Part shown: piece by piece, positions 1 to 64,000 of the stretch
How the letters are laid out: every line of letters begins with the position of its first letter
Position numbering within the stretch: the first letter of the stretch is position 1
Assembly (NCBI GenBank): GCA_963771355.1
Contig: CAVYTA010000006.1
Coordinates: forward strand, 1,440,001-1,504,000
Length of the DNA stretch: 64,000 bases
Direction: 5' to 3'
From: an uncultured Candidatus Rokubacteria bacterium
Lineage (GTDB): Bacteria; Methylomirabilota; Methylomirabilia; Rokubacteriales; CSP1-6
The notes under the pieces: model-generated
What the model saw: only the letters and a program-made list of their open reading frames with translations
Told to the model about the DNA's origin: nothing
Databases searched by the model: none
Made by a program: the position numbers and the translations under genes

Positions 1-526
1 TCGCGACGTGGTCGCCCGGCCGGATGCCCGCATTCTCGGCGCAGAAATAGCCGGTGGAGAGGATGTCACCGAGGAAGAAGGCGTCCTCATCCGCCATCCC
101 CTCGGGAACCTTCTCGCACATGAAGTCGGCGAACGGCACTCGGATGCGCTCCGCCTGCCCGCCCGGATAGACGTGGCCGAATCGGCCGCCGAACACGGCG
201 CGCCCCGTCACCGAGCACTGGGTGGGCAGCCGCATCCGGCACCAGTCGCAGGTCCCGCAGGAGATGGAAAAGGGAGCGACGATGCGGTCGCCGCGCTTCA
301 CCTTGGTGACTCCCGACCCGGCGTCCTCCACCACGCCCATGAACTCGTGGCCGAGCACCACGCCCTTGGGCAGTCCCGGCACTCGCCCGTGATACTGGTG
401 GAGATCGGAGCCGCAGATGGCGCTGGTGGTGATGCGCACCACCACGTCCCCGGGATCGACCAGCTTGGGATCCGCCACCGACTCCACCCGGACATCGCCG
501 GTCCCGTGCAGCGTGATCGCCTTCAT
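1..526 (-). CDS. Zn-dependent alcohol/aldehyde dehydrogenase (MDR family), partial, runs off window
   Basis: Manual translation MKAITLHGTGDVRVESVADP...AICGSDLH...GHEFMG...CGTCDWC...C; catalytic and structural Zn motifs. Confidence 0.9.
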   Translation of the reverse strand, partial: MKAITLHGTGDVRVESVADPKLVDPGDVVVRITTSAICGSDLHQYHGRVPGLPKGVVLGHEFMGVVEDAGSGVTKVKRGDRIVAPFSISCGTCDWCRMRLPTQCSVTGRAVFGGRFGHVYPGGQAERIRVPFADFMCEKVPEGMADEDAFFLGDILSTGYFCAENAGIRPGDHVA

Positions 527-545
527 GGTTTGGCTCCTTGGCCGA

Positions 546-1304
546 TCAGAGATTGCCGAAGTGGGCGAGATGGATCCCCTCACGGGCGAGCAGGGCGCGT
601 GCCTCCGGCGCGGTGAGGCCCGCGACCTCGGTCTCCCGCTGCTTGCCGTAGCGGCTGTAGGCGAGCTCCTCGTCGAAGTAGCCGGGATGGGTCATGAACT
701 CGCTGACGCCGGGCGGGAGCGCGATGAGCTGCTCGAGCACGCGCTCGCGGGACCAGTAGGGATCGGGGCCCGACTCGCCCATGAAGTGATCGGGAGTGCG
801 GATGCGATCTTTCTTCGCCCGCGCTCGCACCTGCGCGTCCTGGGCGCGCATGGGGATCCTGAGCGCATGCGCGAAGAAGCAGAGCAGGTCGAGGAGGGCG
901 CCGTCCTTCGCCACGTGGTGGTGGCTATCGAGGTGGGTGGGAAAGCGCCCCATGAGCCGCTGGAACTCCTCGATCTGATTCCCCATCTCGATGCGGGCCT
1001 CGTCCGGCTTGGCCCGCTCGGCCTGGACGCGCGCGTCCCGCACGAGCTGCCCCTCCCCGTCCAGCAGCGAGGCGACGCGCCGCGGATCGGAGATCGGCGT
1101 CCCCAGCGTGAGGTTGACGTGAAGCCCCACCCCCAGCCCCGAGCTCCGGAGCGCCTCGAGCTGCGCCGGATCGGCCCCGCGATTCACCATGAGGGTGGTG
1201 CTGGTCACGATGCCGTTCTGGTAGCACTCGAGGATGCCCCGGCTCACGCCCCGCGTGAGGCCGAAGTCGTCGGCGTTGACGATGAGCCGGCGCGCCGCGC
1301 TCAC
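546..1304 (-). CDS. ChbG/YdjC family carbohydrate deacetylase
   Basis: LIVNADDFG, GLHVNLT, HLDSHHH and MTHPG motifs; GTG start overlaps the upstream stop. Confidence 0.9.
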   Translation of the reverse strand: MSAARRLIVNADDFGLTRGVSRGILECYQNGIVTSTTLMVNRGADPAQLEALRSSGLGVGLHVNLTLGTPISDPRRVASLLDGEGQLVRDARVQAERAKPDEARIEMGNQIEEFQRLMGRFPTHLDSHHHVAKDGALLDLLCFFAHALRIPMRAQDAQVRARAKKDRIRTPDHFMGESGPDPYWSRERVLEQLIALPPGVSEFMTHPGYFDEELAYSRYGKQRETEVAGLTAPEARALLAREGIHLAHFGNL

Positions 1305-1615
1305 CGCTGCCCCATCACGCGACGGAAGTAGAGCCGGAGCGCCTCCTTGAGCTGGGCGCGCGGCCCCGCCCCGGTCTGAGCATCCTCCAGCAGGTCGAGC
1401 TCGAGCGGGAGCGGCACGCCTTCCTTCTTGACGCCGTCCAGCTCGGCGGTGAGCCCGCAGCGCTCGTCGGATTCGGTGAAGACGAGCTTGGCGCGGCTGA
1501 AGGTCTTGTCCTCCTGGGCGAGCTGCTCCACCGTTTCCACGAGGAGCCGCTTGATGGCCTCCTGGTCGGGCCCCAGCACCGACGAGAACGCGGCAGTCAA
1601 GTTGATCTCGGCCAT
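1301..1615 (-). CDS. hypothetical protein (104 aa)
   Basis: Protein-like composition, translationally coupled to neighbours. Confidence 0.7.
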   Translation of the reverse strand: MAEINLTAAFSSVLGPDQEAIKRLLVETVEQLAQEDKTFSRAKLVFTESDERCGLTAELDGVKKEGVPLPLELDLLEDAQTGAGPRAQLKEALRLYFRRVMGQR

Positions 1616-1624
1616 GGCGCCCGC

Positions 1625-3480
1625 CTAGACGCCCGCCGCGCTGGCGTCGCTGGTGGCGTCCAGCCCGGCCTCGAGGCCCTTTCGCGTGACCCGGATGGCG
1701 ATGGGTCGGGCGAAGAAGAAATTCCCGACGGAGCAGTGCTTGGGGGTCACCGGGTGCTTGCGCTTGCGGAGCCCGGTCACGGCGGCCTCGCCTATCCGGT
1801 CGTCCACCAGCAGCTCGCCGCCTTCCGTGTAGAGCCGCGGCGCCTCCACCGCGGCCTGCGGGGCATCGCCCGCATCGGCCATGTTGGAGATCACCTGCGG
1901 GACCACCGCGACGATCTTCCGGCCGCCCGGAGCGCCCAGGGTGAAGAGTGGCTCCCCCTTGCGGAATCCCAGCACCGGCACCATGTTCACCAGCGGGCGC
2001 TTGCCGGCGGCCACGGAGTTCACGCGCCCCGGCTCGGGGTCGAACCAGATCATCCCGTTCTGGAGCAGGATGCCGGTGCCCGGCACCACCATCCGCGCGC
2101 CGAACAGCGAGACGGCGGTATTGGTGAACGACACCATGTTTCGCTGCCGGTCGATGCAACCGATGTGGGTCGTGCAATCGTTGGAGTTCGCCATCAGCGG
2201 GGGCCTAGAAATGGCCCCCGCTCTCCCCCCACCGCGGACACTCCCATTGGCTCCCGCTCTCCCCTCACCGCGGACACCCCCGTGGCCCCCGCTCTCTCCC
2301 CGCCGCGGACTTTCCCGTTTTTGCTATCGCGGACACTTCCTTTGGCCTCTGCTCTCCCCGCGCTGCGGGCATCACCGCCGTATTTCCACGGGTCGGGCGC
2401 GGAGGCGGTGGTGCGGGGGCCGTCGGGCTTGATCTGGCGGGCGAGGTCGTGCGCGTAGGTGCGCGAGGCGAGCCCGTCCCAGGGAGCGGTGACGCGGAGC
2501 GCGTCGCCGAGATAGCGCAGGCGGTCGAGAAACGCCAGCCGCACCGCCTCGGCGCGCACGTGGAGCCCGCCGAGCGTGCGATAGGTCACTTGCGCCCGCG
2601 GGAACTCCGCGAGGAGGTTCAAGATCTCGAGCGCGGTGATGCCGCCGGTCGCTCCGGGCATGAACGCCAGCTCGAGGCCGCGATAACCGCCCGTCAGCGG
2701 AGAGAGCACCCGGGCCTCGTAGCCGGCCAGGTCGTCCCGGGTGAGAAAGCCGCCCCCGCCCTGCACCTCCTCGTGAATGGCCTGGGCGATGGCGCCCCGG
2801 TAGAACGCGTCCGGCCCCTCCTTCGCGATGAGCCGAAGGCTCCGCCCGAGGTCGGGCTGGCGCAAGACGTCGCCGTCCTGGCTGGCGGGTGGCCGATAGA
2901 TGTCCAGCCCGTCGCGCAAGTAGGTGCGCGCGGTCTCGGGAAACGCGCGGAGCTCGCGGGTGTAGAGCGAGATCGTCTGCGCGACGTACCAGTCGGGGAT
3001 GAAGCCCTCTTCCGCGAGCCGGATGGCCGGCGCCAGCACGTCGGCCAGGGTCATGGTGCCGTAGCGCTGCAACGCCAGGCAGAGACCGGCCACCGAGCCG
3101 GGGATGGCGACGGCCCGCGGGCCGAACACATTGGCGTCCCCCACCACGCGGCGCCACGGGAAGAGGTCGTCGGACACGCCCTCACCGAGCTCGTAGCAGT
3201 GCTCGTGCGCCCGGGCGGGCGCCTCCACGTTGGCGTCGATGGCCACGGTCTCGCCGCGCCGGGCCATGTGGATGAGGAAGCTGCCCCCGCCGGCGAGCGT
3301 GGACATGAACGGCTCCACCACCGGCATCGCGAACGCGGTGGCCACCGCCGCGTCCACCGCGTTCCCACCGCGGGCGAGGATGCCCGCGCCCACCTCGGCG
3401 CCGATGGGATGCTCGGCCACCACCATGCCCCGGGCGGCGAAGGGTGTCTGCTTGGTCATCCGGAGGGTGCTACGGATCAT
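1625..3480 (-). CDS. ggt: gamma-glutamyltransferase family protein; appears as two ORFs (3480-2194 and 2194-1625), probably one gene with a 1-nt error in the linker repeat
   Basis: GGNAVDAAVA and AIPGSVAG in the large-subunit part; nucleophile motif TTH, TGILLQNGM and GAPGGRKI in the small-subunit part. Confidence 0.88.
2198..2316. repeat. Three ~36-bp tandem repeats plus an 8-bp hairpin (cgggggcc-tagaaat-ggcccccg) inside the GGT linker
   Basis: Units start at 2213, 2249 and 2284 with consensus ggc(c/t)cccgctctcccc..accgcggac. Confidence 0.85.
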
Positions 3481-4097
3481 GCGGCCGTCTCCTTTGGGAA
3501 CTCGAAGGGATGCAGGCCCACCTGCCAGATGCCCGCGTCGTTGTGGATGAGCAGGCAGACGCGGATGCCGTTCCCCCGATGCGCGGTCCAGAGGAAGGTC
3601 CCCGCGTCGGCGGCATCGCCGCATTCGTCGCAGACCCAGGCGACGCGGAACAGCTCCGGCTCGTGCTGGGCGGCGGCATGGGCGACGGGATCCACGTAGA
3701 GCGGCATCTCGGCCGGCATGAAGGCGGACAGATCCTCGAGATACGGCACCACCGGTCGCCCGGGCGCGGCCTTCCACGCCTCGATGAGGGGCAGCACCGG
3801 CGCCTCGTCCGTCACCGCGAGGAATTCCCCGTCGTCGATCAGCTCACCGCGCGCGATCCGGCACTCGGAGAGAAAGTCGCGGAGCGCGGGCAGCCCCACG
3901 CCGCCACGATAGAGCCGCGCCGCGAAGTCCTCCCGCTCCGTGGGCGCGAGCAGGAAGCGCGGCGCGGGCGGCAGTCCCTCGAGTGCGGGTCCCGCCACCT
4001 GGTACATCCGGGGGCCGCCCGGACGCTCGGCGCGCGCGCCATGCCAGAGGAGGGTGGCGGTGTCCCCCGGATGAATCCAGTCCGGTGCGTCAGCCAT
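3477..4097 (-). CDS. hypothetical protein
   Basis: MADAPDWIHPG... with GGAGG RBS; stop overlaps the GGT start; contains CDEC. Confidence 0.7.
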   Translation of the reverse strand: MADAPDWIHPGDTATLLWHGARAERPGGPRMYQVAGPALEGLPPAPRFLLAPTEREDFAARLYRGGVGLPALRDFLSECRIARGELIDDGEFLAVTDEAPVLPLIEAWKAAPGRPVVPYLEDLSAFMPAEMPLYVDPVAHAAAQHEPELFRVAWVCDECGDAADAGTFLWTAHRGNGIRVCLLIHNDAGIWQVGLHPFEFPKETAA

Positions 4098-4108
4098 GCC
4101 GCCTTCGG

Positions 4109-4633
4109 CTACTCGGTGAGGAAGAAATGAGGATCGACCCGCCGGATCATGTCCGTCACGCCCTTGTCGTCGAAGTAGAGAACCCATCCGAGCGGATAGG
4201 TCCACGCTTCCTTCGCCTTGGTCGAGATCTGGGCCCAGTGGACCTTGGCCTTCATCTTCATGAGGGCAGGATCGCTGGTCTGCTCGAGCGGCTCGTCGAG
4301 GAGGGCCCGGACCTCGCTGGGCGTGCTGCCCTCGGCCACCTGACGCCAGAACCGGAACTCGCTGTAGCGCGTGGTCTGCTCTATCTCGGGATGCTCGCGC
4401 AGGTACTTGAAGACGCGTTCGTCCATCTGGTCCTTCCACTGCCGCTTCTCGTCGAAGTTGGGCTCGCGACCGCTGGTTGCCGAGACCTTGGCGTAGAACA
4501 TCTCCTCCGCGCGGGGCCCGCGGCCCATCCGCTCGGGGATATCGGTCTTGGGAATCCAGAACCCGCAGCCGCCCACGCCGAGCGTTACCGACAGGACCGC
4601 CGGGATCACCCACCTGGACACAGGCCGATTCAT
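4109..4633 (-). CDS. putative lipoprotein
   Basis: Hydrophobic signal ending VGGC; strong RBS. Confidence 0.75.
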   Translation of the reverse strand: MNRPVSRWVIPAVLSVTLGVGGCGFWIPKTDIPERMGRGPRAEEMFYAKVSATSGREPNFDEKRQWKDQMDERVFKYLREHPEIEQTTRYSEFRFWRQVAEGSTPSEVRALLDEPLEQTSDPALMKMKAKVHWAQISTKAKEAWTYPLGWVLYFDDKGVTDMIRRVDPHFFLTE

Positions 4634-4664
4634 TCCATCCTCCTTTTCAAGAGGTTACACCCCA

Positions 4665-7289
4665 TCATATCAGCGCCGACTCGAGCACGATTCCGCGGTC
4701 GATCACGCGGACCGCGCGAGCCAGGATCGCCTGGAGGCTCGTGTCGACCTCCGGCGCATCCGCGAGCTGGCGGAGCACGTCGATGAGCCGCCGCATGGCG
4801 CGGATCAGATCGCCCTCGTGCCCGCCGAAGGATTCCTCCACGATGGCCGCCCAGTCGTCTTCCCCCGACGCCCACCGGAACACCGCGGGCATGAAGCCGG
4901 TGGACACCGACACCCCCATCGGGAGCTGGCGGAGGCGCTGCGCCTCGTACACCGTGCGCGCCACTCCCTCGAGTTCGCCCAGCTTCCGCTTGAGCTTCGG
5001 TCGCTTGCGGAGGAAGAGCCGCGCCATCGCGCTGTCGCCGGAGCGCGACTCCTCGATGAGACAGGAGCAGAGCGCGGCGGCCTCGGCCAGCGTGGTATCG
5101 GCGAGAATGCCGCGGTCCACCATCTCCGCCACCAGCAGCTCGTTGTCGTGTCGCAGGGTGGCGATGAGCTGGCCCTTCGCGAGGAGCTTACCATCCTGTA
5201 CCGCGCCGAACCGCTCGAGGACCTCGACCACCCGGAGAAACTCCCCCCAGTACGCGTTGCGGAGGGCGGCGAGCGTCTCGCTCTTCATGGCGAGGCGGGC
5301 TTCCAGCTTCTCGAGGCCCTTCCACGTGTGCTCGCAGCGCGGCTGGGAGTTCCAGGGGCAGCGGTGGCACTCGATGGCGGCGAGCGCACCCTCGGGGCCC
5401 TCCGCCCGCTCCCGCTCGAGGAGCTCCGCCGCCGTCACCCGCGCCAGCTGCGCCTTGAGCGCCTGGGTGCGGTGCTCCCAGTCGCGCGGGATGGGCAAGG
5501 GCGGGGTGGCCCAGAACACGCGCTTCACGTGGCCGGCCTTGAGATGCACGATCTCTCCATGGCTCAGGAGCACGCTGGCGATCACCTTGTGGCGGCGCGC
5601 GTCGACCCGGCACAGGAGACCCACGGCCTGACCGCCGCGGCGCCGGGCGAGCACGAAGCGCCCGGGCTCCGCGTCCGCCACCGTACGCGCGGCGCGGCGG
5701 CCGCCGCGGCCGAGGGCGGCGCGTGTCGCCTCCACCTCGGTGCGGAGGCGACGGTACCGGCCGATGCGGTCGAAGTCGCCGCAGGGGGCGCGAAAGGTGC
5801 GCGCGTCCGCCACCGCCGTCTCCAGGCTCGCCACCTCCGCCTCGAGGCCCCGGATGCGCTTGAGGTTCTGGTACTGGCCGAAGGAGGACTCCACCGTGCG
5901 CCGGATAGCCGCCATGTCGCTGCCGCTGCCGAGGAGGAGCGCCACCGAGCCATACCCCAGCTTGAACTGGCTCACCACCGGCTCCGGCGCGCCGTCGACG
6001 ACGCGACGAATATCCTCGACGCCGTCGCGCACGTCGAGCGCGATCACGCACTTGCCCTCGGGGTCGATGCCGCGGCGACCCGCCCGGCCCGCCATCTGGG
6101 TCAGCTCGTTGTGGGTGAGGCTGCGAAAACCGCGGTCCGTCCGCTTGGTGAGCGACTGCAGCACCACGCTCTTCGCCGGCATGTGGATTCCGAGGGACAT
6201 GGTCTCGGTGGCGAAGACCACCCGGCACAGGCCGCGCTCGAAGAGGTGCTCGACCAGCCGCTTCACGCTGGGCAGGATGCCCGCGTGGTGCATGCCCACC
6301 CCCATGCCCAGCGCCTGGAAGATGGTCTGGTTCAGCGGCGACTCCGCGATGGTGGGCGTCTCCGCCACCGCCTCGCGGATGGCGTCGTCCACGTGCTGGC
6401 GCTGGGCCCGGCTGAGGAGCGGCTTGCCCTCGGCCAGCACCGTCTCCATGGCGCGCTCGCAGCCCGCGCGGCTGAAGATGAAGTAGATGGCGGGCAGCCA
6501 GCCGCGCGCGTCCAGCGCGTCGAGCATCACGGTGGGGTCCACCACTCGCCGCGTGTACCAGCGGCCCCGGTCATTGGCCCCGCGGTCGTGCTCCTCGCCG
6601 ATGAGATGCACCGTGCCCGCGCGCACGCCCTCGTAACCGTGCAGCTCGCCGGAAAGGTCGGCCACGAGGTACTGGAGCGGCACCGGCCGGTGCGGGTGCG
6701 TGATGGCCTCGATGGGCCGGTGGACGAGGCCGATCCAGTCGGCGATCTCCGCCACGTTGGCGACGGTGGCGGACAAGGCCACCAGGCCCGCGTCCTTGGG
6801 CGCATTGACGATGATCTCCTCCCACACCGTCCCGCGGCCCTCGTCGCCCATGTAGTGGCATTCGTCGAGCACCACCGTCTCCAGCCCCGGCAGCCCGCCG
6901 GTATAGAACATGTTGCGGAGGATCTCGGTGGTCATCACCAGGATGGGCGCGCGCGCGTTGACCTTGACGTCGCCGGTGAGGATGCCGACTTGATCGGCGC
7001 CGAACTGGCGGCCGAAGTCGGCGAACTTCTGGTTGGACAGCGCCTTGAGCGGCGTGGTGTAGGCGAGGCGCCGCCCATGGGCCAGCGCGCGGTGGATGGC
7101 GAACTCCGCCACCAGGGTCTTCCCCGCCCCGGTGGGCGCGGAGACGATCACCGACTTCCCGTCGAGAATGGTCCGGATCGCGCGGAGCTGGAAATCATCC
7201 AGCGGGAACTGGTAGCGCGCGATGAAGGATTCGAGCAGGTCCTGCTTGGAGATAGGCGCCCCCTCGGTGCTGCGCTTCCACGGTATCAT
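4665..7289 (-). CDS. Ski2/HelY-like DExH-box RNA helicase
   Basis: APTGAGKT, PLKALSNQK, DECH, LSAT and QMAGRAGRRG motifs; C-terminal EGDLIR (DSHCT-like). Confidence 0.93.
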   Translation of the reverse strand: MIPWKRSTEGAPISKQDLLESFIARYQFPLDDFQLRAIRTILDGKSVIVSAPTGAGKTLVAEFAIHRALAHGRRLAYTTPLKALSNQKFADFGRQFGADQVGILTGDVKVNARAPILVMTTEILRNMFYTGGLPGLETVVLDECHYMGDEGRGTVWEEIIVNAPKDAGLVALSATVANVAEIADWIGLVHRPIEAITHPHRPVPLQYLVADLSGELHGYEGVRAGTVHLIGEEHDRGANDRGRWYTRRVVDPTVMLDALDARGWLPAIYFIFSRAGCERAMETVLAEGKPLLSRAQRQHVDDAIREAVAETPTIAESPLNQTIFQALGMGVGMHHAGILPSVKRLVEHLFERGLCRVVFATETMSLGIHMPAKSVVLQSLTKRTDRGFRSLTHNELTQMAGRAGRRGIDPEGKCVIALDVRDGVEDIRRVVDGAPEPVVSQFKLGYGSVALLLGSGSDMAAIRRTVESSFGQYQNLKRIRGLEAEVASLETAVADARTFRAPCGDFDRIGRYRRLRTEVEATRAALGRGGRRAARTVADAEPGRFVLARRRGGQAVGLLCRVDARRHKVIASVLLSHGEIVHLKAGHVKRVFWATPPLPIPRDWEHRTQALKAQLARVTAAELLERERAEGPEGALAAIECHRCPWNSQPRCEHTWKGLEKLEARLAMKSETLAALRNAYWGEFLRVVEVLERFGAVQDGKLLAKGQLIATLRHDNELLVAEMVDRGILADTTLAEAAALCSCLIEESRSGDSAMARLFLRKRPKLKRKLGELEGVARTVYEAQRLRQLPMGVSVSTGFMPAVFRWASGEDDWAAIVEESFGGHEGDLIRAMRRLIDVLRQLADAPEVDTSLQAILARAVRVIDRGIVLESALI

Positions 7290-7298
7290 ATGACCCGC

Positions 7299-7499
7299 AT
7301 GAAGCTCACCGGCAAGGTCGCGCTGGTCACCAATGTCCGACACTACATGGGCCCCGCCGTCACCGAGGAATTCGGGAACATCTCCGCGGGGCGCCCGGCG
7401 CGCGGCGAGGAGTCCGCCCGCCTCGCCGTCTACCTCGCCGGCGAGGACTCGGACTTCTTCGGGAACCCGGTGATGCCGTTCGCAGGCGGCTGGATCTGA
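7299..7499 (+). pseudogene. Internally deleted halohydrin-dehalogenase-like SDR remnant (66 aa)
   Basis: N-terminal KVALVTNVRHYMG (T-x4-Y-x-G) joined directly to an SDR C-terminus (AVYLAG...PFAGGW). Confidence 0.65.
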
Positions 7500-7500
7500 T

Positions 7501-7690
7501 TCAACTTCGTGCGGTCGCGTCCCTGACCTCCGCCTCGCCGGCCAGACCGATCACCTCGTAGACTTCCGTCGCCTTGCCCTTGAGAGCGGCGGCGCCCCGC
7601 GCTCGCGCACGATCACGCGGTCGCCGAGCAGGGCGCGAGCGGCGTCGCTCACGAGGATGGTGGTCCCCAGCTCGCGGTTGAGCCCCGCCA
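7501..7690 (-). pseudogene. C-terminal remnant of a class III adenylate/guanylate cyclase
   Basis: LAGLNRELGTTILVS ... LKGKATEVYEV split across a frameshift; no N-terminus. Confidence 0.6.
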
Positions 7691-7725
7691 GTATAGGTCA
7701 ATCCAGTTGGGGTAAAATGCCCGCC

Positions 7726-8262
7726 ATGATCTACTGCCACGTCGGCATCACCGCCGCGGAGGACTATGCCACGCGGCGCGGCCAGCACCGCCCGGCCCAC
7801 CTCGAGCGCATCGCGGGGCTTCGCGCCGAGGGCTTCGTGGTGGGCGGCGGGCCCGCGCCCGACGGCAAGACCGCGGATCTCTTCTATCGCGCGCCGGATC
7901 TCGACACCGTGGTGCGGCTGGTGGAGGAGGATCCGTACTGGAAAGGCGGGGTCTGGACCGCCTACAAGCCGGAGGCGTTCAGCCAGTTCCTCGAGCCCTG
8001 GCGGCAGGTGGAGATCCTCACGGACGGCAGCCGCACGGTCACCCTCGTGGAGGGGCTGGCGCCTGACGTCGAGATGGCCTCCTTCGCCCTCATCGAGGCG
8101 CGCGGCGCCGGCCGCATGGCCTTCGGCGGATTCTTCCCGGGCGGCCGCACCCTGGCCCTCATGAATACCTCCGATCCCGCGCAGGCGCTCGAGGCTCTCA
8201 CCGAGTCCGGCCTCTGGACGCCGGGCACGCTGACCGGCCGCCCCTTCATTCACGTCCTCTGA
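7726..8262 (+). CDS. YciI family protein
   Basis: RGQHRPAHL...GGP...EEDPYWKGGVW. Confidence 0.8.
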   Translation: MIYCHVGITAAEDYATRRGQHRPAHLERIAGLRAEGFVVGGGPAPDGKTADLFYRAPDLDTVVRLVEEDPYWKGGVWTAYKPEAFSQFLEPWRQVEILTDGSRTVTLVEGLAPDVEMASFALIEARGAGRMAFGGFFPGGRTLALMNTSDPAQALEALTESGLWTPGTLTGRPFIHVL

Positions 8263-8267
8263 CGCGG

Positions 8268-8915
8268 TTGCCGCCTCCGGACCCCCGGTACCCTCCGGAC
8301 GCGTTTCGCCGGCTGGACGAGACGCCGGACCCCGCGTTCTACGCCACGCCCCGCTTCGTCACCCACATCGACGCCGGCGCCATCGCGGCGGTGACCCAGC
8401 TCTATCGCGAGCACCTCCCCGCGGGCGGAGCTGTGCTCGACCTCATGAGCAGCTGGGTCAGCCACCTGCCGATGGACGTCTCGTATGGTCGCGTGACCGG
8501 CCTGGGAATGAACGCCGACGAGCTGGCGGCCAACCCGCGCCTCGACGGCTGGGTCGTCCACGACCTCAACGCCGAGCCCCGGCTGCCCTTCGCGGAGGGG
8601 ACGTTCGACGGCGCGACGTGCTGCGTGTCCATCGACTACCTCGTGCAGCCGGTGGCGGTGCTCCGCGACCTCGCCCGCGTGCTCCGCCCGGGCGCGCCGC
8701 TCGTGGTCACGTTCTCGAACCGGCGCTTCCCCACCAAGGTGATCGCGTTGTGGGAAGCGCTCGACGACGCCGGCCACGCGCGGTTGGTGGAACAGTACCT
8801 GCGGGAGGCGGGCGGCTGGGACGCCGTCATCGCGCTCGACCGCAGCCCGGGGACCGGCGATCCGCTCTGGGCCATCGTGGCCCACCGCGCCGGTAGTAAG
8901 ATGTCCGCCGCATGA
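8268..8915 (+). CDS. class I SAM-dependent methyltransferase
   Basis: FYATPRFVTHID, VLDLMSSWVSHLP, TFSNR conserved family motifs. Confidence 0.88.
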   Translation: MPPPDPRYPPDAFRRLDETPDPAFYATPRFVTHIDAGAIAAVTQLYREHLPAGGAVLDLMSSWVSHLPMDVSYGRVTGLGMNADELAANPRLDGWVVHDLNAEPRLPFAEGTFDGATCCVSIDYLVQPVAVLRDLARVLRPGAPLVVTFSNRRFPTKVIALWEALDDAGHARLVEQYLREAGGWDAVIALDRSPGTGDPLWAIVAHRAGSKMSAA

Positions 8916-10228
8916 GGCTCCTCCCCGACCTGGTCCTGGTGGACGGGCGCTTCGAGCCCGGACGCGCCGTCGAGATCACCGGCGGCCGCATCACCGGCGT
9001 GGCTCCGTTTCCACCCGCCTGGGGCGATGCCGCCTTCGCCGACGATCTGGTGCGCCTCCCCGGTCGCGCGCTCCTGCCCGGCACCGTCAACGCGCATTGC
9101 CATACCTTCCAGTCGCTCCTGCGGGGTCTCGGCGACGACATGGATTTCATGGGCTGGCGCGACCGCGTGCTCTACCCTTTCTCGACCCGCCTCGACCGCG
9201 AGGGCATCTATCTCGGCGCCGCCTTCGCCTTCGCGGAGATGCTGCTGCACGGGGCCACCACCTGCGTGGACTTCTTCTACCTCCAGGACTCGGGGAACGA
9301 CAACGCGGGCGCCGTCATCCAGGCGGCGCGGGACACCGGGATACGCCTGGTGCTGGCGCGCAGCATGTACGACTGGGAGGGCGCGCCCGCGCGCTACCGC
9401 GAGACGCCGGCGGACGCGGCCCGCCGCGTGACCGAGCTGATCCGGACCCATGCCGGCGATCCCCTCATCACCGTGCAGCCCGCGCCGCACAGCCCGCACG
9501 GCGCCTCCCCGGCCATGATCCGGGCGGGCTGGGAGGTGGCGGAGGCGGCGGACACGCGCTTCCACATCCACGTGGCCGAGGGCCAGTACGAGGGGCAGCG
9601 CACCCAGCAAGAGCACGGTGCCACGCCCATTCGCTTCCTCGACCGGCTCGGCGTGCTCGGCCCGCGGATGATCGGCGTGCACTGCGTCTGGCTCGACGAC
9701 GAGGAGCTCGGCCTCATGGGCGAGCGCGGGGTCGGGCTCGCCTACTGCCCCTCGTCCAACATGGTGCTCGGCGACGGCATCACGCGGATCACCGAGCTGC
9801 AGACCCTCGGTGTCCGCATCGGGCTCGGCACCGACGGCGGCTGCACCAACAATCGGCTCTCGGTGTTCGAGGAGATGCGGATGGCGGCGCTGCTCCAGAA
9901 AGTGCGGCACCTCGACGGCACGCGCCTCCCCGCCGAGGAGGCCTTCCGCATGGGCACCGCGGATGGCGCCGCGCTCCTGGGCTTGCCCGCCGGCGAGGTG
10001 GCGCCGGGCCGGCTCGCGGACCTGGTCGCCGTGGACCTCGGGCATCCGTCGCTGCACCCCCGCGTCAACCTGCTCAAGAACGTGGTCTACGCCATGTCGC
10101 CGCAGGCGATCACCGATGTCTGGGTGCACGGGCACCCGGTGGTCCGCGACGGGCGCCTGGCCACGCTCGACCAGGACGACCTCCTCGCGCGGGTGCGCGC
10201 GCTCACGCGCGACTGGCGCGTGGCCTGA
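8912..10228 (+). CDS. amidohydrolase (MTA/SAH deaminase-like)
   Basis: NAHCH, HIHVAE, HCVW, GLGTDG and GRLADL motifs. Confidence 0.9.
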   Translation: MRLLPDLVLVDGRFEPGRAVEITGGRITGVAPFPPAWGDAAFADDLVRLPGRALLPGTVNAHCHTFQSLLRGLGDDMDFMGWRDRVLYPFSTRLDREGIYLGAAFAFAEMLLHGATTCVDFFYLQDSGNDNAGAVIQAARDTGIRLVLARSMYDWEGAPARYRETPADAARRVTELIRTHAGDPLITVQPAPHSPHGASPAMIRAGWEVAEAADTRFHIHVAEGQYEGQRTQQEHGATPIRFLDRLGVLGPRMIGVHCVWLDDEELGLMGERGVGLAYCPSSNMVLGDGITRITELQTLGVRIGLGTDGGCTNNRLSVFEEMRMAALLQKVRHLDGTRLPAEEAFRMGTADGAALLGLPAGEVAPGRLADLVAVDLGHPSLHPRVNLLKNVVYAMSPQAITDVWVHGHPVVRDGRLATLDQDDLLARVRALTRDWRVA

Positions 10229-10963
10229 TGTTCCGCGTCGGTCGCATCCCCTATCTCAACTGCGAGCCCTTCTTCACCCATCTCACGGGCTTCCCCACCC
10301 TCGACCTGCCCCCGCGTCAGCTGGGGGAGGCGCTCGCCCGCGGCGAGGCGGACGCGGCGGCCCTGTCCCTGGTCGATTTTCTCCGCCTCGAGCCGTCGCT
10401 GGAGGGGCTGCCCTTCGGCATCGCGACGGACGGACCCGCCCGCAGCGTCATCCTCTTCTCCGACCGCGCTCCCGCCGACCTGGAGGATGCCACCATCTCG
10501 GTCACCGACGAGACGGCGACCTCGGTGGAGATCCTCCGCATCCTGCTGGCGCTGCGGTATCGCGTGACGCCGCGGGCCTGGGTAGGGCCCGCCGGCGCCG
10601 CCGACGCGGTGCTGCTGATCGGGGACGGCGCCATTCGCGCGCTCACCGGCCCCCCGCGCTTCCGGCACGCAGTGGATCTCGGGCGCGAGTGGGTGGAGTG
10701 GACGGGCTTGCCCTGTGTCTTCGCACGCTGGGGGGTGCGGCGCGCCGCGGCGGCGGCGGATCGCCTGGCCTTCGCCCGCGCGCTGGACGCGGCCCTCATC
10801 CGCGGCATGGAGAGCCTCCCGGAGATCGCGGCGCGGCGGCGCGACACGGGCTGGGGACCCGCCGAGATCACGACCTATCTCCGGGGCTTCACGTATCGAC
10901 TGGGACCAAGGGAAGAGCGCGCCATCGCCGAGTTCCAGCGCCTCCGCGGCCAGGTGCTCCTGA
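10228..10963 (+). CDS. mqnA: chorismate dehydratase (futalosine pathway); stop is one base out of frame as sequenced
   Basis: GRIPYLN, SVILFS, TSV, LLIGDGAI, DLGREW...TGLPCVFARW. Confidence 0.88.
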
Positions 10964-10971
10964 GCCGGCCC

Positions 10972-11766
10972 TCAGGTGGGGCGGAGGACGCGCAGCGCCT
11001 CGTCGTGGAGGCGCCCGTTGGTCGCCAGCACGCTGCCGTCGTAGATATTGGGCCGGCCGCTGAGGTCGGTGAGACGGCCGCCCGCCTCCTCGATGAGAAT
11101 CTTCATCGGCGCCACGTCCCAGGGCTTGAGGTCGACCTCCACGTAGATCTCGCCCTTGCCCTCCGCCACCAGGCCGTAGCCGTAGTAGTCGCCGAAGCCG
11201 CGGGTCCGCGCGGTGCCGTCCACGAGCCGGACGAAGCCGGGCCAGTACGGCGTGGGGCGCAGGAGCGACAGGCTCGAGTGGAGCAGGAAGGCCTCGGGCA
11301 GCGTCGCCACGTCGGACACGTGCAGCCGCCGGCCGTTGGCCCAGGCGCCGTCCCCCCGTCGCGCCCAGAAGAGATCGCCCGACACGGGGTTCAGCACTAC
11401 CCCGGCGGTGATCTCCCCCTGCTCTTCGAGCGCGAGCAGCACCGCCCACATCGGAATGTGGCGGACGAAGTTCTTCGTCCCATCGATGGGATCGATGATC
11501 CAGCGGCGGTCGGTGGGACCCTGCTGCCCGAACTCCTCCCCGAGGAAGCCGATCTCGGGGAAGGCGCGGCGGAGGCTGGTGGTGATGGCCGTCTCGGCCT
11601 CCCGGTCCGCCTGGGTCACCGGGGTCTGGTCCGGCTTGATGGTGACTTCGAAGCCGCCGTGGTAGTAGCGCAGCGCGATCTCGCCCGCCTCGCGCGCGGC
11701 GGCGATGGCGGCGGCGACGATGGGATGGACCGCTGGGGGATGAGGGGAAGGGGCGCCTACTCCCAT
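10972..11766 (-). CDS. inositol monophosphatase family / histidinol-phosphatase (HisN-like)
   Basis: PVTQADREAE, GEEFG, WIIDPIDGTKNF and KPWDVA motifs. Confidence 0.88.
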   Translation of the reverse strand: MGVGAPSPHPPAVHPIVAAAIAAAREAGEIALRYYHGGFEVTIKPDQTPVTQADREAETAITTSLRRAFPEIGFLGEEFGQQGPTDRRWIIDPIDGTKNFVRHIPMWAVLLALEEQGEITAGVVLNPVSGDLFWARRGDGAWANGRRLHVSDVATLPEAFLLHSSLSLLRPTPYWPGFVRLVDGTARTRGFGDYYGYGLVAEGKGEIYVEVDLKPWDVAPMKILIEEAGGRLTDLSGRPNIYDGSVLATNGRLHDEALRVLRPT

Positions 11767-12140
11767 TCGCCCCGCTCCTCGAGCACGTCCTTGAAGGTCG
11801 CGAGCGCCTCTACCACCACCGGCATTCCGCCATACGTCACCTGCTGGAACACCACCTCCGCCACCTCCTGCCGGGTGGCGCCCACGTTGAGCGCCGCGTG
11901 GAAGTGGGCGCGCAGCTCGTTCCGGCGGTTCAGCACGGTGAGGGAGGCCACCGCGCAGAGCTCGCGCTGCTTCTGAGAGATGACCTCGCGGCTGTAGAGC
12001 TTGCCGGTGAAGAAGAGCGACAGCTCCCGGGCCAGCTCCTTGTCGAACTTCTTCCAGGTGTCGAACCCCACCCCGCCCTTGACGGTGTGGAAGAGCATCT
12101 GCGCCGTCTTGCGGGTCCGGTCCTTGAGCGCTTCGTCCAT
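11757..12140 (-). CDS. carboxymuconolactone decarboxylase (AhpD-like) family protein
   Basis: SQKQREL...ELRAHFHAALNVGATRQEVAE...YGGMP. Confidence 0.85.
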   Translation of the reverse strand: MDEALKDRTRKTAQMLFHTVKGGVGFDTWKKFDKELARELSLFFTGKLYSREVISQKQRELCAVASLTVLNRRNELRAHFHAALNVGATRQEVAEVVFQQVTYGGMPVVVEALATFKDVLEERGEWE

Positions 12141-12217
12141 GGCGTCTCCTTGTCGCGTTTTTGCTGGACTTCCTCACAACCCCTTTGTCACACTGCCCAC
12201 GCGGAGAAGCGACGCAC

Positions 12218-12805
12218 ATGGCCGAGCCCCACTGCCCACGCTGTCAGAGCGAGGTTATCGAGCGTGCGAGCCGGGCCGGCCTGCTCGAGCGCCTCCTGAG
12301 CGTCGCCTACGTCTATCCCTTCCGCTGCCAGTCCTGCCTGCACCGCTTCCGCACCCTGGCCTGGGGGCAGCGCTACGTGCGCATCCAGCGCGCTCCCCGA
12401 GTCGAGCGGCGGCGGCATCGGCGGGACCCGGTGGACTTCTGGACCACGCTCTGGCTCGAGGCGGGTCAGCAGCCCGGTCGGGCCCGCGATCTCTCCGTCG
12501 CCGGCATGAGCCTCGAGACCGACGCCCCGCTCGAGCCCGGCCAGTATCTCGAGCTGGATCTCCAGTTCGCCCCCGGCGAGCCCCCCATCCGGGTGGAGGT
12601 GGCGGTGGTCCGTTCGGTCCAGTCCGGCCGCGCGGGCCTCCAGTTCGTCCAGATCAAAGACGACGGCGCCGCGCGGCTGCAGAAGTTCTCCCTCGCCGCG
12701 CGCGAGGCCGCCGCCCGCGAGGCCTTCACCCCGCCGCCCCCGCGCCCCGCGCCCCCCTCGGCCCCCTCGCCCGCAACGACGTCATCGCCTGAGGACACTC
12801 CATGA
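12218..12805 (+). CDS. Zn-ribbon + PilZ domain protein
   Basis: CPRC...CQSC, then RRRHRR and DLSVAG c-di-GMP motifs. Confidence 0.82.
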   Translation: MAEPHCPRCQSEVIERASRAGLLERLLSVAYVYPFRCQSCLHRFRTLAWGQRYVRIQRAPRVERRRHRRDPVDFWTTLWLEAGQQPGRARDLSVAGMSLETDAPLEPGQYLELDLQFAPGEPPIRVEVAVVRSVQSGRAGLQFVQIKDDGAARLQKFSLAAREAAAREAFTPPPPRPAPPSAPSPATTSSPEDTP

Positions 12806-13293
12806 AAGCGCTCGCCTGCCCCAAGTGCAAGAGCGAGCTGGTGGGCCGCACCCACCGCAGCGGGATGGTGGAGCACGCGCTCAGCCTGGCCTATATCTAC
12901 CCGTTCAAGTGCCAGATCTGCCAGCGTCGCTTCCGCACGCTCCGATGGGGCGAGCGCTACGTCCGCGTGCCCCTCGACCGGCGCGTGGCCGAGCGGCTGT
13001 CGACGCGCATTCCCGTCACCATCCACTGGAAGGACGGCGGCCAGGGCCAGGGCACCGTGCGCGACCTCTCCGTGACGGGCTGCGGGATCGAGACGGAGGC
13101 CCCGGTGCCGATGGGCGCCCTCGTGCTCCTGCAGCTGGAGCCGGCCGGAGAGCCGCCCATCGACATCGACGTGGGCGAGGTCCGCTCGCGCCAGCCGCGG
13201 CGGATCGGCGTCCGCTTCGTCCGCGTCGCGCCCACCCACACCGAGCGGGTGCGCCAGATCGTCCAGCGGCTCATCGACACCCGGAGCGCCTGA
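12802..13293 (+). CDS. Zn-ribbon + PilZ domain protein (paralogue)
   Basis: CPKC...CQIC, then RRVAER and DLSVTG. Confidence 0.82.
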   Translation: MKALACPKCKSELVGRTHRSGMVEHALSLAYIYPFKCQICQRRFRTLRWGERYVRVPLDRRVAERLSTRIPVTIHWKDGGQGQGTVRDLSVTGCGIETEAPVPMGALVLLQLEPAGEPPIDIDVGEVRSRQPRRIGVRFVRVAPTHTERVRQIVQRLIDTRSA

Positions 13294-13316
13294 GCCGGTC
13301 CCGGTCCGCCGGACGC

Positions 13317-14045
13317 TCACCCCGCCAGCTTCTCGAGCAGCCGCGCGAGGGCGTCGGGGGCCGACACCATCGGGTCGTGCGCGGTTTTCAGATCTACCGG
13401 GCGCACGCCGAGGCGCGCCGCGTAGGCCGCGGCGCTGGCCGGTGGCACCGCCACGTCGGCGAGGCAGCGGACGTAGTCGCGCGGCACCGAGCTCGAATAG
13501 AAGGTCGTGAGCGTCACCGGCTCGAAGAAGGGTCGGACCGGCTGCGGCGTCAGCAGGGCGAGGGCGCGCGCCACCGCGGGATGGCCGCGCGGCAGATCGC
13601 CCAGGTAGCGGGACCACGCCAGCTCGGCGGGGTAGTGATAGGTCCCGTCGCCGCGCGCGGCGGCGAGGCCCCGCACCACCGCGCGGGCGGCGGGCGACAG
13701 ATGCGTCTCCGCCAGGCTGGCGCCGCTCGGAAGCACCACCGCGGCCAGAAAGACCAGGCGTGCCACGCGCGCGGGCGCCAGCTCTACCACCTTGGGGATC
13801 ACGATGCCGCCCATGGAATGCCCCACCACGATCCCGCGGCTCACGCCCTCGCGCGCCATGACGCCCACCACCGCTTCGGCGTAGGCCGTCACGCTGGCCC
13901 GGCGCGACTCGGCCGCGCGGCGGCCGTGGCCGGGCAGGTCGAGCGTGACGACGCGGTGGCCGCGAGCGGCGAGGCGCGCGGCCACTTCGTCCCAGCACCA
14001 GGCGCCGTGGCTGGCGCCGTGGACGAGCACGAATTCTCTGGGCAT
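13317..14045 (-). CDS. alpha/beta hydrolase (esterase)
   Basis: FVLVHGASHGAWCW, GHSMGG nucleophile elbow, C-terminal His. Confidence 0.9.
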   Translation of the reverse strand: MPREFVLVHGASHGAWCWDEVAARLAARGHRVVTLDLPGHGRRAAESRRASVTAYAEAVVGVMAREGVSRGIVVGHSMGGIVIPKVVELAPARVARLVFLAAVVLPSGASLAETHLSPAARAVVRGLAAARGDGTYHYPAELAWSRYLGDLPRGHPAVARALALLTPQPVRPFFEPVTLTTFYSSSVPRDYVRCLADVAVPPASAAAYAARLGVRPVDLKTAHDPMVSAPDALARLLEKLAG

Positions 14046-14142
14046 CACGGCTCCGCACCGGAGGGTTGGGGGTTGACGGACGCGGGCGCGCCCTCTAGCG
14101 TAGGGGCACCATAGCACGACACCTCTCGCCCAGGAGCCCCCG

Positions 14143-14538
14143 ATGCCGACGACGATCGAGCCCTATTGCGCACCGTCCGTCTTCAATCCCCCCACCTACA
14201 CGCAGGCGGTGAAGGTCACCGGAGCCCAGACCATCCTGTTCATCGCCGGCCAGGTGGCGTATGGCCCCGACGGCAAGCCCGCGCATCGCGGCGACTTTCC
14301 CGCCCAGGCGCGCGCGGTGTTCCAGGCGCTCAAGGCGCAGGTGGAGGCCGGCGGGGGCACCCTCGCCAACGTGGTGAAGATCAACACCTACCTCGTGGAC
14401 ATCCGCCATCGCGCCGATCTCGTCCCCATCCGCGAGGAGTTCTTCGGCAAGAAGACGCTGGCCTCCACCCTCGTGGCCGTGGCCGCGCTCGCCCAGCCGG
14501 AGTATCTGATCGAGATCGAGGCGGTGGCCGTGATCTAG
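14143..14538 (+). CDS. RidA/YjgF family protein
   Basis: FIAGQV...NVVKINTYL...IEIEAVA. Confidence 0.9.
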   Translation: MPTTIEPYCAPSVFNPPTYTQAVKVTGAQTILFIAGQVAYGPDGKPAHRGDFPAQARAVFQALKAQVEAGGGTLANVVKINTYLVDIRHRADLVPIREEFFGKKTLASTLVAVAALAQPEYLIEIEAVAVI

Positions 14539-14541
14539 GTC

Positions 14542-15915
14542 GTGATCGCGCTGAACCCGTTCATCTTCCGCGCCTACGACGTGCGGGGCAAGGTCGGCAT
14601 CGACATCACCCCCGAGGTGTTCGAGCCGGTCGGCCGCGCCTTCGGCACCCTCGTGCGGCGGCGCGGCGGACGGGCGGTGGCGCTGGGCAGGGATAACCGC
14701 GTCTCCTCCGGGGCCCTCAAGGAGGCCTTCGCCGCCGGCGTGCTCTCCACCGGGCTCGACGTGGTGGATATCGGGATCAACCACACGCCGCTCCTGTACT
14801 TCGCCACCGCGCACTGGCGTCTGGACGGCGGCGCCACCGTGACGGGCAGCCACAATCCCGTCTCCGACAACGGCGTGAAGATGGTGCACGCGGGGGCGGC
14901 GCCGCTCAGCGAGGAGGAGATCTCGGGTCTCCTCGCCACCATCGAGGCGGGCGACTTCGAGCGGGGCGCGGGCCGGCTCACCACGCGGGACCCGCGCGAG
15001 GACTACTTCAACGCCATCACCGCCCATGTCCGCCTCGGCCGCCGGCTGCGCGTGGTGGTGGACGCGGGCAACGGCGTCGCGGGAGTGTTCGCCCCGGAGC
15101 TGCTGCGCCGGCTCGGCTGCGAGGTCACCGAGCTGTACTGCGAGTCGGACGGCTCCTTCCCCCACCATCTCCCCGACCCCGAGATGGAGGAGAATGTCCG
15201 GGACCTCGTGGCCAAGGTGCGGGAGACGAACGCCGACGTGGGCATCGCCTACGACGGCGACGCCGACCGCGTGGGAGTCATCGACGAGCAAGGCCGCCGC
15301 CACGAAGCGGACCTCATCCTCGCGCTGCTCGCCCGGGATCTCCTCACGCGGCATCCCGGCGCCGCCATCGTGTTCGACGTCAAGTCTTCCCAGGTGCTCA
15401 TCGACGACATCCGCAAGCACGGAGGCCGCCCGGTGATGTGGAAGACCGGCCACTCCCACCTCAAGCGCAAGATGCGCGAGGACGGCATCCTCCTCGGGGG
15501 CGAGGTCTCCGGCCACATGTTCTTCGCCGAGAACTGGTACGGGGTGGACGACGGCATCCTCGCCTCGTGCAAGTTCCTCGAGCTGGTGGCCCGCGAGTCC
15601 AAGCCGGTGTCGGCGCATTTCGACAGCCTGCCCCATCTCTTCGCCACTCCCGAGCTCAAGGCGGCCTGTCCCGACGACAAGAAGTTCGCGGTGGTGGCGG
15701 CGCTCCAGCGGGACTTCACGCAGCGCTACGAGACGGTAGACATCGACGGGGTGCGCGTCATCTTTCCCGACGGCTGGGGGCTCGTGCGCGCGTCCAACAC
15801 CAACCCCTACCTCACCCTGCGCTTCGAGGCCACGAGCCGGCCCGCGCTCGAGGCCATGCAGAAGACGGTGTACGACGCCCTCCGGCGATACCCCGAGGTG
15901 ACGCTGCCCGCCTAG
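14542..15915 (+). CDS. phosphomannomutase/phosphoglucomutase
   Basis: FRAYDVRG, TGSHNP, DGDADR, GEVSGH, RASNT. Confidence 0.95.
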   Translation: MIALNPFIFRAYDVRGKVGIDITPEVFEPVGRAFGTLVRRRGGRAVALGRDNRVSSGALKEAFAAGVLSTGLDVVDIGINHTPLLYFATAHWRLDGGATVTGSHNPVSDNGVKMVHAGAAPLSEEEISGLLATIEAGDFERGAGRLTTRDPREDYFNAITAHVRLGRRLRVVVDAGNGVAGVFAPELLRRLGCEVTELYCESDGSFPHHLPDPEMEENVRDLVAKVRETNADVGIAYDGDADRVGVIDEQGRRHEADLILALLARDLLTRHPGAAIVFDVKSSQVLIDDIRKHGGRPVMWKTGHSHLKRKMREDGILLGGEVSGHMFFAENWYGVDDGILASCKFLELVARESKPVSAHFDSLPHLFATPELKAACPDDKKFAVVAALQRDFTQRYETVDIDGVRVIFPDGWGLVRASNTNPYLTLRFEATSRPALEAMQKTVYDALRRYPEVTLPA

Positions 15916-17087
15916 CGCATGTTGCCGGTATGCCCGAGCGAGTAGCGGCCGGGCTGGGGCCAGACGGTGAGGCCATGCGGCTCCTTGCCGGCCGGGATGC
16001 GCCGCACCTCGCCCGAGGTGGTATCGATCACGTAGACCACGTCGTCGTAGCGGCCGGACAGCCAGAGCTGCTTGCCGTCCGCGCTGACATTGCCCATGTC
16101 CGGGCTGCCCCCGCCGGGGATGACCCAGGTCGCCTCGATCTTCCGGGTGGCAAAGTCGATCACCGCCACGCTGCCCTTGCCCTTCGGCGGCCCGTACACC
16201 CGCGCCGTCCCCCGGTTGATGACGTAGAGCTTCTTCGCGTCCCGGCTGGGATAGAGCCCGTGTGAGCCCACGCCGGTGGCGATGAAGCCCACCTCGGTGA
16301 AGGTCTCCCCGTCCACCAAGAACACGCCACCCGACTGGAGCTCGGCCACGTAGAAGATCTTGCCGTCCGGCGCGGCGCGCACGTCCTGGGGCATGCGCCC
16401 CTTGGAGAGCTTGAGATACCCCAGCACCTTGCGGCCGACGAGGTCGATCTTGACCAGGCTCCCCTGATACTCGCAGGTGAAGATGACGAAGCGGCCGTCG
16501 ATGGAGAAGTCGGCGTGGTTGATGCCGGCGCAGCCCGGAGTGGGCAGGGACCACTGCATCGCCATGGTGTGAGGATCGCGGAAGTCCAGCCGCTTGAGCG
16601 CCTCCGCCACGATCACCGCCGACTTCCCGTCCGGCGTGAAGTACATGTTGTAGGGATCGTCCACCGCGATGGCCTTGCCGGGCTTGCCGGTGGTGGGATC
16701 GATGGGGGTGAGGCTCCCGTCGGTGCGGCCCTCGGCGTTGTTGGTGACCCAGAGAGTCTTGAGGTCCCACGACGGGACGATGTGCTGGGGATTGATCCCG
16801 ACCTTGAAGCGGTCCACGACCTTGAGCGTGGCGGGGTCGATGACGTAGACGTCATTGGACGTCCGGTTCGGGACGTACACCCGCGGCAGCGCCCCCGCCA
16901 CCGCGGGGCTCATGCGGCCGGCCTGGGTCTCGCTGTAGAGATTGGTGGGATCCACCACCGGGGGCATCCCGGGCAGCGGCTCCGCCGCGCGCCCCGCCGC
17001 GGCGACGACAGCCAGGACCGCGCACGCCACGGTGAAGCCGGCCAAGACCCGACGGTGCGACGCGCCCACGCCTCTCGTTCCGGTCAC
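15912..17087 (-). CDS. secreted YncE/YVTN beta-propeller protein
   Basis: Signal peptide and repeated YVxN/V.VID blades. Confidence 0.85.
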   Translation of the reverse strand: MTGTRGVGASHRRVLAGFTVACAVLAVVAAAGRAAEPLPGMPPVVDPTNLYSETQAGRMSPAVAGALPRVYVPNRTSNDVYVIDPATLKVVDRFKVGINPQHIVPSWDLKTLWVTNNAEGRTDGSLTPIDPTTGKPGKAIAVDDPYNMYFTPDGKSAVIVAEALKRLDFRDPHTMAMQWSLPTPGCAGINHADFSIDGRFVIFTCEYQGSLVKIDLVGRKVLGYLKLSKGRMPQDVRAAPDGKIFYVAELQSGGVFLVDGETFTEVGFIATGVGSHGLYPSRDAKKLYVINRGTARVYGPPKGKGSVAVIDFATRKIEATWVIPGGGSPDMGNVSADGKQLWLSGRYDDVVYVIDTTSGEVRRIPAGKEPHGLTVWPQPGRYSLGHTGNMR

Positions 17088-17114
17088 GGGATCTCCTCTG
17101 CGGCCTCGCCGCGT

Positions 17115-17924
17115 CTAGCGGCGGGCGGTGGCCTTCCTGATGGCGTCCACCGTCCGGGTCAGGATGGCGTCCGTGCCCAGCTTCCCCAGCGCGACGGTGG
17201 CCTTGCGGGGGTCGCCGTCCACCCCGTCCGACCGCTCGGACTCACCGCGAGGCTGCAGCCGGTCGGTCCGGACCAGCCGCGGGTCCACCGCGAGCGTCAG
17301 CGACGTGTCGGCCAGGCCCGCGTGCTTCCCCACCTCGTCCTCGCGAAAGCCCCGCTCGCGAAGCAGGCGCGGGAACTCCCCCGCCGCCGCCCGGTAGTAC
17401 TCCTCGCCGGCATGGACACGAACCGCCGAGTCCCTCCACTCGCGGTTGAGCCGGGCCGTCACCGCGCGCTGCCCCGCCTGGGTCGAGCCCGAATCGCCCA
17501 GGAACACGATGTCCCGGAAGCCGTGGAGTCGGAAGCTCCGCGCGGCAGACTCGATCACCTTCTCGAACGCATCCTCCGGTAGCGTGATGGTGCCGGGGAA
17601 GCGCATGTGACCGGTGGGCGGATTCAGCCCGCCCTCCGGCACGTAGGCGAGCACCGGCGCCACCAGAGCGTCGCCGAGCCCGCGCGCGACCTGCTCGGAG
17701 AGTGCCCGCACCCGCGCATTGTGCTTGCCCAGGGCCAGGTGCGGGCCGCTCTGCTCGGTGCCGCCCAGAGGGACCAGGATGGTCGTCTTGCCGACCTTGA
17801 GCAGGTCGCGCACCTCCGTCCACGTGAGCTCCTCCAGGAGCACGGTGTCGGGCGCCTGCGCCCACGCGGGGACGCATCCGACCAGCATCAGGCCCAGGAC
17901 CAGCGGCAGTGCCTTCGCCCGCAT
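17115..17924 (-). CDS. creatininase family protein with signal peptide
   Basis: EELTWTEV, PLGGTEQSGPHLALG, FPGTI, HAGLADTS. Confidence 0.85.
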   Translation of the reverse strand: MRAKALPLVLGLMLVGCVPAWAQAPDTVLLEELTWTEVRDLLKVGKTTILVPLGGTEQSGPHLALGKHNARVRALSEQVARGLGDALVAPVLAYVPEGGLNPPTGHMRFPGTITLPEDAFEKVIESAARSFRLHGFRDIVFLGDSGSTQAGQRAVTARLNREWRDSAVRVHAGEEYYRAAAGEFPRLLRERGFREDEVGKHAGLADTSLTLAVDPRLVRTDRLQPRGESERSDGVDGDPRKATVALGKLGTDAILTRTVDAIRKATARR

Positions 17925-17964
17925 GCGTCCAGCGTACAGGATGCGCCGCGCGGGAGCCAAGCCA

Positions 17965-18690
17965 TCAGATCCGTTCGCCGAGCAGAATCTCGACGGCGTG
18001 ATCCGCGTCGCGCGCGCGGGGGCAGTCGCGGACGCCCCAGTAGCCCCGCGGGTCGATCAGCACCGCCGCGAGCCCCGCCGTCCGCGCGCCCAGCACGTCC
18101 ACCGAGTACAGGTCGCCCACATAGGCTGCCTCCGACGCCTCCACGCCCGCCCGGGCCAGGCCGAGCGCGAAGATGCGCGGGTCGGGCTTCTCGACGCCGA
18201 CCTCGGAGGAGTCGATGACGAAGTCGATGTGCGCGTCGAGGCCGTGAGCCTCGAGGGTGCCCCGCACGGTGCCATTGGAATTGGAGATCACGCCCACCGC
18301 CAGGCCGGCGGCCCGGGCGCGCGCGAGCGCGGCGGCGGCGCGCGGGTCGGCGCGGGTCCAGAGGCCGATCGGCGCGTTGTAGTCGCGGCGCCAGCGCTCC
18401 AGCGCCGCCACCTCCGCCTCCGCGGTCACGCCGAGATGCTCCAGCAGGTAGCGGAGATAACGGCCGTGGGTGTCGCGGCTCTCGGTGGATGCGGCGGGGG
18501 CGAGGTGGGGATCGAGGCGCACGCGCGCCCGGAGCTCGGCGTCCTCGATGGCGGCGGGATCCCGCACGTGGCCCCGCTCGGCCAGCGCGTCCGCGATCGC
18601 GGCGTAGTCGATCCGGATCAGCGTGTTGCCGGCGTCGAAGAGAACGGCGCGCGGGGCCCGTGTCGGCGGTGTCGGTGTCGAAGAACCCAT
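17965..18690 (-). CDS. HAD-IA family hydrolase
   Basis: FDAGNTL, ISNS, KPDPRIF, YVGD...DVLGA. Confidence 0.9.
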   Translation of the reverse strand: MGSSTPTPPTRAPRAVLFDAGNTLIRIDYAAIADALAERGHVRDPAAIEDAELRARVRLDPHLAPAASTESRDTHGRYLRYLLEHLGVTAEAEVAALERWRRDYNAPIGLWTRADPRAAAALARARAAGLAVGVISNSNGTVRGTLEAHGLDAHIDFVIDSSEVGVEKPDPRIFALGLARAGVEASEAAYVGDLYSVDVLGARTAGLAAVLIDPRGYWGVRDCPRARDADHAVEILLGERI

Positions 18691-18706
18691 GACGTGTGAA
18701 CGCCTT

Positions 18707-18716
18707 CATTATAATG
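18707..18716. promoter_or_regulatory. Palindrome CATTATAATG giving a TATAAT -10 on both strands between divergent genes
   Basis: Perfect 10-bp palindrome in an AT-rich patch between the HAD start (18690) and the cop-like operon start (18725). Confidence 0.6.
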
Positions 18717-18724
18717 GCGGAGCG

Positions 18725-18931
18725 ATGCCGTGCCTGCTCCGTGTCATGCCCGCCGCCGTGCTGCTGCCGGCGCTCTCGGCAACCTCCGTCCTGGCCGATC
18801 ACGGCGGTCCGCTGCGCGACGCCCCCATGAGTCCCCTCACGCTCGCCCTCTTGGCGGGCGGCGCGGTGCTCGCCGGCGGCGTTCTCGTGGTGATCATCGT
18901 GCGGGCGTTGACCGCAAAGGGGGAAGAGTGA
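18725..18931 (+). CDS. small membrane protein (signal-like segment, DHGG, C-terminal TM helix)
   Basis: MPCLLRVMPAAVLLPALSATSVLA-DHGG...LALLAGGAVLAGGVLVVIIVR; stop overlaps next GTG. Confidence 0.6.
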   Translation: MPCLLRVMPAAVLLPALSATSVLADHGGPLRDAPMSPLTLALLAGGAVLAGGVLVVIIVRALTAKGEE

Positions 18932-20949
18932 CCGCGGTCGCCGCCGCGCTGCGCTGGGCGCATCTCCTCTTCGCCTTCCTCCTCGTCGGCATCTTCGGGC
19001 TCACCCTCCTGGCCGGCCGCGCCACGCACCCCACGCCGCGGGCCTGGGAGGCGCGCATGCTGGCCTGGAGCCGGCGCGCCGCGCTGGCCGCGCTCGGCTC
19101 GGGGGTGCTGCTGCTCGCGCTGCAGGCCGCGCATGTGGCGGGACGCGCCGGCGCGGCACTCGAGCCCGCGGCCTGGATCGGCGTGCTCCTCGGCACGCAG
19201 TTCGGCGCGGTCTGGCTGCTGCGCATGGGCGTGATCCTTCTCCTCACCGCCCTGCTCCTGCTTCGCGAGCGGGAAGACTCCACCGCGGACTGGGCGGCCC
19301 TGCGCGTGGAGGGCTGGCTGCTCGCCGCCGTCGCCGCGGGCGCGCTGGCCTGGGCCGGCCATGCCGCGGCGGTGGAGCCCAGCGGCCGCCTGGCCCTGGC
19401 CGGCGATCTCCTCCATCTGGTCGCCGCCGGCGTCTGGCTCGGCGCGCTCGCGCCGCTGGTTGCGCTGCTCCGCGCCGCCGCCACGCCGGCCGGCGCGGAC
19501 GGACGCCCGCACGCGGTCCTGGTGGTGCGCCGCTTCTCGCAGCTCGCGCTCGTCGCCATGCTGACCCTCATCGCCACCGGGCTCTGGAATACCTGGATGC
19601 AGGTCGGCGATGTGCCCTCGCTGATCGGCACGCGCTACGGCTGGCTGCTGCTCGCCAAGCTCGCGCTGCTCGGGCCCATCCTGGTGCTGGCGGCGGTGAA
19701 CCGCCGACGGCTCCTCCCCGCGCTCTCGGGCGAGGCCGTCACGGTGGGCCGCCCCGCCATGACGCGGCTGGCCCGGTTCGTCAGCTTCGAGTGCCTGCTC
19801 GCGCTGGCCATCGTGGCCGTGGTCGCCGCGCTCGCGGTCACGCCGCCGGGCCGGCACGACACCCCCTGGTGGCCCCTGTCGTTCCGCCTCTCGTGGGAGG
19901 CCACCGCCGGCCTGCCCGGCGTGCGAACCCGCTTCCTCATCGGCAGCCAGATCGCGGTCGCCGGGCTGCTCGCGCTCGCGGTGGCGCTGGTGATCGCGCG
20001 GGCGCGCCTGCTGGCCGCGGCGGCGGGCCTGCTGCTCCTCGCCATCGGGTTGGCCACGGCGCTGCCCCCGCTCTCCGTGGACGCCTACCCGACCACCTAC
20101 CGACGGACGGCGGTGCCCTTTCACGCGTCGTCGATCAGCCGCGGGCTCGAGCTCTATCGCGGCCACTGCGCGGCCTGTCACGGCGTCGCGGGCTGGGGGG
20201 ACGGGCCCGGCGGCGCCGGGCTTCCCCGGAAGCCGGCCGACCTCACCGCGGCGCACACCGCCCAGCACACCGCGGGCGACATGTTCTGGTGGATCACCCG
20301 CGGCATCCCGGCCGGGGGCATGCCGGGCTTCGCGGCGGCGCTTTCCGAGGAAGACCGCTGGGACCTGATCAACTTCATCCGCGCGCTGTCCGCGGCCGAC
20401 AGCGCGCGCATGCTGAGCCCGGCCGTCGAGCCGAACCGTCCGCGCGTCATCGCTCCGGACGCCACCACCGTCCTGGGGCCCCTGCCCGCGAGGAGCCTCA
20501 AGGAGTTTCGAGGCACTCGATCCGTACTCCTTGTATTCTTTACGCTTCCTGATTCGAAGCGACGCCTGGAGCTGCTCGCCCGGAGCTACGAGACCCTCCA
20601 GGCGCTGAACATCGAGATCGTGGCCGTGCCGCTCGACGGCGGCGACGGCGTGCTCTCCCGGCTCGGGGGAAACCCGCCGATCTACTTCCCCGTGGTGACG
20701 GAGGGAAGCGAGGAGATCGCGCGAGCCTATGGGCTCTTCCGGCGTACGCTCTCGCCGGAGGGCATGACGCCGGATCCCCCGATGCCGTCACACATGGAGC
20801 TGCTCATCGACCGGGCCGGCTACCTGCGGGCTCGCTGGATTCCGGGGGCCGGTGGCCCCGGCTGGGCCTCGCTGCCCGCGCTCCTCGCCGAGATCCAGCA
20901 GCTCAATCGCGAGACACCCGCGCCTCCACCCGCCGAGCACGTGCACTAG
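18928..20949 (+). CDS. CopD-family membrane protein fused to cytochrome c and a thioredoxin-fold domain
   Basis: WAGHA, LHLVAAGVWLG, RRFS, YGWLLLAK (CopD); CAACH...GMPGF (haem c); SLKEFRG.RSVLLVFF...LIDRAGYLRARW (redoxin fold). Confidence 0.85.
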   Translation: MTAVAAALRWAHLLFAFLLVGIFGLTLLAGRATHPTPRAWEARMLAWSRRAALAALGSGVLLLALQAAHVAGRAGAALEPAAWIGVLLGTQFGAVWLLRMGVILLLTALLLLREREDSTADWAALRVEGWLLAAVAAGALAWAGHAAAVEPSGRLALAGDLLHLVAAGVWLGALAPLVALLRAAATPAGADGRPHAVLVVRRFSQLALVAMLTLIATGLWNTWMQVGDVPSLIGTRYGWLLLAKLALLGPILVLAAVNRRRLLPALSGEAVTVGRPAMTRLARFVSFECLLALAIVAVVAALAVTPPGRHDTPWWPLSFRLSWEATAGLPGVRTRFLIGSQIAVAGLLALAVALVIARARLLAAAAGLLLLAIGLATALPPLSVDAYPTTYRRTAVPFHASSISRGLELYRGHCAACHGVAGWGDGPGGAGLPRKPADLTAAHTAQHTAGDMFWWITRGIPAGGMPGFAAALSEEDRWDLINFIRALSAADSARMLSPAVEPNRPRVIAPDATTVLGPLPARSLKEFRGTRSVLLVFFTLPDSKRRLELLARSYETLQALNIEIVAVPLDGGDGVLSRLGGNPPIYFPVVTEGSEEIARAYGLFRRTLSPEGMTPDPPMPSHMELLIDRAGYLRARWIPGAGGPGWASLPALLAEIQQLNRETPAPPPAEHVH

Positions 20950-20950
20950 C

Positions 20951-21328
20951 ATGCGGCTCTGGCGAGTCATCCTGCTGGTCAACCTCGCGCTGGTGCTGGG
21001 CCTGCTCCTGGGATATCTCGCCTGGGGCCGGCCGCTGGACGCGACGCAGCGGGAGCTGGCCGAGCTGCGGGGCCAGGCGGTGCCCGTCGGCGTGGAGCGT
21101 GTGCTGCGCGCGCGCGGCGTGGTGCGGGCCGTGGTGCCCGAGATCAACGTGATCGTGCTCTCCCACGAGGAGATCGCGGGCTTCATGCCCCCGATGACCA
21201 TGGGCTTCCGCGCGCAGGAGGGCAAGCTCCTCGACGGCGTGCAGGTGGGGGACGTGCTCACCTTCACCCTGCGCGGCGTTCCCCCCAATCTCGTGCTCAC
21301 CGAGCTCCGGAAAGAGGGCCGGCTCTGA
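20951..21328 (+). CDS. membrane-anchored CusF-like copper-binding protein
   Basis: SHEEIAGFMPPMTMGF (H-x6-M-x2-M-x-M) and N-terminal TM helix. Confidence 0.8.
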   Translation: MRLWRVILLVNLALVLGLLLGYLAWGRPLDATQRELAELRGQAVPVGVERVLRARGVVRAVVPEINVIVLSHEEIAGFMPPMTMGFRAQEGKLLDGVQVGDVLTFTLRGVPPNLVLTELRKEGRL

Positions 21329-21756
21329 TGCGGCGACGCGCCGGCGCCGTCCTCCTCGCCGCGGCGCTCGCGGCGGCGGGGCCGGTGCTCGCCGGCCACA
21401 CGCCCGGCGCCTCCTTCCCCACCCTGCGCTCCGACGCCGTGAAGCGGCTGCTCGACGTCCGGGAGCCGCTGGTGCTCGTGGACATGCGCAAGCCGGCGGA
21501 GTACCGCGCGGGCCATCTGCCGGGGGCGATCTCGCTGCCCATCACCGAGCTGGAGCGCCGCTATCGCGAGATCCCCAAGGGCCCGCGGGTGATCCTCTAC
21601 TGCGGCTGCCCGCTCGAGGAGATGGGAAGCGTCCACGCCTTTCTCGCCGGCCTCGGCTGGAAGAACCACGTCGTGCTCGAGGACGGCTTCGAGGGCTGGT
21701 ACAAGAGCCAGTATCCCCGTCGTGAAGTAGCCGCCGCGCCCCGACTTCCGAATTGA
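21328..21756 (+). CDS. exported rhodanese-like protein
   Basis: Signal peptide; VDMR..EY.AGHLPGAI, ILYCGC, LEDGFEGW. Confidence 0.85.
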   Translation: MRRRAGAVLLAAALAAAGPVLAGHTPGASFPTLRSDAVKRLLDVREPLVLVDMRKPAEYRAGHLPGAISLPITELERRYREIPKGPRVILYCGCPLEEMGSVHAFLAGLGWKNHVVLEDGFEGWYKSQYPRREVAAAPRLPN

Positions 21757-21819
21757 GGACGGCGCGGGTGAGGTAGTGTCGCAGCCTGATCCGCACCGTG
21801 CTCCGATCGAGGTGATTCC

Positions 21820-23263
21820 ATGGGCCGTTTGATCGTCGTCTGCCGTGGCCGTCGTCACGCTCGCCGGGTCGCCCGCCTCCGCGCCAGGACGTGGAATCCC
21901 TCCGCCGCGAGGTCGAGGCCCTGCGGAAGCAGCTCCAGTCCGTCACCGAGCGCTTGCAGGCCATGGAGGCGCGTCCGGCCCGCCCGCGCCGCACATTCCC
22001 GCCCCTGCCCGCCGGCCCCTCGCCGCGACGCCGGTCGCCGCGCCCGCCCGGCCGCCCCGCGCTCGCGACGCGGCCCCCGTCGCCCAGGCCCCCACGGCAA
22101 TCGTCCGCGCCGCCGCCCGCCCCCGGGCTCGCCGACTATGCGCGCCCGCACCAGCCTTTCTCGCTGGCCGAGCGCCGCGGGCCCGGCCAGCTCCTCTTCG
22201 ACATCGGGCTCAGCGCGGATTTCGTGGGCAACCTCACCCAGCGGAACGTGGAGAAGGCCCAGGGCGGCACCTTCGCCGGCCAGGAGAACCGCTTCTTCCC
22301 GCGCGCGATCGAGCTGGGGCTGTTCGGGCAGATCGACCCCTATGCGCGCGGCGTGGTGCGGTTCGAGGCCGGCGAGACGGTGGAGGACGGCGAGCGCGGC
22401 TTCCACGTGGAGGTCTCGGAGGCGCATCTCACCCTCCTCACCTTGCCCTTCAATACCCAGCTCAAGCTGGGCCGCATGCTCAACCGCTTCGGCATGCTCA
22501 ACCAGATCCACGAGGACGATCTGCCCCAGACCGATCGCCCCAATGTCCTCGCGCGCTTCCTCGGGCGCGGAAGGCCTCGAACGAGAACGGCGCGGAGCTC
22601 ACCTGGGTGGCGCCTCTGCCCTTCTACCTCGAGGCGCTGGTGGGCGTCTTCGACGGGCGACAACGAGGTCGCGTTCGGCCGCGGCAGCCTGCGCGCGCCC
22701 CCTGCGTCACCGCGCGCCTCCGCACCTTCTTCGAGCTCGACGACGCCAATGCCATCCAGCTCGGCAGTCTCCGCCGCCAATGGCGAGACGCCCGAGAAGC
22801 ACCGCAACACCCTGACGGGCGTCGACCTCAAGTACAAGCTGGTGCCGGAGGGCTGGCGGCACCCGCTGCTCACGCGTGGCCGGCGAGGCTCTCTTCGCGA
22901 ACCGGAAGGTCGACGTCATGGGCGACTCCGACGGCGACGGGATCGCCGACGTGGTCGGGACGACGCACCCGCAAGCGCTGGGGCTGGTACGCGTACGCGG
23001 AGCTCCAGCCGTGGCAGCGCTGGGCGCTCGGCTTCCGCTACGACTGGACGCAGTACCCGACGGCGCCGGGCAGCGAATGGGCGGTGGAGCCCTACGTGAC
23101 CTTCAAGCCGTCCGACTTCCTCCGCTTCCGCCTCGCCTACAAGCACACCGAGCGGACGCATCGGGTCACCGGGCCGGACGACCGCGGCAGCGCGCGCGTC
23201 GTGGACGAGATCCTCTTCCAGGCGACCTTCCTTCTCGGCGCGCATCCGACCGATGCGTTCTAG
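21820..23263 (+). CDS. putative outer-membrane metal-uptake beta-barrel protein, copy 1 (several frameshifts as sequenced)
   Basis: Colinear paralogue of 24671-26092 (ENRFFPR.IEL..FGQ.DPY, FRYDWT, FLRFRL.YKH); ends GAHPTDAF. Confidence 0.7.
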
Positions 23264-23282
23264 CGAGGAGCACACATGTCGG

Positions 23283-24194
23283 ATGCGCGCCCTGGCTCTC
23301 CTGCTCGCGCTGGCGCTCGGCGCTGCTGGTGGACACCGCCGCGGCCGCCGACCGGATCCGCGTGGTCGCCACCATCAACGACCACCGGCTGCTCGTCGAG
23401 GCGGTGGGCGGCGACCTGGTGGAGGTGGACGTCCTCGCCCGCCCCGCCCAGAATCCCGACGACCTCGAGGTCCGCCCCAGCCACATGGCCAAGGTGCGGC
23501 GCGCCGATCTGCTGGTGATCAACGGGCTCGACGTCGATGCCTGGGTGGAGGCGGTGGTGGTGGGCGCGAACAATCCGAAGGTCATCCCGGGCGCCGCCGG
23601 GCGGGTCGATGTCTCGCGCGGCATCCCCGTGCTGGAAGTCCCCACCACCAAGGTGGACCGCTCCATGGGCGACGTGCATCCCGCCGGGAATCCCCACTAC
23701 TATCTCGATCCCGGGCTCACGCCGCTCACCACCGGCACGATCCTCGAGGCCCTCGCGCGGGTGGCGCCCCAGCACCGCGCGACCTTCGAGGCCAATCGCC
23801 AGGCCTTCCTCGCCCGCGTCGAGCGCGGCGCTGGCGGGCTGGCAGCGGGCGCTGAGCCGCTTCCGCGGCGCGCCGGTGGTGGTCTACCACAAGGAGTGGG
23901 CGTATCTCCTGTCGCGCTTCGAGATCCGCCAGGTGGACACGGTGGAGGATCGCCCCGGCATCCCGCCCTCGCCCGGGTCACCTCGTCCAGCTCATCCGCC
24001 GCATGCGCGACGAGAAGATCAAGGCCATCCTCGTCTCGGCGTGGAACGACCGGAGAACCGCCGAGCGCGTGGCCGCCGAGGCGGGCGCGCGGGTCGTCCT
24101 GCTCGCCCATGGCGCGGGCGCGCTCAAGGGGACGGACACGTACTTCGACTTCTTCGACTACAACGTCAAGGCGCTGATCCAGGCGCTGGAGTGA
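23283..24194 (+). CDS. cluster A-I (ZnuA/TroA-like) metal-binding protein, copy 1 (frameshifted as sequenced)
   Basis: IRVVATI, NPDDLEVRPS, GDVHPAGNPHYYLDP, VVYH, GIPPSP. Confidence 0.8.
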
Positions 24195-24254
24195 CCCCGC
24201 CATTTGCGCGCGCGGAGATCGCGGGTGTATAAGGACGAGCCATGAGCTCCCGCC

Positions 24255-24564
24255 ATGCGGCGCATCCTCTCGGTCCACTCCGCGGAGCCTCGGATTCGTG
24301 GTGCTGCTCGCGGTCGCGCTGGTCGCGCTGCTCGTCGCAGGGCGGCCAGCTCCCCACGTTCACGAGAGCGACACGCTCGGGCTCTACAACGAGCAGCACG
24401 TCGTCCAGGGGCTCGCCGCGCTCACGAACGGGGCGCCGCTGCCCGACGCGCCCGCTGCCGCGTATCTGCTGCTCGTGGTGGCGACGGCGGCGATGGTCGA
24501 GGGGCTTCGCCTCGCCGTCCCCGCCGCCCGTCACGCCGCCCCCCGCGCTCCGCCCGTCCGCTAG
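24255..24564 (+). CDS. small His-rich exported/membrane leader protein ending in RAPP (DUF2946/CruR-like); ATG 24255 needs one indel, otherwise GTG 24298
   Basis: Hydrophobic N-segment, PHVH...NEQH, C-terminal APRAPPVR*. Confidence 0.7.
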
Positions 24565-24670
24565 CCTCCCCCGCGCGCTCGAAACCCGACCTCCGTCCGG
24601 CGGCATTCCGCCGTCCGGCCGCACTCGGTCATCACCCACGGGTTTCCCTTCGAACAGGGAGGAGTCTCTC

Positions 24671-26092
24671 ATGCGGACATGGATCGGCATCTTCGCCCTC
24701 GTGGCGCTGGGCCTCGGCGAGGCCCCCGCCTGGGCCCAGGATCGGAACGCAGAAGTGGAGGCGCTACGCCGGGAGCTGGAGAACGTGCGCCGGCAGTTCG
24801 AGACCATGAAGGACGGCTACGAGAAGGCGATCAACACGCTCGCGGATCGCCTCAAGGCGGTGGAGAACCGGCCCGCCGTCGTCACCGTCGCCCCGCCGCC
24901 GACCACGCCCTATCTGGGCGATCTGAGCGCCCAGGCGCGACCGGGAGGCCCGCCCTCCTTGATGGAGCTGGCGCGGCCGCGCGAGCCCTTCGGCCTCTAC
25001 GAGCGGCGCGGAGCGGGTCAGCTTCTCTTCGACATGGGGATCGCGGGCGACTTCATCGGCAATGTCACCCAGCGCAACGTGGACAAGGCCAATGCGGGGA
25101 CCTTCGCGGGGCGGGAGAATCGCTTCTTCCCGCGCGAGATCGAGCTGTCCTTCTTCGGCCAGGTCGATCCCTACGCCCGCGCGGAAGTCCGCATCGAGGC
25201 GGCCGAGGAGTTCGAGGACGGCGCGCGCGAGATCGAGCTGCGCCTCGCCGAGGCGCACCTCACCCTCCTGGCCCTGCCGTTCAATACCCAGGCCAAGATG
25301 GGCCTGATGCGGAACCGGTTCGGACTGCTCAACGAGCTCCACCGCCACGACGGGCCGCAGGTCGACCGGCCGAACGTGCTGACCCGCTTCTTCGGCGAGG
25401 AGGGCCTCGTTGAAGCGGGCGGAGAGCTCACCTGGATCGCGCCGCTGCCCTTCTACCTCCAGCTCCTCGGCGGCGTCTTCAACGGCGACAACGACGTCCT
25501 CTTCGGCTATGGGAAGATCAGCGAGCCCCTCTGGACCGGTCGCGTACGGACCTTCTTTGACTTCGATGAATTTGGAGCGATCCAGCTCGGCGCCTCGGTG
25601 GCCAGCGGGACCGATACCGACCGGCAGCGAAGCACCGTGGTGGGGGTGGACGCCAAGTACAAGTACCGGCCGGAGGGCTGGCAGCACGCGCTCTTCACCG
25701 TCGCCGGCGAGTGGCTGCACCTCACCCGCCGGGTCACGACCGAAGCGGCCGACATCGACGGCGACGGAATCCTTGACACCGAGCCCGAGAAGCGGACGCG
25801 CGAGAAGAACGGGTGGTACGCGTACGCCGAGGTCCAACCCTGGAAGCGCTGGCTCTTCGGCTTCCGCTACGACTGGACCGAGTTCCCCGATACGCGCGGC
25901 CACGAGTGGGCCGTCCAGCCCTACGTGGCCTTCATGCCCTCCGAGTTCCTCCGCTTCCGCCTGGGCTACAAGCACACCGAGCGCGACAAGCGCGACGGCT
26001 TCGGCGACAACGGCGGGAGCGCCCGCATCGTCGACGAGCTCCTCCTCCAGGCCACCTTCATTCTCGGCGCGCATCCCGCGCATCCGTTCTAG
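24671..26092 (+). CDS. putative outer-membrane metal (Zn-type) uptake beta-barrel protein, copy 2 (intact)
   Basis: Signal peptide (AWA-Q), coiled coil, amphipathic beta strands, LHRHD, C-terminal GAHPAHPF. Confidence 0.75.
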   Translation: MRTWIGIFALVALGLGEAPAWAQDRNAEVEALRRELENVRRQFETMKDGYEKAINTLADRLKAVENRPAVVTVAPPPTTPYLGDLSAQARPGGPPSLMELARPREPFGLYERRGAGQLLFDMGIAGDFIGNVTQRNVDKANAGTFAGRENRFFPREIELSFFGQVDPYARAEVRIEAAEEFEDGAREIELRLAEAHLTLLALPFNTQAKMGLMRNRFGLLNELHRHDGPQVDRPNVLTRFFGEEGLVEAGGELTWIAPLPFYLQLLGGVFNGDNDVLFGYGKISEPLWTGRVRTFFDFDEFGAIQLGASVASGTDTDRQRSTVVGVDAKYKYRPEGWQHALFTVAGEWLHLTRRVTTEAADIDGDGILDTEPEKRTREKNGWYAYAEVQPWKRWLFGFRYDWTEFPDTRGHEWAVQPYVAFMPSEFLRFRLGYKHTERDKRDGFGDNGGSARIVDELLLQATFILGAHPAHPF

Positions 26093-26120
26093 TCTAATGC
26101 GGTCACAAGGAGATCGAACG

Positions 26121-27041
26121 ATGCGGCATTTGCTCGACCTCATCCTCGTCGCCCTGGCCGGGCTCGCGCTCCTCGCGGGCCCGGCGGGCGCGGCGGACAA
26201 GATCCGCGTGGTGGCCACCATCACCGACCTCAAGGCCCTCACCGAGGCGGTGGGCGGGGACCTCGTGGAAGTGGACGCGCTCGCCCGCGGGAACCAGAAC
26301 CCGCACGACCTCGAGGTACGCCCGAGCCTCATGGTCAAGGTGCGGCGGGCCGACGTCATCGTGATGAACGGCCTCGAGCTCGACCAGTGGGCCGAGGTGG
26401 TGATCCAGGGAGCCAACAACCCCAAGGTGGGCCCGGGGGCGCCGGGACGCGTGGATGCGTCGCGAGGGCATCCTCGTCCTCGAGGTGCCCAGGACCCGGG
26501 TGGATCGCTCCATGGGAGACGTCCATCCGGCGGGCAACCCGCACTACACGGTCGACCCGGGGATGGCCCCGGCCGTCACCGCCAATATCCTCAACGGGCT
26601 CGCCCGGGTCGCGCCGCAGAGTCGCGCCGCCTTCGAGCGGAATCGGGCGGCCTTCCTCGCGCGGCTCGAGCAGGCGCAGGCCCGGTGGACCGAGACCCTG
26701 GCCCCCGTGAAGGGTGCCCGGGTGGTGGTCGACCACGGCATATGGACGTACTTCCTCACGCGCTTCGGCCTCGTCCAGGCGGCCACGCGTGGAGGAGCGA
26801 CCGGGGATTCCCGCTACGCCCCGCCCATCTCGCCAGGCTCATCCAGCTCATCAAGGACGAGCGCATCAAGGTGATCCTGACCGTGCCGTGGAGCGACCGG
26901 AAGCTCGCCGAGCGGATCGGCCAGGAGGGCGGCGCCAAGGCGGTGCTCATGGCCCCGGCGGTGGGCGGGGTCAAGGGGCTCGACGGCTACATCGAGACGG
27001 TGGACTACAACGTCAAGACGCTGGCGCAGGCGCTGCGGTAG
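26121..27041 (+). CDS. cluster A-I (ZnuA/TroA-like) metal-binding protein, copy 2 (frameshifted as sequenced)
   Basis: IRVVATI, NPHDLEVRPS, GDVHPAGNPHY, VVDH. Confidence 0.82.
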   Translation: MRHLLDLILVALAGLALLAGPAGAADKIRVVATITDLKALTEAVGGDLVEVDALARGNQNPHDLEVRPSLMVKVRRADVIVMNGLELDQWAEVVIQGANNPKVGPGAPGRVDASRGHPRPRGAQDPGGSLHGRRPSGGQPALHGRPGDGPGRHRQYPQRARPGRAAESRRLRAESGGLPRAARAGAGPVDRDPGPREGCPGGGRPRHMDVLPHALRPRPGGHAWRSDRGFPLRPAHLARLIQLIKDERIKVILTVPWSDRKLAERIGQEGGAKAVLMAPAVGGVKGLDGYIETVDYNVKTLAQALR

Positions 27042-27044
27042 ACG

Positions 27045-27884
27045 ATGGCGCGCCGACCTCCTCGCGCTGATGTGGGTGCCCTTCCTGATGTGCCTGGTCC
27101 TCACCGGCATCCACGCCTATCTCGGCATCCACGTCATCGCGCGGGAGGTCGTGTTCGTGGACATCGCGCTGGCCCAGATCGCCGCGCTCGGCGCCACCGC
27201 GGCCTTCGTCTTCGGGTGGGAGCTCGAGACCTGGGAGTCGTACGCGTTCGGGCTCGGCTTCACCATCCTGGGCGCCGTCGTCCTCGCGCTCACGCGCACC
27301 CGGGAGCGGCACGTGTCCCAGGAGGCGGTGATCGGCGTGGTCTACGCCGTCTCCTCCGCGGCGGCGGTGCTGGTGGCGGACCGCTCCCCCCACGGCGCCG
27401 AGCACCTGCGCGGCATGCTCGTGGGCAGCATCCTGAGCGTGCGGCTCGCCGAGCTGCTCAAGGTCGCCGGACTCTACGCGCTGATCGGGGTCTTCCACTG
27501 GTGGTGCCCGGCGGCCGTTCTTCCTCATCTCGACCAATCCGGCGGAAGCCTTCCGCCAGGGTGTCCGCGTCCGCTGGTGGGACTTTCTCTTCTACGCGTC
27601 CTTCGGCGTGGTGGTCACCAGCTCGGTCCGGATCGCCGGCGTTCTCCTCGTCTTCTCCTACCTGATCGTCCCCGCGCTGGCCGGCATCCTCGTGGGCGGG
27701 AGCCTGCGCACGCGACTCCTCGTCGGCTGGGCCTTCGGCACCGCGGTGAGCGTGCTCGCCATGCTCGCCTCGGCCATCCTGGACCTTCCCACCGGCGCCA
27801 CCGTGGTCTGCGCCTTCGGCGTCTGCCTGCTCGCCCTGGGCGCCGTCGGCCGGCCTCCGCGGACGCCCCGCCGCCGCCTCGTGA
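27045..27884 (+). CDS. metal ABC transporter permease (ABC-3 type), frameshifted, ends approximate
   Basis: YLGIHVIAREVVFVDIALAQIAALG, LVGSIL, VRIAGVLLVFSYLIVPA, DLPTGATVV. Confidence 0.8.
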
Positions 27885-28805
27885 TCCGCCACACGCGTGG
27901 TGGGCATGGCGGTGGCCGCGCTCGATCGCGCTGGGGTGCGAGCGGGCCCCCGTGCCGCCTGCGGCGACGGCGCGGCCGCTCGTGGTCGCGAGCTTCTTCA
28001 CGCTCTGGGATTTCACCCGGCAGGTGGCGGGCGAGCGCGCGGAGGTCGTCTCGCTCGTGCCGCCCGGCGTGGAGCCCCACGACTGGGAACCCTCGCCCCA
28101 GGACGTGGTGCAGGCCCGGAAGGCGCGGCTCTTCGTGTACAACGGCGCCGGCTTCGAGCAGGCGGCGGATCGCCTGCTCAAGGAGATCGCAGGAAGCGGC
28201 GCCGCTGCCGGTCAACACCACCGCCGGAATCGCGCTCTCGAGGCGCCGGGAGGCGCGCGGGGGCCCGACAAGGACCACGCCGGACCCGCACGTCTGGCTC
28301 GACCCGGTCCTGGCGCAGGCGCAGGTGGACGCCATCACTGCCGGCCTCACGCAGGCGGATCCGGAAGGCCGAGCCGGGTACGCCGAGCGCGCCGCCGCCT
28401 ACAAGGCCAAGCTCGCGGCGCTCCATGCCGACTTCGAGGCCGGGCTGCGGGAGTGCGCCCGGCGCGACGTGGTGACGTCCCATGCCGCCTTCGCCTACCT
28501 GACGCGGCGCTACCGGCTCAACCAGGTCCCCGTCCTCGGCATCGCGCCCGAGTCCGAGCCGAGCCCCGCCGACCTGGCCCGCCTCGTGCGCTTCGCCCGC
28601 AAGGCCGAGCGTGCGGTACATTTTCTTCGAGACCCTGGTGAGCCCGAAGCTCGCCGAGACCCTGGCGCGGGAGGTCGGTGCGAAGACGCTCGTGCTCAAC
28701 CCGATGGAAGGCCTCACCAAGGAAGAGGCGGCGGCGGGCAAGGACTATCTCGCCCTCATGCGCGAGAACCTCGCGAATCTCCGGACGGCGCTCGAGTGCC
28801 GGTGA
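27881..28805 (+). CDS. ZnuA/AdcA-like metal-binding lipoprotein (frameshifted)
   Basis: LGC lipobox, GVEPHDWEPSP, DPHVWLDP, TSHAAFAY, IFFE. Confidence 0.82.
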
Positions 28806-29002
28806 GGCGCGCGCGGGCCCTGCCCCTCCTGCTGCTCGCCGTCGCCGGCGGGGTCGGCGGCGGCGCGAATGCCGAGCGAGAGAAGGAGAGGAGGGGGGGG
28901 GGGGGGAGGGGGGGGGGGGGGTGAGGGGTGGGTGGGGGGTGACCGAATATCACCGTCGTCGGCTGCCTGCTCGCCGCCGAGGCCTGGACGCGGCTCCGGT
29001 GA
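28802..29002 (+). CDS. possible small membrane protein obscured by a low-quality poly-G tract
   Basis: Hydrophobic start VRRARALPLLLLAVAGG and end NITVVGCLLAAEAWTRLR* flank the G tract. Confidence 0.3.
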
Positions 29003-29007
29003 CGCCG

Positions 29008-29913
29008 ATGCCGGCGCCGCGCGTGTGCTTCGTGACCTGCGCGACCTGGCCCGCCGTCTCGGAGAGCGACGGCTTCGTGGCGCGCGCGCTGGAGCGGCGC
29101 GGTGCCACCGTGACGCCACGCGCCTGGAACGACCCGGCCGCGCGCTTCGACGGCTTCGACGCGGTGGTGTTCCGCTCGAACTGGGACTATCACCACGCGC
29201 CCGAGGACTTCCTCGCCTGGCTCGCCCGCTGGGAGGCGGCGGGCGTCCGCTTCTGGAACCCGCCCGACCTGATCCGCTGGAATCTCTCCAAGCGGTATCT
29301 CGGTGAGCTCGAGCGGGCGGGCGTCTCGGTGGTGCCGACCGCCTACCTCGACGGAGACGATCCCGACGCCCTGCCCGCGCTGCTGTCCGCGCGCGGCTGG
29401 GAGACCGCGGTGGTCAAGCCGGTGCTGTCCGCGTCCGCGCACGACACCGTGCTCGTGGGGCCCGGGGAAGCGGGCGCCGTCGCGCGCACGATCGCCGCGG
29501 GCGGCATCCGGACCCCGGTGATGGTGCAGCCCTTCGTCGAGGAGATCCGGAGCCGGGGCGAGTGGTCCCTCGTCTTCATCGACGGGACGTTCACCCACGC
29601 CGCGCTCAAGCGCCCGGCCGCCGGGGAGTTCCGCGTCCAGCCGCGCTTCGGCGGCAGCTCCACCGCCGAGCGTCCGGGCGCCGAGCTGATCGCCGCCGGC
29701 CGGCGCGCGCTGGACGCCCTGCCCGTCCCGCCGCTCTATGTGCGGGTGGATGGAGTGGAGACGGCGCGCGGCTTCGTGGTGATGGAAGTCGAGGCGCATG
29801 AGCCGGGTCTCTTCTTTGCCCTCGCCCCGGAGGCGGCGGAGGCCTTCGCCGAGGCGATCGTCCGCCGCGTCCTGACTCCGCGCGCCTTGACACTTCGTAC
29901 CGGCGGCCGGTGA
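29008..29913 (+). CDS. ATP-grasp (RimK/GshB-like) protein
   Basis: RSNWDY, WNLSKRYL, VVKP, VQPF, GEWSL, RVDG...MEVE.HEP. Confidence 0.85.
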   Translation: MPAPRVCFVTCATWPAVSESDGFVARALERRGATVTPRAWNDPAARFDGFDAVVFRSNWDYHHAPEDFLAWLARWEAAGVRFWNPPDLIRWNLSKRYLGELERAGVSVVPTAYLDGDDPDALPALLSARGWETAVVKPVLSASAHDTVLVGPGEAGAVARTIAAGGIRTPVMVQPFVEEIRSRGEWSLVFIDGTFTHAALKRPAAGEFRVQPRFGGSSTAERPGAELIAAGRRALDALPVPPLYVRVDGVETARGFVVMEVEAHEPGLFFALAPEAAEAFAEAIVRRVLTPRALTLRTGGR

Positions 29914-29938
29914 CTACACTGCAAGCGGTTTTCAACGC

Positions 29939-30601
29939 ATGACTCCGCCCGACCCCGCGCGCTGGCGGGCCCTCTGTCTGGGTGCCCTCGCGCTGTTCCT
30001 CGTCCTGAGCGCCGGGGCCGCTCTCGGCACCCTCCCCGGTGACGTCGCGGTGCGCGCGCTCGTGCGGGCGCATCTCGGGTCCGAGGCGGGGCCGCTGTTC
30101 CACGGCGTCAATCGCGGGGGGACCTGGCTGGTGCTGCTCCCCGCCACCGCGCTCCTCTTTGCCCTGTCCGCCCACGCACGTCGGCGCTGGTGGCTCTGGT
30201 GCGCGGTGCTCGTCCTCGCGCCGATCATCGAGGATGGCTGGAAGGTGCTGGTGGGCCGGACGCGGCCGGAAGGACCGGCGTTCGGCTTTCCGAGCGGGCA
30301 CGCGACCGCCGCCGCCGCCTATGTGGTGATCGCCCTCTATCTCCTCGGCCGCGCGCCGCTCGGACGCGCGGGGCGCGTGGCTCGTGGGCGCGGTCGTCGT
30401 GGTGGTGCTCGGAGTCGGCGTGGGTGCCGCGCGGCTCGCGCTGGACGCGCACTGGGTGTCCGACGTCGTCGGGCGGCTGGGCGCTCGGCACCGCCTGCGC
30501 GGCCGGCGCCGCCTGGTGGGACGCCTCGCGCGAGGCGGCCGCGCGCGCGGGGGCGGCGCCCGACCGCCGCCGAGCGGCTCGCGCGGCGGGCGGCGGATTG
30601 A
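29939..30601 (+). CDS. PAP2 family phosphatase (frameshifted)
   Basis: K..GRTRP, FPSGHA, ARLALDAHWVSDV. Confidence 0.85.
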   Translation: MTPPDPARWRALCLGALALFLVLSAGAALGTLPGDVAVRALVRAHLGSEAGPLFHGVNRGGTWLVLLPATALLFALSAHARRRWWLWCAVLVLAPIIEDGWKVLVGRTRPEGPAFGFPSGHATAAAAYVVIALYLLGRAPLGRAGRVARGRGRRGGARSRRGCRAARAGRALGVRRRRAAGRSAPPARPAPPGGTPRARRPRARGRRPTAAERLARRAAD

Positions 30602-30604
30602 CGC

Positions 30605-31348
30605 ATGCGGCCCTTCGTCGAGATCGAGAAGGTGAGCTTCCGCTACGGCGAGGTCTCGGTCCTCGAGGACATCGACCTCACGGTGGAGCCGGGCGACTTC
30701 CTGGGCATCATCGGGCCCAACGGCTCCGGCAAGACCACGCTGCTCCGCATCATGCTGGGCCTGCTCGCCCCCACCAGCGGCCAGGTCCGGCTGTTCGGCC
30801 GGCCGCCGGCCAGCCTCAAGCAATGGGGCCGGCTGGGCTATGTCCCGCAGAAGGCCACCTTCGACCCCGCGCTTCCCATCACCGTGGGGGAGGTCGTGGC
30901 CAGTGGGCTCGTCGCCACCCTGGGTCTGCTCCGACGCGTGGGCGAGGCCGAGCGGCGGCGCGTGGGGGATGTGCTCGCCCAGCTCGGCATGACCGCGTTC
31001 GCGACGGCGCGCGTGGGGGCGCTCTCGGTGGGCCAGCAGCAGCGCGTGCTCATCGCGCGAGCGCTGGTGTCCGACCCCGAGCTGTTGATCCTCGACGAGC
31101 CCACCGGCGGCGTGGACCCCGAGGCACAGACGAGCTTCTACGCGCTGCTGCATCACCTCAATCGCGAGCGAGAGGTCACGCTCATCCTGGTCAGCCACGA
31201 CATCGGCGTGGTGGCCAAGGAGGTCACGCGCCTGGCCTGCCTGAACCGGCGGCTGATCTTCCACGGCCGCCCCGGCGACTTTCTGAGCGATGCCGCCCTC
31301 ACCGCGCTCTACGGGCCGGCGGTGCGCGTCGTCTCCCACGAGCACTGA
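30605..31348 (+). CDS. znuC: Zn/Mn ABC transporter ATP-binding protein
   Basis: GPNGSGKTT, GYVPQK, LSVGQQQRV, LDEPT, VSHD, CLN. Confidence 0.9.
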   Translation: MRPFVEIEKVSFRYGEVSVLEDIDLTVEPGDFLGIIGPNGSGKTTLLRIMLGLLAPTSGQVRLFGRPPASLKQWGRLGYVPQKATFDPALPITVGEVVASGLVATLGLLRRVGEAERRRVGDVLAQLGMTAFATARVGALSVGQQQRVLIARALVSDPELLILDEPTGGVDPEAQTSFYALLHHLNREREVTLILVSHDIGVVAKEVTRLACLNRRLIFHGRPGDFLSDAALTALYGPAVRVVSHEH

Positions 31349-31360
31349 GGGAGCCCTCCC

Positions 31361-32656
31361 CTGCCGGAGTTCCTCGCCTACGACTTCATGCATCGCGCCT
31401 TCATGGCGGGGGCGATGACCGCCGTCATCTGCCCCGCCATCGGGATGTTCCTGGTGCCCCGGCGGCTCTCGCTGATCGCCGACAGCCTGGCGCATGTCGC
31501 CCTGGCCGGCGTGGCGCTGGGTCTCTTCCTGGGGATCTCGCCGCTCCTGGGGGCCCTCGTGGTCACGGTGGCGGGAGCGGTGGGCATCGAGCGCCTCCGC
31601 ACCCGCGGCGCGCTCTCGGGCGACGCCTCCCTCGCGGTGTTCCTCTCCGGAGGCTTCGCCCTCGCGGTGGTGCTCATCAGCCTCGCGCGCGGCTTCAACG
31701 CCGATCTGTTCGCCGTGCTCTTCGGCAGCATCCTCACCGTCAGCCCCGCTGACATCTGGCTGATCGGGGGGCTGGGGGCAGTGGTGGGCGTGACCATCGG
31801 GATCTTCTACCCGCGGCTCCTCGCCATCACCATGAATGAGGACCTCGCACGGACCAGCGGGGTCCCCGTCGACGCCCTCAACCTCGTGCTCACGCTCCTG
31901 ACCGCGCTCACCACGGTGGTGGCCATGCGCATGGTCGGGGTGCTCCTGGTGAGCGCCATGATCGTGATCCCGACCCTCACCGGCTTCGCGCTGGGCCGGA
32001 GCTTCCGCCAGGCCATGGCCATCGCCATCGCCATGGCGCTCTGCTCCGTCGTCGCGGGCCTCATCGCCGCCTACTACCTGCGGCTGGCCGCCGGCGGCGC
32101 CATCGTGCTCGCCGCGCTGGTGATCTTCGCCTCGGCCTCGCTGCTGCGCCGCGGGATCCCGCGCGTGCCGCGTCCCGCCGCCGGCCTCCTCCTGGCTGGA
32201 CTCGCGCTCGCCGCCTCCGGCGCGGAGGCGCAGGACGCCCACTGCAAGCGCTATCGCGAGCTCTTCGCCGCCATGCCGGTGCAGATGATCAGCCTGGAGT
32301 CGGGCGGCCGCACCATCGCCCTGCGCGTCCGGGTGGCCGCCACCTCGGAGCAGCAGGCGGCCGGCTTTCAGTGCGCCACCCCGCAGGAGATCGAGCGGAA
32401 CCTCATCCTGTTCGACTTCGGCCGCGAGATCACCACCCAGTTCCACATGCAGAACGTGCCCGCCGCGCTCGACATCGCCTTCATCAAGGGCGATGGCCGC
32501 ATCTTTTCCATCCTGCGCATGGAACCCAGCGCCACCGCACTCTACGGGCCCATGGGCGACTTCCGCTTCGCGCTGGAGGCGCGCAAGGGTTTCTTCGAGA
32601 GCCTCGGCGTGCGCCAGGGCGGGGCCCGGCTCGTGCTCCCGCCCGCCACCCGCTGA
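31361..32656 (+). CDS. znuB: ZnuB-type permease fused to a C-terminal DUF192 (UPF0127) domain
   Basis: SLIADSLAHVALAG, LFGSIL, VGVLLVSAMIVIP; then FHMQNVPAALDIAFI...FALE (DUF192). Confidence 0.85.
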   Translation: MPEFLAYDFMHRAFMAGAMTAVICPAIGMFLVPRRLSLIADSLAHVALAGVALGLFLGISPLLGALVVTVAGAVGIERLRTRGALSGDASLAVFLSGGFALAVVLISLARGFNADLFAVLFGSILTVSPADIWLIGGLGAVVGVTIGIFYPRLLAITMNEDLARTSGVPVDALNLVLTLLTALTTVVAMRMVGVLLVSAMIVIPTLTGFALGRSFRQAMAIAIAMALCSVVAGLIAAYYLRLAAGGAIVLAALVIFASASLLRRGIPRVPRPAAGLLLAGLALAASGAEAQDAHCKRYRELFAAMPVQMISLESGGRTIALRVRVAATSEQQAAGFQCATPQEIERNLILFDFGREITTQFHMQNVPAALDIAFIKGDGRIFSILRMEPSATALYGPMGDFRFALEARKGFFESLGVRQGGARLVLPPATR

Positions 32657-32659
32657 CCC

Positions 32660-33562
32660 GTGCCCCTACACTCCCACGGCTCCCGCCACAAGGGCCGGCT
32701 CCGGGCCGCGCTGGGCCTGGTGGGGAGCTTTCTCGTGGTCGAGCTCACGCTGGCCGTCTGGACCGGCAGCGTGTCGCTCCTCGCCGACGCGGTGCACATG
32801 CTGGTGGACGCGGGCGGCATCTTCCTGAGCCTGGTCGCGATCTGGTTCGCGGAGCGCCCGGCGACTTCCCGAAAAACGTACGGCTACTACCGGGTGGAGA
32901 TCCTCGCCGCGCTCGTCAACGGCGTGGTCCTCTGCCTCGTCGCGCTGGGCATCCTGTGGCATGCCTGGCATCGCCTGTGGGCGCCCCCGGACGTGCCCGC
33001 GGCGCCGCTCATCGTCGCCGCCGCCCTCGGGCTGGGCGTCAACCTGGCGTCCCTCTGGCTGCTGCACGCGGGCGCGCGCGAGAGCCTGAACATCCGCGCC
33101 GCGTACCTGGAAGTGCTGGGCGATGCGCTCTCCTCCGGCGCGGTGCTCGCGGCCGGCGCCACCATCGCGCTGACCGGCTGGTCGGTGGCCGACCCGCTGG
33201 CCGCCGTCATCATCGGGCTCCTGATCCTGCCGCGCACCGCGGCACTCCTCACCCACGCGGTTAACGTGCTGCTGGAGGCGGTGCCGGCCCACCTCGACGT
33301 CAAGGAGATCGAGGCCGCCATGGCCGCGGTGCCCGGCGTGCGCCGCGTCCACGATCTCCACGTGTGGACGCTCACTTCCGGGCGCGAGGCGATGAGCGCG
33401 CACGTCAACGTCGAGCCCGGCACCCCGGCCGACAAGCTCCTCAACGACCTCCACGTGCTCCTGCACTCGCGGTTCGGCATCGACCACACGACCATTCAGG
33501 TGGAGACGGAGGCGGGGCTCGTCCAGATCGGCCCGCCTCCCCCGCGCTCGCCGGGCGGCTAG
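32660..33562 (+). CDS. cation diffusion facilitator (CzcD/ZitB-like)
   Basis: SLLADAVHM, TYGYYRVE, SLNIRAAYLEVLGD, VHDLHVW, HTTIQVE. Confidence 0.92.
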   Translation: MPLHSHGSRHKGRLRAALGLVGSFLVVELTLAVWTGSVSLLADAVHMLVDAGGIFLSLVAIWFAERPATSRKTYGYYRVEILAALVNGVVLCLVALGILWHAWHRLWAPPDVPAAPLIVAAALGLGVNLASLWLLHAGARESLNIRAAYLEVLGDALSSGAVLAAGATIALTGWSVADPLAAVIIGLLILPRTAALLTHAVNVLLEAVPAHLDVKEIEAAMAAVPGVRRVHDLHVWTLTSGREAMSAHVNVEPGTPADKLLNDLHVLLHSRFGIDHTTIQVETEAGLVQIGPPPPRSPGG

Positions 33563-33566
33563 CCGG

Positions 33567-34730
33567 CTAGTACGACCGCGGCAGGCCGAGCACGTGCTCG
33601 GAGAGATAGTTGAGCGCCATCTGCTGTGACACCGGCGCGATCTTGTAGAGGCGGACCTCGCGCCACAGCCGCTCCACGTAGAACTCCCGCGCGTAGCCGA
33701 AGCCCCCGAAGGTCTGCAGCGCGGCGTCGCAGGCGGCGAAGCCGGCCTCCGCCGCGAGCATCTTGGCGGAGTTGGCCTCCTTCCCGCACGGCCGGCCGGT
33801 GTCGAAGAGCCAGGCCGCCTTGAGGCAGAGCAGCTCGGCCGCCTCGAGCTGCGCCGCCGCATGCGCCAGCGGGTGGGCGATGGCCTGGTTCTTCCCGATG
33901 GGCCGGTCGAAGACGATCCGCTCCTTGGCGTACTGGACGGCGCGGTCCAGCGCGGCCCGGCCGATGCCCACCGCCTCGATGCCGACCACGATGCGCTCGG
34001 GATTGAGGGACTCCAGGAGGTGGTAGAAGCCGTCGCCCACGTTCCCGATCACGTCCTCTTCGGGGATCTCGAGGTTCTCGATGACGATCTCGTTGGAGTC
34101 CACCGCGGCGCGGCCCAGCTTGTGGATGAGGCGCACGCTGATGGCCGTGCGGTCGAACGCGGTGAAGAAAAGCGTCATGCCCTTGAGCGGCTTGGCGGGA
34201 TCGCGCTCGCTCGTCCGGGCGAGCAGGAGGAACTTGGTCGCATGCTGGGCATTGGTGGTCCACACCTTCCGGCCGTTGACGATCCAGCGGTCACCCTGCT
34301 TCACCGCCCGGGTCTGGATGCGCGAGGTGTCGGTGCCCGCGTTCGGCTCGGTCACGCCGAATGCCATCACCGTCTCGCCGGTGCAGATGCCGGGCAGGTG
34401 CTTCCGCTTCTGGGCCTCGGTGCCGAACTTGATCACGGGGGTGGGTGGAAAGACGTAGAAGTGGATGGGGGACGCGCCCGAGGTGCCCGCCCCCGAGGCG
34501 CAGATCTCGTGCATCATGATCGAGGCCTCGGTGACGCCGAGCCCGGCCCCGCCGTACGCCTCGGGGATCATGAGCCCCAGCCAGCCGGCTTCCGCGAAGG
34601 CCTTGACGAACTCGTGCGGGTACTCCGCCTTCTCGTCCTTCTCGAGCCAGTAGTCCATCGAGAAGCCCCGGGACAGCGCGGCGACTTCCTTGCGGATCAT
34701 CTCCTGCGATTCGGTGAGCGCGAAATCCAT
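33567..34730 (-). CDS. acyl-CoA dehydrogenase
   Basis: FGVTEPNAGTD, NGRKVW, R..FDRPIG.NQ, GGFGY. Confidence 0.93.
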   Translation of the reverse strand: MDFALTESQEMIRKEVAALSRGFSMDYWLEKDEKAEYPHEFVKAFAEAGWLGLMIPEAYGGAGLGVTEASIMMHEICASGAGTSGASPIHFYVFPPTPVIKFGTEAQKRKHLPGICTGETVMAFGVTEPNAGTDTSRIQTRAVKQGDRWIVNGRKVWTTNAQHATKFLLLARTSERDPAKPLKGMTLFFTAFDRTAISVRLIHKLGRAAVDSNEIVIENLEIPEEDVIGNVGDGFYHLLESLNPERIVVGIEAVGIGRAALDRAVQYAKERIVFDRPIGKNQAIAHPLAHAAAQLEAAELLCLKAAWLFDTGRPCGKEANSAKMLAAEAGFAACDAALQTFGGFGYAREFYVERLWREVRLYKIAPVSQQMALNYLSEHVLGLPRSY

Positions 34731-34839
34731 GGCGGTGACCCTCCCGGGCGCGGCTCGGACGTCTGGCTCCGATCCTACTCCAGGTCGGCCCGCCCGGCGA
34801 TGGTTGCCGGGGGCGTCTCCGCCCGGTATCCTCGACGCC

Positions 34840-35645
34840 ATGGAAACGACTCCGGCCATCCAGGACTATCTCGGCGCCATCTACGACCTCACCGGCGGGG
34901 ACAAGCCCGTGATCGGCGCGCGCCTCGCCCGGCACATGCACGTCTCCGCGCCCTCCATCACCGAGGCGCTCCGGCGCATGCAGCGCGAGGGGTATGTCCG
35001 CCTGGCGGGCAAGAAGGAGATCCGCCTCACCACCAAGGGCAAGGGGATCGCCGAGACCATGGCCCGCCGGCATCGTCTGCTCGAGCGCTGGCTCACCGAC
35101 GTGCTGGGGCTGGACTGGTCGCGAGCCCACGAGGAGGCGCACCGCCTCGAGCACGCCCTCTCGCCGGTGGTGGAGGAGCGGCTCGCCGAGCAGCTCGGCA
35201 TGCCGAGCACCTGCCCTCACGGCAATCCCATTCCCGGAATGCCGGCGCCGGAGGCGCATAACCCCATCCCGCTCAGCCTGGCCCAGGCAGGGCAGGAGCT
35301 GACGGTGGAACGCATCACGGAGGAGGCGGAAGCCGACCGCCAGCTGCTCAACTTCCTCTGGGAGAGCGGAGTTCGTCCGGGCGCGCGCCTCGCCATCAAG
35401 GAGGTGGCGCCCTACGCGGGCACCATCACCGTGCTCCTCGACGGGCGCTCCGTCACCATGGGCCTGGTCGCGTCGGGCAAGATCTGGGTCTACGATCCCA
35501 AGGAGCCCGTGGGCACGCGCCGCCACGCGGCCCGGGAGAAGCACGTGGCCCTGGAGAAGCCCGCGCCCCGGGCGAAACGCTGCGCCGCGAGCGACGCCCG
35601 CGCCGCGAGCGACAAGCGAAAAAGCGCGGGCGGCGGGCGCGCTAG
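34840..35645 (+). CDS. DtxR/MntR family metal-dependent regulator with FeoA-like domain (stop out of frame as sequenced)
   Basis: DYLGAIY, RRHRLLERWL, AHEEAHRLEH, CPHGNPIP. Confidence 0.9.
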
Positions 35646-36401
35646 ATGGCGGTCCAGGGGCTCTTCGCCCTCCAGAACGGCTTCATCGGCTTCGAGCGGA
35701 GCGGGCTCTTCTTCGGCGACCGCTCCGGTGAGCGGGTCCAGATCCCCGTGTGCTGCTACCTGGTCCGGACCTCGGACGCGCTCATTCTCTTCGACACCGG
35801 CTTCTCCCCGCGCGCGGTGCCGGGGCTGGTCCGCACCGACCCGCTTGCCCGCTTCACCGACGAGGACCTCCTCGTTCACCGGCTGGACGCGCTGGATCTC
35901 GAGCCCGCCGACGTGGACATGGTGGTGCTGTCCCACCTCCACTACGATCACGCGGGCGGCGCCGCCCTGTTCCAGGACTCCGAGCTGGTGGTGCAGCAGG
36001 ACGAGTACGCCTACGCGCATTACCCCTCGACCTTCTTCGCGGGCTTCTACTACCGCAAGAACTTCGATCTGCCGGGCTATCGCTGGCGCCGCCTCGACGG
36101 CGACGCCGAGCTCGCTCCCGGCGTCACCGTGCTCCGGAGCGACGGCCACACGCCCGGCCACCAGTCGCTCCTGGTCCAGCTGCCGGAGACCGGGCCGGTC
36201 ATCCTCGCCGGCGATTCCTGCTACTGGCAGGAATCCATCGACACCGAGACGCCGCCGGGGGTGGTGTGGGACCCCACGCGGGCCATGCACTCGATCAAGC
36301 GCCTCAAGACCATCGCACGCCTCACCGGCGGGCGCATCTTCCCGAGCCACGATCCTGCGTTCTGGAGCACCGCCATCAAGTCCCCCGACCGCTACCGCTA
36401 G
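35646..36401 (+). CDS. N-acyl-homoserine-lactonase-like metallo-beta-lactamase
   Basis: FDTG, SHLHYDHAG, GHTPGHQS, AGD, PSHD. Confidence 0.88.
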   Translation: MAVQGLFALQNGFIGFERSGLFFGDRSGERVQIPVCCYLVRTSDALILFDTGFSPRAVPGLVRTDPLARFTDEDLLVHRLDALDLEPADVDMVVLSHLHYDHAGGAALFQDSELVVQQDEYAYAHYPSTFFAGFYYRKNFDLPGYRWRRLDGDAELAPGVTVLRSDGHTPGHQSLLVQLPETGPVILAGDSCYWQESIDTETPPGVVWDPTRAMHSIKRLKTIARLTGGRIFPSHDPAFWSTAIKSPDRYR

Positions 36402-36411
36402 GAGACAGCCA

Positions 36412-37602
36412 ATGGGTGTCCTCGACGGAATCACCGTTCTCGAGCTCGCGCGCGTGGCACCCGCCGAGCTGCCCGGCATGATGTTCGCCGACATGGGCGC
36501 CGACGTGCTCAAGATCGAGACGCCGGAGGAGGAGCCGCCCACGCCGGACGCGCTGCGGCGCGCCGCCTTCGCCTACGTCAACCGCAACAAGCGCTCGCTG
36601 GCGCTGAACCTCAAGGCGCCCGAGGGCCAGGCCCTCTTCAAGAAGCTGGCCGCCACCGCCGACGTCATCGTGGAGGGCTTTCGCCCCGGCGTCATGAAGC
36701 GGCTCGGCGCCGACTACGAGACCGTTCGCGCGCTGAATCCGCGCATCGTCTATTGCTCGCTCTCGGGCTTCGGCCAGAACGGGCCCTATCGCGACTATCC
36801 CGCGCACGACATGAACTACCTCTCGCTGGCGGGCGTGCTCACCCTCATCGGAGAGCCCGGACGCAAGCCCGTCATCCCGCTCAACCTGGTGGCGGACTAC
36901 GCGGGCGCCAGTCTCCACGGGGCGCTCGGGGTCATGTTCGCGCTGTTCGCGCGCGAGCGCACCGGCAAGGGCCAGCACGTGGACGTGTCCTACCTGGACA
37001 CCACCGTGGCCCTCCTCGCCGCCACTCCCAACATGCGGTTCTTCTTCAGCGACGGGATGGCACCCAAGCGGGGCGAGGGCTTTCTCGGCGGATCCTATCC
37101 CTACTACGCCATCTACGAGACGAAGGACAAGAAGCTCCTCACCATCGGGTGCACCGAGCCCTGGCTGTGGGAGAACTTCTGCAAGGCCATCAACCGTCCA
37201 GACTTCGCCGCCTTCGCGCGCAAGCCGGACCAGTTCGTGCGCGCCGCCAATGCCGGCGAAGTGGGGGTGCGCGAAGAGATCGAGTCCATCATCCGCACCC
37301 GCACCCGGGACGAGTGGTGGGACTACCTGGTCAAGGCGGACGTCTGCGTGGGCAAGGTGTACGAGCCCGAGGAGATGGTGAAGGACCCGCAGGTGCAGGC
37401 GCGCGACATGGTGGTGGAGCTGCGGCACCCCACCCTCGGCACCATCACGGAGTTCGGCGTGCCCATCAAGCTCTCGGAGACGCCGGGCTCGGTGCGCCTG
37501 GCCGCGCCGGCCTCCGGCGAGCACACCGACGAGGTGCTCCGCGGCCTGGGCCTCTCCGCGGAGGAGATCCGCGGCCTGCGGGCGAGCCGCGTGGTCGCCT
37601 GA
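36412..37602 (+). CDS. CaiB/BaiF family CoA-transferase
   Basis: ADMGADVLKIE, NRNKRSL.LNLK, EGFRPGV, SGFGQNGP. Confidence 0.93.
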   Translation: MGVLDGITVLELARVAPAELPGMMFADMGADVLKIETPEEEPPTPDALRRAAFAYVNRNKRSLALNLKAPEGQALFKKLAATADVIVEGFRPGVMKRLGADYETVRALNPRIVYCSLSGFGQNGPYRDYPAHDMNYLSLAGVLTLIGEPGRKPVIPLNLVADYAGASLHGALGVMFALFARERTGKGQHVDVSYLDTTVALLAATPNMRFFFSDGMAPKRGEGFLGGSYPYYAIYETKDKKLLTIGCTEPWLWENFCKAINRPDFAAFARKPDQFVRAANAGEVGVREEIESIIRTRTRDEWWDYLVKADVCVGKVYEPEEMVKDPQVQARDMVVELRHPTLGTITEFGVPIKLSETPGSVRLAAPASGEHTDEVLRGLGLSAEEIRGLRASRVVA

Positions 37603-39083
37603 TCAGCGTCCGCCCGCGCCGCCCGGCACCCGCAACGGGATGACCACGAGAGCGTCGAGGGGGACGTCTCGCGACTGCACCGGCAGCGCGACGGAGCGCG
37701 GCTCCACCGGCGAGGTCCGCACCGTCAGATCGCGCTCCGCGATGCCCGTCGCCAGCTGCTCGGCGCCGCCTCGCGCCGCGGGTAGCCAGGCAGCGGCGAG
37801 GAAGTCGAGCCCCGCGGCGCCGAAGCTCTCGGTACTGCCGACCAACCGGTACTCGCCCTCGCGCGCCGTCGCCACCGAGGTCAGCTCCACGCTACTCTGC
37901 GCCCGCAAGATCCCGTAAGCGCGAACGCGGCCGCCCGGGTCGATCAGGAGGGCAAGACCCCGCTGCCGGTTGACGAAGGGGTCACGCTGACGACCCGCCA
38001 CCACGATGCGGCCCTCGCCGGCCTCGGCCGCCCCGTGAACCTCGTTGGCCTCGAGCCCGCGATACTCGCGCGCCGTGCGCAGGGTGCCGTCGTCACCCGC
38101 GCGCAGCACGTAGGGGCTCCGGCCCCCGCGAGGATCGAAGAGCGTGCCCACCAGCACGAGCTCGCCGCCGGCGCCCCTCAGCAGCGCGCGCGGCTGCGCG
38201 GGCACGTCCGTCTCGTACCGGCGGGCCCAGAGCGGTCGGCCCGCCGCGTCGAGGCGGACGAGGAACGACGCCCCCGCAAAGGCCACGCTGCCCGAGCGGA
38301 GATAGCCCGCCACGATGACCCCGCCGTCACCGGTGCCCACCGCCGCGATCGCGTAGCCTCCGGCGCCCAGATCGAGCATCGTCGCCCACTCGACCGCGCC
38401 CCCCTCGGAGAGCCGCGCGACCGCCGGGCCCGGCGTGTCGGCGCTCATGGCCGCGTAGCCCGCGAGAACGAGCGCCCCGCTCTCGAGCGCCGCACCGTGA
38501 AAGCGCTGGATGCCGCCGCCTTCGAGCGTGCGGGCCCAGCGGGGCTCGCCCTCGGCGGTGGCGCGGATGACGAGCGGGCGCGGGGCCGGGGCCGGGCCCC
38601 CCGCGCCCGCGGGAAATCGGCTGTCGCTGTTTCCGAACATGAGGAAGCCGCCGTCGGCGGTGGCCACGGCACCGTCGAGCTCGTCCGTCCCGCCCCCGCC
38701 GTAGGTGCGCGCCCACTGCGGACGCATGTCCGGAATCTCTCCCACCGCGAAGAATGCCGTGCCGGGGCCGAAGCTTCCCCGGGTGTTCCCGAGGAAGGTG
38801 CAGCTACCGTCCGGGCGGCAAAGGGCCTTGCGTGCCCAGTCCGTGCCCGAGCCGCTCAGGAGCTCGCTGCGCCAGCTGCCGATGGCATCCGCGCCCCGGT
38901 CGTTGAGCGGCCACACCGCCAGCGTGCCGGGGCCACCCGACGCGCTCAGGCTCGCGCAGGCGGCGAGCCCGAGAGCCGCGAGGACCGAGAGCGCGCGAAG
39001 CCATCGGCCTAGCGGACGCGTGGCGTCACCGTCGCGACCTCATGGGTTTCACCACGCGGGGAGCATGAAAGGGTGAATTTCAT
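37603..39083 (-). CDS. putative beta-propeller lipoprotein (start uncertain, apparent indel in signal region)
   Basis: In-frame LGLAAC lipobox upstream of the listed ORF; repeated G...WARTY blades. Confidence 0.6.
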
Positions 39084-39130
39084 GGCGCCAAGATAGCATG
39101 CGCGAGGGCACCGCGGTATCATCGAGCCGG

Positions 39131-39763
39131 ATGGGACGCGCGCGCCTCTCGCTCGAGGCCTGGAGCACCTTGTGGAGACGGCTGGGCGCGCGGAGCGACC
39201 CGCGCCCGCGGCACGCCGCCGTCCTCGCCCGATATGCGGAGCCCCATCGCGCCTATCATACCGACGAGCACATCGCCCGCACCCTGACCCTGTTCGACGG
39301 AGTCCGTCGGCACCTGCGGCGGCCGGACGAGGCGGAGCTGGCGGTGTGGCTGCACGACCTCGTGTACGATCCACGGGCGGCAGACAACGAGGCACGTAGC
39401 GCAGACCTCGCGGCGGGCTGGCTGGCCGAGGCGGGCGTGGCGGCCGCGCGCGGCGAGCGCGTGCGCGCGCTCATCCTGGCCACGCGGCATACCGCCCCGC
39501 CCGAGGAGCACGACGCGCGCTACGTGGTGGACGCGGATCTCTCCATCCTGGGGGCGGCGCCGTCGGACTTCGACCGCTACGAAGTCCAGGTGCGGGAGGA
39601 GTATCGCTTCCGCTCGGAGGCCGAGTGGCGGGAAGGCCGGGCGCGGCTGCTCCGCGGCTTCCTCGACCATCCACGGCTCTTTCTCACCCCGGAATTTTCC
39701 GTCTTCGAGGGGCCCGCGCGCGCCAATCTCTCCCGCTCCATCGCGCGCCTGGAGGGGGCCTGA
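39131..39763 (+). CDS. HD-domain metal-dependent phosphohydrolase
   Basis: YAEPHRAYH, LHDLVYDP, DADLSILG, VREEY. Confidence 0.88.
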   Translation: MGRARLSLEAWSTLWRRLGARSDPRPRHAAVLARYAEPHRAYHTDEHIARTLTLFDGVRRHLRRPDEAELAVWLHDLVYDPRAADNEARSADLAAGWLAEAGVAAARGERVRALILATRHTAPPEEHDARYVVDADLSILGAAPSDFDRYEVQVREEYRFRSEAEWREGRARLLRGFLDHPRLFLTPEFSVFEGPARANLSRSIARLEGA

Positions 39764-39814
39764 CGGCCGCCATTTGCCTCCGTGATATCCTGATCAGGTG
39801 AGAATTCTTCCGAA

Positions 39815-40573
39815 ATGACGCTCTCCGAATTCGCACTCGGCGGCTTACTCGCTCTCCTTTCCAGCGCCATGCTCTTCAAGATCTGGCGCGTCCAGCAGGC
39901 ACTCTCCCGTATCGACGGGAAACTCTCCCGCTTCCAGCGAGAATCCCAGAACCAGTACTTGCAAGGGGAGGTGCTCAACGGGCTCTACGCGGATCTCGCC
40001 TTCCGGAAGAGCTTGCCTCCCACTCGGGGATTTGCCGCCTCACCGGATTTCCTGCGCGTTCTTGCCCACCACGTGATTCAGGCAAGACCCAAGGACATCC
40101 TCGAATGCGGGAGTGGGGTGTCGACAGTCGTCCTCGCCCGTACCTGCGAGCTGAATGGGAACGGGCGCGTCCATAGCCTCGAGCATCTGGCCGACTTTGC
40201 CGAGCGGACCCGATCCGAGCTAGAGCGCCATGGGCTCGAGAAGTACGGCGAGGTCCTCGATGCGCCCCTCACGCGCCACCAACTAGATGGAGGGGCGTGG
40301 TCCTGGTATGGGCTTCACGCGCTCCCGCCGCTTCAGTTCGATATGCTGGTGATCGACGGCCCCCCCGAGACGACGGGCCCTCTCGCCCGCTATCCGGCGG
40401 GGCCCCTGCTCTTCCCTCGCTTGAAGCCCGGCGCCTCGATCTTCATCGATGACGCGCATCGCCACGACGAGAAGGAGGCGGTGGCCCGCTGGCTTCGTGA
40501 GCGGCCGGATCTCACCTGCACCTGGGTGCCCTCGGAGAAGGGCTGCGCCGTCCTTCGCCAGGCGGGCGCGTGA
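39815..40573 (+). CDS. class I SAM-dependent methyltransferase with N-terminal TM helix
   Basis: LECGSGVST, SLEH, IDGPP, DDAHR. Confidence 0.85.
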   Translation: MTLSEFALGGLLALLSSAMLFKIWRVQQALSRIDGKLSRFQRESQNQYLQGEVLNGLYADLAFRKSLPPTRGFAASPDFLRVLAHHVIQARPKDILECGSGVSTVVLARTCELNGNGRVHSLEHLADFAERTRSELERHGLEKYGEVLDAPLTRHQLDGGAWSWYGLHALPPLQFDMLVIDGPPETTGPLARYPAGPLLFPRLKPGASIFIDDAHRHDEKEAVARWLRERPDLTCTWVPSEKGCAVLRQAGA

Positions 40574-40598
40574 CGCACGGCGCCGCCCGGCGCCGGGC

Positions 40599-41963
40599 CT
40601 AGGCGGGCGGGGAGAGGAGCGTACCCAGGTGCGCGACGTTCTTCACCTCCTCGATGGCCAGCACCGCGGCGACGACCTGACCGGCCCGCTGCGCGCCTAG
40701 CACCGGCGCGGCCAGCGCCTGGAACTTGGCGAGCACCTCCGCCTCGGGCACCGGATTGTCCGCGTCGCCACGCACCACGCCTGTCTCGCCCTCGAGCACC
40801 CGCCCATCGCGCAGCGAGAGGCGCAGGCGTGAGGTCGGGTAGTCGGAGCGGCGCGGCGTCATCTCCCCGTCCGTCGTGACCGTCACCCGGCGGGCCAGAT
40901 CGCGGATGCGGATGTCGGCTCGCGCCTCGTCGGTGAAGGCGGCGAGGTCGCCGTGGCCGAGCACCAGCGCGGCCGCCACCGCCCAGGGAATGGAGAACTT
41001 GGCGGCCAGCAGGTTGGCGGGATCCGGCGCGGCCATCCGGAGCCCGAACGGGAAGACCACCACCTCGGCAGCGGCCACCTCGGCGGCAGCAACCGGCTCG
41101 CGTCGCCGGATGGCGGCGAGCGCGTCCAGCGCGGGGTGGTTGTACCGGCAGCAGGCGTAGAGCTTGAAGTAGTTCCGCTCGATGCGGAGCGGCCCGCCCC
41201 AGTCCTCGAGCGCGCGGGCAGGCTCGAACTGGTCGGCCAGGATGGTCCCGTAGACGTCGGCGGGCGCGTCGGCGAGTCCGGTGAAGCCGGCGCGGTGCAG
41301 CTCCACGGCGACGATCCCCTGCAGGCCCGAGCGTCCCGGATAGGCATTGCGTACGGTGGCGCCCTCGAGCGCGGGCGTCCAGGTATTGGCCGGGCTCATG
41401 CTCGCGGCGAGGTTGATGATCTCGCGCATCGCGCGCGCGTCCTGGCCGGCGAGGCGCGCCACCGCCACCGCGGTCCCGATGGTCCCCCACGTTCCGTGGG
41501 AATGCACGTTGGGGCGCGGCACGGTGGCGCCGCCGATGCGCGAGGACACCTCGTAGCCCGCGACGAGCGCCTCGAGGAGACGCGCCCCGTCGGCACCGCG
41601 CTCCTCGGCGACCGCGAGGGCGCCGGGCACCACGTGAATGGCGGGATGTCCCCCGCCCCAGCGATTGCCCTCGTCCACCTCGAGCGCGACGCCGGCGGTG
41701 GCATTGACGAGCGTGGCCAGCAGCGGGTCGGCCTTGGCGGCGTGCCCGATGAGCGTGGCGGCCGGCCGCGAGGCCCGCTCGGCCATGGCGCGGGCCAGCC
41801 GCGCGTTCTCGGGCTGCGCGCTGCCCGCCAGCATGGCGCCGAGCGTGTCGAGGAGCACCAGCCGGGCGGCGGCGGTGGCGGGCTCGCCCAGGCGCGCGAG
41901 GGACACGTCGGCCGCGAAGTCGGCGAGCGTATCCAGATAGTGCATGCGCGCGGGCGTGCTCAC
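40599..41963 (-). CDS. MmgE/PrpD family protein
   Basis: LLDTLG, GHP...PGALA, KLYACCRYNH, AKFSIPW. Confidence 0.9.
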   Translation of the reverse strand: MSTPARMHYLDTLADFAADVSLARLGEPATAAARLVLLDTLGAMLAGSAQPENARLARAMAERASRPAATLIGHAAKADPLLATLVNATAGVALEVDEGNRWGGGHPAIHVVPGALAVAEERGADGARLLEALVAGYEVSSRIGGATVPRPNVHSHGTWGTIGTAVAVARLAGQDARAMREIINLAASMSPANTWTPALEGATVRNAYPGRSGLQGIVAVELHRAGFTGLADAPADVYGTILADQFEPARALEDWGGPLRIERNYFKLYACCRYNHPALDALAAIRRREPVAAAEVAAAEVVVFPFGLRMAAPDPANLLAAKFSIPWAVAAALVLGHGDLAAFTDEARADIRIRDLARRVTVTTDGEMTPRRSDYPTSRLRLSLRDGRVLEGETGVVRGDADNPVPEAEVLAKFQALAAPVLGAQRAGQVVAAVLAIEEVKNVAHLGTLLSPPA

Positions 41964-43375
41964 CGGACCGCGCCGCCGAGCGGCGCCATCGGCCCGCCCC
42001 GGCGGATGAACTGACCGTAGCCGGGCCGCCGCTCGAGACGGCCTCGATCCAGCAGCACCTCGCCGCGCAGCAGCGTCATCCACGGCCGGCCGCGCGCCTT
42101 CCAGCCCTCGTAGAGCGTCCAGCCGGCGATGCCCTTGTGATCGTTCACCGTGATGGTGGACTCGGGCTCCGGATCGATGATGGTGAGATCGGCGTCGGCG
42201 CCCACGCGGATGGCCCCCTTGCGCGGGTAGAGGCCGAAGATGCGCGCGGGGTTCTCCGCGAGCACGCGCGCCATCCACGTGAGCGGCAGGCCCCGCCGCA
42301 CCACGCCCTCGCTGTAGGCCAGCGGTACCAGGGTCTCCACCGACGGGCTCCCGAAGGGGACCGGCTTCCCCTCTCCGTCGACGAAGATGTTCTTCCAGCC
42401 CGGCTCCTTCAGCGCCTTGCGCCGCGGCGAGTGATCGCTGGCCAGGGTGGCGATGTGACCGCCCGCCGAGCCCGCCCAGAGCGCCTCGCCATCGCCCCCG
42501 TCGGCGGGCCGCAGCGGCGGCCCGATCTTGGCCAGGGGCCCCCACCTCTCCATCTCCTTCTCGGTGAGGAGGAGGTACTGCGGGCAGGTCTCCGTCCACA
42601 CGCGCTGGCCCTCGGCCTGCGCCTCCTTGATGCGCCGGAGCCCACCCGCGGTGGACAGATGCACCACGTACACCGGGCAGCCCGTCATCGCGCCGATGCG
42701 GATGGCCCGGTTGATCGCCTCTTCCTCCGTCCAGGGCGGACAGGTGGCCGGGAAGTCGGTGGGCTTGACGCGGCCGGCGGCGATGGCCTTGTTCTCGAGG
42801 TGATAGAGGATGTCGCCGTTCTCGCAGTGCAGCTGGCAGACGCCGCCCAGCGCGGTCAGCTTCTCCATGACCTGGGCGATGAAGTCGTCCGTGCACATCC
42901 GCTTCGGCCGTTTCTTGTACGTCATGAAGATCTTGAACGAGGTCACGCCCATCTCGAAGGCCTCGGGCATCCCCTCGAGGATGTGGGGCTCGTTGTTGAC
43001 GATGAAGTGGAAGCCGAAGTCGAGCACCGAGGCCTGGCTGGCCTCGTCCGCGATCCGCTTGGTGGCCTGCGGCAGGGTCTCCCCGTCGTTGTATTCGGCA
43101 AAGGCGATGAGGGTGGTGAGCCCGGCATGGGCCGCCGCCAGCGGGCCCGTGCTCCAGTCGTCGTACACCGCGCCCAGGTGCACGTGACAGTCGATGAGGC
43201 CGGGGAGCACGATCTTGCCGGTGGCGTCGATGGTGCGGTCCGCGGGCGGCAGCGCCTCGTCGTGGCCCAGCGCGACGATGCGGCCGCCGCGGATGGCGAC
43301 CGAGGTATCGAGCACCTCGGTGGCGGTGACGACACGGCCGCCGCGGACTATGGTGTCGACCTTGGCGGCGGCCAT
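41960..43375 (-). CDS. dihydropyrimidinase/hydantoinase-like cyclic amidohydrolase
   Basis: PGLIDCHVH, SFKIFMTY, HCEN, VHLS, ETCPQYL, SDH, NPARIFGLYPRKG. Confidence 0.9.
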   Translation of the reverse strand: MAAAKVDTIVRGGRVVTATEVLDTSVAIRGGRIVALGHDEALPPADRTIDATGKIVLPGLIDCHVHLGAVYDDWSTGPLAAAHAGLTTLIAFAEYNDGETLPQATKRIADEASQASVLDFGFHFIVNNEPHILEGMPEAFEMGVTSFKIFMTYKKRPKRMCTDDFIAQVMEKLTALGGVCQLHCENGDILYHLENKAIAAGRVKPTDFPATCPPWTEEEAINRAIRIGAMTGCPVYVVHLSTAGGLRRIKEAQAEGQRVWTETCPQYLLLTEKEMERWGPLAKIGPPLRPADGGDGEALWAGSAGGHIATLASDHSPRRKALKEPGWKNIFVDGEGKPVPFGSPSVETLVPLAYSEGVVRRGLPLTWMARVLAENPARIFGLYPRKGAIRVGADADLTIIDPEPESTITVNDHKGIAGWTLYEGWKARGRPWMTLLRGEVLLDRGRLERRPGYGQFIRRGGPMAPLGGAVR

Positions 43376-44259
43376 CACGCGTCCCGGTCCGCGGGCCGGA
43401 CGGGCTCGGTGATGAGACCGTAGTGCTCCGGGTGCCGCCGGCCGAAGAAGTTCCACCGCTGACGCGCGGGCGTCATCAGGTCGAGGTCGATACGCGCGGC
43501 GATCAGCTCGTCGCCGGTGCCGCCCGCCTTGGCCAGCACCTGGCCGAGCGGGCTCACGATGCAGGATCCGCCGATCAGCTCCATGCCGTCCTCGATTCCC
43601 GCCTTCGCGATGCCCACCACGAAGAGGCTGTTCTGGTACGCGCCCGCGCGCAGGCAGAGCTCGTTGAGATCCAGCGCCAGCGCGGAGAGCGGGGTGTTAT
43701 AGCCGATGAGGACGATCTCCGCGCCCTGGAGCCCCAGGCAGCGGTAGGACTCCGGATAGCGCCGGTCCTGACAGATGGCGATTCCAACCTGCGCCTTGGC
43801 GGTGGGAAAGACCTGGTAGCCCGTATTCCCCGTCTCGAAGAAGTAGGGCTCGTACACCTGCGCATGGCCGTCGGGCTTGCGGACCCCCGGAAGATGAATC
43901 TTTCTGAAGGTCCCCGCCAGCCGCCCCGCCTCATCGGTGAGGAGCGCGGTATTGAAGTAGCGTCCCTCCGCCTTCTCGGAAAAGCCCACGTGGCAGGCCA
44001 TCCGGGCCGCCTTGGCCCGCTCGAGCAGCGGCAGGAGCGCCTTGGGTGGCACCTCGGTCTCGAAGAACTGGTCGTAGTCGTCGCGGACACGCTTGGGGAA
44101 ATAGGTGGTGAGCGCCATTTCCGGATAGGCGATGAGCTCGACATCCTCCCGGACGGCCTGCTCCATGAGGGCGAGCATTCGCTCGACGATCTCTTCGCGG
44201 CTCGTCCCCTCGTTGTTGGGGCCCATCTGGGCGGCGGCGACCTTGACGAAGCGTGGCAT
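43375..44259 (-). CDS. N-carbamoyl-D-amino acid amidohydrolase (nitrilase superfamily)
   Basis: Glu-Lys-Cys triad: YPEMALT, RKIHLPG, ICQDRR; LIGYNTP. Confidence 0.88.
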   Translation of the reverse strand: MPRFVKVAAAQMGPNNEGTSREEIVERMLALMEQAVREDVELIAYPEMALTTYFPKRVRDDYDQFFETEVPPKALLPLLERAKAARMACHVGFSEKAEGRYFNTALLTDEAGRLAGTFRKIHLPGVRKPDGHAQVYEPYFFETGNTGYQVFPTAKAQVGIAICQDRRYPESYRCLGLQGAEIVLIGYNTPLSALALDLNELCLRAGAYQNSLFVVGIAKAGIEDGMELIGGSCIVSPLGQVLAKAGGTGDELIAARIDLDLMTPARQRWNFFGRRHPEHYGLITEPVRPADRDA

Positions 44260-44357
44260 GGCGATCTCCTCTCGGCGCGGAAGCTCCGCGGCTCCAGCCC
44301 CTCATACCGCAGCCGGGGCCAATGGGCAAGTGCCGGGGCCGGTGGATGCGGTGAGCG

Positions 44358-45059
44358 TCAGGGGGAACGCCGCGAGGGAATGCGTGCCGGCCAGAAGATG
44401 TCCACGTCAACGCCCGGGGAATAGTGGCACAGCGGCGGCTCCTCGGGGGCGGCGAGGCCGGCGGCGCTCACGAGCGATTCGGTCAAGCTGTCGACGCGGG
44501 CATGGTGGAGCGGGTACGGGCGGTGCCGGACCCGCGCCCGATGGATTCGGCCCCACCGAGCGACGTAGAGGCTATATCGCTCGATCAGGAAGTGATCGCG
44601 GGTGCCGGAGGCGGCGAGACCGATCGGCTCGCCGGCAGTCCAGGTGACCAGGAGCTGGGCCGGTCTCCCCCGGCGGCGGCGGGAGGCGTAGTCGACGCGC
44701 GCGCCCTCCTTCCGCATGGACATGGTCGCCGGAAAGTACGGCAATCCATACAAGAGCCTGGCCCCCAGCACCGCGACCAGAGAGGACGCGTCCAGCGACC
44801 AGAAGTAGATCCCGGGCTCGCCGTCCGGACCCCGGACATAGGTTCTGAGATTCGTCTCGAGCAGACGCGCCGCGAGGAGGGGCGGCCAGCCCACCGGACG
44901 GGACTCGGCGATCAGAAACGGGATCAGCGTGATCCAGGCCTGACCCGCGAACAGGTCGAGGTCGAGACCAGCCGGCACCAGCCGCCTGATCGCGCCGGGA
45001 GGTACGGGCCAGTGCAGGAACAGGAGGTCGCGCCAGCGCTGATACCCGACCGGTCTCAG
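44358..45059 (-). CDS. YqjF/DUF2071 family protein (possible CTG start)
   Basis: QRWRDLLFLHWPV, ETNLRTYV, PGIYFWSLDA, FLIERY. Confidence 0.85.
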   Translation of the reverse strand: MRPVGYQRWRDLLFLHWPVPPGAIRRLVPAGLDLDLFAGQAWITLIPFLIAESRPVGWPPLLAARLLETNLRTYVRGPDGEPGIYFWSLDASSLVAVLGARLLYGLPYFPATMSMRKEGARVDYASRRRRGRPAQLLVTWTAGEPIGLAASGTRDHFLIERYSLYVARWGRIHRARVRHRPYPLHHARVDSLTESLVSAAGLAAPEEPPLCHYSPGVDVDIFWPARIPSRRSP

Positions 45060-45436
45060 CTTCCCGTCTCGCGCACCGTCATGACCTCGAGCAAGTGGCC
45101 GCTGGGATCCTCGAAGTAGAAGCCACGCCCGCCCCGGCGCGTATTGATCCGGCGGTTGGTGTGGCGGTCGGGCTCGCTGCCGTACGGGATCCCCTTCGCC
45201 TTCACGCGGTCGAAGATGGCGTCGAACTCCCGGTCGCTGACGTGGAAGGCGTAGTGGAGGCCCTGGAACGGATCCGACTCATCGGCGAAATCGAACGTGA
45301 GGCTCTCGTTCACCCGCACCTGCGCGAAGTAGCCGGAGCCGGGCGTCACCGTCAGGCCGAGCATCTCGGCGAAGAAGCGCGCCGAGGCGACTTTGTCTTT
45401 CGCGGGCACGATGGTGTGATCCAGGCGAATGGTCAT
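45056..45436 (-). CDS. VOC/glyoxalase family protein
   Basis: LDHTIV, HYAFHV, GRGFYFEDPSGHLLE. Confidence 0.9.
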   Translation of the reverse strand: MTIRLDHTIVPAKDKVASARFFAEMLGLTVTPGSGYFAQVRVNESLTFDFADESDPFQGLHYAFHVSDREFDAIFDRVKAKGIPYGSEPDRHTNRRINTRRGGRGFYFEDPSGHLLEVMTVRETGS

Positions 45437-45612
45437 GGCTCACCTCCACGATTGGGATGCCCGGCCGGTGGCTGATGGATTCAACCCCGCAAGACGGCGG
45501 CGCGTCGGGGCGCGGGTGCGGTCGCGCCTCGAGCCTCTGCTTCCTCCAGGCCGGACTCGTCCGAGTGGGGTCAGGAGCGCGCTACAATGCGTGTATCCGA
45601 AGCCACGCGAGG

Positions 45613-46440
45613 GTGACCACGAGCTCCAACGCCCCGCCGCCCAACCCGGTCAGTCGGAAGATCCACGCCGAGCGAATCCTCCTCCTCGGGTGGGGACGCG
45701 CGCTCCTGCTGCAGTTCGCCCACCCGCTCGTCGCCCAGGGCATCGCCGAGCACAGCGGCTTCCTCCGCCACCGGCGCGGCCGCTGGAGTCGCCTCCGGCG
45801 GACCCTGGACGCGATGCTGGTCCTGACCTTCGGCACGCCCGACGAGGCGGCCGGCGTCGCGCGCGGGATCAACGCCATCCATGATCGGGTGCACGGGCCG
45901 ATCGCCTTTCCGCTCGCGGCGGACTCCGCACCCGCATATTCCGCCCATGACCCCGAGCTGCTCCGCTGGGTCCACGCCACGCTCGTGGATAGTTTCATCC
46001 TCACCTACGAGCTCTACGTGGCGCCCCTGACGCCGGACGAGAAGGAGCAGTACTGCGCCGAGTCGGCAGGCATCGAACCGCTTCTCGGGATCCCGCCGGG
46101 CTTCCTGCCCCGGAGCATGGGGGCGCTCGAGTGTTACATGCAGTCCATGCTCGCCGGGCCGGACCTCGTGGTGAGCGACTTCGCCCGCCGTCTCGCCCGT
46201 GAGCTACTCACGCCGGTTCCGCGGATCGCGCTCCCCCTCATGGCGCTCGCGCGGCTCCCGACCGTCGGCCTACTCCCCGCGGGACTTCGCGACGAGTACG
46301 GCCTGGCGTGGTCGACTCGGCACGAGGCCGCGCTGGGCGCATCCGCGCGGGTAATACGGATGCTGCTTCGCGTCATGCCGCGTCCGATCCGCCATTGGCG
46401 GGTGAGTCGTTTCGTTCGGCCATGGGGAGGAATGGCCTAG
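45613..46440 (+). CDS. oxygenase MpaB / DUF2236 family protein
   Basis: ALLLQFAHP, INAIHDRVHG, YSAHDPELLRWVHATL. Confidence 0.85.
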   Translation: MTTSSNAPPPNPVSRKIHAERILLLGWGRALLLQFAHPLVAQGIAEHSGFLRHRRGRWSRLRRTLDAMLVLTFGTPDEAAGVARGINAIHDRVHGPIAFPLAADSAPAYSAHDPELLRWVHATLVDSFILTYELYVAPLTPDEKEQYCAESAGIEPLLGIPPGFLPRSMGALECYMQSMLAGPDLVVSDFARRLARELLTPVPRIALPLMALARLPTVGLLPAGLRDEYGLAWSTRHEAALGASARVIRMLLRVMPRPIRHWRVSRFVRPWGGMA

Positions 46441-46555
46441 GAAAGCTTACGTAGTGCCTCAGCTCGTCGACAGTATCAGCAGTACATTCAAGGTCTTACA
46501 TCAGCTCGTTGATCGGTGCGATGCTTGCAAGTCCGACGTTCCTTAGGAGGGGCGC

Positions 46556-46762
46556 ATGGACCTGCTCGATGAGATTGGCGATCTGGTAACTCGGGCCGGG
46601 GGCATCTTCAACGGGATCTGGGAGACCCCTGGCGGGCGCTTCGCCACCGTGACCGACCCAAGCACCCTCTCCACCGCGTTGACGCCGGTGGCGGGAATCT
46701 CGCTCTCGTCTATCCAGACGACTCTCGACCGCGTGCGCCGGAGCTTCGAACCGGCGCCGTAG
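46556..46762 (+). CDS. small hypothetical protein
   Basis: AGGAGG RBS; 68-aa ORF. Confidence 0.55.
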   Translation: MDLLDEIGDLVTRAGGIFNGIWETPGGRFATVTDPSTLSTALTPVAGISLSSIQTTLDRVRRSFEPAP

Positions 46763-46788
46763 CTCAGGCCGTCGACCGAGCAGAGATA

Positions 46789-46818
46789 AAGGGGCTACGG
46801 GGTGACCCGTAGCCCCTT
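46789..46818 (-). terminator. intrinsic terminator-like hairpin following the displaced tRNA 3' fragment
   Basis: 13-bp stem aaggggctacggg / cccgtagcccctt, then TTTAT on the minus strand. Confidence 0.7.
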
Positions 46819-46821
46819 CTC

Positions 46822-46839
46822 ATTGGAGCGGCCGACCGG
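46822..46839 (-). repeat. att-like direct repeat: duplicate of the tRNA-Gly 3' end
   Basis: attggagcggccgaccgg is identical to 61923-61940. Confidence 0.88.
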
Positions 46840-46872
46840 TATGGCGCCAAATGGCACGTGGCGCAATGGCCG

Positions 46873-48135
46873 CTAGGGGTGGAGGAGCCCGTCCCCGCCG
46901 GCCGGCCGGGACGCCATGTGGCCCAGCTCGATCGGGATGGCGGCCTTGGCGAGTACGGTGAAGACAAAGGCGCCCAGCGCCCACAGTCCCGCGCTCACCG
47001 TGATCTCCACCCAGCTCGGCACGTAGCGCGGGATCTTGCCCCACGGCTCGGGGACGAAGCCGGGGACGATGGTGCCGACGCTCTTCTCGATCAGGATGCC
47101 GATGAAGAGCATCGCGCAGAGCACATAGAGGAGGGGCGGGGTGTGGCGCACGCGGTGCACGCTCAGGAGCGCCGTCGCCGCCACGATGAGGCCCACGGAC
47201 GTCCAGGCCCAGGGGACGAGATCGCGCTGGCCGTGGAGGCCGAAGTAGAGGTACACCGCGCTCTCGCTGTGGTGCGTGGTCCGGTAGAACTCGGTGAAGA
47301 GCTCCGACACCAGGATCACCAGGCACACCTGGGCCGCCACCGTGGCGATCAGCGCGAGCTTCTGGAGCGTGGCGTCCGGCACGTGATAGGGCGTGTTCCG
47401 CCGGATCACGGCCAGGATGATGATCATCAGCGCGGGCCCCGCCGCGAAGGCGGTGGCGAGGAAGCGCGGCCCGAGCAGCGCCGTGTGCCAGTACGGGCGC
47501 GCGGGCAGGCCGGCGTAGAGGAACGACGTCACCAGGTGCACACTCACCGCCCACAGGATGGAGAGGAACACCGCGGGCACGTAGTAGCGAGGGTTGGGCT
47601 CGCGGCCGCGGTAGTGGCTGTAGAGGATGTAGAACGGGATGGCGAGGTTCAGGGCCAGATAGCCGTTGAGCACGAGGATGTCCCACGCCAGCATCGAGCG
47701 GGGCCAGTTGAAGATGCCGATGACGGGGGTGAGATGCCAGAGGCGCGCCGGCCCGCCCACGTCCACCACCACGAAGCCGATGGCGGTGACGAGCGCGGCC
47801 ACCGCAAGGCCCTCGCCGAAGAGCACCGCGCTCTTGAAGTCCTGGTCGTGGAGCACGTAGGTCGGCATCACGAGGATGACGGCGGCGGCGGCCATGCCCA
47901 CCAGGAAGGTGAAGCACGAGATGTAGAGGCCCCAGCTCACGTGGTCGTGCATGCCGGTGGCGGCGAGGCCTTCACGGAGCTGAATGGAGTACGCGAAGGC
48001 CGCGCAGAGCATCACCAGCGTGAGCAGCGCCATCCACACGTGGTAGAGGGCGTGGCCGCGCGTGACTTCGCGGAGGGCATCCAGCAGGAAGCCGACCAGG
48101 GTGGCGCGAGGCGGGGGAGCCGTGGCCGTGCTCAT
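46873..48135 (-). CDS. NrfD/PsrC-type membrane quinol dehydrogenase subunit
   Basis: VSWGLYISCFTFLVGMAAA, DVGGPARLWH, SMLAWD, multiple TM helices. Confidence 0.9.
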   Translation of the reverse strand: MSTATAPPPRATLVGFLLDALREVTRGHALYHVWMALLTLVMLCAAFAYSIQLREGLAATGMHDHVSWGLYISCFTFLVGMAAAAVILVMPTYVLHDQDFKSAVLFGEGLAVAALVTAIGFVVVDVGGPARLWHLTPVIGIFNWPRSMLAWDILVLNGYLALNLAIPFYILYSHYRGREPNPRYYVPAVFLSILWAVSVHLVTSFLYAGLPARPYWHTALLGPRFLATAFAAGPALMIIILAVIRRNTPYHVPDATLQKLALIATVAAQVCLVILVSELFTEFYRTTHHSESAVYLYFGLHGQRDLVPWAWTSVGLIVAATALLSVHRVRHTPPLLYVLCAMLFIGILIEKSVGTIVPGFVPEPWGKIPRYVPSWVEITVSAGLWALGAFVFTVLAKAAIPIELGHMASRPAGGDGLLHP

Positions 48136-48141
48136 GCCGCG

Positions 48142-49275
48142 TCAGTCCATGTAGTACCAGAACTTCGGCTCGGTCCCGAGATCCTCCTTCAGGCGGAACA
48201 CCTTCTTGTTCGCGAGCACCCAGCGGATCTCGCTGTCGGGGTCGAGGAGGTTGCCGAACACGCGCGCGCCCGTCGGGCAGGCTTCCACGCACGCCGGGTT
48301 CTTCCCCTCGCGCGAGCGCTGGATGCAGAAGGTGCACTTCTCGACCACGCCCTGCTTCCGGAGGCGGTTGCCCAGGTAGTGCTGATTCGGGTTCACCTCG
48401 TCGGCGGGGACGACGGGATCCGACCAGTTGAAGCGGCGCGCATCGTAGGGGCAGGCCGCGATGCAGTAGCGGCAGCCGATGCACCAGTTGTAGTCCACCA
48501 CCACGATGCCGTCCGGCTCCATCCACGTGGCCTTGACCGGGCAGACGTCCACGCACGGCGGGTTCTGGCAGTGGAAGCACTGCGTGCCGATATAGAAGTG
48601 CCCGGCCGCGGGGACCTCGTGGAAGAAGTTGTCCTCGGCGTGGCCGAAGTCGATCTGCCCTTTCTTGTGCTCATGGATGCGGATGTACTGGATGCCGGTG
48701 CGCCGGTCCTGGTTGTTCTCCTTCACGCAGCCGCGGATGCAGTCCATGTAGCCCCGGCACTTCGAGATGTTGAAGGCGTAGCCGTAGAGCACGCCCGGCC
48801 GCGCCCCGGTGGCGCTCACGTCGATTTGCTGCCCGGTGCGGAGCTGATGGCTGCGCTCGAGGCGGCGCACGGTGTCCGACTTCTCCTGGTCGGTCATCAG
48901 GCGGAAGTTCCCCTGGAAGTACTCCTGCCAGTCGAGCACCGCCCTTTCCTTGGCCTCGGCGGACGCGATGGGGTTGCACGCGGTCTGGAAGAGCCCGAGC
49001 CCGGCAAGGAGCCCGCCGGCGATGCCCCCCAGCGCGGTGCGGCGGTCCACCTCGCGCTCCAGCAGCTGGCGGAAGCCGGAGAGGTGCGGATCCTCGCCCG
49101 GGTCGAGGCCCTCCGGCGGGGGCATGGCGGCGGCGAGCTGGCGCACGCGCGCGAGGCCGCCGTCGGCGCTACCGCTGCCGCACCCGCAGCCGCCACCGCC
49201 GCAGCCGCAGCCACCACCGCCGGCGCCATGTACGGCGCGAGGCTGAATCACGGGAAGCGGACGGTTCATCGTCAT
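48142..49275 (-). CDS. NrfC-like Fe-S dicluster protein with Tat-like signal
   Basis: CFHC..PPCVDVCP, CIGCRYCIAACP, KCTFC...PACVEACP; DRRTAL plus hydrophobic segment. Confidence 0.9.
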   Translation of the reverse strand: MTMNRPLPVIQPRAVHGAGGGGCGCGGGGCGCGSGSADGGLARVRQLAAAMPPPEGLDPGEDPHLSGFRQLLEREVDRRTALGGIAGGLLAGLGLFQTACNPIASAEAKERAVLDWQEYFQGNFRLMTDQEKSDTVRRLERSHQLRTGQQIDVSATGARPGVLYGYAFNISKCRGYMDCIRGCVKENNQDRRTGIQYIRIHEHKKGQIDFGHAEDNFFHEVPAAGHFYIGTQCFHCQNPPCVDVCPVKATWMEPDGIVVVDYNWCIGCRYCIAACPYDARRFNWSDPVVPADEVNPNQHYLGNRLRKQGVVEKCTFCIQRSREGKNPACVEACPTGARVFGNLLDPDSEIRWVLANKKVFRLKEDLGTEPKFWYYMD

Positions 49276-49873
49276 TCCTGTCTCCCGGCCACGGCGGGCC
49301 ACCGCGTGTCCCACCGCGGCTGATGCGGGTTGTGACACTGCGCGCAGGCGAAGATCACCCGGGGCGGCGCCCAGCCGCCCGCGCGCTTGCCGTGCGCGCC
49401 GCTGGCCCAGTCGCTCGCCTGGCGGCTATGGCACTGGGCGCACACCTGATAGCTGTGATCGAAGCCGACCGGGCTGCCCCCGAGGGTGCGCAGCGTGTGG
49501 GGAGTGTCCGGCGTGTGGCAGGTCGCGCAGGACATCACCGACGCCGGCGCGTGCTTCAGCGTCACGCCCCAGTGCGCGCGCCGGGGCGAGCCCGCGGGCC
49601 CGCGCATCCGCTCCAGCGGCACCGTGTGGCAGGTGGCGCAGGGATACTTCTCGATGGCGGGCGTGCGCGCGAGGACGGAGAAGCGCGGCCGATCGGGATA
49701 GCCCTGCACCTCCACCCGCGCCGCGCCCGCGAGGAAGGCCTCGGTGCTGAGCCCCGCGTTCGGGTTCGGCGCCTGCGCGCGCTCCGTGATGCCGCAGCAC
49801 CGGCACCGGGGCCGGCTCCTGCTGGCACGCCGCGAGGAAGAGCGCCGCGGCCGACGAGCGCGGCGAGCCTCAT
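49272..49873 (-). CDS. tetrahaem cytochrome c (frameshifted 5' part)
   Basis: CATCH, CATCH, CAQCH, CAQCH. Confidence 0.82.
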
Positions 49874-50562
49874 CGCGCGGCCTCCGCCGGGCGCGCGAAG
49901 GCCTCCGCCGGCGGCGCGGCGAGGGCGTGGCATTGCCGGCAGGTCACGCGCTCCGGGTGGCTCGTGCGGAACTCGTCCACCGCCGCCGGGCCCGCGTGAC
50001 ACGCGCGGCAGTTCTCCCGCATCTGGAGCGCGTGCGGGATAGGCGGCGGGCTGCCCGGCATGGCCGCGCCCCGTAGCGGCGGCGGCCCCGTCGTTTCCCA
50101 GCCGGTCGCCTGAAAGGCGGGCCGCCCCGCCTGCGGCACGTGGCACTGGCGGCAGGAGATGAGCTCGGGGTGCGGCGTGACGGGCGCGTAGGCCTCGAAG
50201 CGCGGCGCCCAGCCGCCGTCGCCGTGGCAGGCGAGGCAGAGGCGGCCGCCGGCGTCGCCCTCGTCGATCGCGTGCGGGATGACGGGCGGCGCCCCCGGAT
50301 AGGCCCGCCGCGCGTAGTAGACGGCGCGCGTGCGCTTGCGGTTCGGCTCCTTCGGCATGGCCGCGTACTCTGCAGCCGCGTCCACGCGCGCGTACATGCC
50401 GGCCTCCGTCGGCAGCGTGGGCATCGGCGCGGCCTGCACCGGCAGCACGCGCGCGGGCCGCTCGCCCGCGGTGAGGCTCAGCCCCACGACGACGACGAGC
50501 GCCGCCATCAGGAGCACGCCGAGGCCGATCAGGAAGTAGCGGGACCGATCCACGGAGGTCAT
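49870..50562 (-). CDS. membrane-anchored NapB-related tetrahaem cytochrome c
   Basis: RAYPGAPPVIPH (NapB-like), CLACH, CRQCH, CRACH, CRQCH. Confidence 0.85.
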   Translation of the reverse strand: MTSVDRSRYFLIGLGVLLMAALVVVVGLSLTAGERPARVLPVQAAPMPTLPTEAGMYARVDAAAEYAAMPKEPNRKRTRAVYYARRAYPGAPPVIPHAIDEGDAGGRLCLACHGDGGWAPRFEAYAPVTPHPELISCRQCHVPQAGRPAFQATGWETTGPPPLRGAAMPGSPPPIPHALQMRENCRACHAGPAAVDEFRTSHPERVTCRQCHALAAPPAEAFARPAEAAR

Positions 50563-50578
50563 GCCGGCGGCGCCGCCC

Positions 50579-52909
50579 TCAGGCCCGCTCCACCTTGACC
50601 GCGCACTTCTTGTAGTCGGGCTGACCGGAGATGGGGCAGTAGGCGTCCAGCGTGAGCTCGTTGATCAGCAGGCCTTCGTCGAAGAACGGCACGAACACCT
50701 GGCCCTCGGGCGGCCGCGCGCGCCCGTCGATCTGGGCGGGCAGCACCAGCGCACCCCGGCGCGTGACCAGGCGCACGGGCTGGCCGTTGCCGATGCCGAG
50801 CTTCCGCGCGTCGGCCGGATGCAATTCCACATACGAGGCGGGCACGGCCTGATGCAGCACGGGCACGCGCCGGGTCAGGGAGCCCGAGTGCCAGTGCTCC
50901 AGCACGCGGCCGGTGTTGAGCCAGAATGGGTACTGCGCGTCCGGCACCTCCGGCGGCGCCTCGTAGGGCCGGAACCAGATCCAGGCGCGGTGGTCGGGCT
51001 TGCCGTAGAAGTCGAAGGCGCCCTTGGCCGCGGGGTCGTACTGGCCGTTGTACCGCCACTTGGTCTCCTTCCCGTTCACGAAGGGCCACATGACGCCGGG
51101 CCGCTTCTTCAGCTCCTCGTAGGGCGCCATCTCGTGGTCCGGCCCGTGCTGGAAGCGCGAGTACTCCTTCCAGATCTCCGGGATGTGGGTGGCCTCGCTC
51201 CAGGGGAAGAGCTTCTCGAAGCCCATGCGCCGCGCGACCTCGATCATCTGCCAGGCGTCCGACATGGCCTCGCCCGGTGGGGTCAGCATCTTCTCGAAGT
51301 GCTGCGTGCGCCGCTCGGAGTTGCCCCACATGCCCTCGCGCTCGATCCACATCGCCGCGGGCAGGACCACATCGGCCACGTCCGTGGTGGGCGTGGGGTA
51401 GACGTCGGAGACCACCACGAAGCGGTCGTCCTTCTTGAGCCCGTCGCGGTAGCGGCGGAGCTTGGGCAGCGTCAGCATGGGGTTCGTGACCTGGATCCAC
51501 ACGAAGCGGATGTCCCCGCGGTCCAGCGCCCGGAACATCTCGATGGTGTTGTAGGTGGGCTTGGCCGGGATGTGCTCCGCCGGCACGCCCCAGATCTCCG
51601 CGGCCATCTTGCGCGACTTCTCGTCCGTCACCTCGCCGTGCGGCAGGCGATTGGTCAAGGTGCCGACCTCGCGCACGGTGCCGCAGGCGCTCGGCTGGCC
51701 GGTGAGGGAGAAGGGGCTATTGCCCGGGGTCGCGATCTTCCCCACCAGGAGGTGGATGTTGTAGACGAGGTTGTTGATCCACGTCCCGCGCGTGTGCTGG
51801 TTGAAGCCCATGCACCAGAAGCTCATGACCTTCCGCTTCGGGTCCGCGTAGAGCGAGGCCAGGTAGCGCAGCTCACGCGCGGGCACGCCGGAGAGGGGCT
51901 CCACCTTCTCCACCGAGTAATCGGCAGCCAGGAGCTCGCGGTATCGCTCCAGCGTGATGGTCTTTGGCTCGTCCTTGAAGGCGAACTTGTCCTCGAGGCC
52001 GTAGCCGATGTTGGTCTTGCCCTCGTGGAAGGACACGTGGTCGCGCACGAAGCCGGTGTGCACCCAGTCGTTGCGGATGATCTCGTGGCAGATCGCGTTG
52101 GCGATGGCGAGGTCGGTCTGGGGCTTGAAGAGGATACTCCGGTCGGCGGCCATGCTGGTGCGCGTCCAGCGCGTGGCCAGGTCGATGATCTTGACGTCCG
52201 GGTTCTTCAGCCGCCGCTCGAGCAGGCGGGAGAACAGGACCGGGTGCATCTCGGCCATGTTGTTCCCCCAGAGCACGAACGTGTCGGCGTGGTCGATGTC
52301 GTCGTAGCAGCCCATCGGCTCGTCCATGCCGAAGCTCGTCATGAAGCCGGTGACCGCGCTCGACATGCAGAGGCGCGCGTTGGCCTCCAGGTTGTTGGTG
52401 CCGATGGCGCCCTTCATGAATTTCGAGGCGACGTAGCCGTCGGGAATCGTCCACTGCCCCGACCCGTAGATGGCCACCGCGTCCTTGCCGTGCGCCTTGA
52501 TGGTCTCCGCCATCTTCGACGCCACGAGGTCGAGGGCCTCCTTCATGGGCACGGGGACGAGCTTGCCGTCCTTCCGCACCAGCGCCCGCGTGAGCCGGTC
52601 CTTGCCGTAGAGCGCCATCACGGAGTGATAGCCCTTCACGCAGCAGAGGCCGCGGTTCACGGGGCTCGCCGGGTCGCCCTTCACGGCGACCGCCCGGCCA
52701 TTGCTGATCCCCACCAGGAGCCCGCAGCCCACCCCGCAGAAGCGGCAGGGAGTCTTCCGCCAGGCGACGCCCTCGGGAGCCGGCGTCTGGGCCGTGGCGG
52801 TGGACGCCGCGCCGCCGGCCGGCGCGAAGAGGACGCCCGGGAACATGGCCTCGGCCGCGCTCACCGCGGCCCCGGCGGCCATGGACTTCAGCAGGTCACG
52901 TCGATTCAT
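50579..52909 (-). CDS. napA: periplasmic nitrate reductase catalytic subunit
   Basis: Tat signal NRRDLLK; CRFCGVGC...C Fe-S site; NARLCMSSA Mo ligand; GQPSACGT, NTGRVLEHWH, DYKKCAVK. Confidence 0.95.
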   Translation of the reverse strand: MNRRDLLKSMAAGAAVSAAEAMFPGVLFAPAGGAASTATAQTPAPEGVAWRKTPCRFCGVGCGLLVGISNGRAVAVKGDPASPVNRGLCCVKGYHSVMALYGKDRLTRALVRKDGKLVPVPMKEALDLVASKMAETIKAHGKDAVAIYGSGQWTIPDGYVASKFMKGAIGTNNLEANARLCMSSAVTGFMTSFGMDEPMGCYDDIDHADTFVLWGNNMAEMHPVLFSRLLERRLKNPDVKIIDLATRWTRTSMAADRSILFKPQTDLAIANAICHEIIRNDWVHTGFVRDHVSFHEGKTNIGYGLEDKFAFKDEPKTITLERYRELLAADYSVEKVEPLSGVPARELRYLASLYADPKRKVMSFWCMGFNQHTRGTWINNLVYNIHLLVGKIATPGNSPFSLTGQPSACGTVREVGTLTNRLPHGEVTDEKSRKMAAEIWGVPAEHIPAKPTYNTIEMFRALDRGDIRFVWIQVTNPMLTLPKLRRYRDGLKKDDRFVVVSDVYPTPTTDVADVVLPAAMWIEREGMWGNSERRTQHFEKMLTPPGEAMSDAWQMIEVARRMGFEKLFPWSEATHIPEIWKEYSRFQHGPDHEMAPYEELKKRPGVMWPFVNGKETKWRYNGQYDPAAKGAFDFYGKPDHRAWIWFRPYEAPPEVPDAQYPFWLNTGRVLEHWHSGSLTRRVPVLHQAVPASYVELHPADARKLGIGNGQPVRLVTRRGALVLPAQIDGRARPPEGQVFVPFFDEGLLINELTLDAYCPISGQPDYKKCAVKVERA

Positions 52910-53171
52910 GGCCGGCCTCCTCGCGGAAGACGGGAACGATGTCGCCTTCACCCACCCCCGCCACGAGCGCGAGTCCCTCGAGCGCGGGCAGGCGGGCCAG
53001 CGCTTCCTGCAGGGCTTGCTCGGCGGTCTCGTCCGGCGTGTCGGTGACGACGACGAGGAGCTCTTCGTTCACGGCGGGGATGATCTCGCAGCCGCCGAGG
53101 CCGCGCAGGGCCACCGTCAGCGCGTCGCGCTGCCCTCTTACCGGATACGCCAGATAGCTCTTGATGGGCAC
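52896..53171 (-). CDS. napD: NapD-like chaperone
   Basis: Small ferredoxin-like protein (IKSYL...LLVVVTDT) immediately upstream of napA. Confidence 0.7.
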   Translation of the reverse strand: MPIKSYLAYPVRGQRDALTVALRGLGGCEIIPAVNEELLVVVTDTPDETAEQALQEALARLPALEGLALVAGVGEGDIVPVFREEAGHEST

Positions 53172-53174
53172 GAG

Positions 53175-53330
53175 ACATCACCCTCGCAGGGGCGCTTCGT
53201 GAGCACGCGGCTCGCGCCCGGGTGCACGGGGATCGTGATGCCCCGGAGCGCGCTGTCCTTCGCGACCTTCACCCCTCCGGCGCTGCCCGCCCCCGCGAGA
53301 TCAGCGCCGCCGTAGGCGAATCCTACCACC
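53175..53330 (-). pseudogene. C-terminal fragment of a TAXI-family TRAP substrate-binding protein
   Basis: ALRGITIPVHPGA resembles the TAXI C-terminal P(L/V)HPGA motif. Confidence 0.45.
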
Positions 53331-53387
53331 TTGCGATCTCGCCGGGCCTCCGTCTCGCTCAGAAGATGTACTGGAGCGCCGCATCGG

Positions 53388-54030
53388 CTACGCGCCGAGA
53401 GCGAGCACCAGAGTCAGGATCATCCCAATGGGATAGAGCATCCGGCCCCCCCAGTTCATGCGAAGTGTCGCTGGCGTGTCCTGGCCTCTCCCGAGCGCGC
53501 TCGTCATCACCGCCTTGACCAGGCCCAGAAAGACGAGCAAGGCCGCGCCGACGAAGAACCAATCTGCTCGGGTCAGGTAAGAGATGCGAGGCAGACTGCC
53601 GGAGAGCGCCAGCATATAGGCGATCAGCGTCAGCATCGATGTCATTCCCAATCCGATTTGCTGTACCACCATCGTCGCGGGGACGAAGTAGACTCCGTAG
53701 GCCATGAGGACGATGAGGAGTAGCGGAATTCCGAGCTTCCAGGCGTAATAGGCCGAATCGCGCTTCAGATCGAGCGTGAAGTCGAAGCGAGCGAAGACGC
53801 CCGCCCGAGCGATACGGGACGACGTGGTGGCTTCGGCCGTTGCGCTCCGACCCGTCAGCCCTGAATGGAAAGGCGCTCGTTCACGCCGATGACCCGTCGC
53901 AGGGGCTGGAATACGTTCTCGGCCGCTCTGGAAGAGACTGGCCAGAGCGTGACGCTCCAACGATGCCGATCGAAGGGGAACTCACGAAAGTCCAGCGGAT
54001 AGGAGGTCTTGACCCAGAGCCGGCGCGCTA
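53388..54030 (-). pseudogene. 5'-truncated pentameric ligand-gated ion channel (GLIC/ELIC-like)
   Basis: LDFREFPFD Pro-loop, then LKR..YY..K..IP, M1-M4 with LPRISYLT.AD. Confidence 0.75.
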
Positions 54031-54103
54031 AGGTGATGACACCCTTTGCGTCCAGACCCGGACGCTGGCCGCCCCAGGAGCCGACGGCACCGCGGGGCCC
54101 TCG

Positions 54104-54371
54104 TTAGTCCTTCTTGTGCTTCAGGACCTTGCCATCCTCCGCGACGTGCACCTCGTACTGTTTGTTGTCGCGGACGTACTCAACCTCGTACACCTTCTTT
54201 CCCTTTTGGGTCTCGCGCTCGATTTCCTTGATACTGGCCCCCTTCGTTTCCTTCTCAATCGTCGCCCGGACTGGGGCCGGCACCTGATCAATCGTCACCT
54301 TGTCGCCCGCGAACACTACCGAGGGCAGTACCACCGCCGCCGCCAGAACCAGCACCCCGAAGCTTGCGCAT
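54104..54371 (-). CDS. PepSY-like secreted protein (indel in signal peptide)
   Basis: DQVPAPVRATI...IKEIERE...YEVE...V.EDGKVL; GGAGG RBS. Confidence 0.75.
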
Positions 54372-54513
54372 ATGTTCTGTTCCTCCTGCGGCCGATGATC
54401 GCCCAGATTCGATAGCCGCACAAGGGCGAGATCCAGCCGGCTGCCAGTTTGGTTCCAAGCACGAGTGCATCCCCGCCTCGTTTTCCAGCAATCCTAGGAC
54501 TTCACCTGCCAGT

Positions 54514-54540
54514 CTGCTACCTGCTACCAAACTGCTACCC
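54514..54540. repeat. three CTGCTAC(C) direct repeats at an internal junction
   Basis: Copies at 54514, 54521 and 54532. Confidence 0.55.
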
Positions 54541-54769
54541 AAAGGCCCCCGTCAGCCCTCCCGCAGGGTTACGCCCCGGCCGCGGATTCCAGACCCTCCT
54601 CTCGCGGGAATGCTTCGTCGCGGCGGCTCGTCGAAGGATAGTCCCGAACGCGCCGGCCGGACAAGCGCGGGGCAGATGCGCGACAATACGGCGACGACCG
54701 AAGCAGTCCTCGTCGTGCACGATTCGCTTCGCCGGCGGCTGGCGGTGCGCCGGCCCAGGAGGCCAGAGG

Positions 54770-55333
54770 ATGAGCGACGCACCCACGTTCGGACGCTACG
54801 CCGAGCTCCCCTTCGATCGGATGACGAAGGAGCAGCAGGAAGGCTACCGCTTCCTCGTCGACGGGCCGCGGGGCCGTCTCCCCGGGCCTTACAAGGTCTG
54901 GGTCCACAACCCGAAGCTGGTCCACGCGACCGCGCCGCTGGGCCAGCACTTCACGCCGGGCCAGTCCTCGCTCTCGGAGCGGGAGCGCGAGATCGCCGTG
55001 CTGGTGATCACGAGCGCGTGGCGCTCCGACTATCCGACCGCGGCGCACGAGACGCGCGGCAAGGAGGTCGGCCTGCCCTCGGCCTCCGTGGAGGCGATCG
55101 TGGGCGGGCGGCCCGCCTCGTTTACCGACGCGCGCGAGCAGGCGGTCTACGAGGTGGCGACGGCGCTGGCCGCCGGGCGCATCGTGCCGCAGGGCGTCTA
55201 CGATCGCGCCGTCTCCGCGCTGGGGCACGAGAGCATCACCGACATGATCGTGCTCATGGGCTACTACACCTGCGTCTCGCTGACGATGAACTTCTACGCG
55301 GTGCCGGCCGGGACGGCCGGCCTCGCTCGCTGA
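54770..55333 (+). CDS. carboxymuconolactone decarboxylase (AhpD-like) family protein
   Basis: GPRG.LPGPY..W.HNP, LSEREREIAVL, MGYY. Confidence 0.85.
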   Translation: MSDAPTFGRYAELPFDRMTKEQQEGYRFLVDGPRGRLPGPYKVWVHNPKLVHATAPLGQHFTPGQSSLSEREREIAVLVITSAWRSDYPTAAHETRGKEVGLPSASVEAIVGGRPASFTDAREQAVYEVATALAAGRIVPQGVYDRAVSALGHESITDMIVLMGYYTCVSLTMNFYAVPAGTAGLAR

Positions 55334-55364
55334 GCCGCGGCTCCGGCCGCGGGGAGGACACGCC

Positions 55365-55770
55365 ATGGCTCTCACGATCACCCGGCTCCACTCCGAGATC
55401 CGCGCCGAGGTCTCGGGCGTGGACCTCGGCGCGCCGCTGGACGCGCCGACCCGGCACGCGCTGTCGCTCGCGCTCGCCGATCACCTCGCCCTCGTGTTCC
55501 ACGGCCAGACCCTGACGCCCGACCGGTTCCTCGCCGCGGCGTCGGCCTTCGGGCCGCCGATGGAGCAGCACTACTCGCAGCACAACATGCCCGACTTTCC
55601 CCTGATCGGGCTGGTCTGGCACCGGAACGGCCAGCAGCCGGCCGAGCAGTGGCACACCGACCACACCAATCGCGAACGGCCGCCCGCGGCCACCCTGCTC
55701 CACGGCGTGGAGATCCCGTCGGAAGGCGGCGGCACGAGCGTGGCGAGCATGCGCGCGGCGTACGCGCACG
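55365..55770 (+). pseudogene. TauD/TfdA dioxygenase, 3'-truncated
   Basis: AEVSGVDL, WHTD, GGGT..ASMRAAY, then similarity ends; distal His missing. Confidence 0.78.
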
Positions 55771-55923
55771 TCTCCGGACGAGCGCGGCGGCTCGAGAGGA
55801 TAGGCAACATGAACGCCCTCCGGCGGCGGGCGCCCCTGGCTTGGGTCCCGTCACCGTGCTTCGGTCCCGTCCCCGGTGACATAACCTGCCAGACCCGGCG
55901 CTGGCCGGGGCTGGAGGCGAACA

Positions 55924-58900
55924 ATGCTGTGTTCACAGTGCCAGCACGAGAACCCGCCGCAAGCAGAAGTTCTGTCGGCGAATGCGGCGCCCGCTTCGCC
56001 ACCGCCTGCCCCCAGTGTGGCACGGCACCTCCCGCCAGGAGCCAAGTTCTGCCTCGAGTGCGGCACGCGGACCGGCTAGCCGCCGAGCTCGCCGGCAACG
56101 GTTCGCCTCCCCGGAGACGTACACGCCGCAAGCACCTCGCCGAGAAGATCCTCACCTCCAAGGCCGCGCTCGAAGGCGAGCGCAAGCAGGTCACCGTGCT
56201 CTTCGCCGACCTCAAGGGCTCGATGGAGCTGCTCGCCGACCGCGACCCCGAGGAGGCGCGCAAGCTCCTCGATCCCGTGCTCGAGCGGATGATGGAGGCC
56301 GTCCACCGCTACGAGGGCACCGTCAACCAGGTGATGGGCGACGGCATCATGGCGCTGTTCGGCGCGCCGCTCGCCCACGAGGACCACGCCGTGCGGGCGT
56401 GCTACGCGGCGCTGCGGATGCAGGAGTCGGTGCAGCGGTACGCCGACGAGGTGCGCCGCGCGCACGGCGTGCCGGTCCAGATCCGCGTCGGGCTCAACTC
56501 CGGCGAGGTCGTCGTCCGCTCCATCGGCAGCGACCTGCGCATGGACTACACGGCGGTCGGCCAGACCACCCACCTGGCCGCGCGCATGGAGCAGCTGGCC
56601 GACGCCGGGCTCGATCCTGCTCGCGCCCGACGACGCTCGCAGCTGGCCGAGGGCTACGTCGCAGGTCGACGCCGCTCGGGCCCGGTGCCGGTCAAGGGCC
56701 TGGCGGAGCCGGTCGAGGTCTACGAGCTGACCGGCGCGGGCCGCGCGCGCACGCGGCTCCAGGCGGCCGCCGCCCGCGGCCTCACCCGGTTCGTCGGCCG
56801 CGACGCCGAGCTCGAGCAGCTCCGCCGGGCGCTGGAGCACGCCGGCGCACGGGCCACGGCCAGGTCGTCGCCGTCGTCGGCGAGCCCGGCGTCGGCAAGT
56901 CGCGGCTCGTCTACGAGTTCACCCACTCGCACCGCACGCAGGGCTGGCTGGTCCTCGAAGCCGGCTCGGTCTCCTACGGCAAGGCGACGCAGCTACCTGC
57001 CCGTGATCGATCTGCTCAAGAGCCTACTTCCAGATCGAGCGATCGCGACGACCCACCGCGAGATCCGCGAGAAGGTGACCGGCAAGCTCCTCACGCTGGA
57101 CCCGGCCCTGGAGCCGACGCTGCCGGCGCTGCTGGCCCTGCTCGACGTGCCCGTCGAGGACGCCGCAGTGGCAGGCGCTCGATCCGCCGCAGCGCCGCCA
57201 GCGGACGCTCGACGCGGTCAAGCGCCTGCTGCTGCGCGAGAGCCAGGTCCAGCCGCTGCTGCTGATCTTCGAGGACCTGCACTGGATCGACGCCGAGACC
57301 CAGGCGCTGCTCGACAGCCTGGTCGAGAGCCTGCCGACCGCGCGGCTCCTGCTCCTGGTCAACTACCGGCCGGAGTACCAGCACGCGCTGGGGCAGCAAG
57401 ACCTACTACACCCAGCTCCGGCTCGACCCGCTGCCGCCGCGAGAGCGCCGACGAGCTGCTGCACGGCGCTGCTGGGCACCGACGCCGACGCTCGAGCCGC
57501 TCAAGCACTTCCTGATCGCAGCGCACCGAGGGCAACCCGTTCTTCCTGGAGGAGAGCGTGCGGACGCTGGTCGAGACGCAGGTCGCTCGTCGGCGAGCGC
57601 GGGGCGCTACCGCCTGGCCCAGCCCGTCGCCGACGATCGCAGGTGCCCGCCGACGGTGCAGGCGATCCTGGCCGCCCGCATCGACCGGCTCGCCGCCCGA
57701 GGACAAGCGCCTGCTCCAGACCGCCGTCGGTCATCGGCAAGGACGTGCCGTTCGCCGCTCCTGCTCGCCATCGCCGAGCTGCCCGAGGACGATCTCCGCC
57801 GCGGGCTCGGCCCACCTGCAGGCGGCCGAGTTCCTCTACGAGACGAGCCTGTTCCCCGAGCTCGAGTACACGTTCAAGCACGCGCTGACCCACGAGGTCG
57901 CCTACGGCAGCCTGCTCCAGGAGCGGCGCCGCGTCCTGCACGCCCGGATCGTGGAGGCCATCGAGCGGCTGCTACCCGGACCGGCTCGCCGAGCACGTCG
58001 AGCGCCTGGCCCACCACGCGTTTCGGGGCGAGGTGTGGGACAAGGTCATTCGCTACAGTCGCGAAGCCGTGAAGAAAGCGCTCGGGCGCGCGGCGAATCA
58101 TGACGCGACCACATATGTCCAGCTCGCCCTGGACGCACTGCCGGGTCTGCCTGACGGCCCACGAGCCCGCGAGCTGGCCGTCGATCTTCGCCTGGACCTC
58201 TACGTGACACTCCTGCCGCTCGACCAGCTCAGGCCGCTCCTCAGCCGCCTCCACGAGGCGGAGACGCTCGCCGAGGCGCTTCGACGATCGCGAGCGGCTC
58301 GGCTGGGCGAGGCTGCACATCTGTCATGTTGGCGGCCTGCTCGCCGCGGATCTGCGCCCATGGCCGCGATCGCGCACGACGTGGTGGCGATCGCGCATGA
58401 TGTTGGCAAACGACGGATGGAGGCCGATGCCTACCAGTGGGCGGGATGCTGGGCGTACGCGCTCGGTGAGCATCGTCGCGCTGTCGATCTCCTCCTGAAG
58501 GGAGTCGACGCGCGTACCACCATCGACCCATCAGACGAGCCCACCCGGCGCGTCGGGCGATCCGGCTACGTGGCCATGTTCCTCGCCGAGCTTGGAGATT
58601 TTGACGAGGCGCAGCGAGCAGCAGAGATCACGATGCGAGCCCGCGAGACGATCGCCGGCCATCCGTGGAACCTCGTGAATGCGTCATGGCAGATTGCGTC
58701 TGCGTATGTCCTCCAGGGCAATCTCGATCGCGCCAGGCCGCTCGCCGATCAGGCCGTTGCGCTCTGTCGTCAGTGGGGATACAGGCGCTCGCAAGGGATC
58801 GCCATGTGTGTGCTGGGCCGCATCCTCTCGCTCTGCGGTCACGCGACAGAGGCGATCGAGGTGATCGAGGAGGGTCTTCGACGCACGGATGATGTCGGGC

Positions 58901-59316
58901 TGACATGGCTGCGATGCCCGGAAGTATCTAGCCTCGCGGAGGCATACCTGGCGGCTGGTCGCCTCGAGGAAGCGGCCTCGCGCACGACAGAGGCGATCGA
59001 GTCCGCGCGCGCGCGCGGCGAACGTGGCTTCGAGGCATGGGCCCTACGATTGGGGGCACTGGTTGCAATCGCCGCGGACCCACCAGATATCGCCGGCGCG
59101 ACCGAGCGTTTTCGTGAGGCACGCGATCTCGCGAGCGCCCTCGAGATGCGGCCGCTTCTGGCGCACTGCCATCTCGGCCTCGGGAAGCTCTATCGGAGCA
59201 CCGGCGCTCTCACCCATGCCCGCGAGGGACTCACGTTGGCGGCGGCAATGTACCGAGACATGAACATGCGGTTCTGGCTCGACACAGTCGACGCCGAGCT
59301 GGAGCAGCTGTCGTAA
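55924..59316 (+). CDS. double Zn-ribbon + class III cyclase + AAA ATPase + TPR protein (many frameshifts as sequenced)
   Basis: GERKQVTVLFADLKGS, GDGIMALFG, FVGR, GEPGVGKSRL, EDLHWID, FKHALTHEVAY, MRPLLAHCHLGLG. Confidence 0.85.
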
Positions 59317-59388
59317 CGCATCTCGGTCGTGGGCATACCTCGCGACACGTGAGCGCAAACGAGCTGGTACTAGCCCGCGGAGGTGCTG

Positions 59389-59684
59389 ATGGCCGCGTAT
59401 GCGATTGGGCTCTAGAAGATCACTGACGTATCGTGGCGCCGGCATACCGAGCCGCAGTCGACAGCCTCGTCGGCAAGTATGGCGGCAAGTACGTGGCTCG
59501 GATCACGTCGCACTGAGAGGTTCTCGAAGGCGTGCCTCCGAACATCAACGCGATCACGATGATTCAGTTTCCCTCGATGGAGCGGGCGCGGGCCTGGTAC
59601 CACGATCTGGAATACGCACCCCTGATCATGCTTCGGCAAGGTGGGTCACAGCTGACGTTTCTTCTCGTGGAGGGCTCGGATTAG
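59389..59684 (+). pseudogene. DUF1330 family remnant (premature TAG and frameshifts)
   Basis: KYGGKYV...IQFPSMERARAWYHDLEYAPLI..R. Confidence 0.7.
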
Positions 59685-59694
59685 GCTCCCCGCC

Positions 59695-60300
59695 ATGCCG
59701 GCCTGCCCGCGCTGCCAGACCGACAACGCGCCGGGCGCGAAGTTCTGCCAGGAGTGCGCGGCGCCGCTGGTGGCGCACTGCGCCGGCTGCGGCGTGCCGC
59801 TGCCCCCGGCCGCGAAGTTCTGCCCGGAGTGCGCGAAGCCCGTGAGCGTGGCTCGTCCCGGCGAGCCCTTCGCCTCACCCGAGACGTACACCCCTCGCCA
59901 CCTCGCCGCTCCTCACCTCGCGGCCGCGCTGGAGGGCGAGCGCAAGCAGGTCACCGTCCTCTTCGCCGACCTCAAGGGCTCGATGGAGCTGCTCGCCGAG
60001 CGCGATCCCGAGGAGGCCCGCAAGCTACTCGATCCCGTCCTCGAGCACATGATGGACGCCGTCCACCGCTTCGAGGGCACGGTCAACCAGGTCATGGGTG
60101 ACGGCATCATGGCGCTCTTCGGCGCGCCGCTCGCCCACGAGGACCACGCGGTGCGCGCCTGCTACGCGGCGCTGCGCATGCAGGAGACGGTGACGCGCTA
60201 CGCGGAGGTCGTCCGGCGGGAGCAGGGTGTCACCATCGAGCATCGGCGTAGGGCTGAACTCGGGCGAGGTGGTGGTGCGCGCCATCGGCTCCGATCTGAT
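59695..60300 (+). pseudogene. second, truncated Zn-ribbon + cyclase copy
   Basis: Nearly identical to 56170-56540 at protein level; similarity ends after RAIGSDL. Confidence 0.8.
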
Positions 60301-60331
60301 AATGCCTACGCTCGTAGAGGAGGACCTGATC

Positions 60332-61000
60332 ATGTCATCGCTCAAGCTCGATCTCGATGAGCTTCTGACCACCACGAGGGCCGTTCGCAACGGCTCGACT
60401 CGATCGGCGGTGGAGCGGGCGATCATCGAGGAGTGCCTGCGGATTGCGCTCCAGGCGCCGACCGGCGGCAACCGCCAGCAGTGGCACTTCGTCGTCGTCA
60501 CCGATCCGGGCCAAGCGCCGCGCGATCGCCGATCATGTATCGGAAGGGCTGGGCGCGTCTACCTCAACGAGCCCGACGGCCGGCGCCGAATCTCCACTAC
60601 GATGACCCGACCCGCGAGGCCGGTGCAGCGGCGGGTCGGGGGACTCGGCCCAGTACCTCGCCGACAACCTCGAGCGACGTGCCGGTCTTCCTCATCCCGT
60701 GCTTCGCCGGACGGATCGATGGGCAGCCGCGCGAGCGATACAGGCCGGCACCTGGGGATCGCTCTTGCCGGCCGTCTGGAGTTTCATGCTCGCCGCGCGC
60801 GTCCGCGGGCTCGGCACGGCGTGGACGACTGCTTCACATGCGTCACGAACGCGAGGTCGCCGAGACTCTCGGCATCCCTTACGACGCAGTTCACGCAAGG
60901 AAGCGCTGATCCCGGTCGCGCTACACGCGTGGGCGACCGATTTCAAGCCAGCGCATCGACGAGCCGCTGGGCGAACGTCGTGCACTGGGACAGCTGGTAG
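60332..61000 (+). CDS. nitroreductase family protein (frameshifted as sequenced)
   Basis: LLTTTRAVR, ALQAPTGGN.Q.WHFVVV, SFMLAARVRGLGTAWT. Confidence 0.8.
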   Translation: MSSLKLDLDELLTTTRAVRNGSTRSAVERAIIEECLRIALQAPTGGNRQQWHFVVVTDPGQAPRDRRSCIGRAGRVYLNEPDGRRRISTTMTRPARPVQRRVGGLGPVPRRQPRATCRSSSSRASPDGSMGSRASDTGRHLGIALAGRLEFHARRARPRARHGVDDCFTCVTNARSPRLSASLTTQFTQGSADPGRATRVGDRFQASASTSRWANVVHWDSW

Positions 61001-61281
61001 GCCGCGAACCGCGCTCTCAGGACGCGAGGAAGTCCGCGAAATACTCCTCGGTCGTGACGAGCCGGCTGGTCAGGCCGAGCCGGAACGCCTCGCCCGCGAA
61101 CATGTCGATCTGTGCTGTGGCGGGGGGCTCCTGGGGGTTCCCGAGGCGGCAGCGTGAGCGTGTGGGCGATTATGTCCCCGGGTGGGGGGCCCGCGGGGGG
61201 CGCGCGCGTCGCCAGCGGGGACTAATGTTGCCTACGCTCTGACCGGACGCCTTACCGAGGGGATCGATCTGACACGGGCCA

Positions 61282-61504
61282 CGCCCACCGCCAGCATTCG
61301 CCGGGCGGTGACGAAGCTGGATGGGGTGCACGAGCCCAAGACGGAGGGCTCGGCGCGGACGATCGATCTCCGGCCCCAGGTCGTGGCCGCTCCGCCCACC
61401 GCCAGCATTCGCCGGGCGGTGACGAAGCTGGATGGGGTGCACGAGCCCAAGATCGGAGGGCTCGGCGCGGACGATCGATCTCCGGCCCCAAGTGGTGGCC
61501 GCTC
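61282..61504 (+). repeat. ~111-bp tandem duplication within the integrase remnant
   Basis: 61282-61392 repeated with few differences at 61393-61504. Confidence 0.85.
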
Positions 61505-61832
61505 TCAAGGCCCAGCGGGCCAGCAGTCAGCTCAAAGGCGAGTACATCTTCCCAACTCGGTCGGCGGACCCCTGGACCGGGACAACCTGGCCACTCGCGT
61601 GTGGTATCCGGCGCTCGGGCGGGCCGGCCTCAAGAGCCGCAAGCCGTACCAGACCCGGCACACCTTCGCGTCCCTGGCGCTGTCGGCCGGTGAGGAGATC
61701 AGCTGGGTGGCCAAGCAGCTCGGCCACGTCAACACGGCCATGATCATCCGGCACTACTACGGCTGGATTCGGAACAACACCCGGCAGGACGGCTCGGTCT
61801 TCGACAAGGCAGCCGCTGCGGTCGGGCTATGA
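61282..61832 (+). pseudogene. tyrosine integrase C-terminal remnant
   Basis: PKTEGSARTIDL, YQTRHTFAS, KQLGH...HY; N-terminal part missing. Confidence 0.85.
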
Positions 61833-61844
61833 GCCCAGCGGTGA

Positions 61845-61875
61845 CGGCAGAATTCCGGCAGAACCCACGGCAGAA
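61845..61875. repeat. three CGGCAGAA direct repeats (putative integrase arm-type sites)
   Basis: Copies at 61845, 61856 and 61868, between the integrase stop and the att core. Confidence 0.6.
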
Positions 61876-61883
61876 AATCGGAA

Positions 61884-61912
61884 GGGCCTACGGGGTGTTT
61901 CCCCGTAAGCCC
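61884..61912 (-). terminator. hairpin downstream of tRNA-Gly
   Basis: gggc.tacgggg / ccccgta.gccc stem resembling the hairpin at 46789. Confidence 0.55.
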
Positions 61913-61924
61913 CCGATTCGAAAT

Positions 61925-61999
61925 TGGAGCGGCCGACCGGATTCGAACCGGCGACGTCCAGCTTGGGAAGCTGGCATTCTGCCACTGAATTACGGCCGC
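61925..61999 (-). tRNA. tRNA-Gly(CCC)
   Basis: GCGGCCG acceptor stem, anticodon arm CCAGC-TTCCCAA-GCTGG, GGTTCGAATCC T-arm, encoded CCA. Confidence 0.95.
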
Positions 62000-62066
62000 G
62001 ACTGACCCAATTCTAGCGCGAGACCCTGGACTGCGCTATGGCCTATTGCGCGTCCCTCTCGCCCCC

Positions 62067-63620
62067 CTATCGCACGTCCTTGACTGCCATGTCGAAGCCC
62101 TTGATCACCTCGTCGCCCCGGGCCTTCCAGGACGTGCGCCGCGTGGCCCCGTAAAGGTCGAGCTGCTGATACAGCGGCATCGCCGCCGCGTCGTCGATCC
62201 AGAGCTTGTTGATCCGTTGATAGAGCTCGAACCGGCGCTTGGGCTCCATGATGGTCTGGGCCTGGTCGACCATGCCGTCGAAGTCGGCGTTGTGGTAGTT
62301 CGAGAGGATCTTGCCAGAGCGGAAGAGCGGCACGTACACCGTTTCCGCGTCATACGTCGGAGTGCCCCAGCCGATCAGCCACACCGGTCCCGCCTTGTGC
62401 ACGTAGGCCATGTTGTTGAGGTAGTTGCCCCACTCGTGGACCCGGAGCGTGGTGCGGATGCCCGCCTTGTTGAGCTGGCCGGTGATGGCCTCCGCCACTT
62501 CCTTGTCGCGGACGTAGCGGCCCTGGGGCGCGTTGAAGACGATCTCCAGCCCGCCGGGAAAGCCCGCCTCGGTGAGGAGCTGCTTCGACCGGGCGAGGTC
62601 GGGCTTGATGGGCTTGAGCGCGGGTTCGAAGCCGAAGTGCTTGTCGGTGAGCATGGTGGCCACGCGGATGCCCTTGCCGTCGAGCACGGTGCGGATCACC
62701 TCGTCGGCGTCCACCGCGTAGTTCATGGCCAGCCGCACCCGGCGATCGGCCACCGGCCCGGCATACGGGCCCACCAGCTTGTGTTGGGCGTCGAACTGAT
62801 GCGTGTAGTACATGAGCTGGATGGTGCGCACGCTAGGCGCGGTGGAGAGGAAGAGGCGCGGATGATTCGCGATGATGCCGGCCAGATGCGGCGGGATGTT
62901 CACCGCGACGTCCACCTCGCCGTTCTGCAGGGCGGCCACCCGCACCGCGTCGTCGGGAATGGGCTTGAAGACGAGCCGCTTGATCCGGGGCGCGCCTCGC
63001 CAGTATTGCTCGTTGGCCTCGAGCTCGATGCGGTCGTCCTTCACCCAGCGCACGAACTTGAAGGGACCCGAGCCCACCGGGTTCCGGGCCACGAAGGCGA
63101 GCTCCTTCTCCCGGTAATACTTGGGCGGCAGGATGGACGAGCCGCTGCCGGACACCAGGGTGTCGAGGATGGGCCACGGCGCCTTGGTGTGCACCCGCAC
63201 CGTGAGGGCATCCACTACCTCCACGTGGCTGATGGGCGCGAAGGGGGTGGCGCCGCGGAGCTTGAGCTTGGGATCCACCAGGCGCTCCAGGCTGAACTTC
63301 ACCGCCTCCCCGTCGAGCGGCTCGCCGTTGTGGAACTTCACGCCGGGCCGGAGCTTGAACTCCCACACCGTCGGCGACACGAGCTTGGGCAGCTCGGCGG
63401 CGAGGGCGGGCTGGATCACGAGGTTCTGGTCACGCTCGAGGAGCGTGTCGAACATGTTCCGCGCGAGGTTCGCCGCCGGCGACTCTTGATGGTTCATGGG
63501 GTCGAGCGTGGTGGGATCCACCCCCTGCGCGACTACCACGCTGCCCTGCGGCGCGGCGGACGCGCCACCGGGCCATGCGAGAGCGAGGGTGACGAGAACG
63601 GCCATCGAGATCCGGCGCAT
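62067..63620 (-). CDS. ABC transporter substrate-binding protein, family 5 (peptide/nickel)
   Basis: TLDP, FKLRPGVKFHNG, PVGSGPFKF, RVRLAMNYAVD. Confidence 0.93.
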   Translation of the reverse strand: MRRISMAVLVTLALAWPGGASAAPQGSVVVAQGVDPTTLDPMNHQESPAANLARNMFDTLLERDQNLVIQPALAAELPKLVSPTVWEFKLRPGVKFHNGEPLDGEAVKFSLERLVDPKLKLRGATPFAPISHVEVVDALTVRVHTKAPWPILDTLVSGSGSSILPPKYYREKELAFVARNPVGSGPFKFVRWVKDDRIELEANEQYWRGAPRIKRLVFKPIPDDAVRVAALQNGEVDVAVNIPPHLAGIIANHPRLFLSTAPSVRTIQLMYYTHQFDAQHKLVGPYAGPVADRRVRLAMNYAVDADEVIRTVLDGKGIRVATMLTDKHFGFEPALKPIKPDLARSKQLLTEAGFPGGLEIVFNAPQGRYVRDKEVAEAITGQLNKAGIRTTLRVHEWGNYLNNMAYVHKAGPVWLIGWGTPTYDAETVYVPLFRSGKILSNYHNADFDGMVDQAQTIMEPKRRFELYQRINKLWIDDAAAMPLYQQLDLYGATRRTSWKARGDEVIKGFDMAVKDVR

Positions 63621-63718
63621 AGATTCCTCCCCGCGGAGCGCGGCGTTGCGTGGCTGGGCCCGACGAGTGCGTGGCGCGACGTTAGTGGCGCTACTCTAGG
63701 GGGCCGTGACTATGAGTG

Positions 63719-64000
63719 TCAAGCATGGGGAGTGTCCAGCGCGGGCGGCTCGGGCCGCGTGAGCTCGGCGAGCGCCTCCTCACGGGTGGTGACGAGACCC
63801 AGGGCCTGGGCTTCGCGGGCCCGGGCGAGGAGACGGCCCACCGCCGGGCCCGGCGGGAGCCCGAACGCCGCCATCACGTCTTCTCCGCGGAGAAGCGGAG
63901 GCACCGCGGCCAGCACCTGCTCCTCGGCGGCGCCCGACATCAGGGCGCGGAGCACCTCTCCGCGCCCGTCGCTCCAGAGGTCGAGCGGGGGATCGCCGCG
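63719..64000 (-). CDS. C-terminus of a CCA-adding/poly(A) polymerase-type nucleotidyltransferase, partial
   Basis: PPLLRGEDVM..FGLPPGPAVGRLL...EAQ..G.VTTREEAL. Confidence 0.7.
   Translation of the reverse strand, partial: RGDPPLDLWSDGRGEVLRALMSGAAEEQVLAAVPPLLRGEDVMAAFGLPPGPAVGRLLARAREAQALGLVTTREEALAELTRPEPPALDTPHA

Follow-up and report, generated by a model that had tools for sequence, protein, structure and literature searches.

A conserved RAPP leader peptide as a candidate zinc-responsive switch for a metal-uptake operon in Rokubacteriales

SecM, MifM, and ApdA/ApdP are arrest peptides in which ribosome occupancy frees a sequestered Shine-Dalgarno (SD) sequence; they monitor Sec/YidC activity and have no metal ligands. 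Other arrest peptides respond to metal ions. CruR (Bp2923) of Bordetella pertussis, a DUF2946 (PF11162) protein, carries CxxC at residues 90–93 and RAPP at residues 139–142, and the accessible text of PMC9426467 describes the spacing between the two as conserved and needed for regulation. The RAPP motif of CruR arrests the ribosome in vitro (PMC12992588). In the literature searched, experimental proof of metal-responsive arrest peptides is confined to copper and to Cys motifs, and, according to the accessible text of Roy et al., riboswitches for Cu or Zn are not known.

Published surveys have reached beyond copper by bioinformatics. One describes CutF-like clusters 14 and 17, which have His only and precede HupE/UreJ genes, on bioinformatic grounds alone (PMC9973294). 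Another lists RAPP uORFs before DUF2796 as a top-30 class (137 RAPP vs 2 AAPP) and holds nine rows of RAPP uORFs before zinc-regulated outer-membrane receptors, zinc being undiscussed in its main text (PMC12992588). The words 'Methylomirabilota' and 'Rokubacteria' are absent from the part of that article searched, whose list gives accessions rather than taxon names. The leader described here was originally proposed as a possible undescribed metal switch. In the broad sense this is too strong, since the published surveys already include leaders with His only as well as RAPP leaders ahead of zinc-regulated genes; our literature search, which covered few subscription papers, found neither an arrest peptide shown by experiment to sense zinc nor any mention of this leader family.

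Here, we focus on a small reading frame in a 64,000-nucleotide stretch (the window) of contig CAVYTA010000006.1 from an uncultured Candidatus Rokubacteria bacterium, whose genome of 5.5 Mb has 70% GC and a completeness of 99.8%. The leader belongs to a real, well-conserved family that has no annotation, and we hold with great confidence that it is a functional regulatory uORF. The balance leans, by a little, towards a cis-acting leader at whose RAPP the translating ribosome would stall under zinc scarcity, which would keep the import operon on.

The leader reading frame and its family

The leader occupies 24242–24564 of the plus strand, a span of 323 nt (107 codons plus 2 nt) that corresponds to 106 codons when intact; the assembled copy is frameshifted. 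The closest representative is an intact relative of 106 aa (P0001), 81% identical to the leader over 79 aa, and in a related genome (G002) the ORF that begins at the ATG equivalent to 24242 is intact. This ATG is the conserved start in both relatives and the likely start here. The start at 24255 that had been assumed was rejected, as the ATG there lies in a different frame from the leader. As predicted, the hydrophobic N-terminus, the lack of Cys, and the C-terminal APRAPPVR* are all found in one plus-strand frame, with the hydrophobic stretch at 24289–24339, HVH at 24355–24363, YNEQH with its His at 24397, RAPP at 24544–24555, and a TAG stop at 24562–24564. The proposed PHVH...NEQH cluster is retained in its HVH and NEQH, but its Pro stems from the frameshifted stretch (G002 reads QGGQLRHVH).

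An indel had been suspected near 24285. Contigs of related strains do show indels, but at about 24259 and 24339/24353. Near 24259 the assembly has two surplus bases that one related-strain contig lacks, and a second such contig has 95 letters against 97 in the window early in the leader ORF. A compensating +1/–1 pair lies at about 24339/24353, where contigs from three runs have one base fewer and then one more. Single indels, several of them paired and compensating, likewise disrupt at least five adjacent genes, and assembly error is therefore the likely cause of the leader frameshifts. It could instead be argued that the family is functional but that insertion of an extra outer-membrane and ZnuA pair upstream was followed by inactivation of the host copy, now a pseudogene: the assembled leader is frameshifted, a copy of both genes without a leader lies at 21820–24194, and the exact strain was absent from the sequencing runs searched (best share 0.44). 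The damage to the neighbouring genes fits long-read error, however, and the promoter, the ligands, and RAPP are all intact, which makes inactivation of the host copy highly improbable. A few related-strain contig pieces from RNA runs span the region; they are no evidence of expression because strand and level are absent and DNA is possibly present.

A promoter-like element lies at 24204–24233 (plus strand), consisting of a –35-like TTGCGC (24204–24209) and a –10-like TATAAG (24228–24233), and ends 8 nt 5' of the ATG. The TTG[AC] spacing recurs: in alignments, 45 of 69 leaders have TTG[AC] 35–42 nt ahead of an in-frame ATG. By this spacing, transcription would begin at or close to the leader start codon, and the leader mRNA is likely to be leaderless or nearly so; AAGGA within the –10-like box could serve as an alternative SD. 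A strict sigma-70 scan and a terminator scan each returned no hit.

How far the reading frame exceeds chance depends on what is counted. The six frames of the whole genome hold 780 cases of R[AG]PP no more than six codons from a stop, and RAPP next to a stop was thus rejected as evidence when taken alone. ORFs with R[AG]PP near the stop and at least 75 upstream codons number 347, and the hydrophobic segment is correctly placed in only three of them. It is the whole architecture recurring in relatives, and not RAPP alone, that lifts the leader ORF above chance.

Leader loci were collected with the outer-membrane protein encoded by the next gene as anchor, which has matches in 34 of 61 related genomes. 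Thirty loci were fetched, 25 of them with an intact upstream leader and one with a frameshifted leader; the other four comprise one without upstream DNA, one unled paralogue, and two distant homologues within operons. Over the 52 named loci, a leader is present in 44 of the 46 that have upstream DNA, so that the expectation of RAPP-ending ORFs upstream of homologues of the 24671–26092 gene is borne out. A profile of the leader finds 428 clusters at 50% identity and, across the phylum, 102 of 200 Methylomirabilota genomes, nearly all Rokubacteriales (91/126 of the host's own family, 8/16 of the sister family, 2/57 others, and the host genome). No Pfam or NCBIfam family matches the leader family.

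The order of elements in the family is a hydrophobic segment, HxH, a His or Cys, and RAPP just 5' of the stop. The N-terminal segment (24289–24339; by hydropathy a signal anchor or signal peptide, and in P0001 a predicted helix at residues 13–33 with pLDDT ~90) is present in all 25 aligned members. Both His of the HxH (24355–24363), the putative metal ligands 1 and 2, are invariant in the same 25; among 144 members, H40 is invariant and H38 is kept in at least 90%. The third putative ligand (24397–24399), a His in the host leader, lies 49 codons before the Arg of RAPP. Of the best 150 members, 111 have His at this place and 38 have Cys, with one unparsed, and the distance from this residue to the Arg is 49, 48, 50, or 47 in 115, 24, 8, and 1 members, i.e. 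48–50 in 147 of 148. The label 'His-type' thus fits the host copy, which is free of Cys, but not the family as a whole. RAPP itself (24544–24555, two codons 5' of the stop) is found in 145 of 149 parsed members and RGPP in three, two residues before the stop in 104. The anticipated conservation of His and RAPP in orthologous loci therefore holds in each of these samples, and by analogy RAPP would very probably arrest the ribosome.

A second hydrophobic stretch (24454–24498 by hydropathy; predicted helix 73–84 of P0001) would sit inside the ribosome tunnel during arrest. At a 17-residue hydropathy above 1.6, it is found in 26 of 33 His-type vs 8 of 30 Cys-type leaders. Conserved columns are limited to the ligands, nearby N/L, and RAPP, with a mean column identity of 24%. 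Differences at codon positions 1, 2, and 3 number 119, 94, and 240 over 16 disjoint close pairs, which is a coding signal. The AlphaFold model of P0001 has three helices and no confident metal site (pTM 0.33; pLDDT 63–73 near the ligands). The leader constantly heads its module, and the genes further upstream vary. Paired leaders, in tandem or about 800 nt apart, occur at L084:1522-3156, G154:C368, G177:C36, and G186:C11.

The downstream operon and the sensed metal

The gene that follows the leader (24671–26092, plus strand) encodes a 473-aa exported protein with an N-terminal coiled coil and a predicted porin-like beta-barrel. It belongs to no curated family: Pfam and NCBIfam gave nothing above cut-off, and PDB profile matches are to coiled coils only. 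An Atlas neighbour carries Porin_O_P on 22% of its members, and the single-sequence fold has a pLDDT of 34. Next comes a ZnuA-family substrate-binding protein (26121–27041, plus strand; internal frameshifts in the assembly) with three conserved His ligands, His63, His142, and His206, which are kept in 62–63 of 63 homologues. In 46 of 47 scorable loci its gene is the immediate 3' neighbour of the outer-membrane gene. A ZnuB/AztB-like permease of the ABC-3 type follows (27070–27880, plus strand; frameshift near 27508, end approximate). The best NCBIfam matches are AztC for the binding protein and AztB for the permease, both below cut-off. The operon of outer-membrane and ZnuA-like genes that had been predicted behind the leader is thus supported, and it holds the ZnuB-like permease too. 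The rest of the cluster (27900–33562, plus strand), putatively co-transcribed, includes a second ZnuA-like protein, a ZnuC-like ATPase (30605–31348), a second, ZnuB-like permease fused to DUF192 (31388–32656; the fusion is conserved in G006), and a cation diffusion facilitator (32660–33562). In G001 the leader directly heads ZnuA.

The surroundings of the module differ among genomes. An extra outer-membrane and ZnuA-like pair without a leader lies at 21820–24194, between a rhodanese gene and the leader, and the first ligand of its ZnuA-like protein is Asp instead of His. The rhodanese gene adjoins the leader directly in G002, G005, G006, and the related-strain contigs; in G001 the extra pair is present and the second outer-membrane gene is lost. 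A CopD-cytochrome c-AhpC fusion, a CusF-like protein, and the rhodanese (18730–21756) precede the module in the host's genus. Rfam covariance models, those of known metal riboswitches among them, gave no match at gathering score in window positions 17000–37000.

Since RAPP peptides were first found ahead of sec/yidC genes, as the sources seen describe, and since the leader and the next gene product are both exported, the leader might be a SecM-like monitor of export or membrane insertion in which the His residues are structural. The metal importers and other metal-related genes downstream, and the swap of the His solely for Cys at a fixed distance, make such a monitor a most improbable reading. 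Behind paralogous leaders lie genes for TonB-dependent receptors, for other ZnuA-like proteins, for a matrixin-like and a DUF1007 protein, and for HflK/C together with a heavy-metal P-type ATPase. It is likely that the leader senses a metal.

Zinc is favoured as the best-supported metal and, given metal sensing, has a reasonable likelihood of being the main one. Binding proteins with a three-His pattern and no conserved Asp after the third His are of the Zn type; in the binding protein of this operon, the third ligand position is His in 63 of 63 homologues and is followed by no conserved Asp. A second line comes from the Cys-type relatives. A candidate Zur box, defined as a palindrome matching the Desulfovibrio-type candidate Zur site in the accessible text of PMC545781, accompanies 12 of 32 Cys-type leaders at a distance of up to 900 nt, overlapping the leader ATG in some loci and preceding an adjacent Fur-family gene in others. 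The Fur-family genes at Cys-type leaders, together with two beside His-type operons (G005, G020), form one clade (support 99/94). Only one of 44 His-type leaders has a Zur box (weak, two mismatches) and the window has none at up to two mismatches, which leaves the case for zinc in the His type indirect.

The host genome has two Fur-family genes, both outside the Zur-like clade, and no Zur-clade gene. Nine other His-type genomes have a single Fur-family gene outside this clade, four His-type genomes being unplaced. The two host genes, which we take to precede rubrerythrin and catalase-peroxidase, are on this account likely PerR. It is conceivable, though we put it forward tentatively, that a Cys-free, three-His zinc-sensing arrest peptide has replaced Zur in many Rokubacteriales, and that the residue 49 before RAPP is swapped (His, Cys, Asp) to tune the metal.

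Against zinc, CopC or CopD/CusF genes often lie just upstream of the leader. CopC is directly upstream in about 10 of 59 loci by eye, and 5 of 5 tested match PF04234. The same stalling switch could thus respond to Cu, Ni, Co, or Mn. Cu is the metal sensed by CruR and CutF, and His-only CutF-like clusters precede HupE/UreJ Ni/Co transporters in the accessible text of PMC9973294. One leader-headed binding protein scores slightly higher with MntC than with AztC, and the genome's only DtxR/MntR-family gene lies at 34840–35650, some 10 kb downstream of the leader. That gene, which is divergent from an acyl-CoA dehydrogenase gene and has a metallo-hydrolase gene behind it, has no match in the other fetched loci, however; the Cop neighbours are inconstant and the leader has its own promoter-like element. 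Together with the third-position His of the binding protein and the Zur-type boxes and genes of Cys-type relatives, this makes another metal unlikely.

Further leaders of varied ligand content were encountered. In the sister family (L064-L067, L072, L078), two to five Cys-type leaders lie within 20 kb of one another; a Zur-like gene accompanies them, and the metal-related unit that follows differs from leader to leader, an arrangement of double control by repressor and leader. The host genome has a second RAPP leader (G000:C7:384957-385523, plus strand; L160) with HxxHH and one Cys 49 residues before the Arg. It heads TonB, a TonB-dependent receptor, and a BNR-repeat protein, presumably a copper-uptake-like operon by its context. 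A third leader (G000:C5:420110-420397, plus strand; L159), related to the family at E 6e-7 in a two-sequence search, has an Asp-rich motif where the His cluster would be. An Asp stands 49 before RAPP, the promoter-like element is similar, and a small exported protein with no Pfam match is encoded downstream; this leader is possibly a sensor of another ion. A divergent leader before a TonB-dependent receptor (L071:5200-5763, minus strand) has acidic residues for HxH, plus CSPDC.

RNA pairing at the leader stop and the proposed switch

Leader stop and outer-membrane ATG (24671) are separated by 106 nt that begin C-rich, as originally claimed; across the family this gap measures 54–106 nt (median 81). 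A hairpin had also been proposed to overlap the SD. TCCCT-6nt-AGGGA is indeed present at 24645–24660, but only as an alternative local fold: it is absent from the minimum-energy fold and, by eye, is not family-wide, and it was rejected as the switch. Under the stalled constraint it formed only in G002 among seven loci. In the predicted fold of the window, a long-range helix takes its place. The 5' arm (24556–24572) holds the last two codons, the stop, and a C-rich anti-SD; the 3' arm (24657–24678) holds the SD GGAGGAG (24658–24664) and the first codons of the outer-membrane gene. Positions 24566–24572 pair with 24657–24664, and 24556–24561 with 24673–24678. This fold is no more stable than those of shuffled sequences (z –1.05).

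Support for the helix comes from comparison of loci. SD positions pair with the RAPP-stop region at an average probability of 0.5–0.76 over 59 loci. The stop region (R+18 to R+39) prefers its cognate ribosome-binding site (RBS), with z –4.4 over 59 loci and –3.8 over 42 thinned loci, values that are overstated because related loci are not independent. Five upstream control windows show no such preference (z –0.8 to +1.9), and the signal is absent from the RAPP codons (R+0 to R+21; z +0.2). It appears from these sequence comparisons that the conserved pairing is the long-range helix rather than the small hairpin. When the RNA is covered to R+21, the mean cost of opening the RBS falls from 14.7 to 12.1 kcal/mol and is at least 2 kcal/mol lower in 32 of 52 loci. 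With the footprint of a terminating ribosome it is 10.5 kcal/mol over the 52 loci, below that of the stalled footprint.

On this basis the switch may be pictured as follows. When no ribosome is present, the last codons, the stop, and the C-rich tail would pair with the SD and the start codon of the outer-membrane gene. As in other RAPP peptides, the ribosome would arrest with Pro-Pro in the P and A sites. A ribosome parked there would cover the lower half of the helix and shield the C-rich tract from Rho, so that the operon is expressed; at low zinc, stalling at Pro-Pro would leave the helix partly open and the rut-like tract hidden, and the importer would be made. When Zn(II), the metal suggested by the context, is plentiful, it would bind the HxH and the His 49 residues before the Arg, just outside the exit tunnel. 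Local folding on metal binding would then pull the chain free, termination would follow, the ribosome would depart, the helix would close, and the operon would be off. Because the peptide is membrane-targeted and its three His stand at a fixed distance from the stalling motif, it is likely the ribosome itself that senses zinc. That the stall corresponds to the on state is probable.

In the opposite polarity, with sensing as in CutF and translational coupling, metal binding in the periplasm would prolong the stall and the RBS would open upon run-through and termination, metal still meaning off. The covarying pairing at or after the stop (R+18 to R+39), at the edge of the stalled footprint, agrees with this, as do the greater opening of the RBS by the terminating footprint and the export segment directly ahead of HxH in all members. 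However, the helix includes R+6 to R+21 too. The helix of SecM-type switches likewise includes the stalled-footprint region, and the dwell time of a terminating ribosome is brief. From the accessible sources, the stall of CutF is induced by Cu binding (10.1101/2025.02.05.636593), which suits the opposite polarity, but the RAPP arrest of CruR in the PURE system is intrinsic and metal-free (PMC12992588). We consider the opposite polarity quite improbable.

Rho-dependent termination could also be the sole output, as described for CruR in the sources seen, with the RBS pairing incidental. The tract from R–12 to R+48 is C-rich and G-poor (C 46–66%, G 20–24%), a rut-like composition of C over G, and the genome has a Rho gene. 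Base composition alone would not give cognate-specific RBS pairing, however, and the gap of 54–106 nt is short beside the 162 nt in CruR, so that Rho acting alone appears very improbable and the stall that opens the helix and hides the rut-like tract is preferred.

Comparison with known arrest-peptide leaders

Membership in the described families was rejected for DUF2946, DUF2607, and NCBIfam for want of a profile match. The DUF2946 HMM, a search suggested by the original prediction, has no match at the locus; none of 25 members exceeds its gathering cut-off of 23.7 bits (best E 2.5). DUF2946 matches do occur in 4 of 200 genomes of the phylum, at other loci, and the leader-family profile finds nothing at the DUF2946-scoring loci. 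DUF2607 (PF10795) matches no member up to E 10. It is the nearest named Atlas cluster (feature score 0.91, 133/256 shared), a lead only. Homology to the CruR family is suggested, likewise as a lead only, by the shared register and by the Atlas neighbours DUF2607 and DUF2946 at 0.91. Of the features of the CruR family, the leader family has the C-terminal RAPP, the fixed spacing, and, by hydropathy, the N-terminal export segment. No Cys follows three residues after the ligand (CxxC) in any of 149 parsed members, the Cys-type members carrying one Cys. The published rules for CutF-like leaders are fewer than 150 aa, PP in the last 15 residues, a signal peptide, and a same-strand gene within 1000 nt (accessible text of PMC9973294); the leader agrees with its 106 aa, RAPP plus two residues, 106-nt gap, and a signal by hydropathy only.

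If the proposed switch is correct, a stall that zinc releases through His alone would carry the mechanism over to a second metal, and an uncultured lineage abundant in soil would possess a zinc sensor that acts post-transcriptionally. Natural variants with His, Cys, or Asp at one position, 49 residues from the Arg, offer a ready series on ligand release of the RAPP stall.

By analogy, the leader appears to work like CruR and CutF, although it is not classed as DUF2946. Like CruR, as far as the accessible sources describe it, the leader is the first gene of a metal-uptake operon and combines an export segment, metal ligands, and a C-terminal RAPP with a C-rich tract close to the stop; the 49 residues from its third ligand to the Arg equal those from the first Cys of CruR (C90) to R139. 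Unlike CruR, it has HxH and one His/Cys instead of CxxC, does not match DUF2946, and heads a porin-like protein and an ABC importer instead of a TonB-dependent Cu transporter; its gap is shorter and includes the covarying anti-RBS helix, and its metal is likely Zn. CutF of Rhodobacter capsulatus is likewise an exported leader, and its stalling opens a stem that hides the SD of the next gene (PMC9973294, 10.1101/2025.02.05.636593; accessible text). In contrast to the present leader, CutF has CxxxC and a Pro-rich stall, and the stall that Cu induces serves to switch on an oxidase for detoxification. The present leader has an importer as its target, and metal would likely relieve its stall. Clusters 14 and 17, compared by their published description only, are also small, Cys-free, His-rich exported ORFs with a C-terminal PP ahead of a metal transporter, but the target is another one and the metals proposed there are Ni/Co. 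The uORFs listed in PMC12992588 share the His-rich character, the RAPP, and the position ahead of zinc-linked genes; nearly all of those rows retain Cys, and the zinc cases are bioinformatic there. With SecM, MifM, and ApdA/ApdP, as the sources seen present them, the leader would share an SD freed by ribosome occupancy and the RAPP/RAGP stall.
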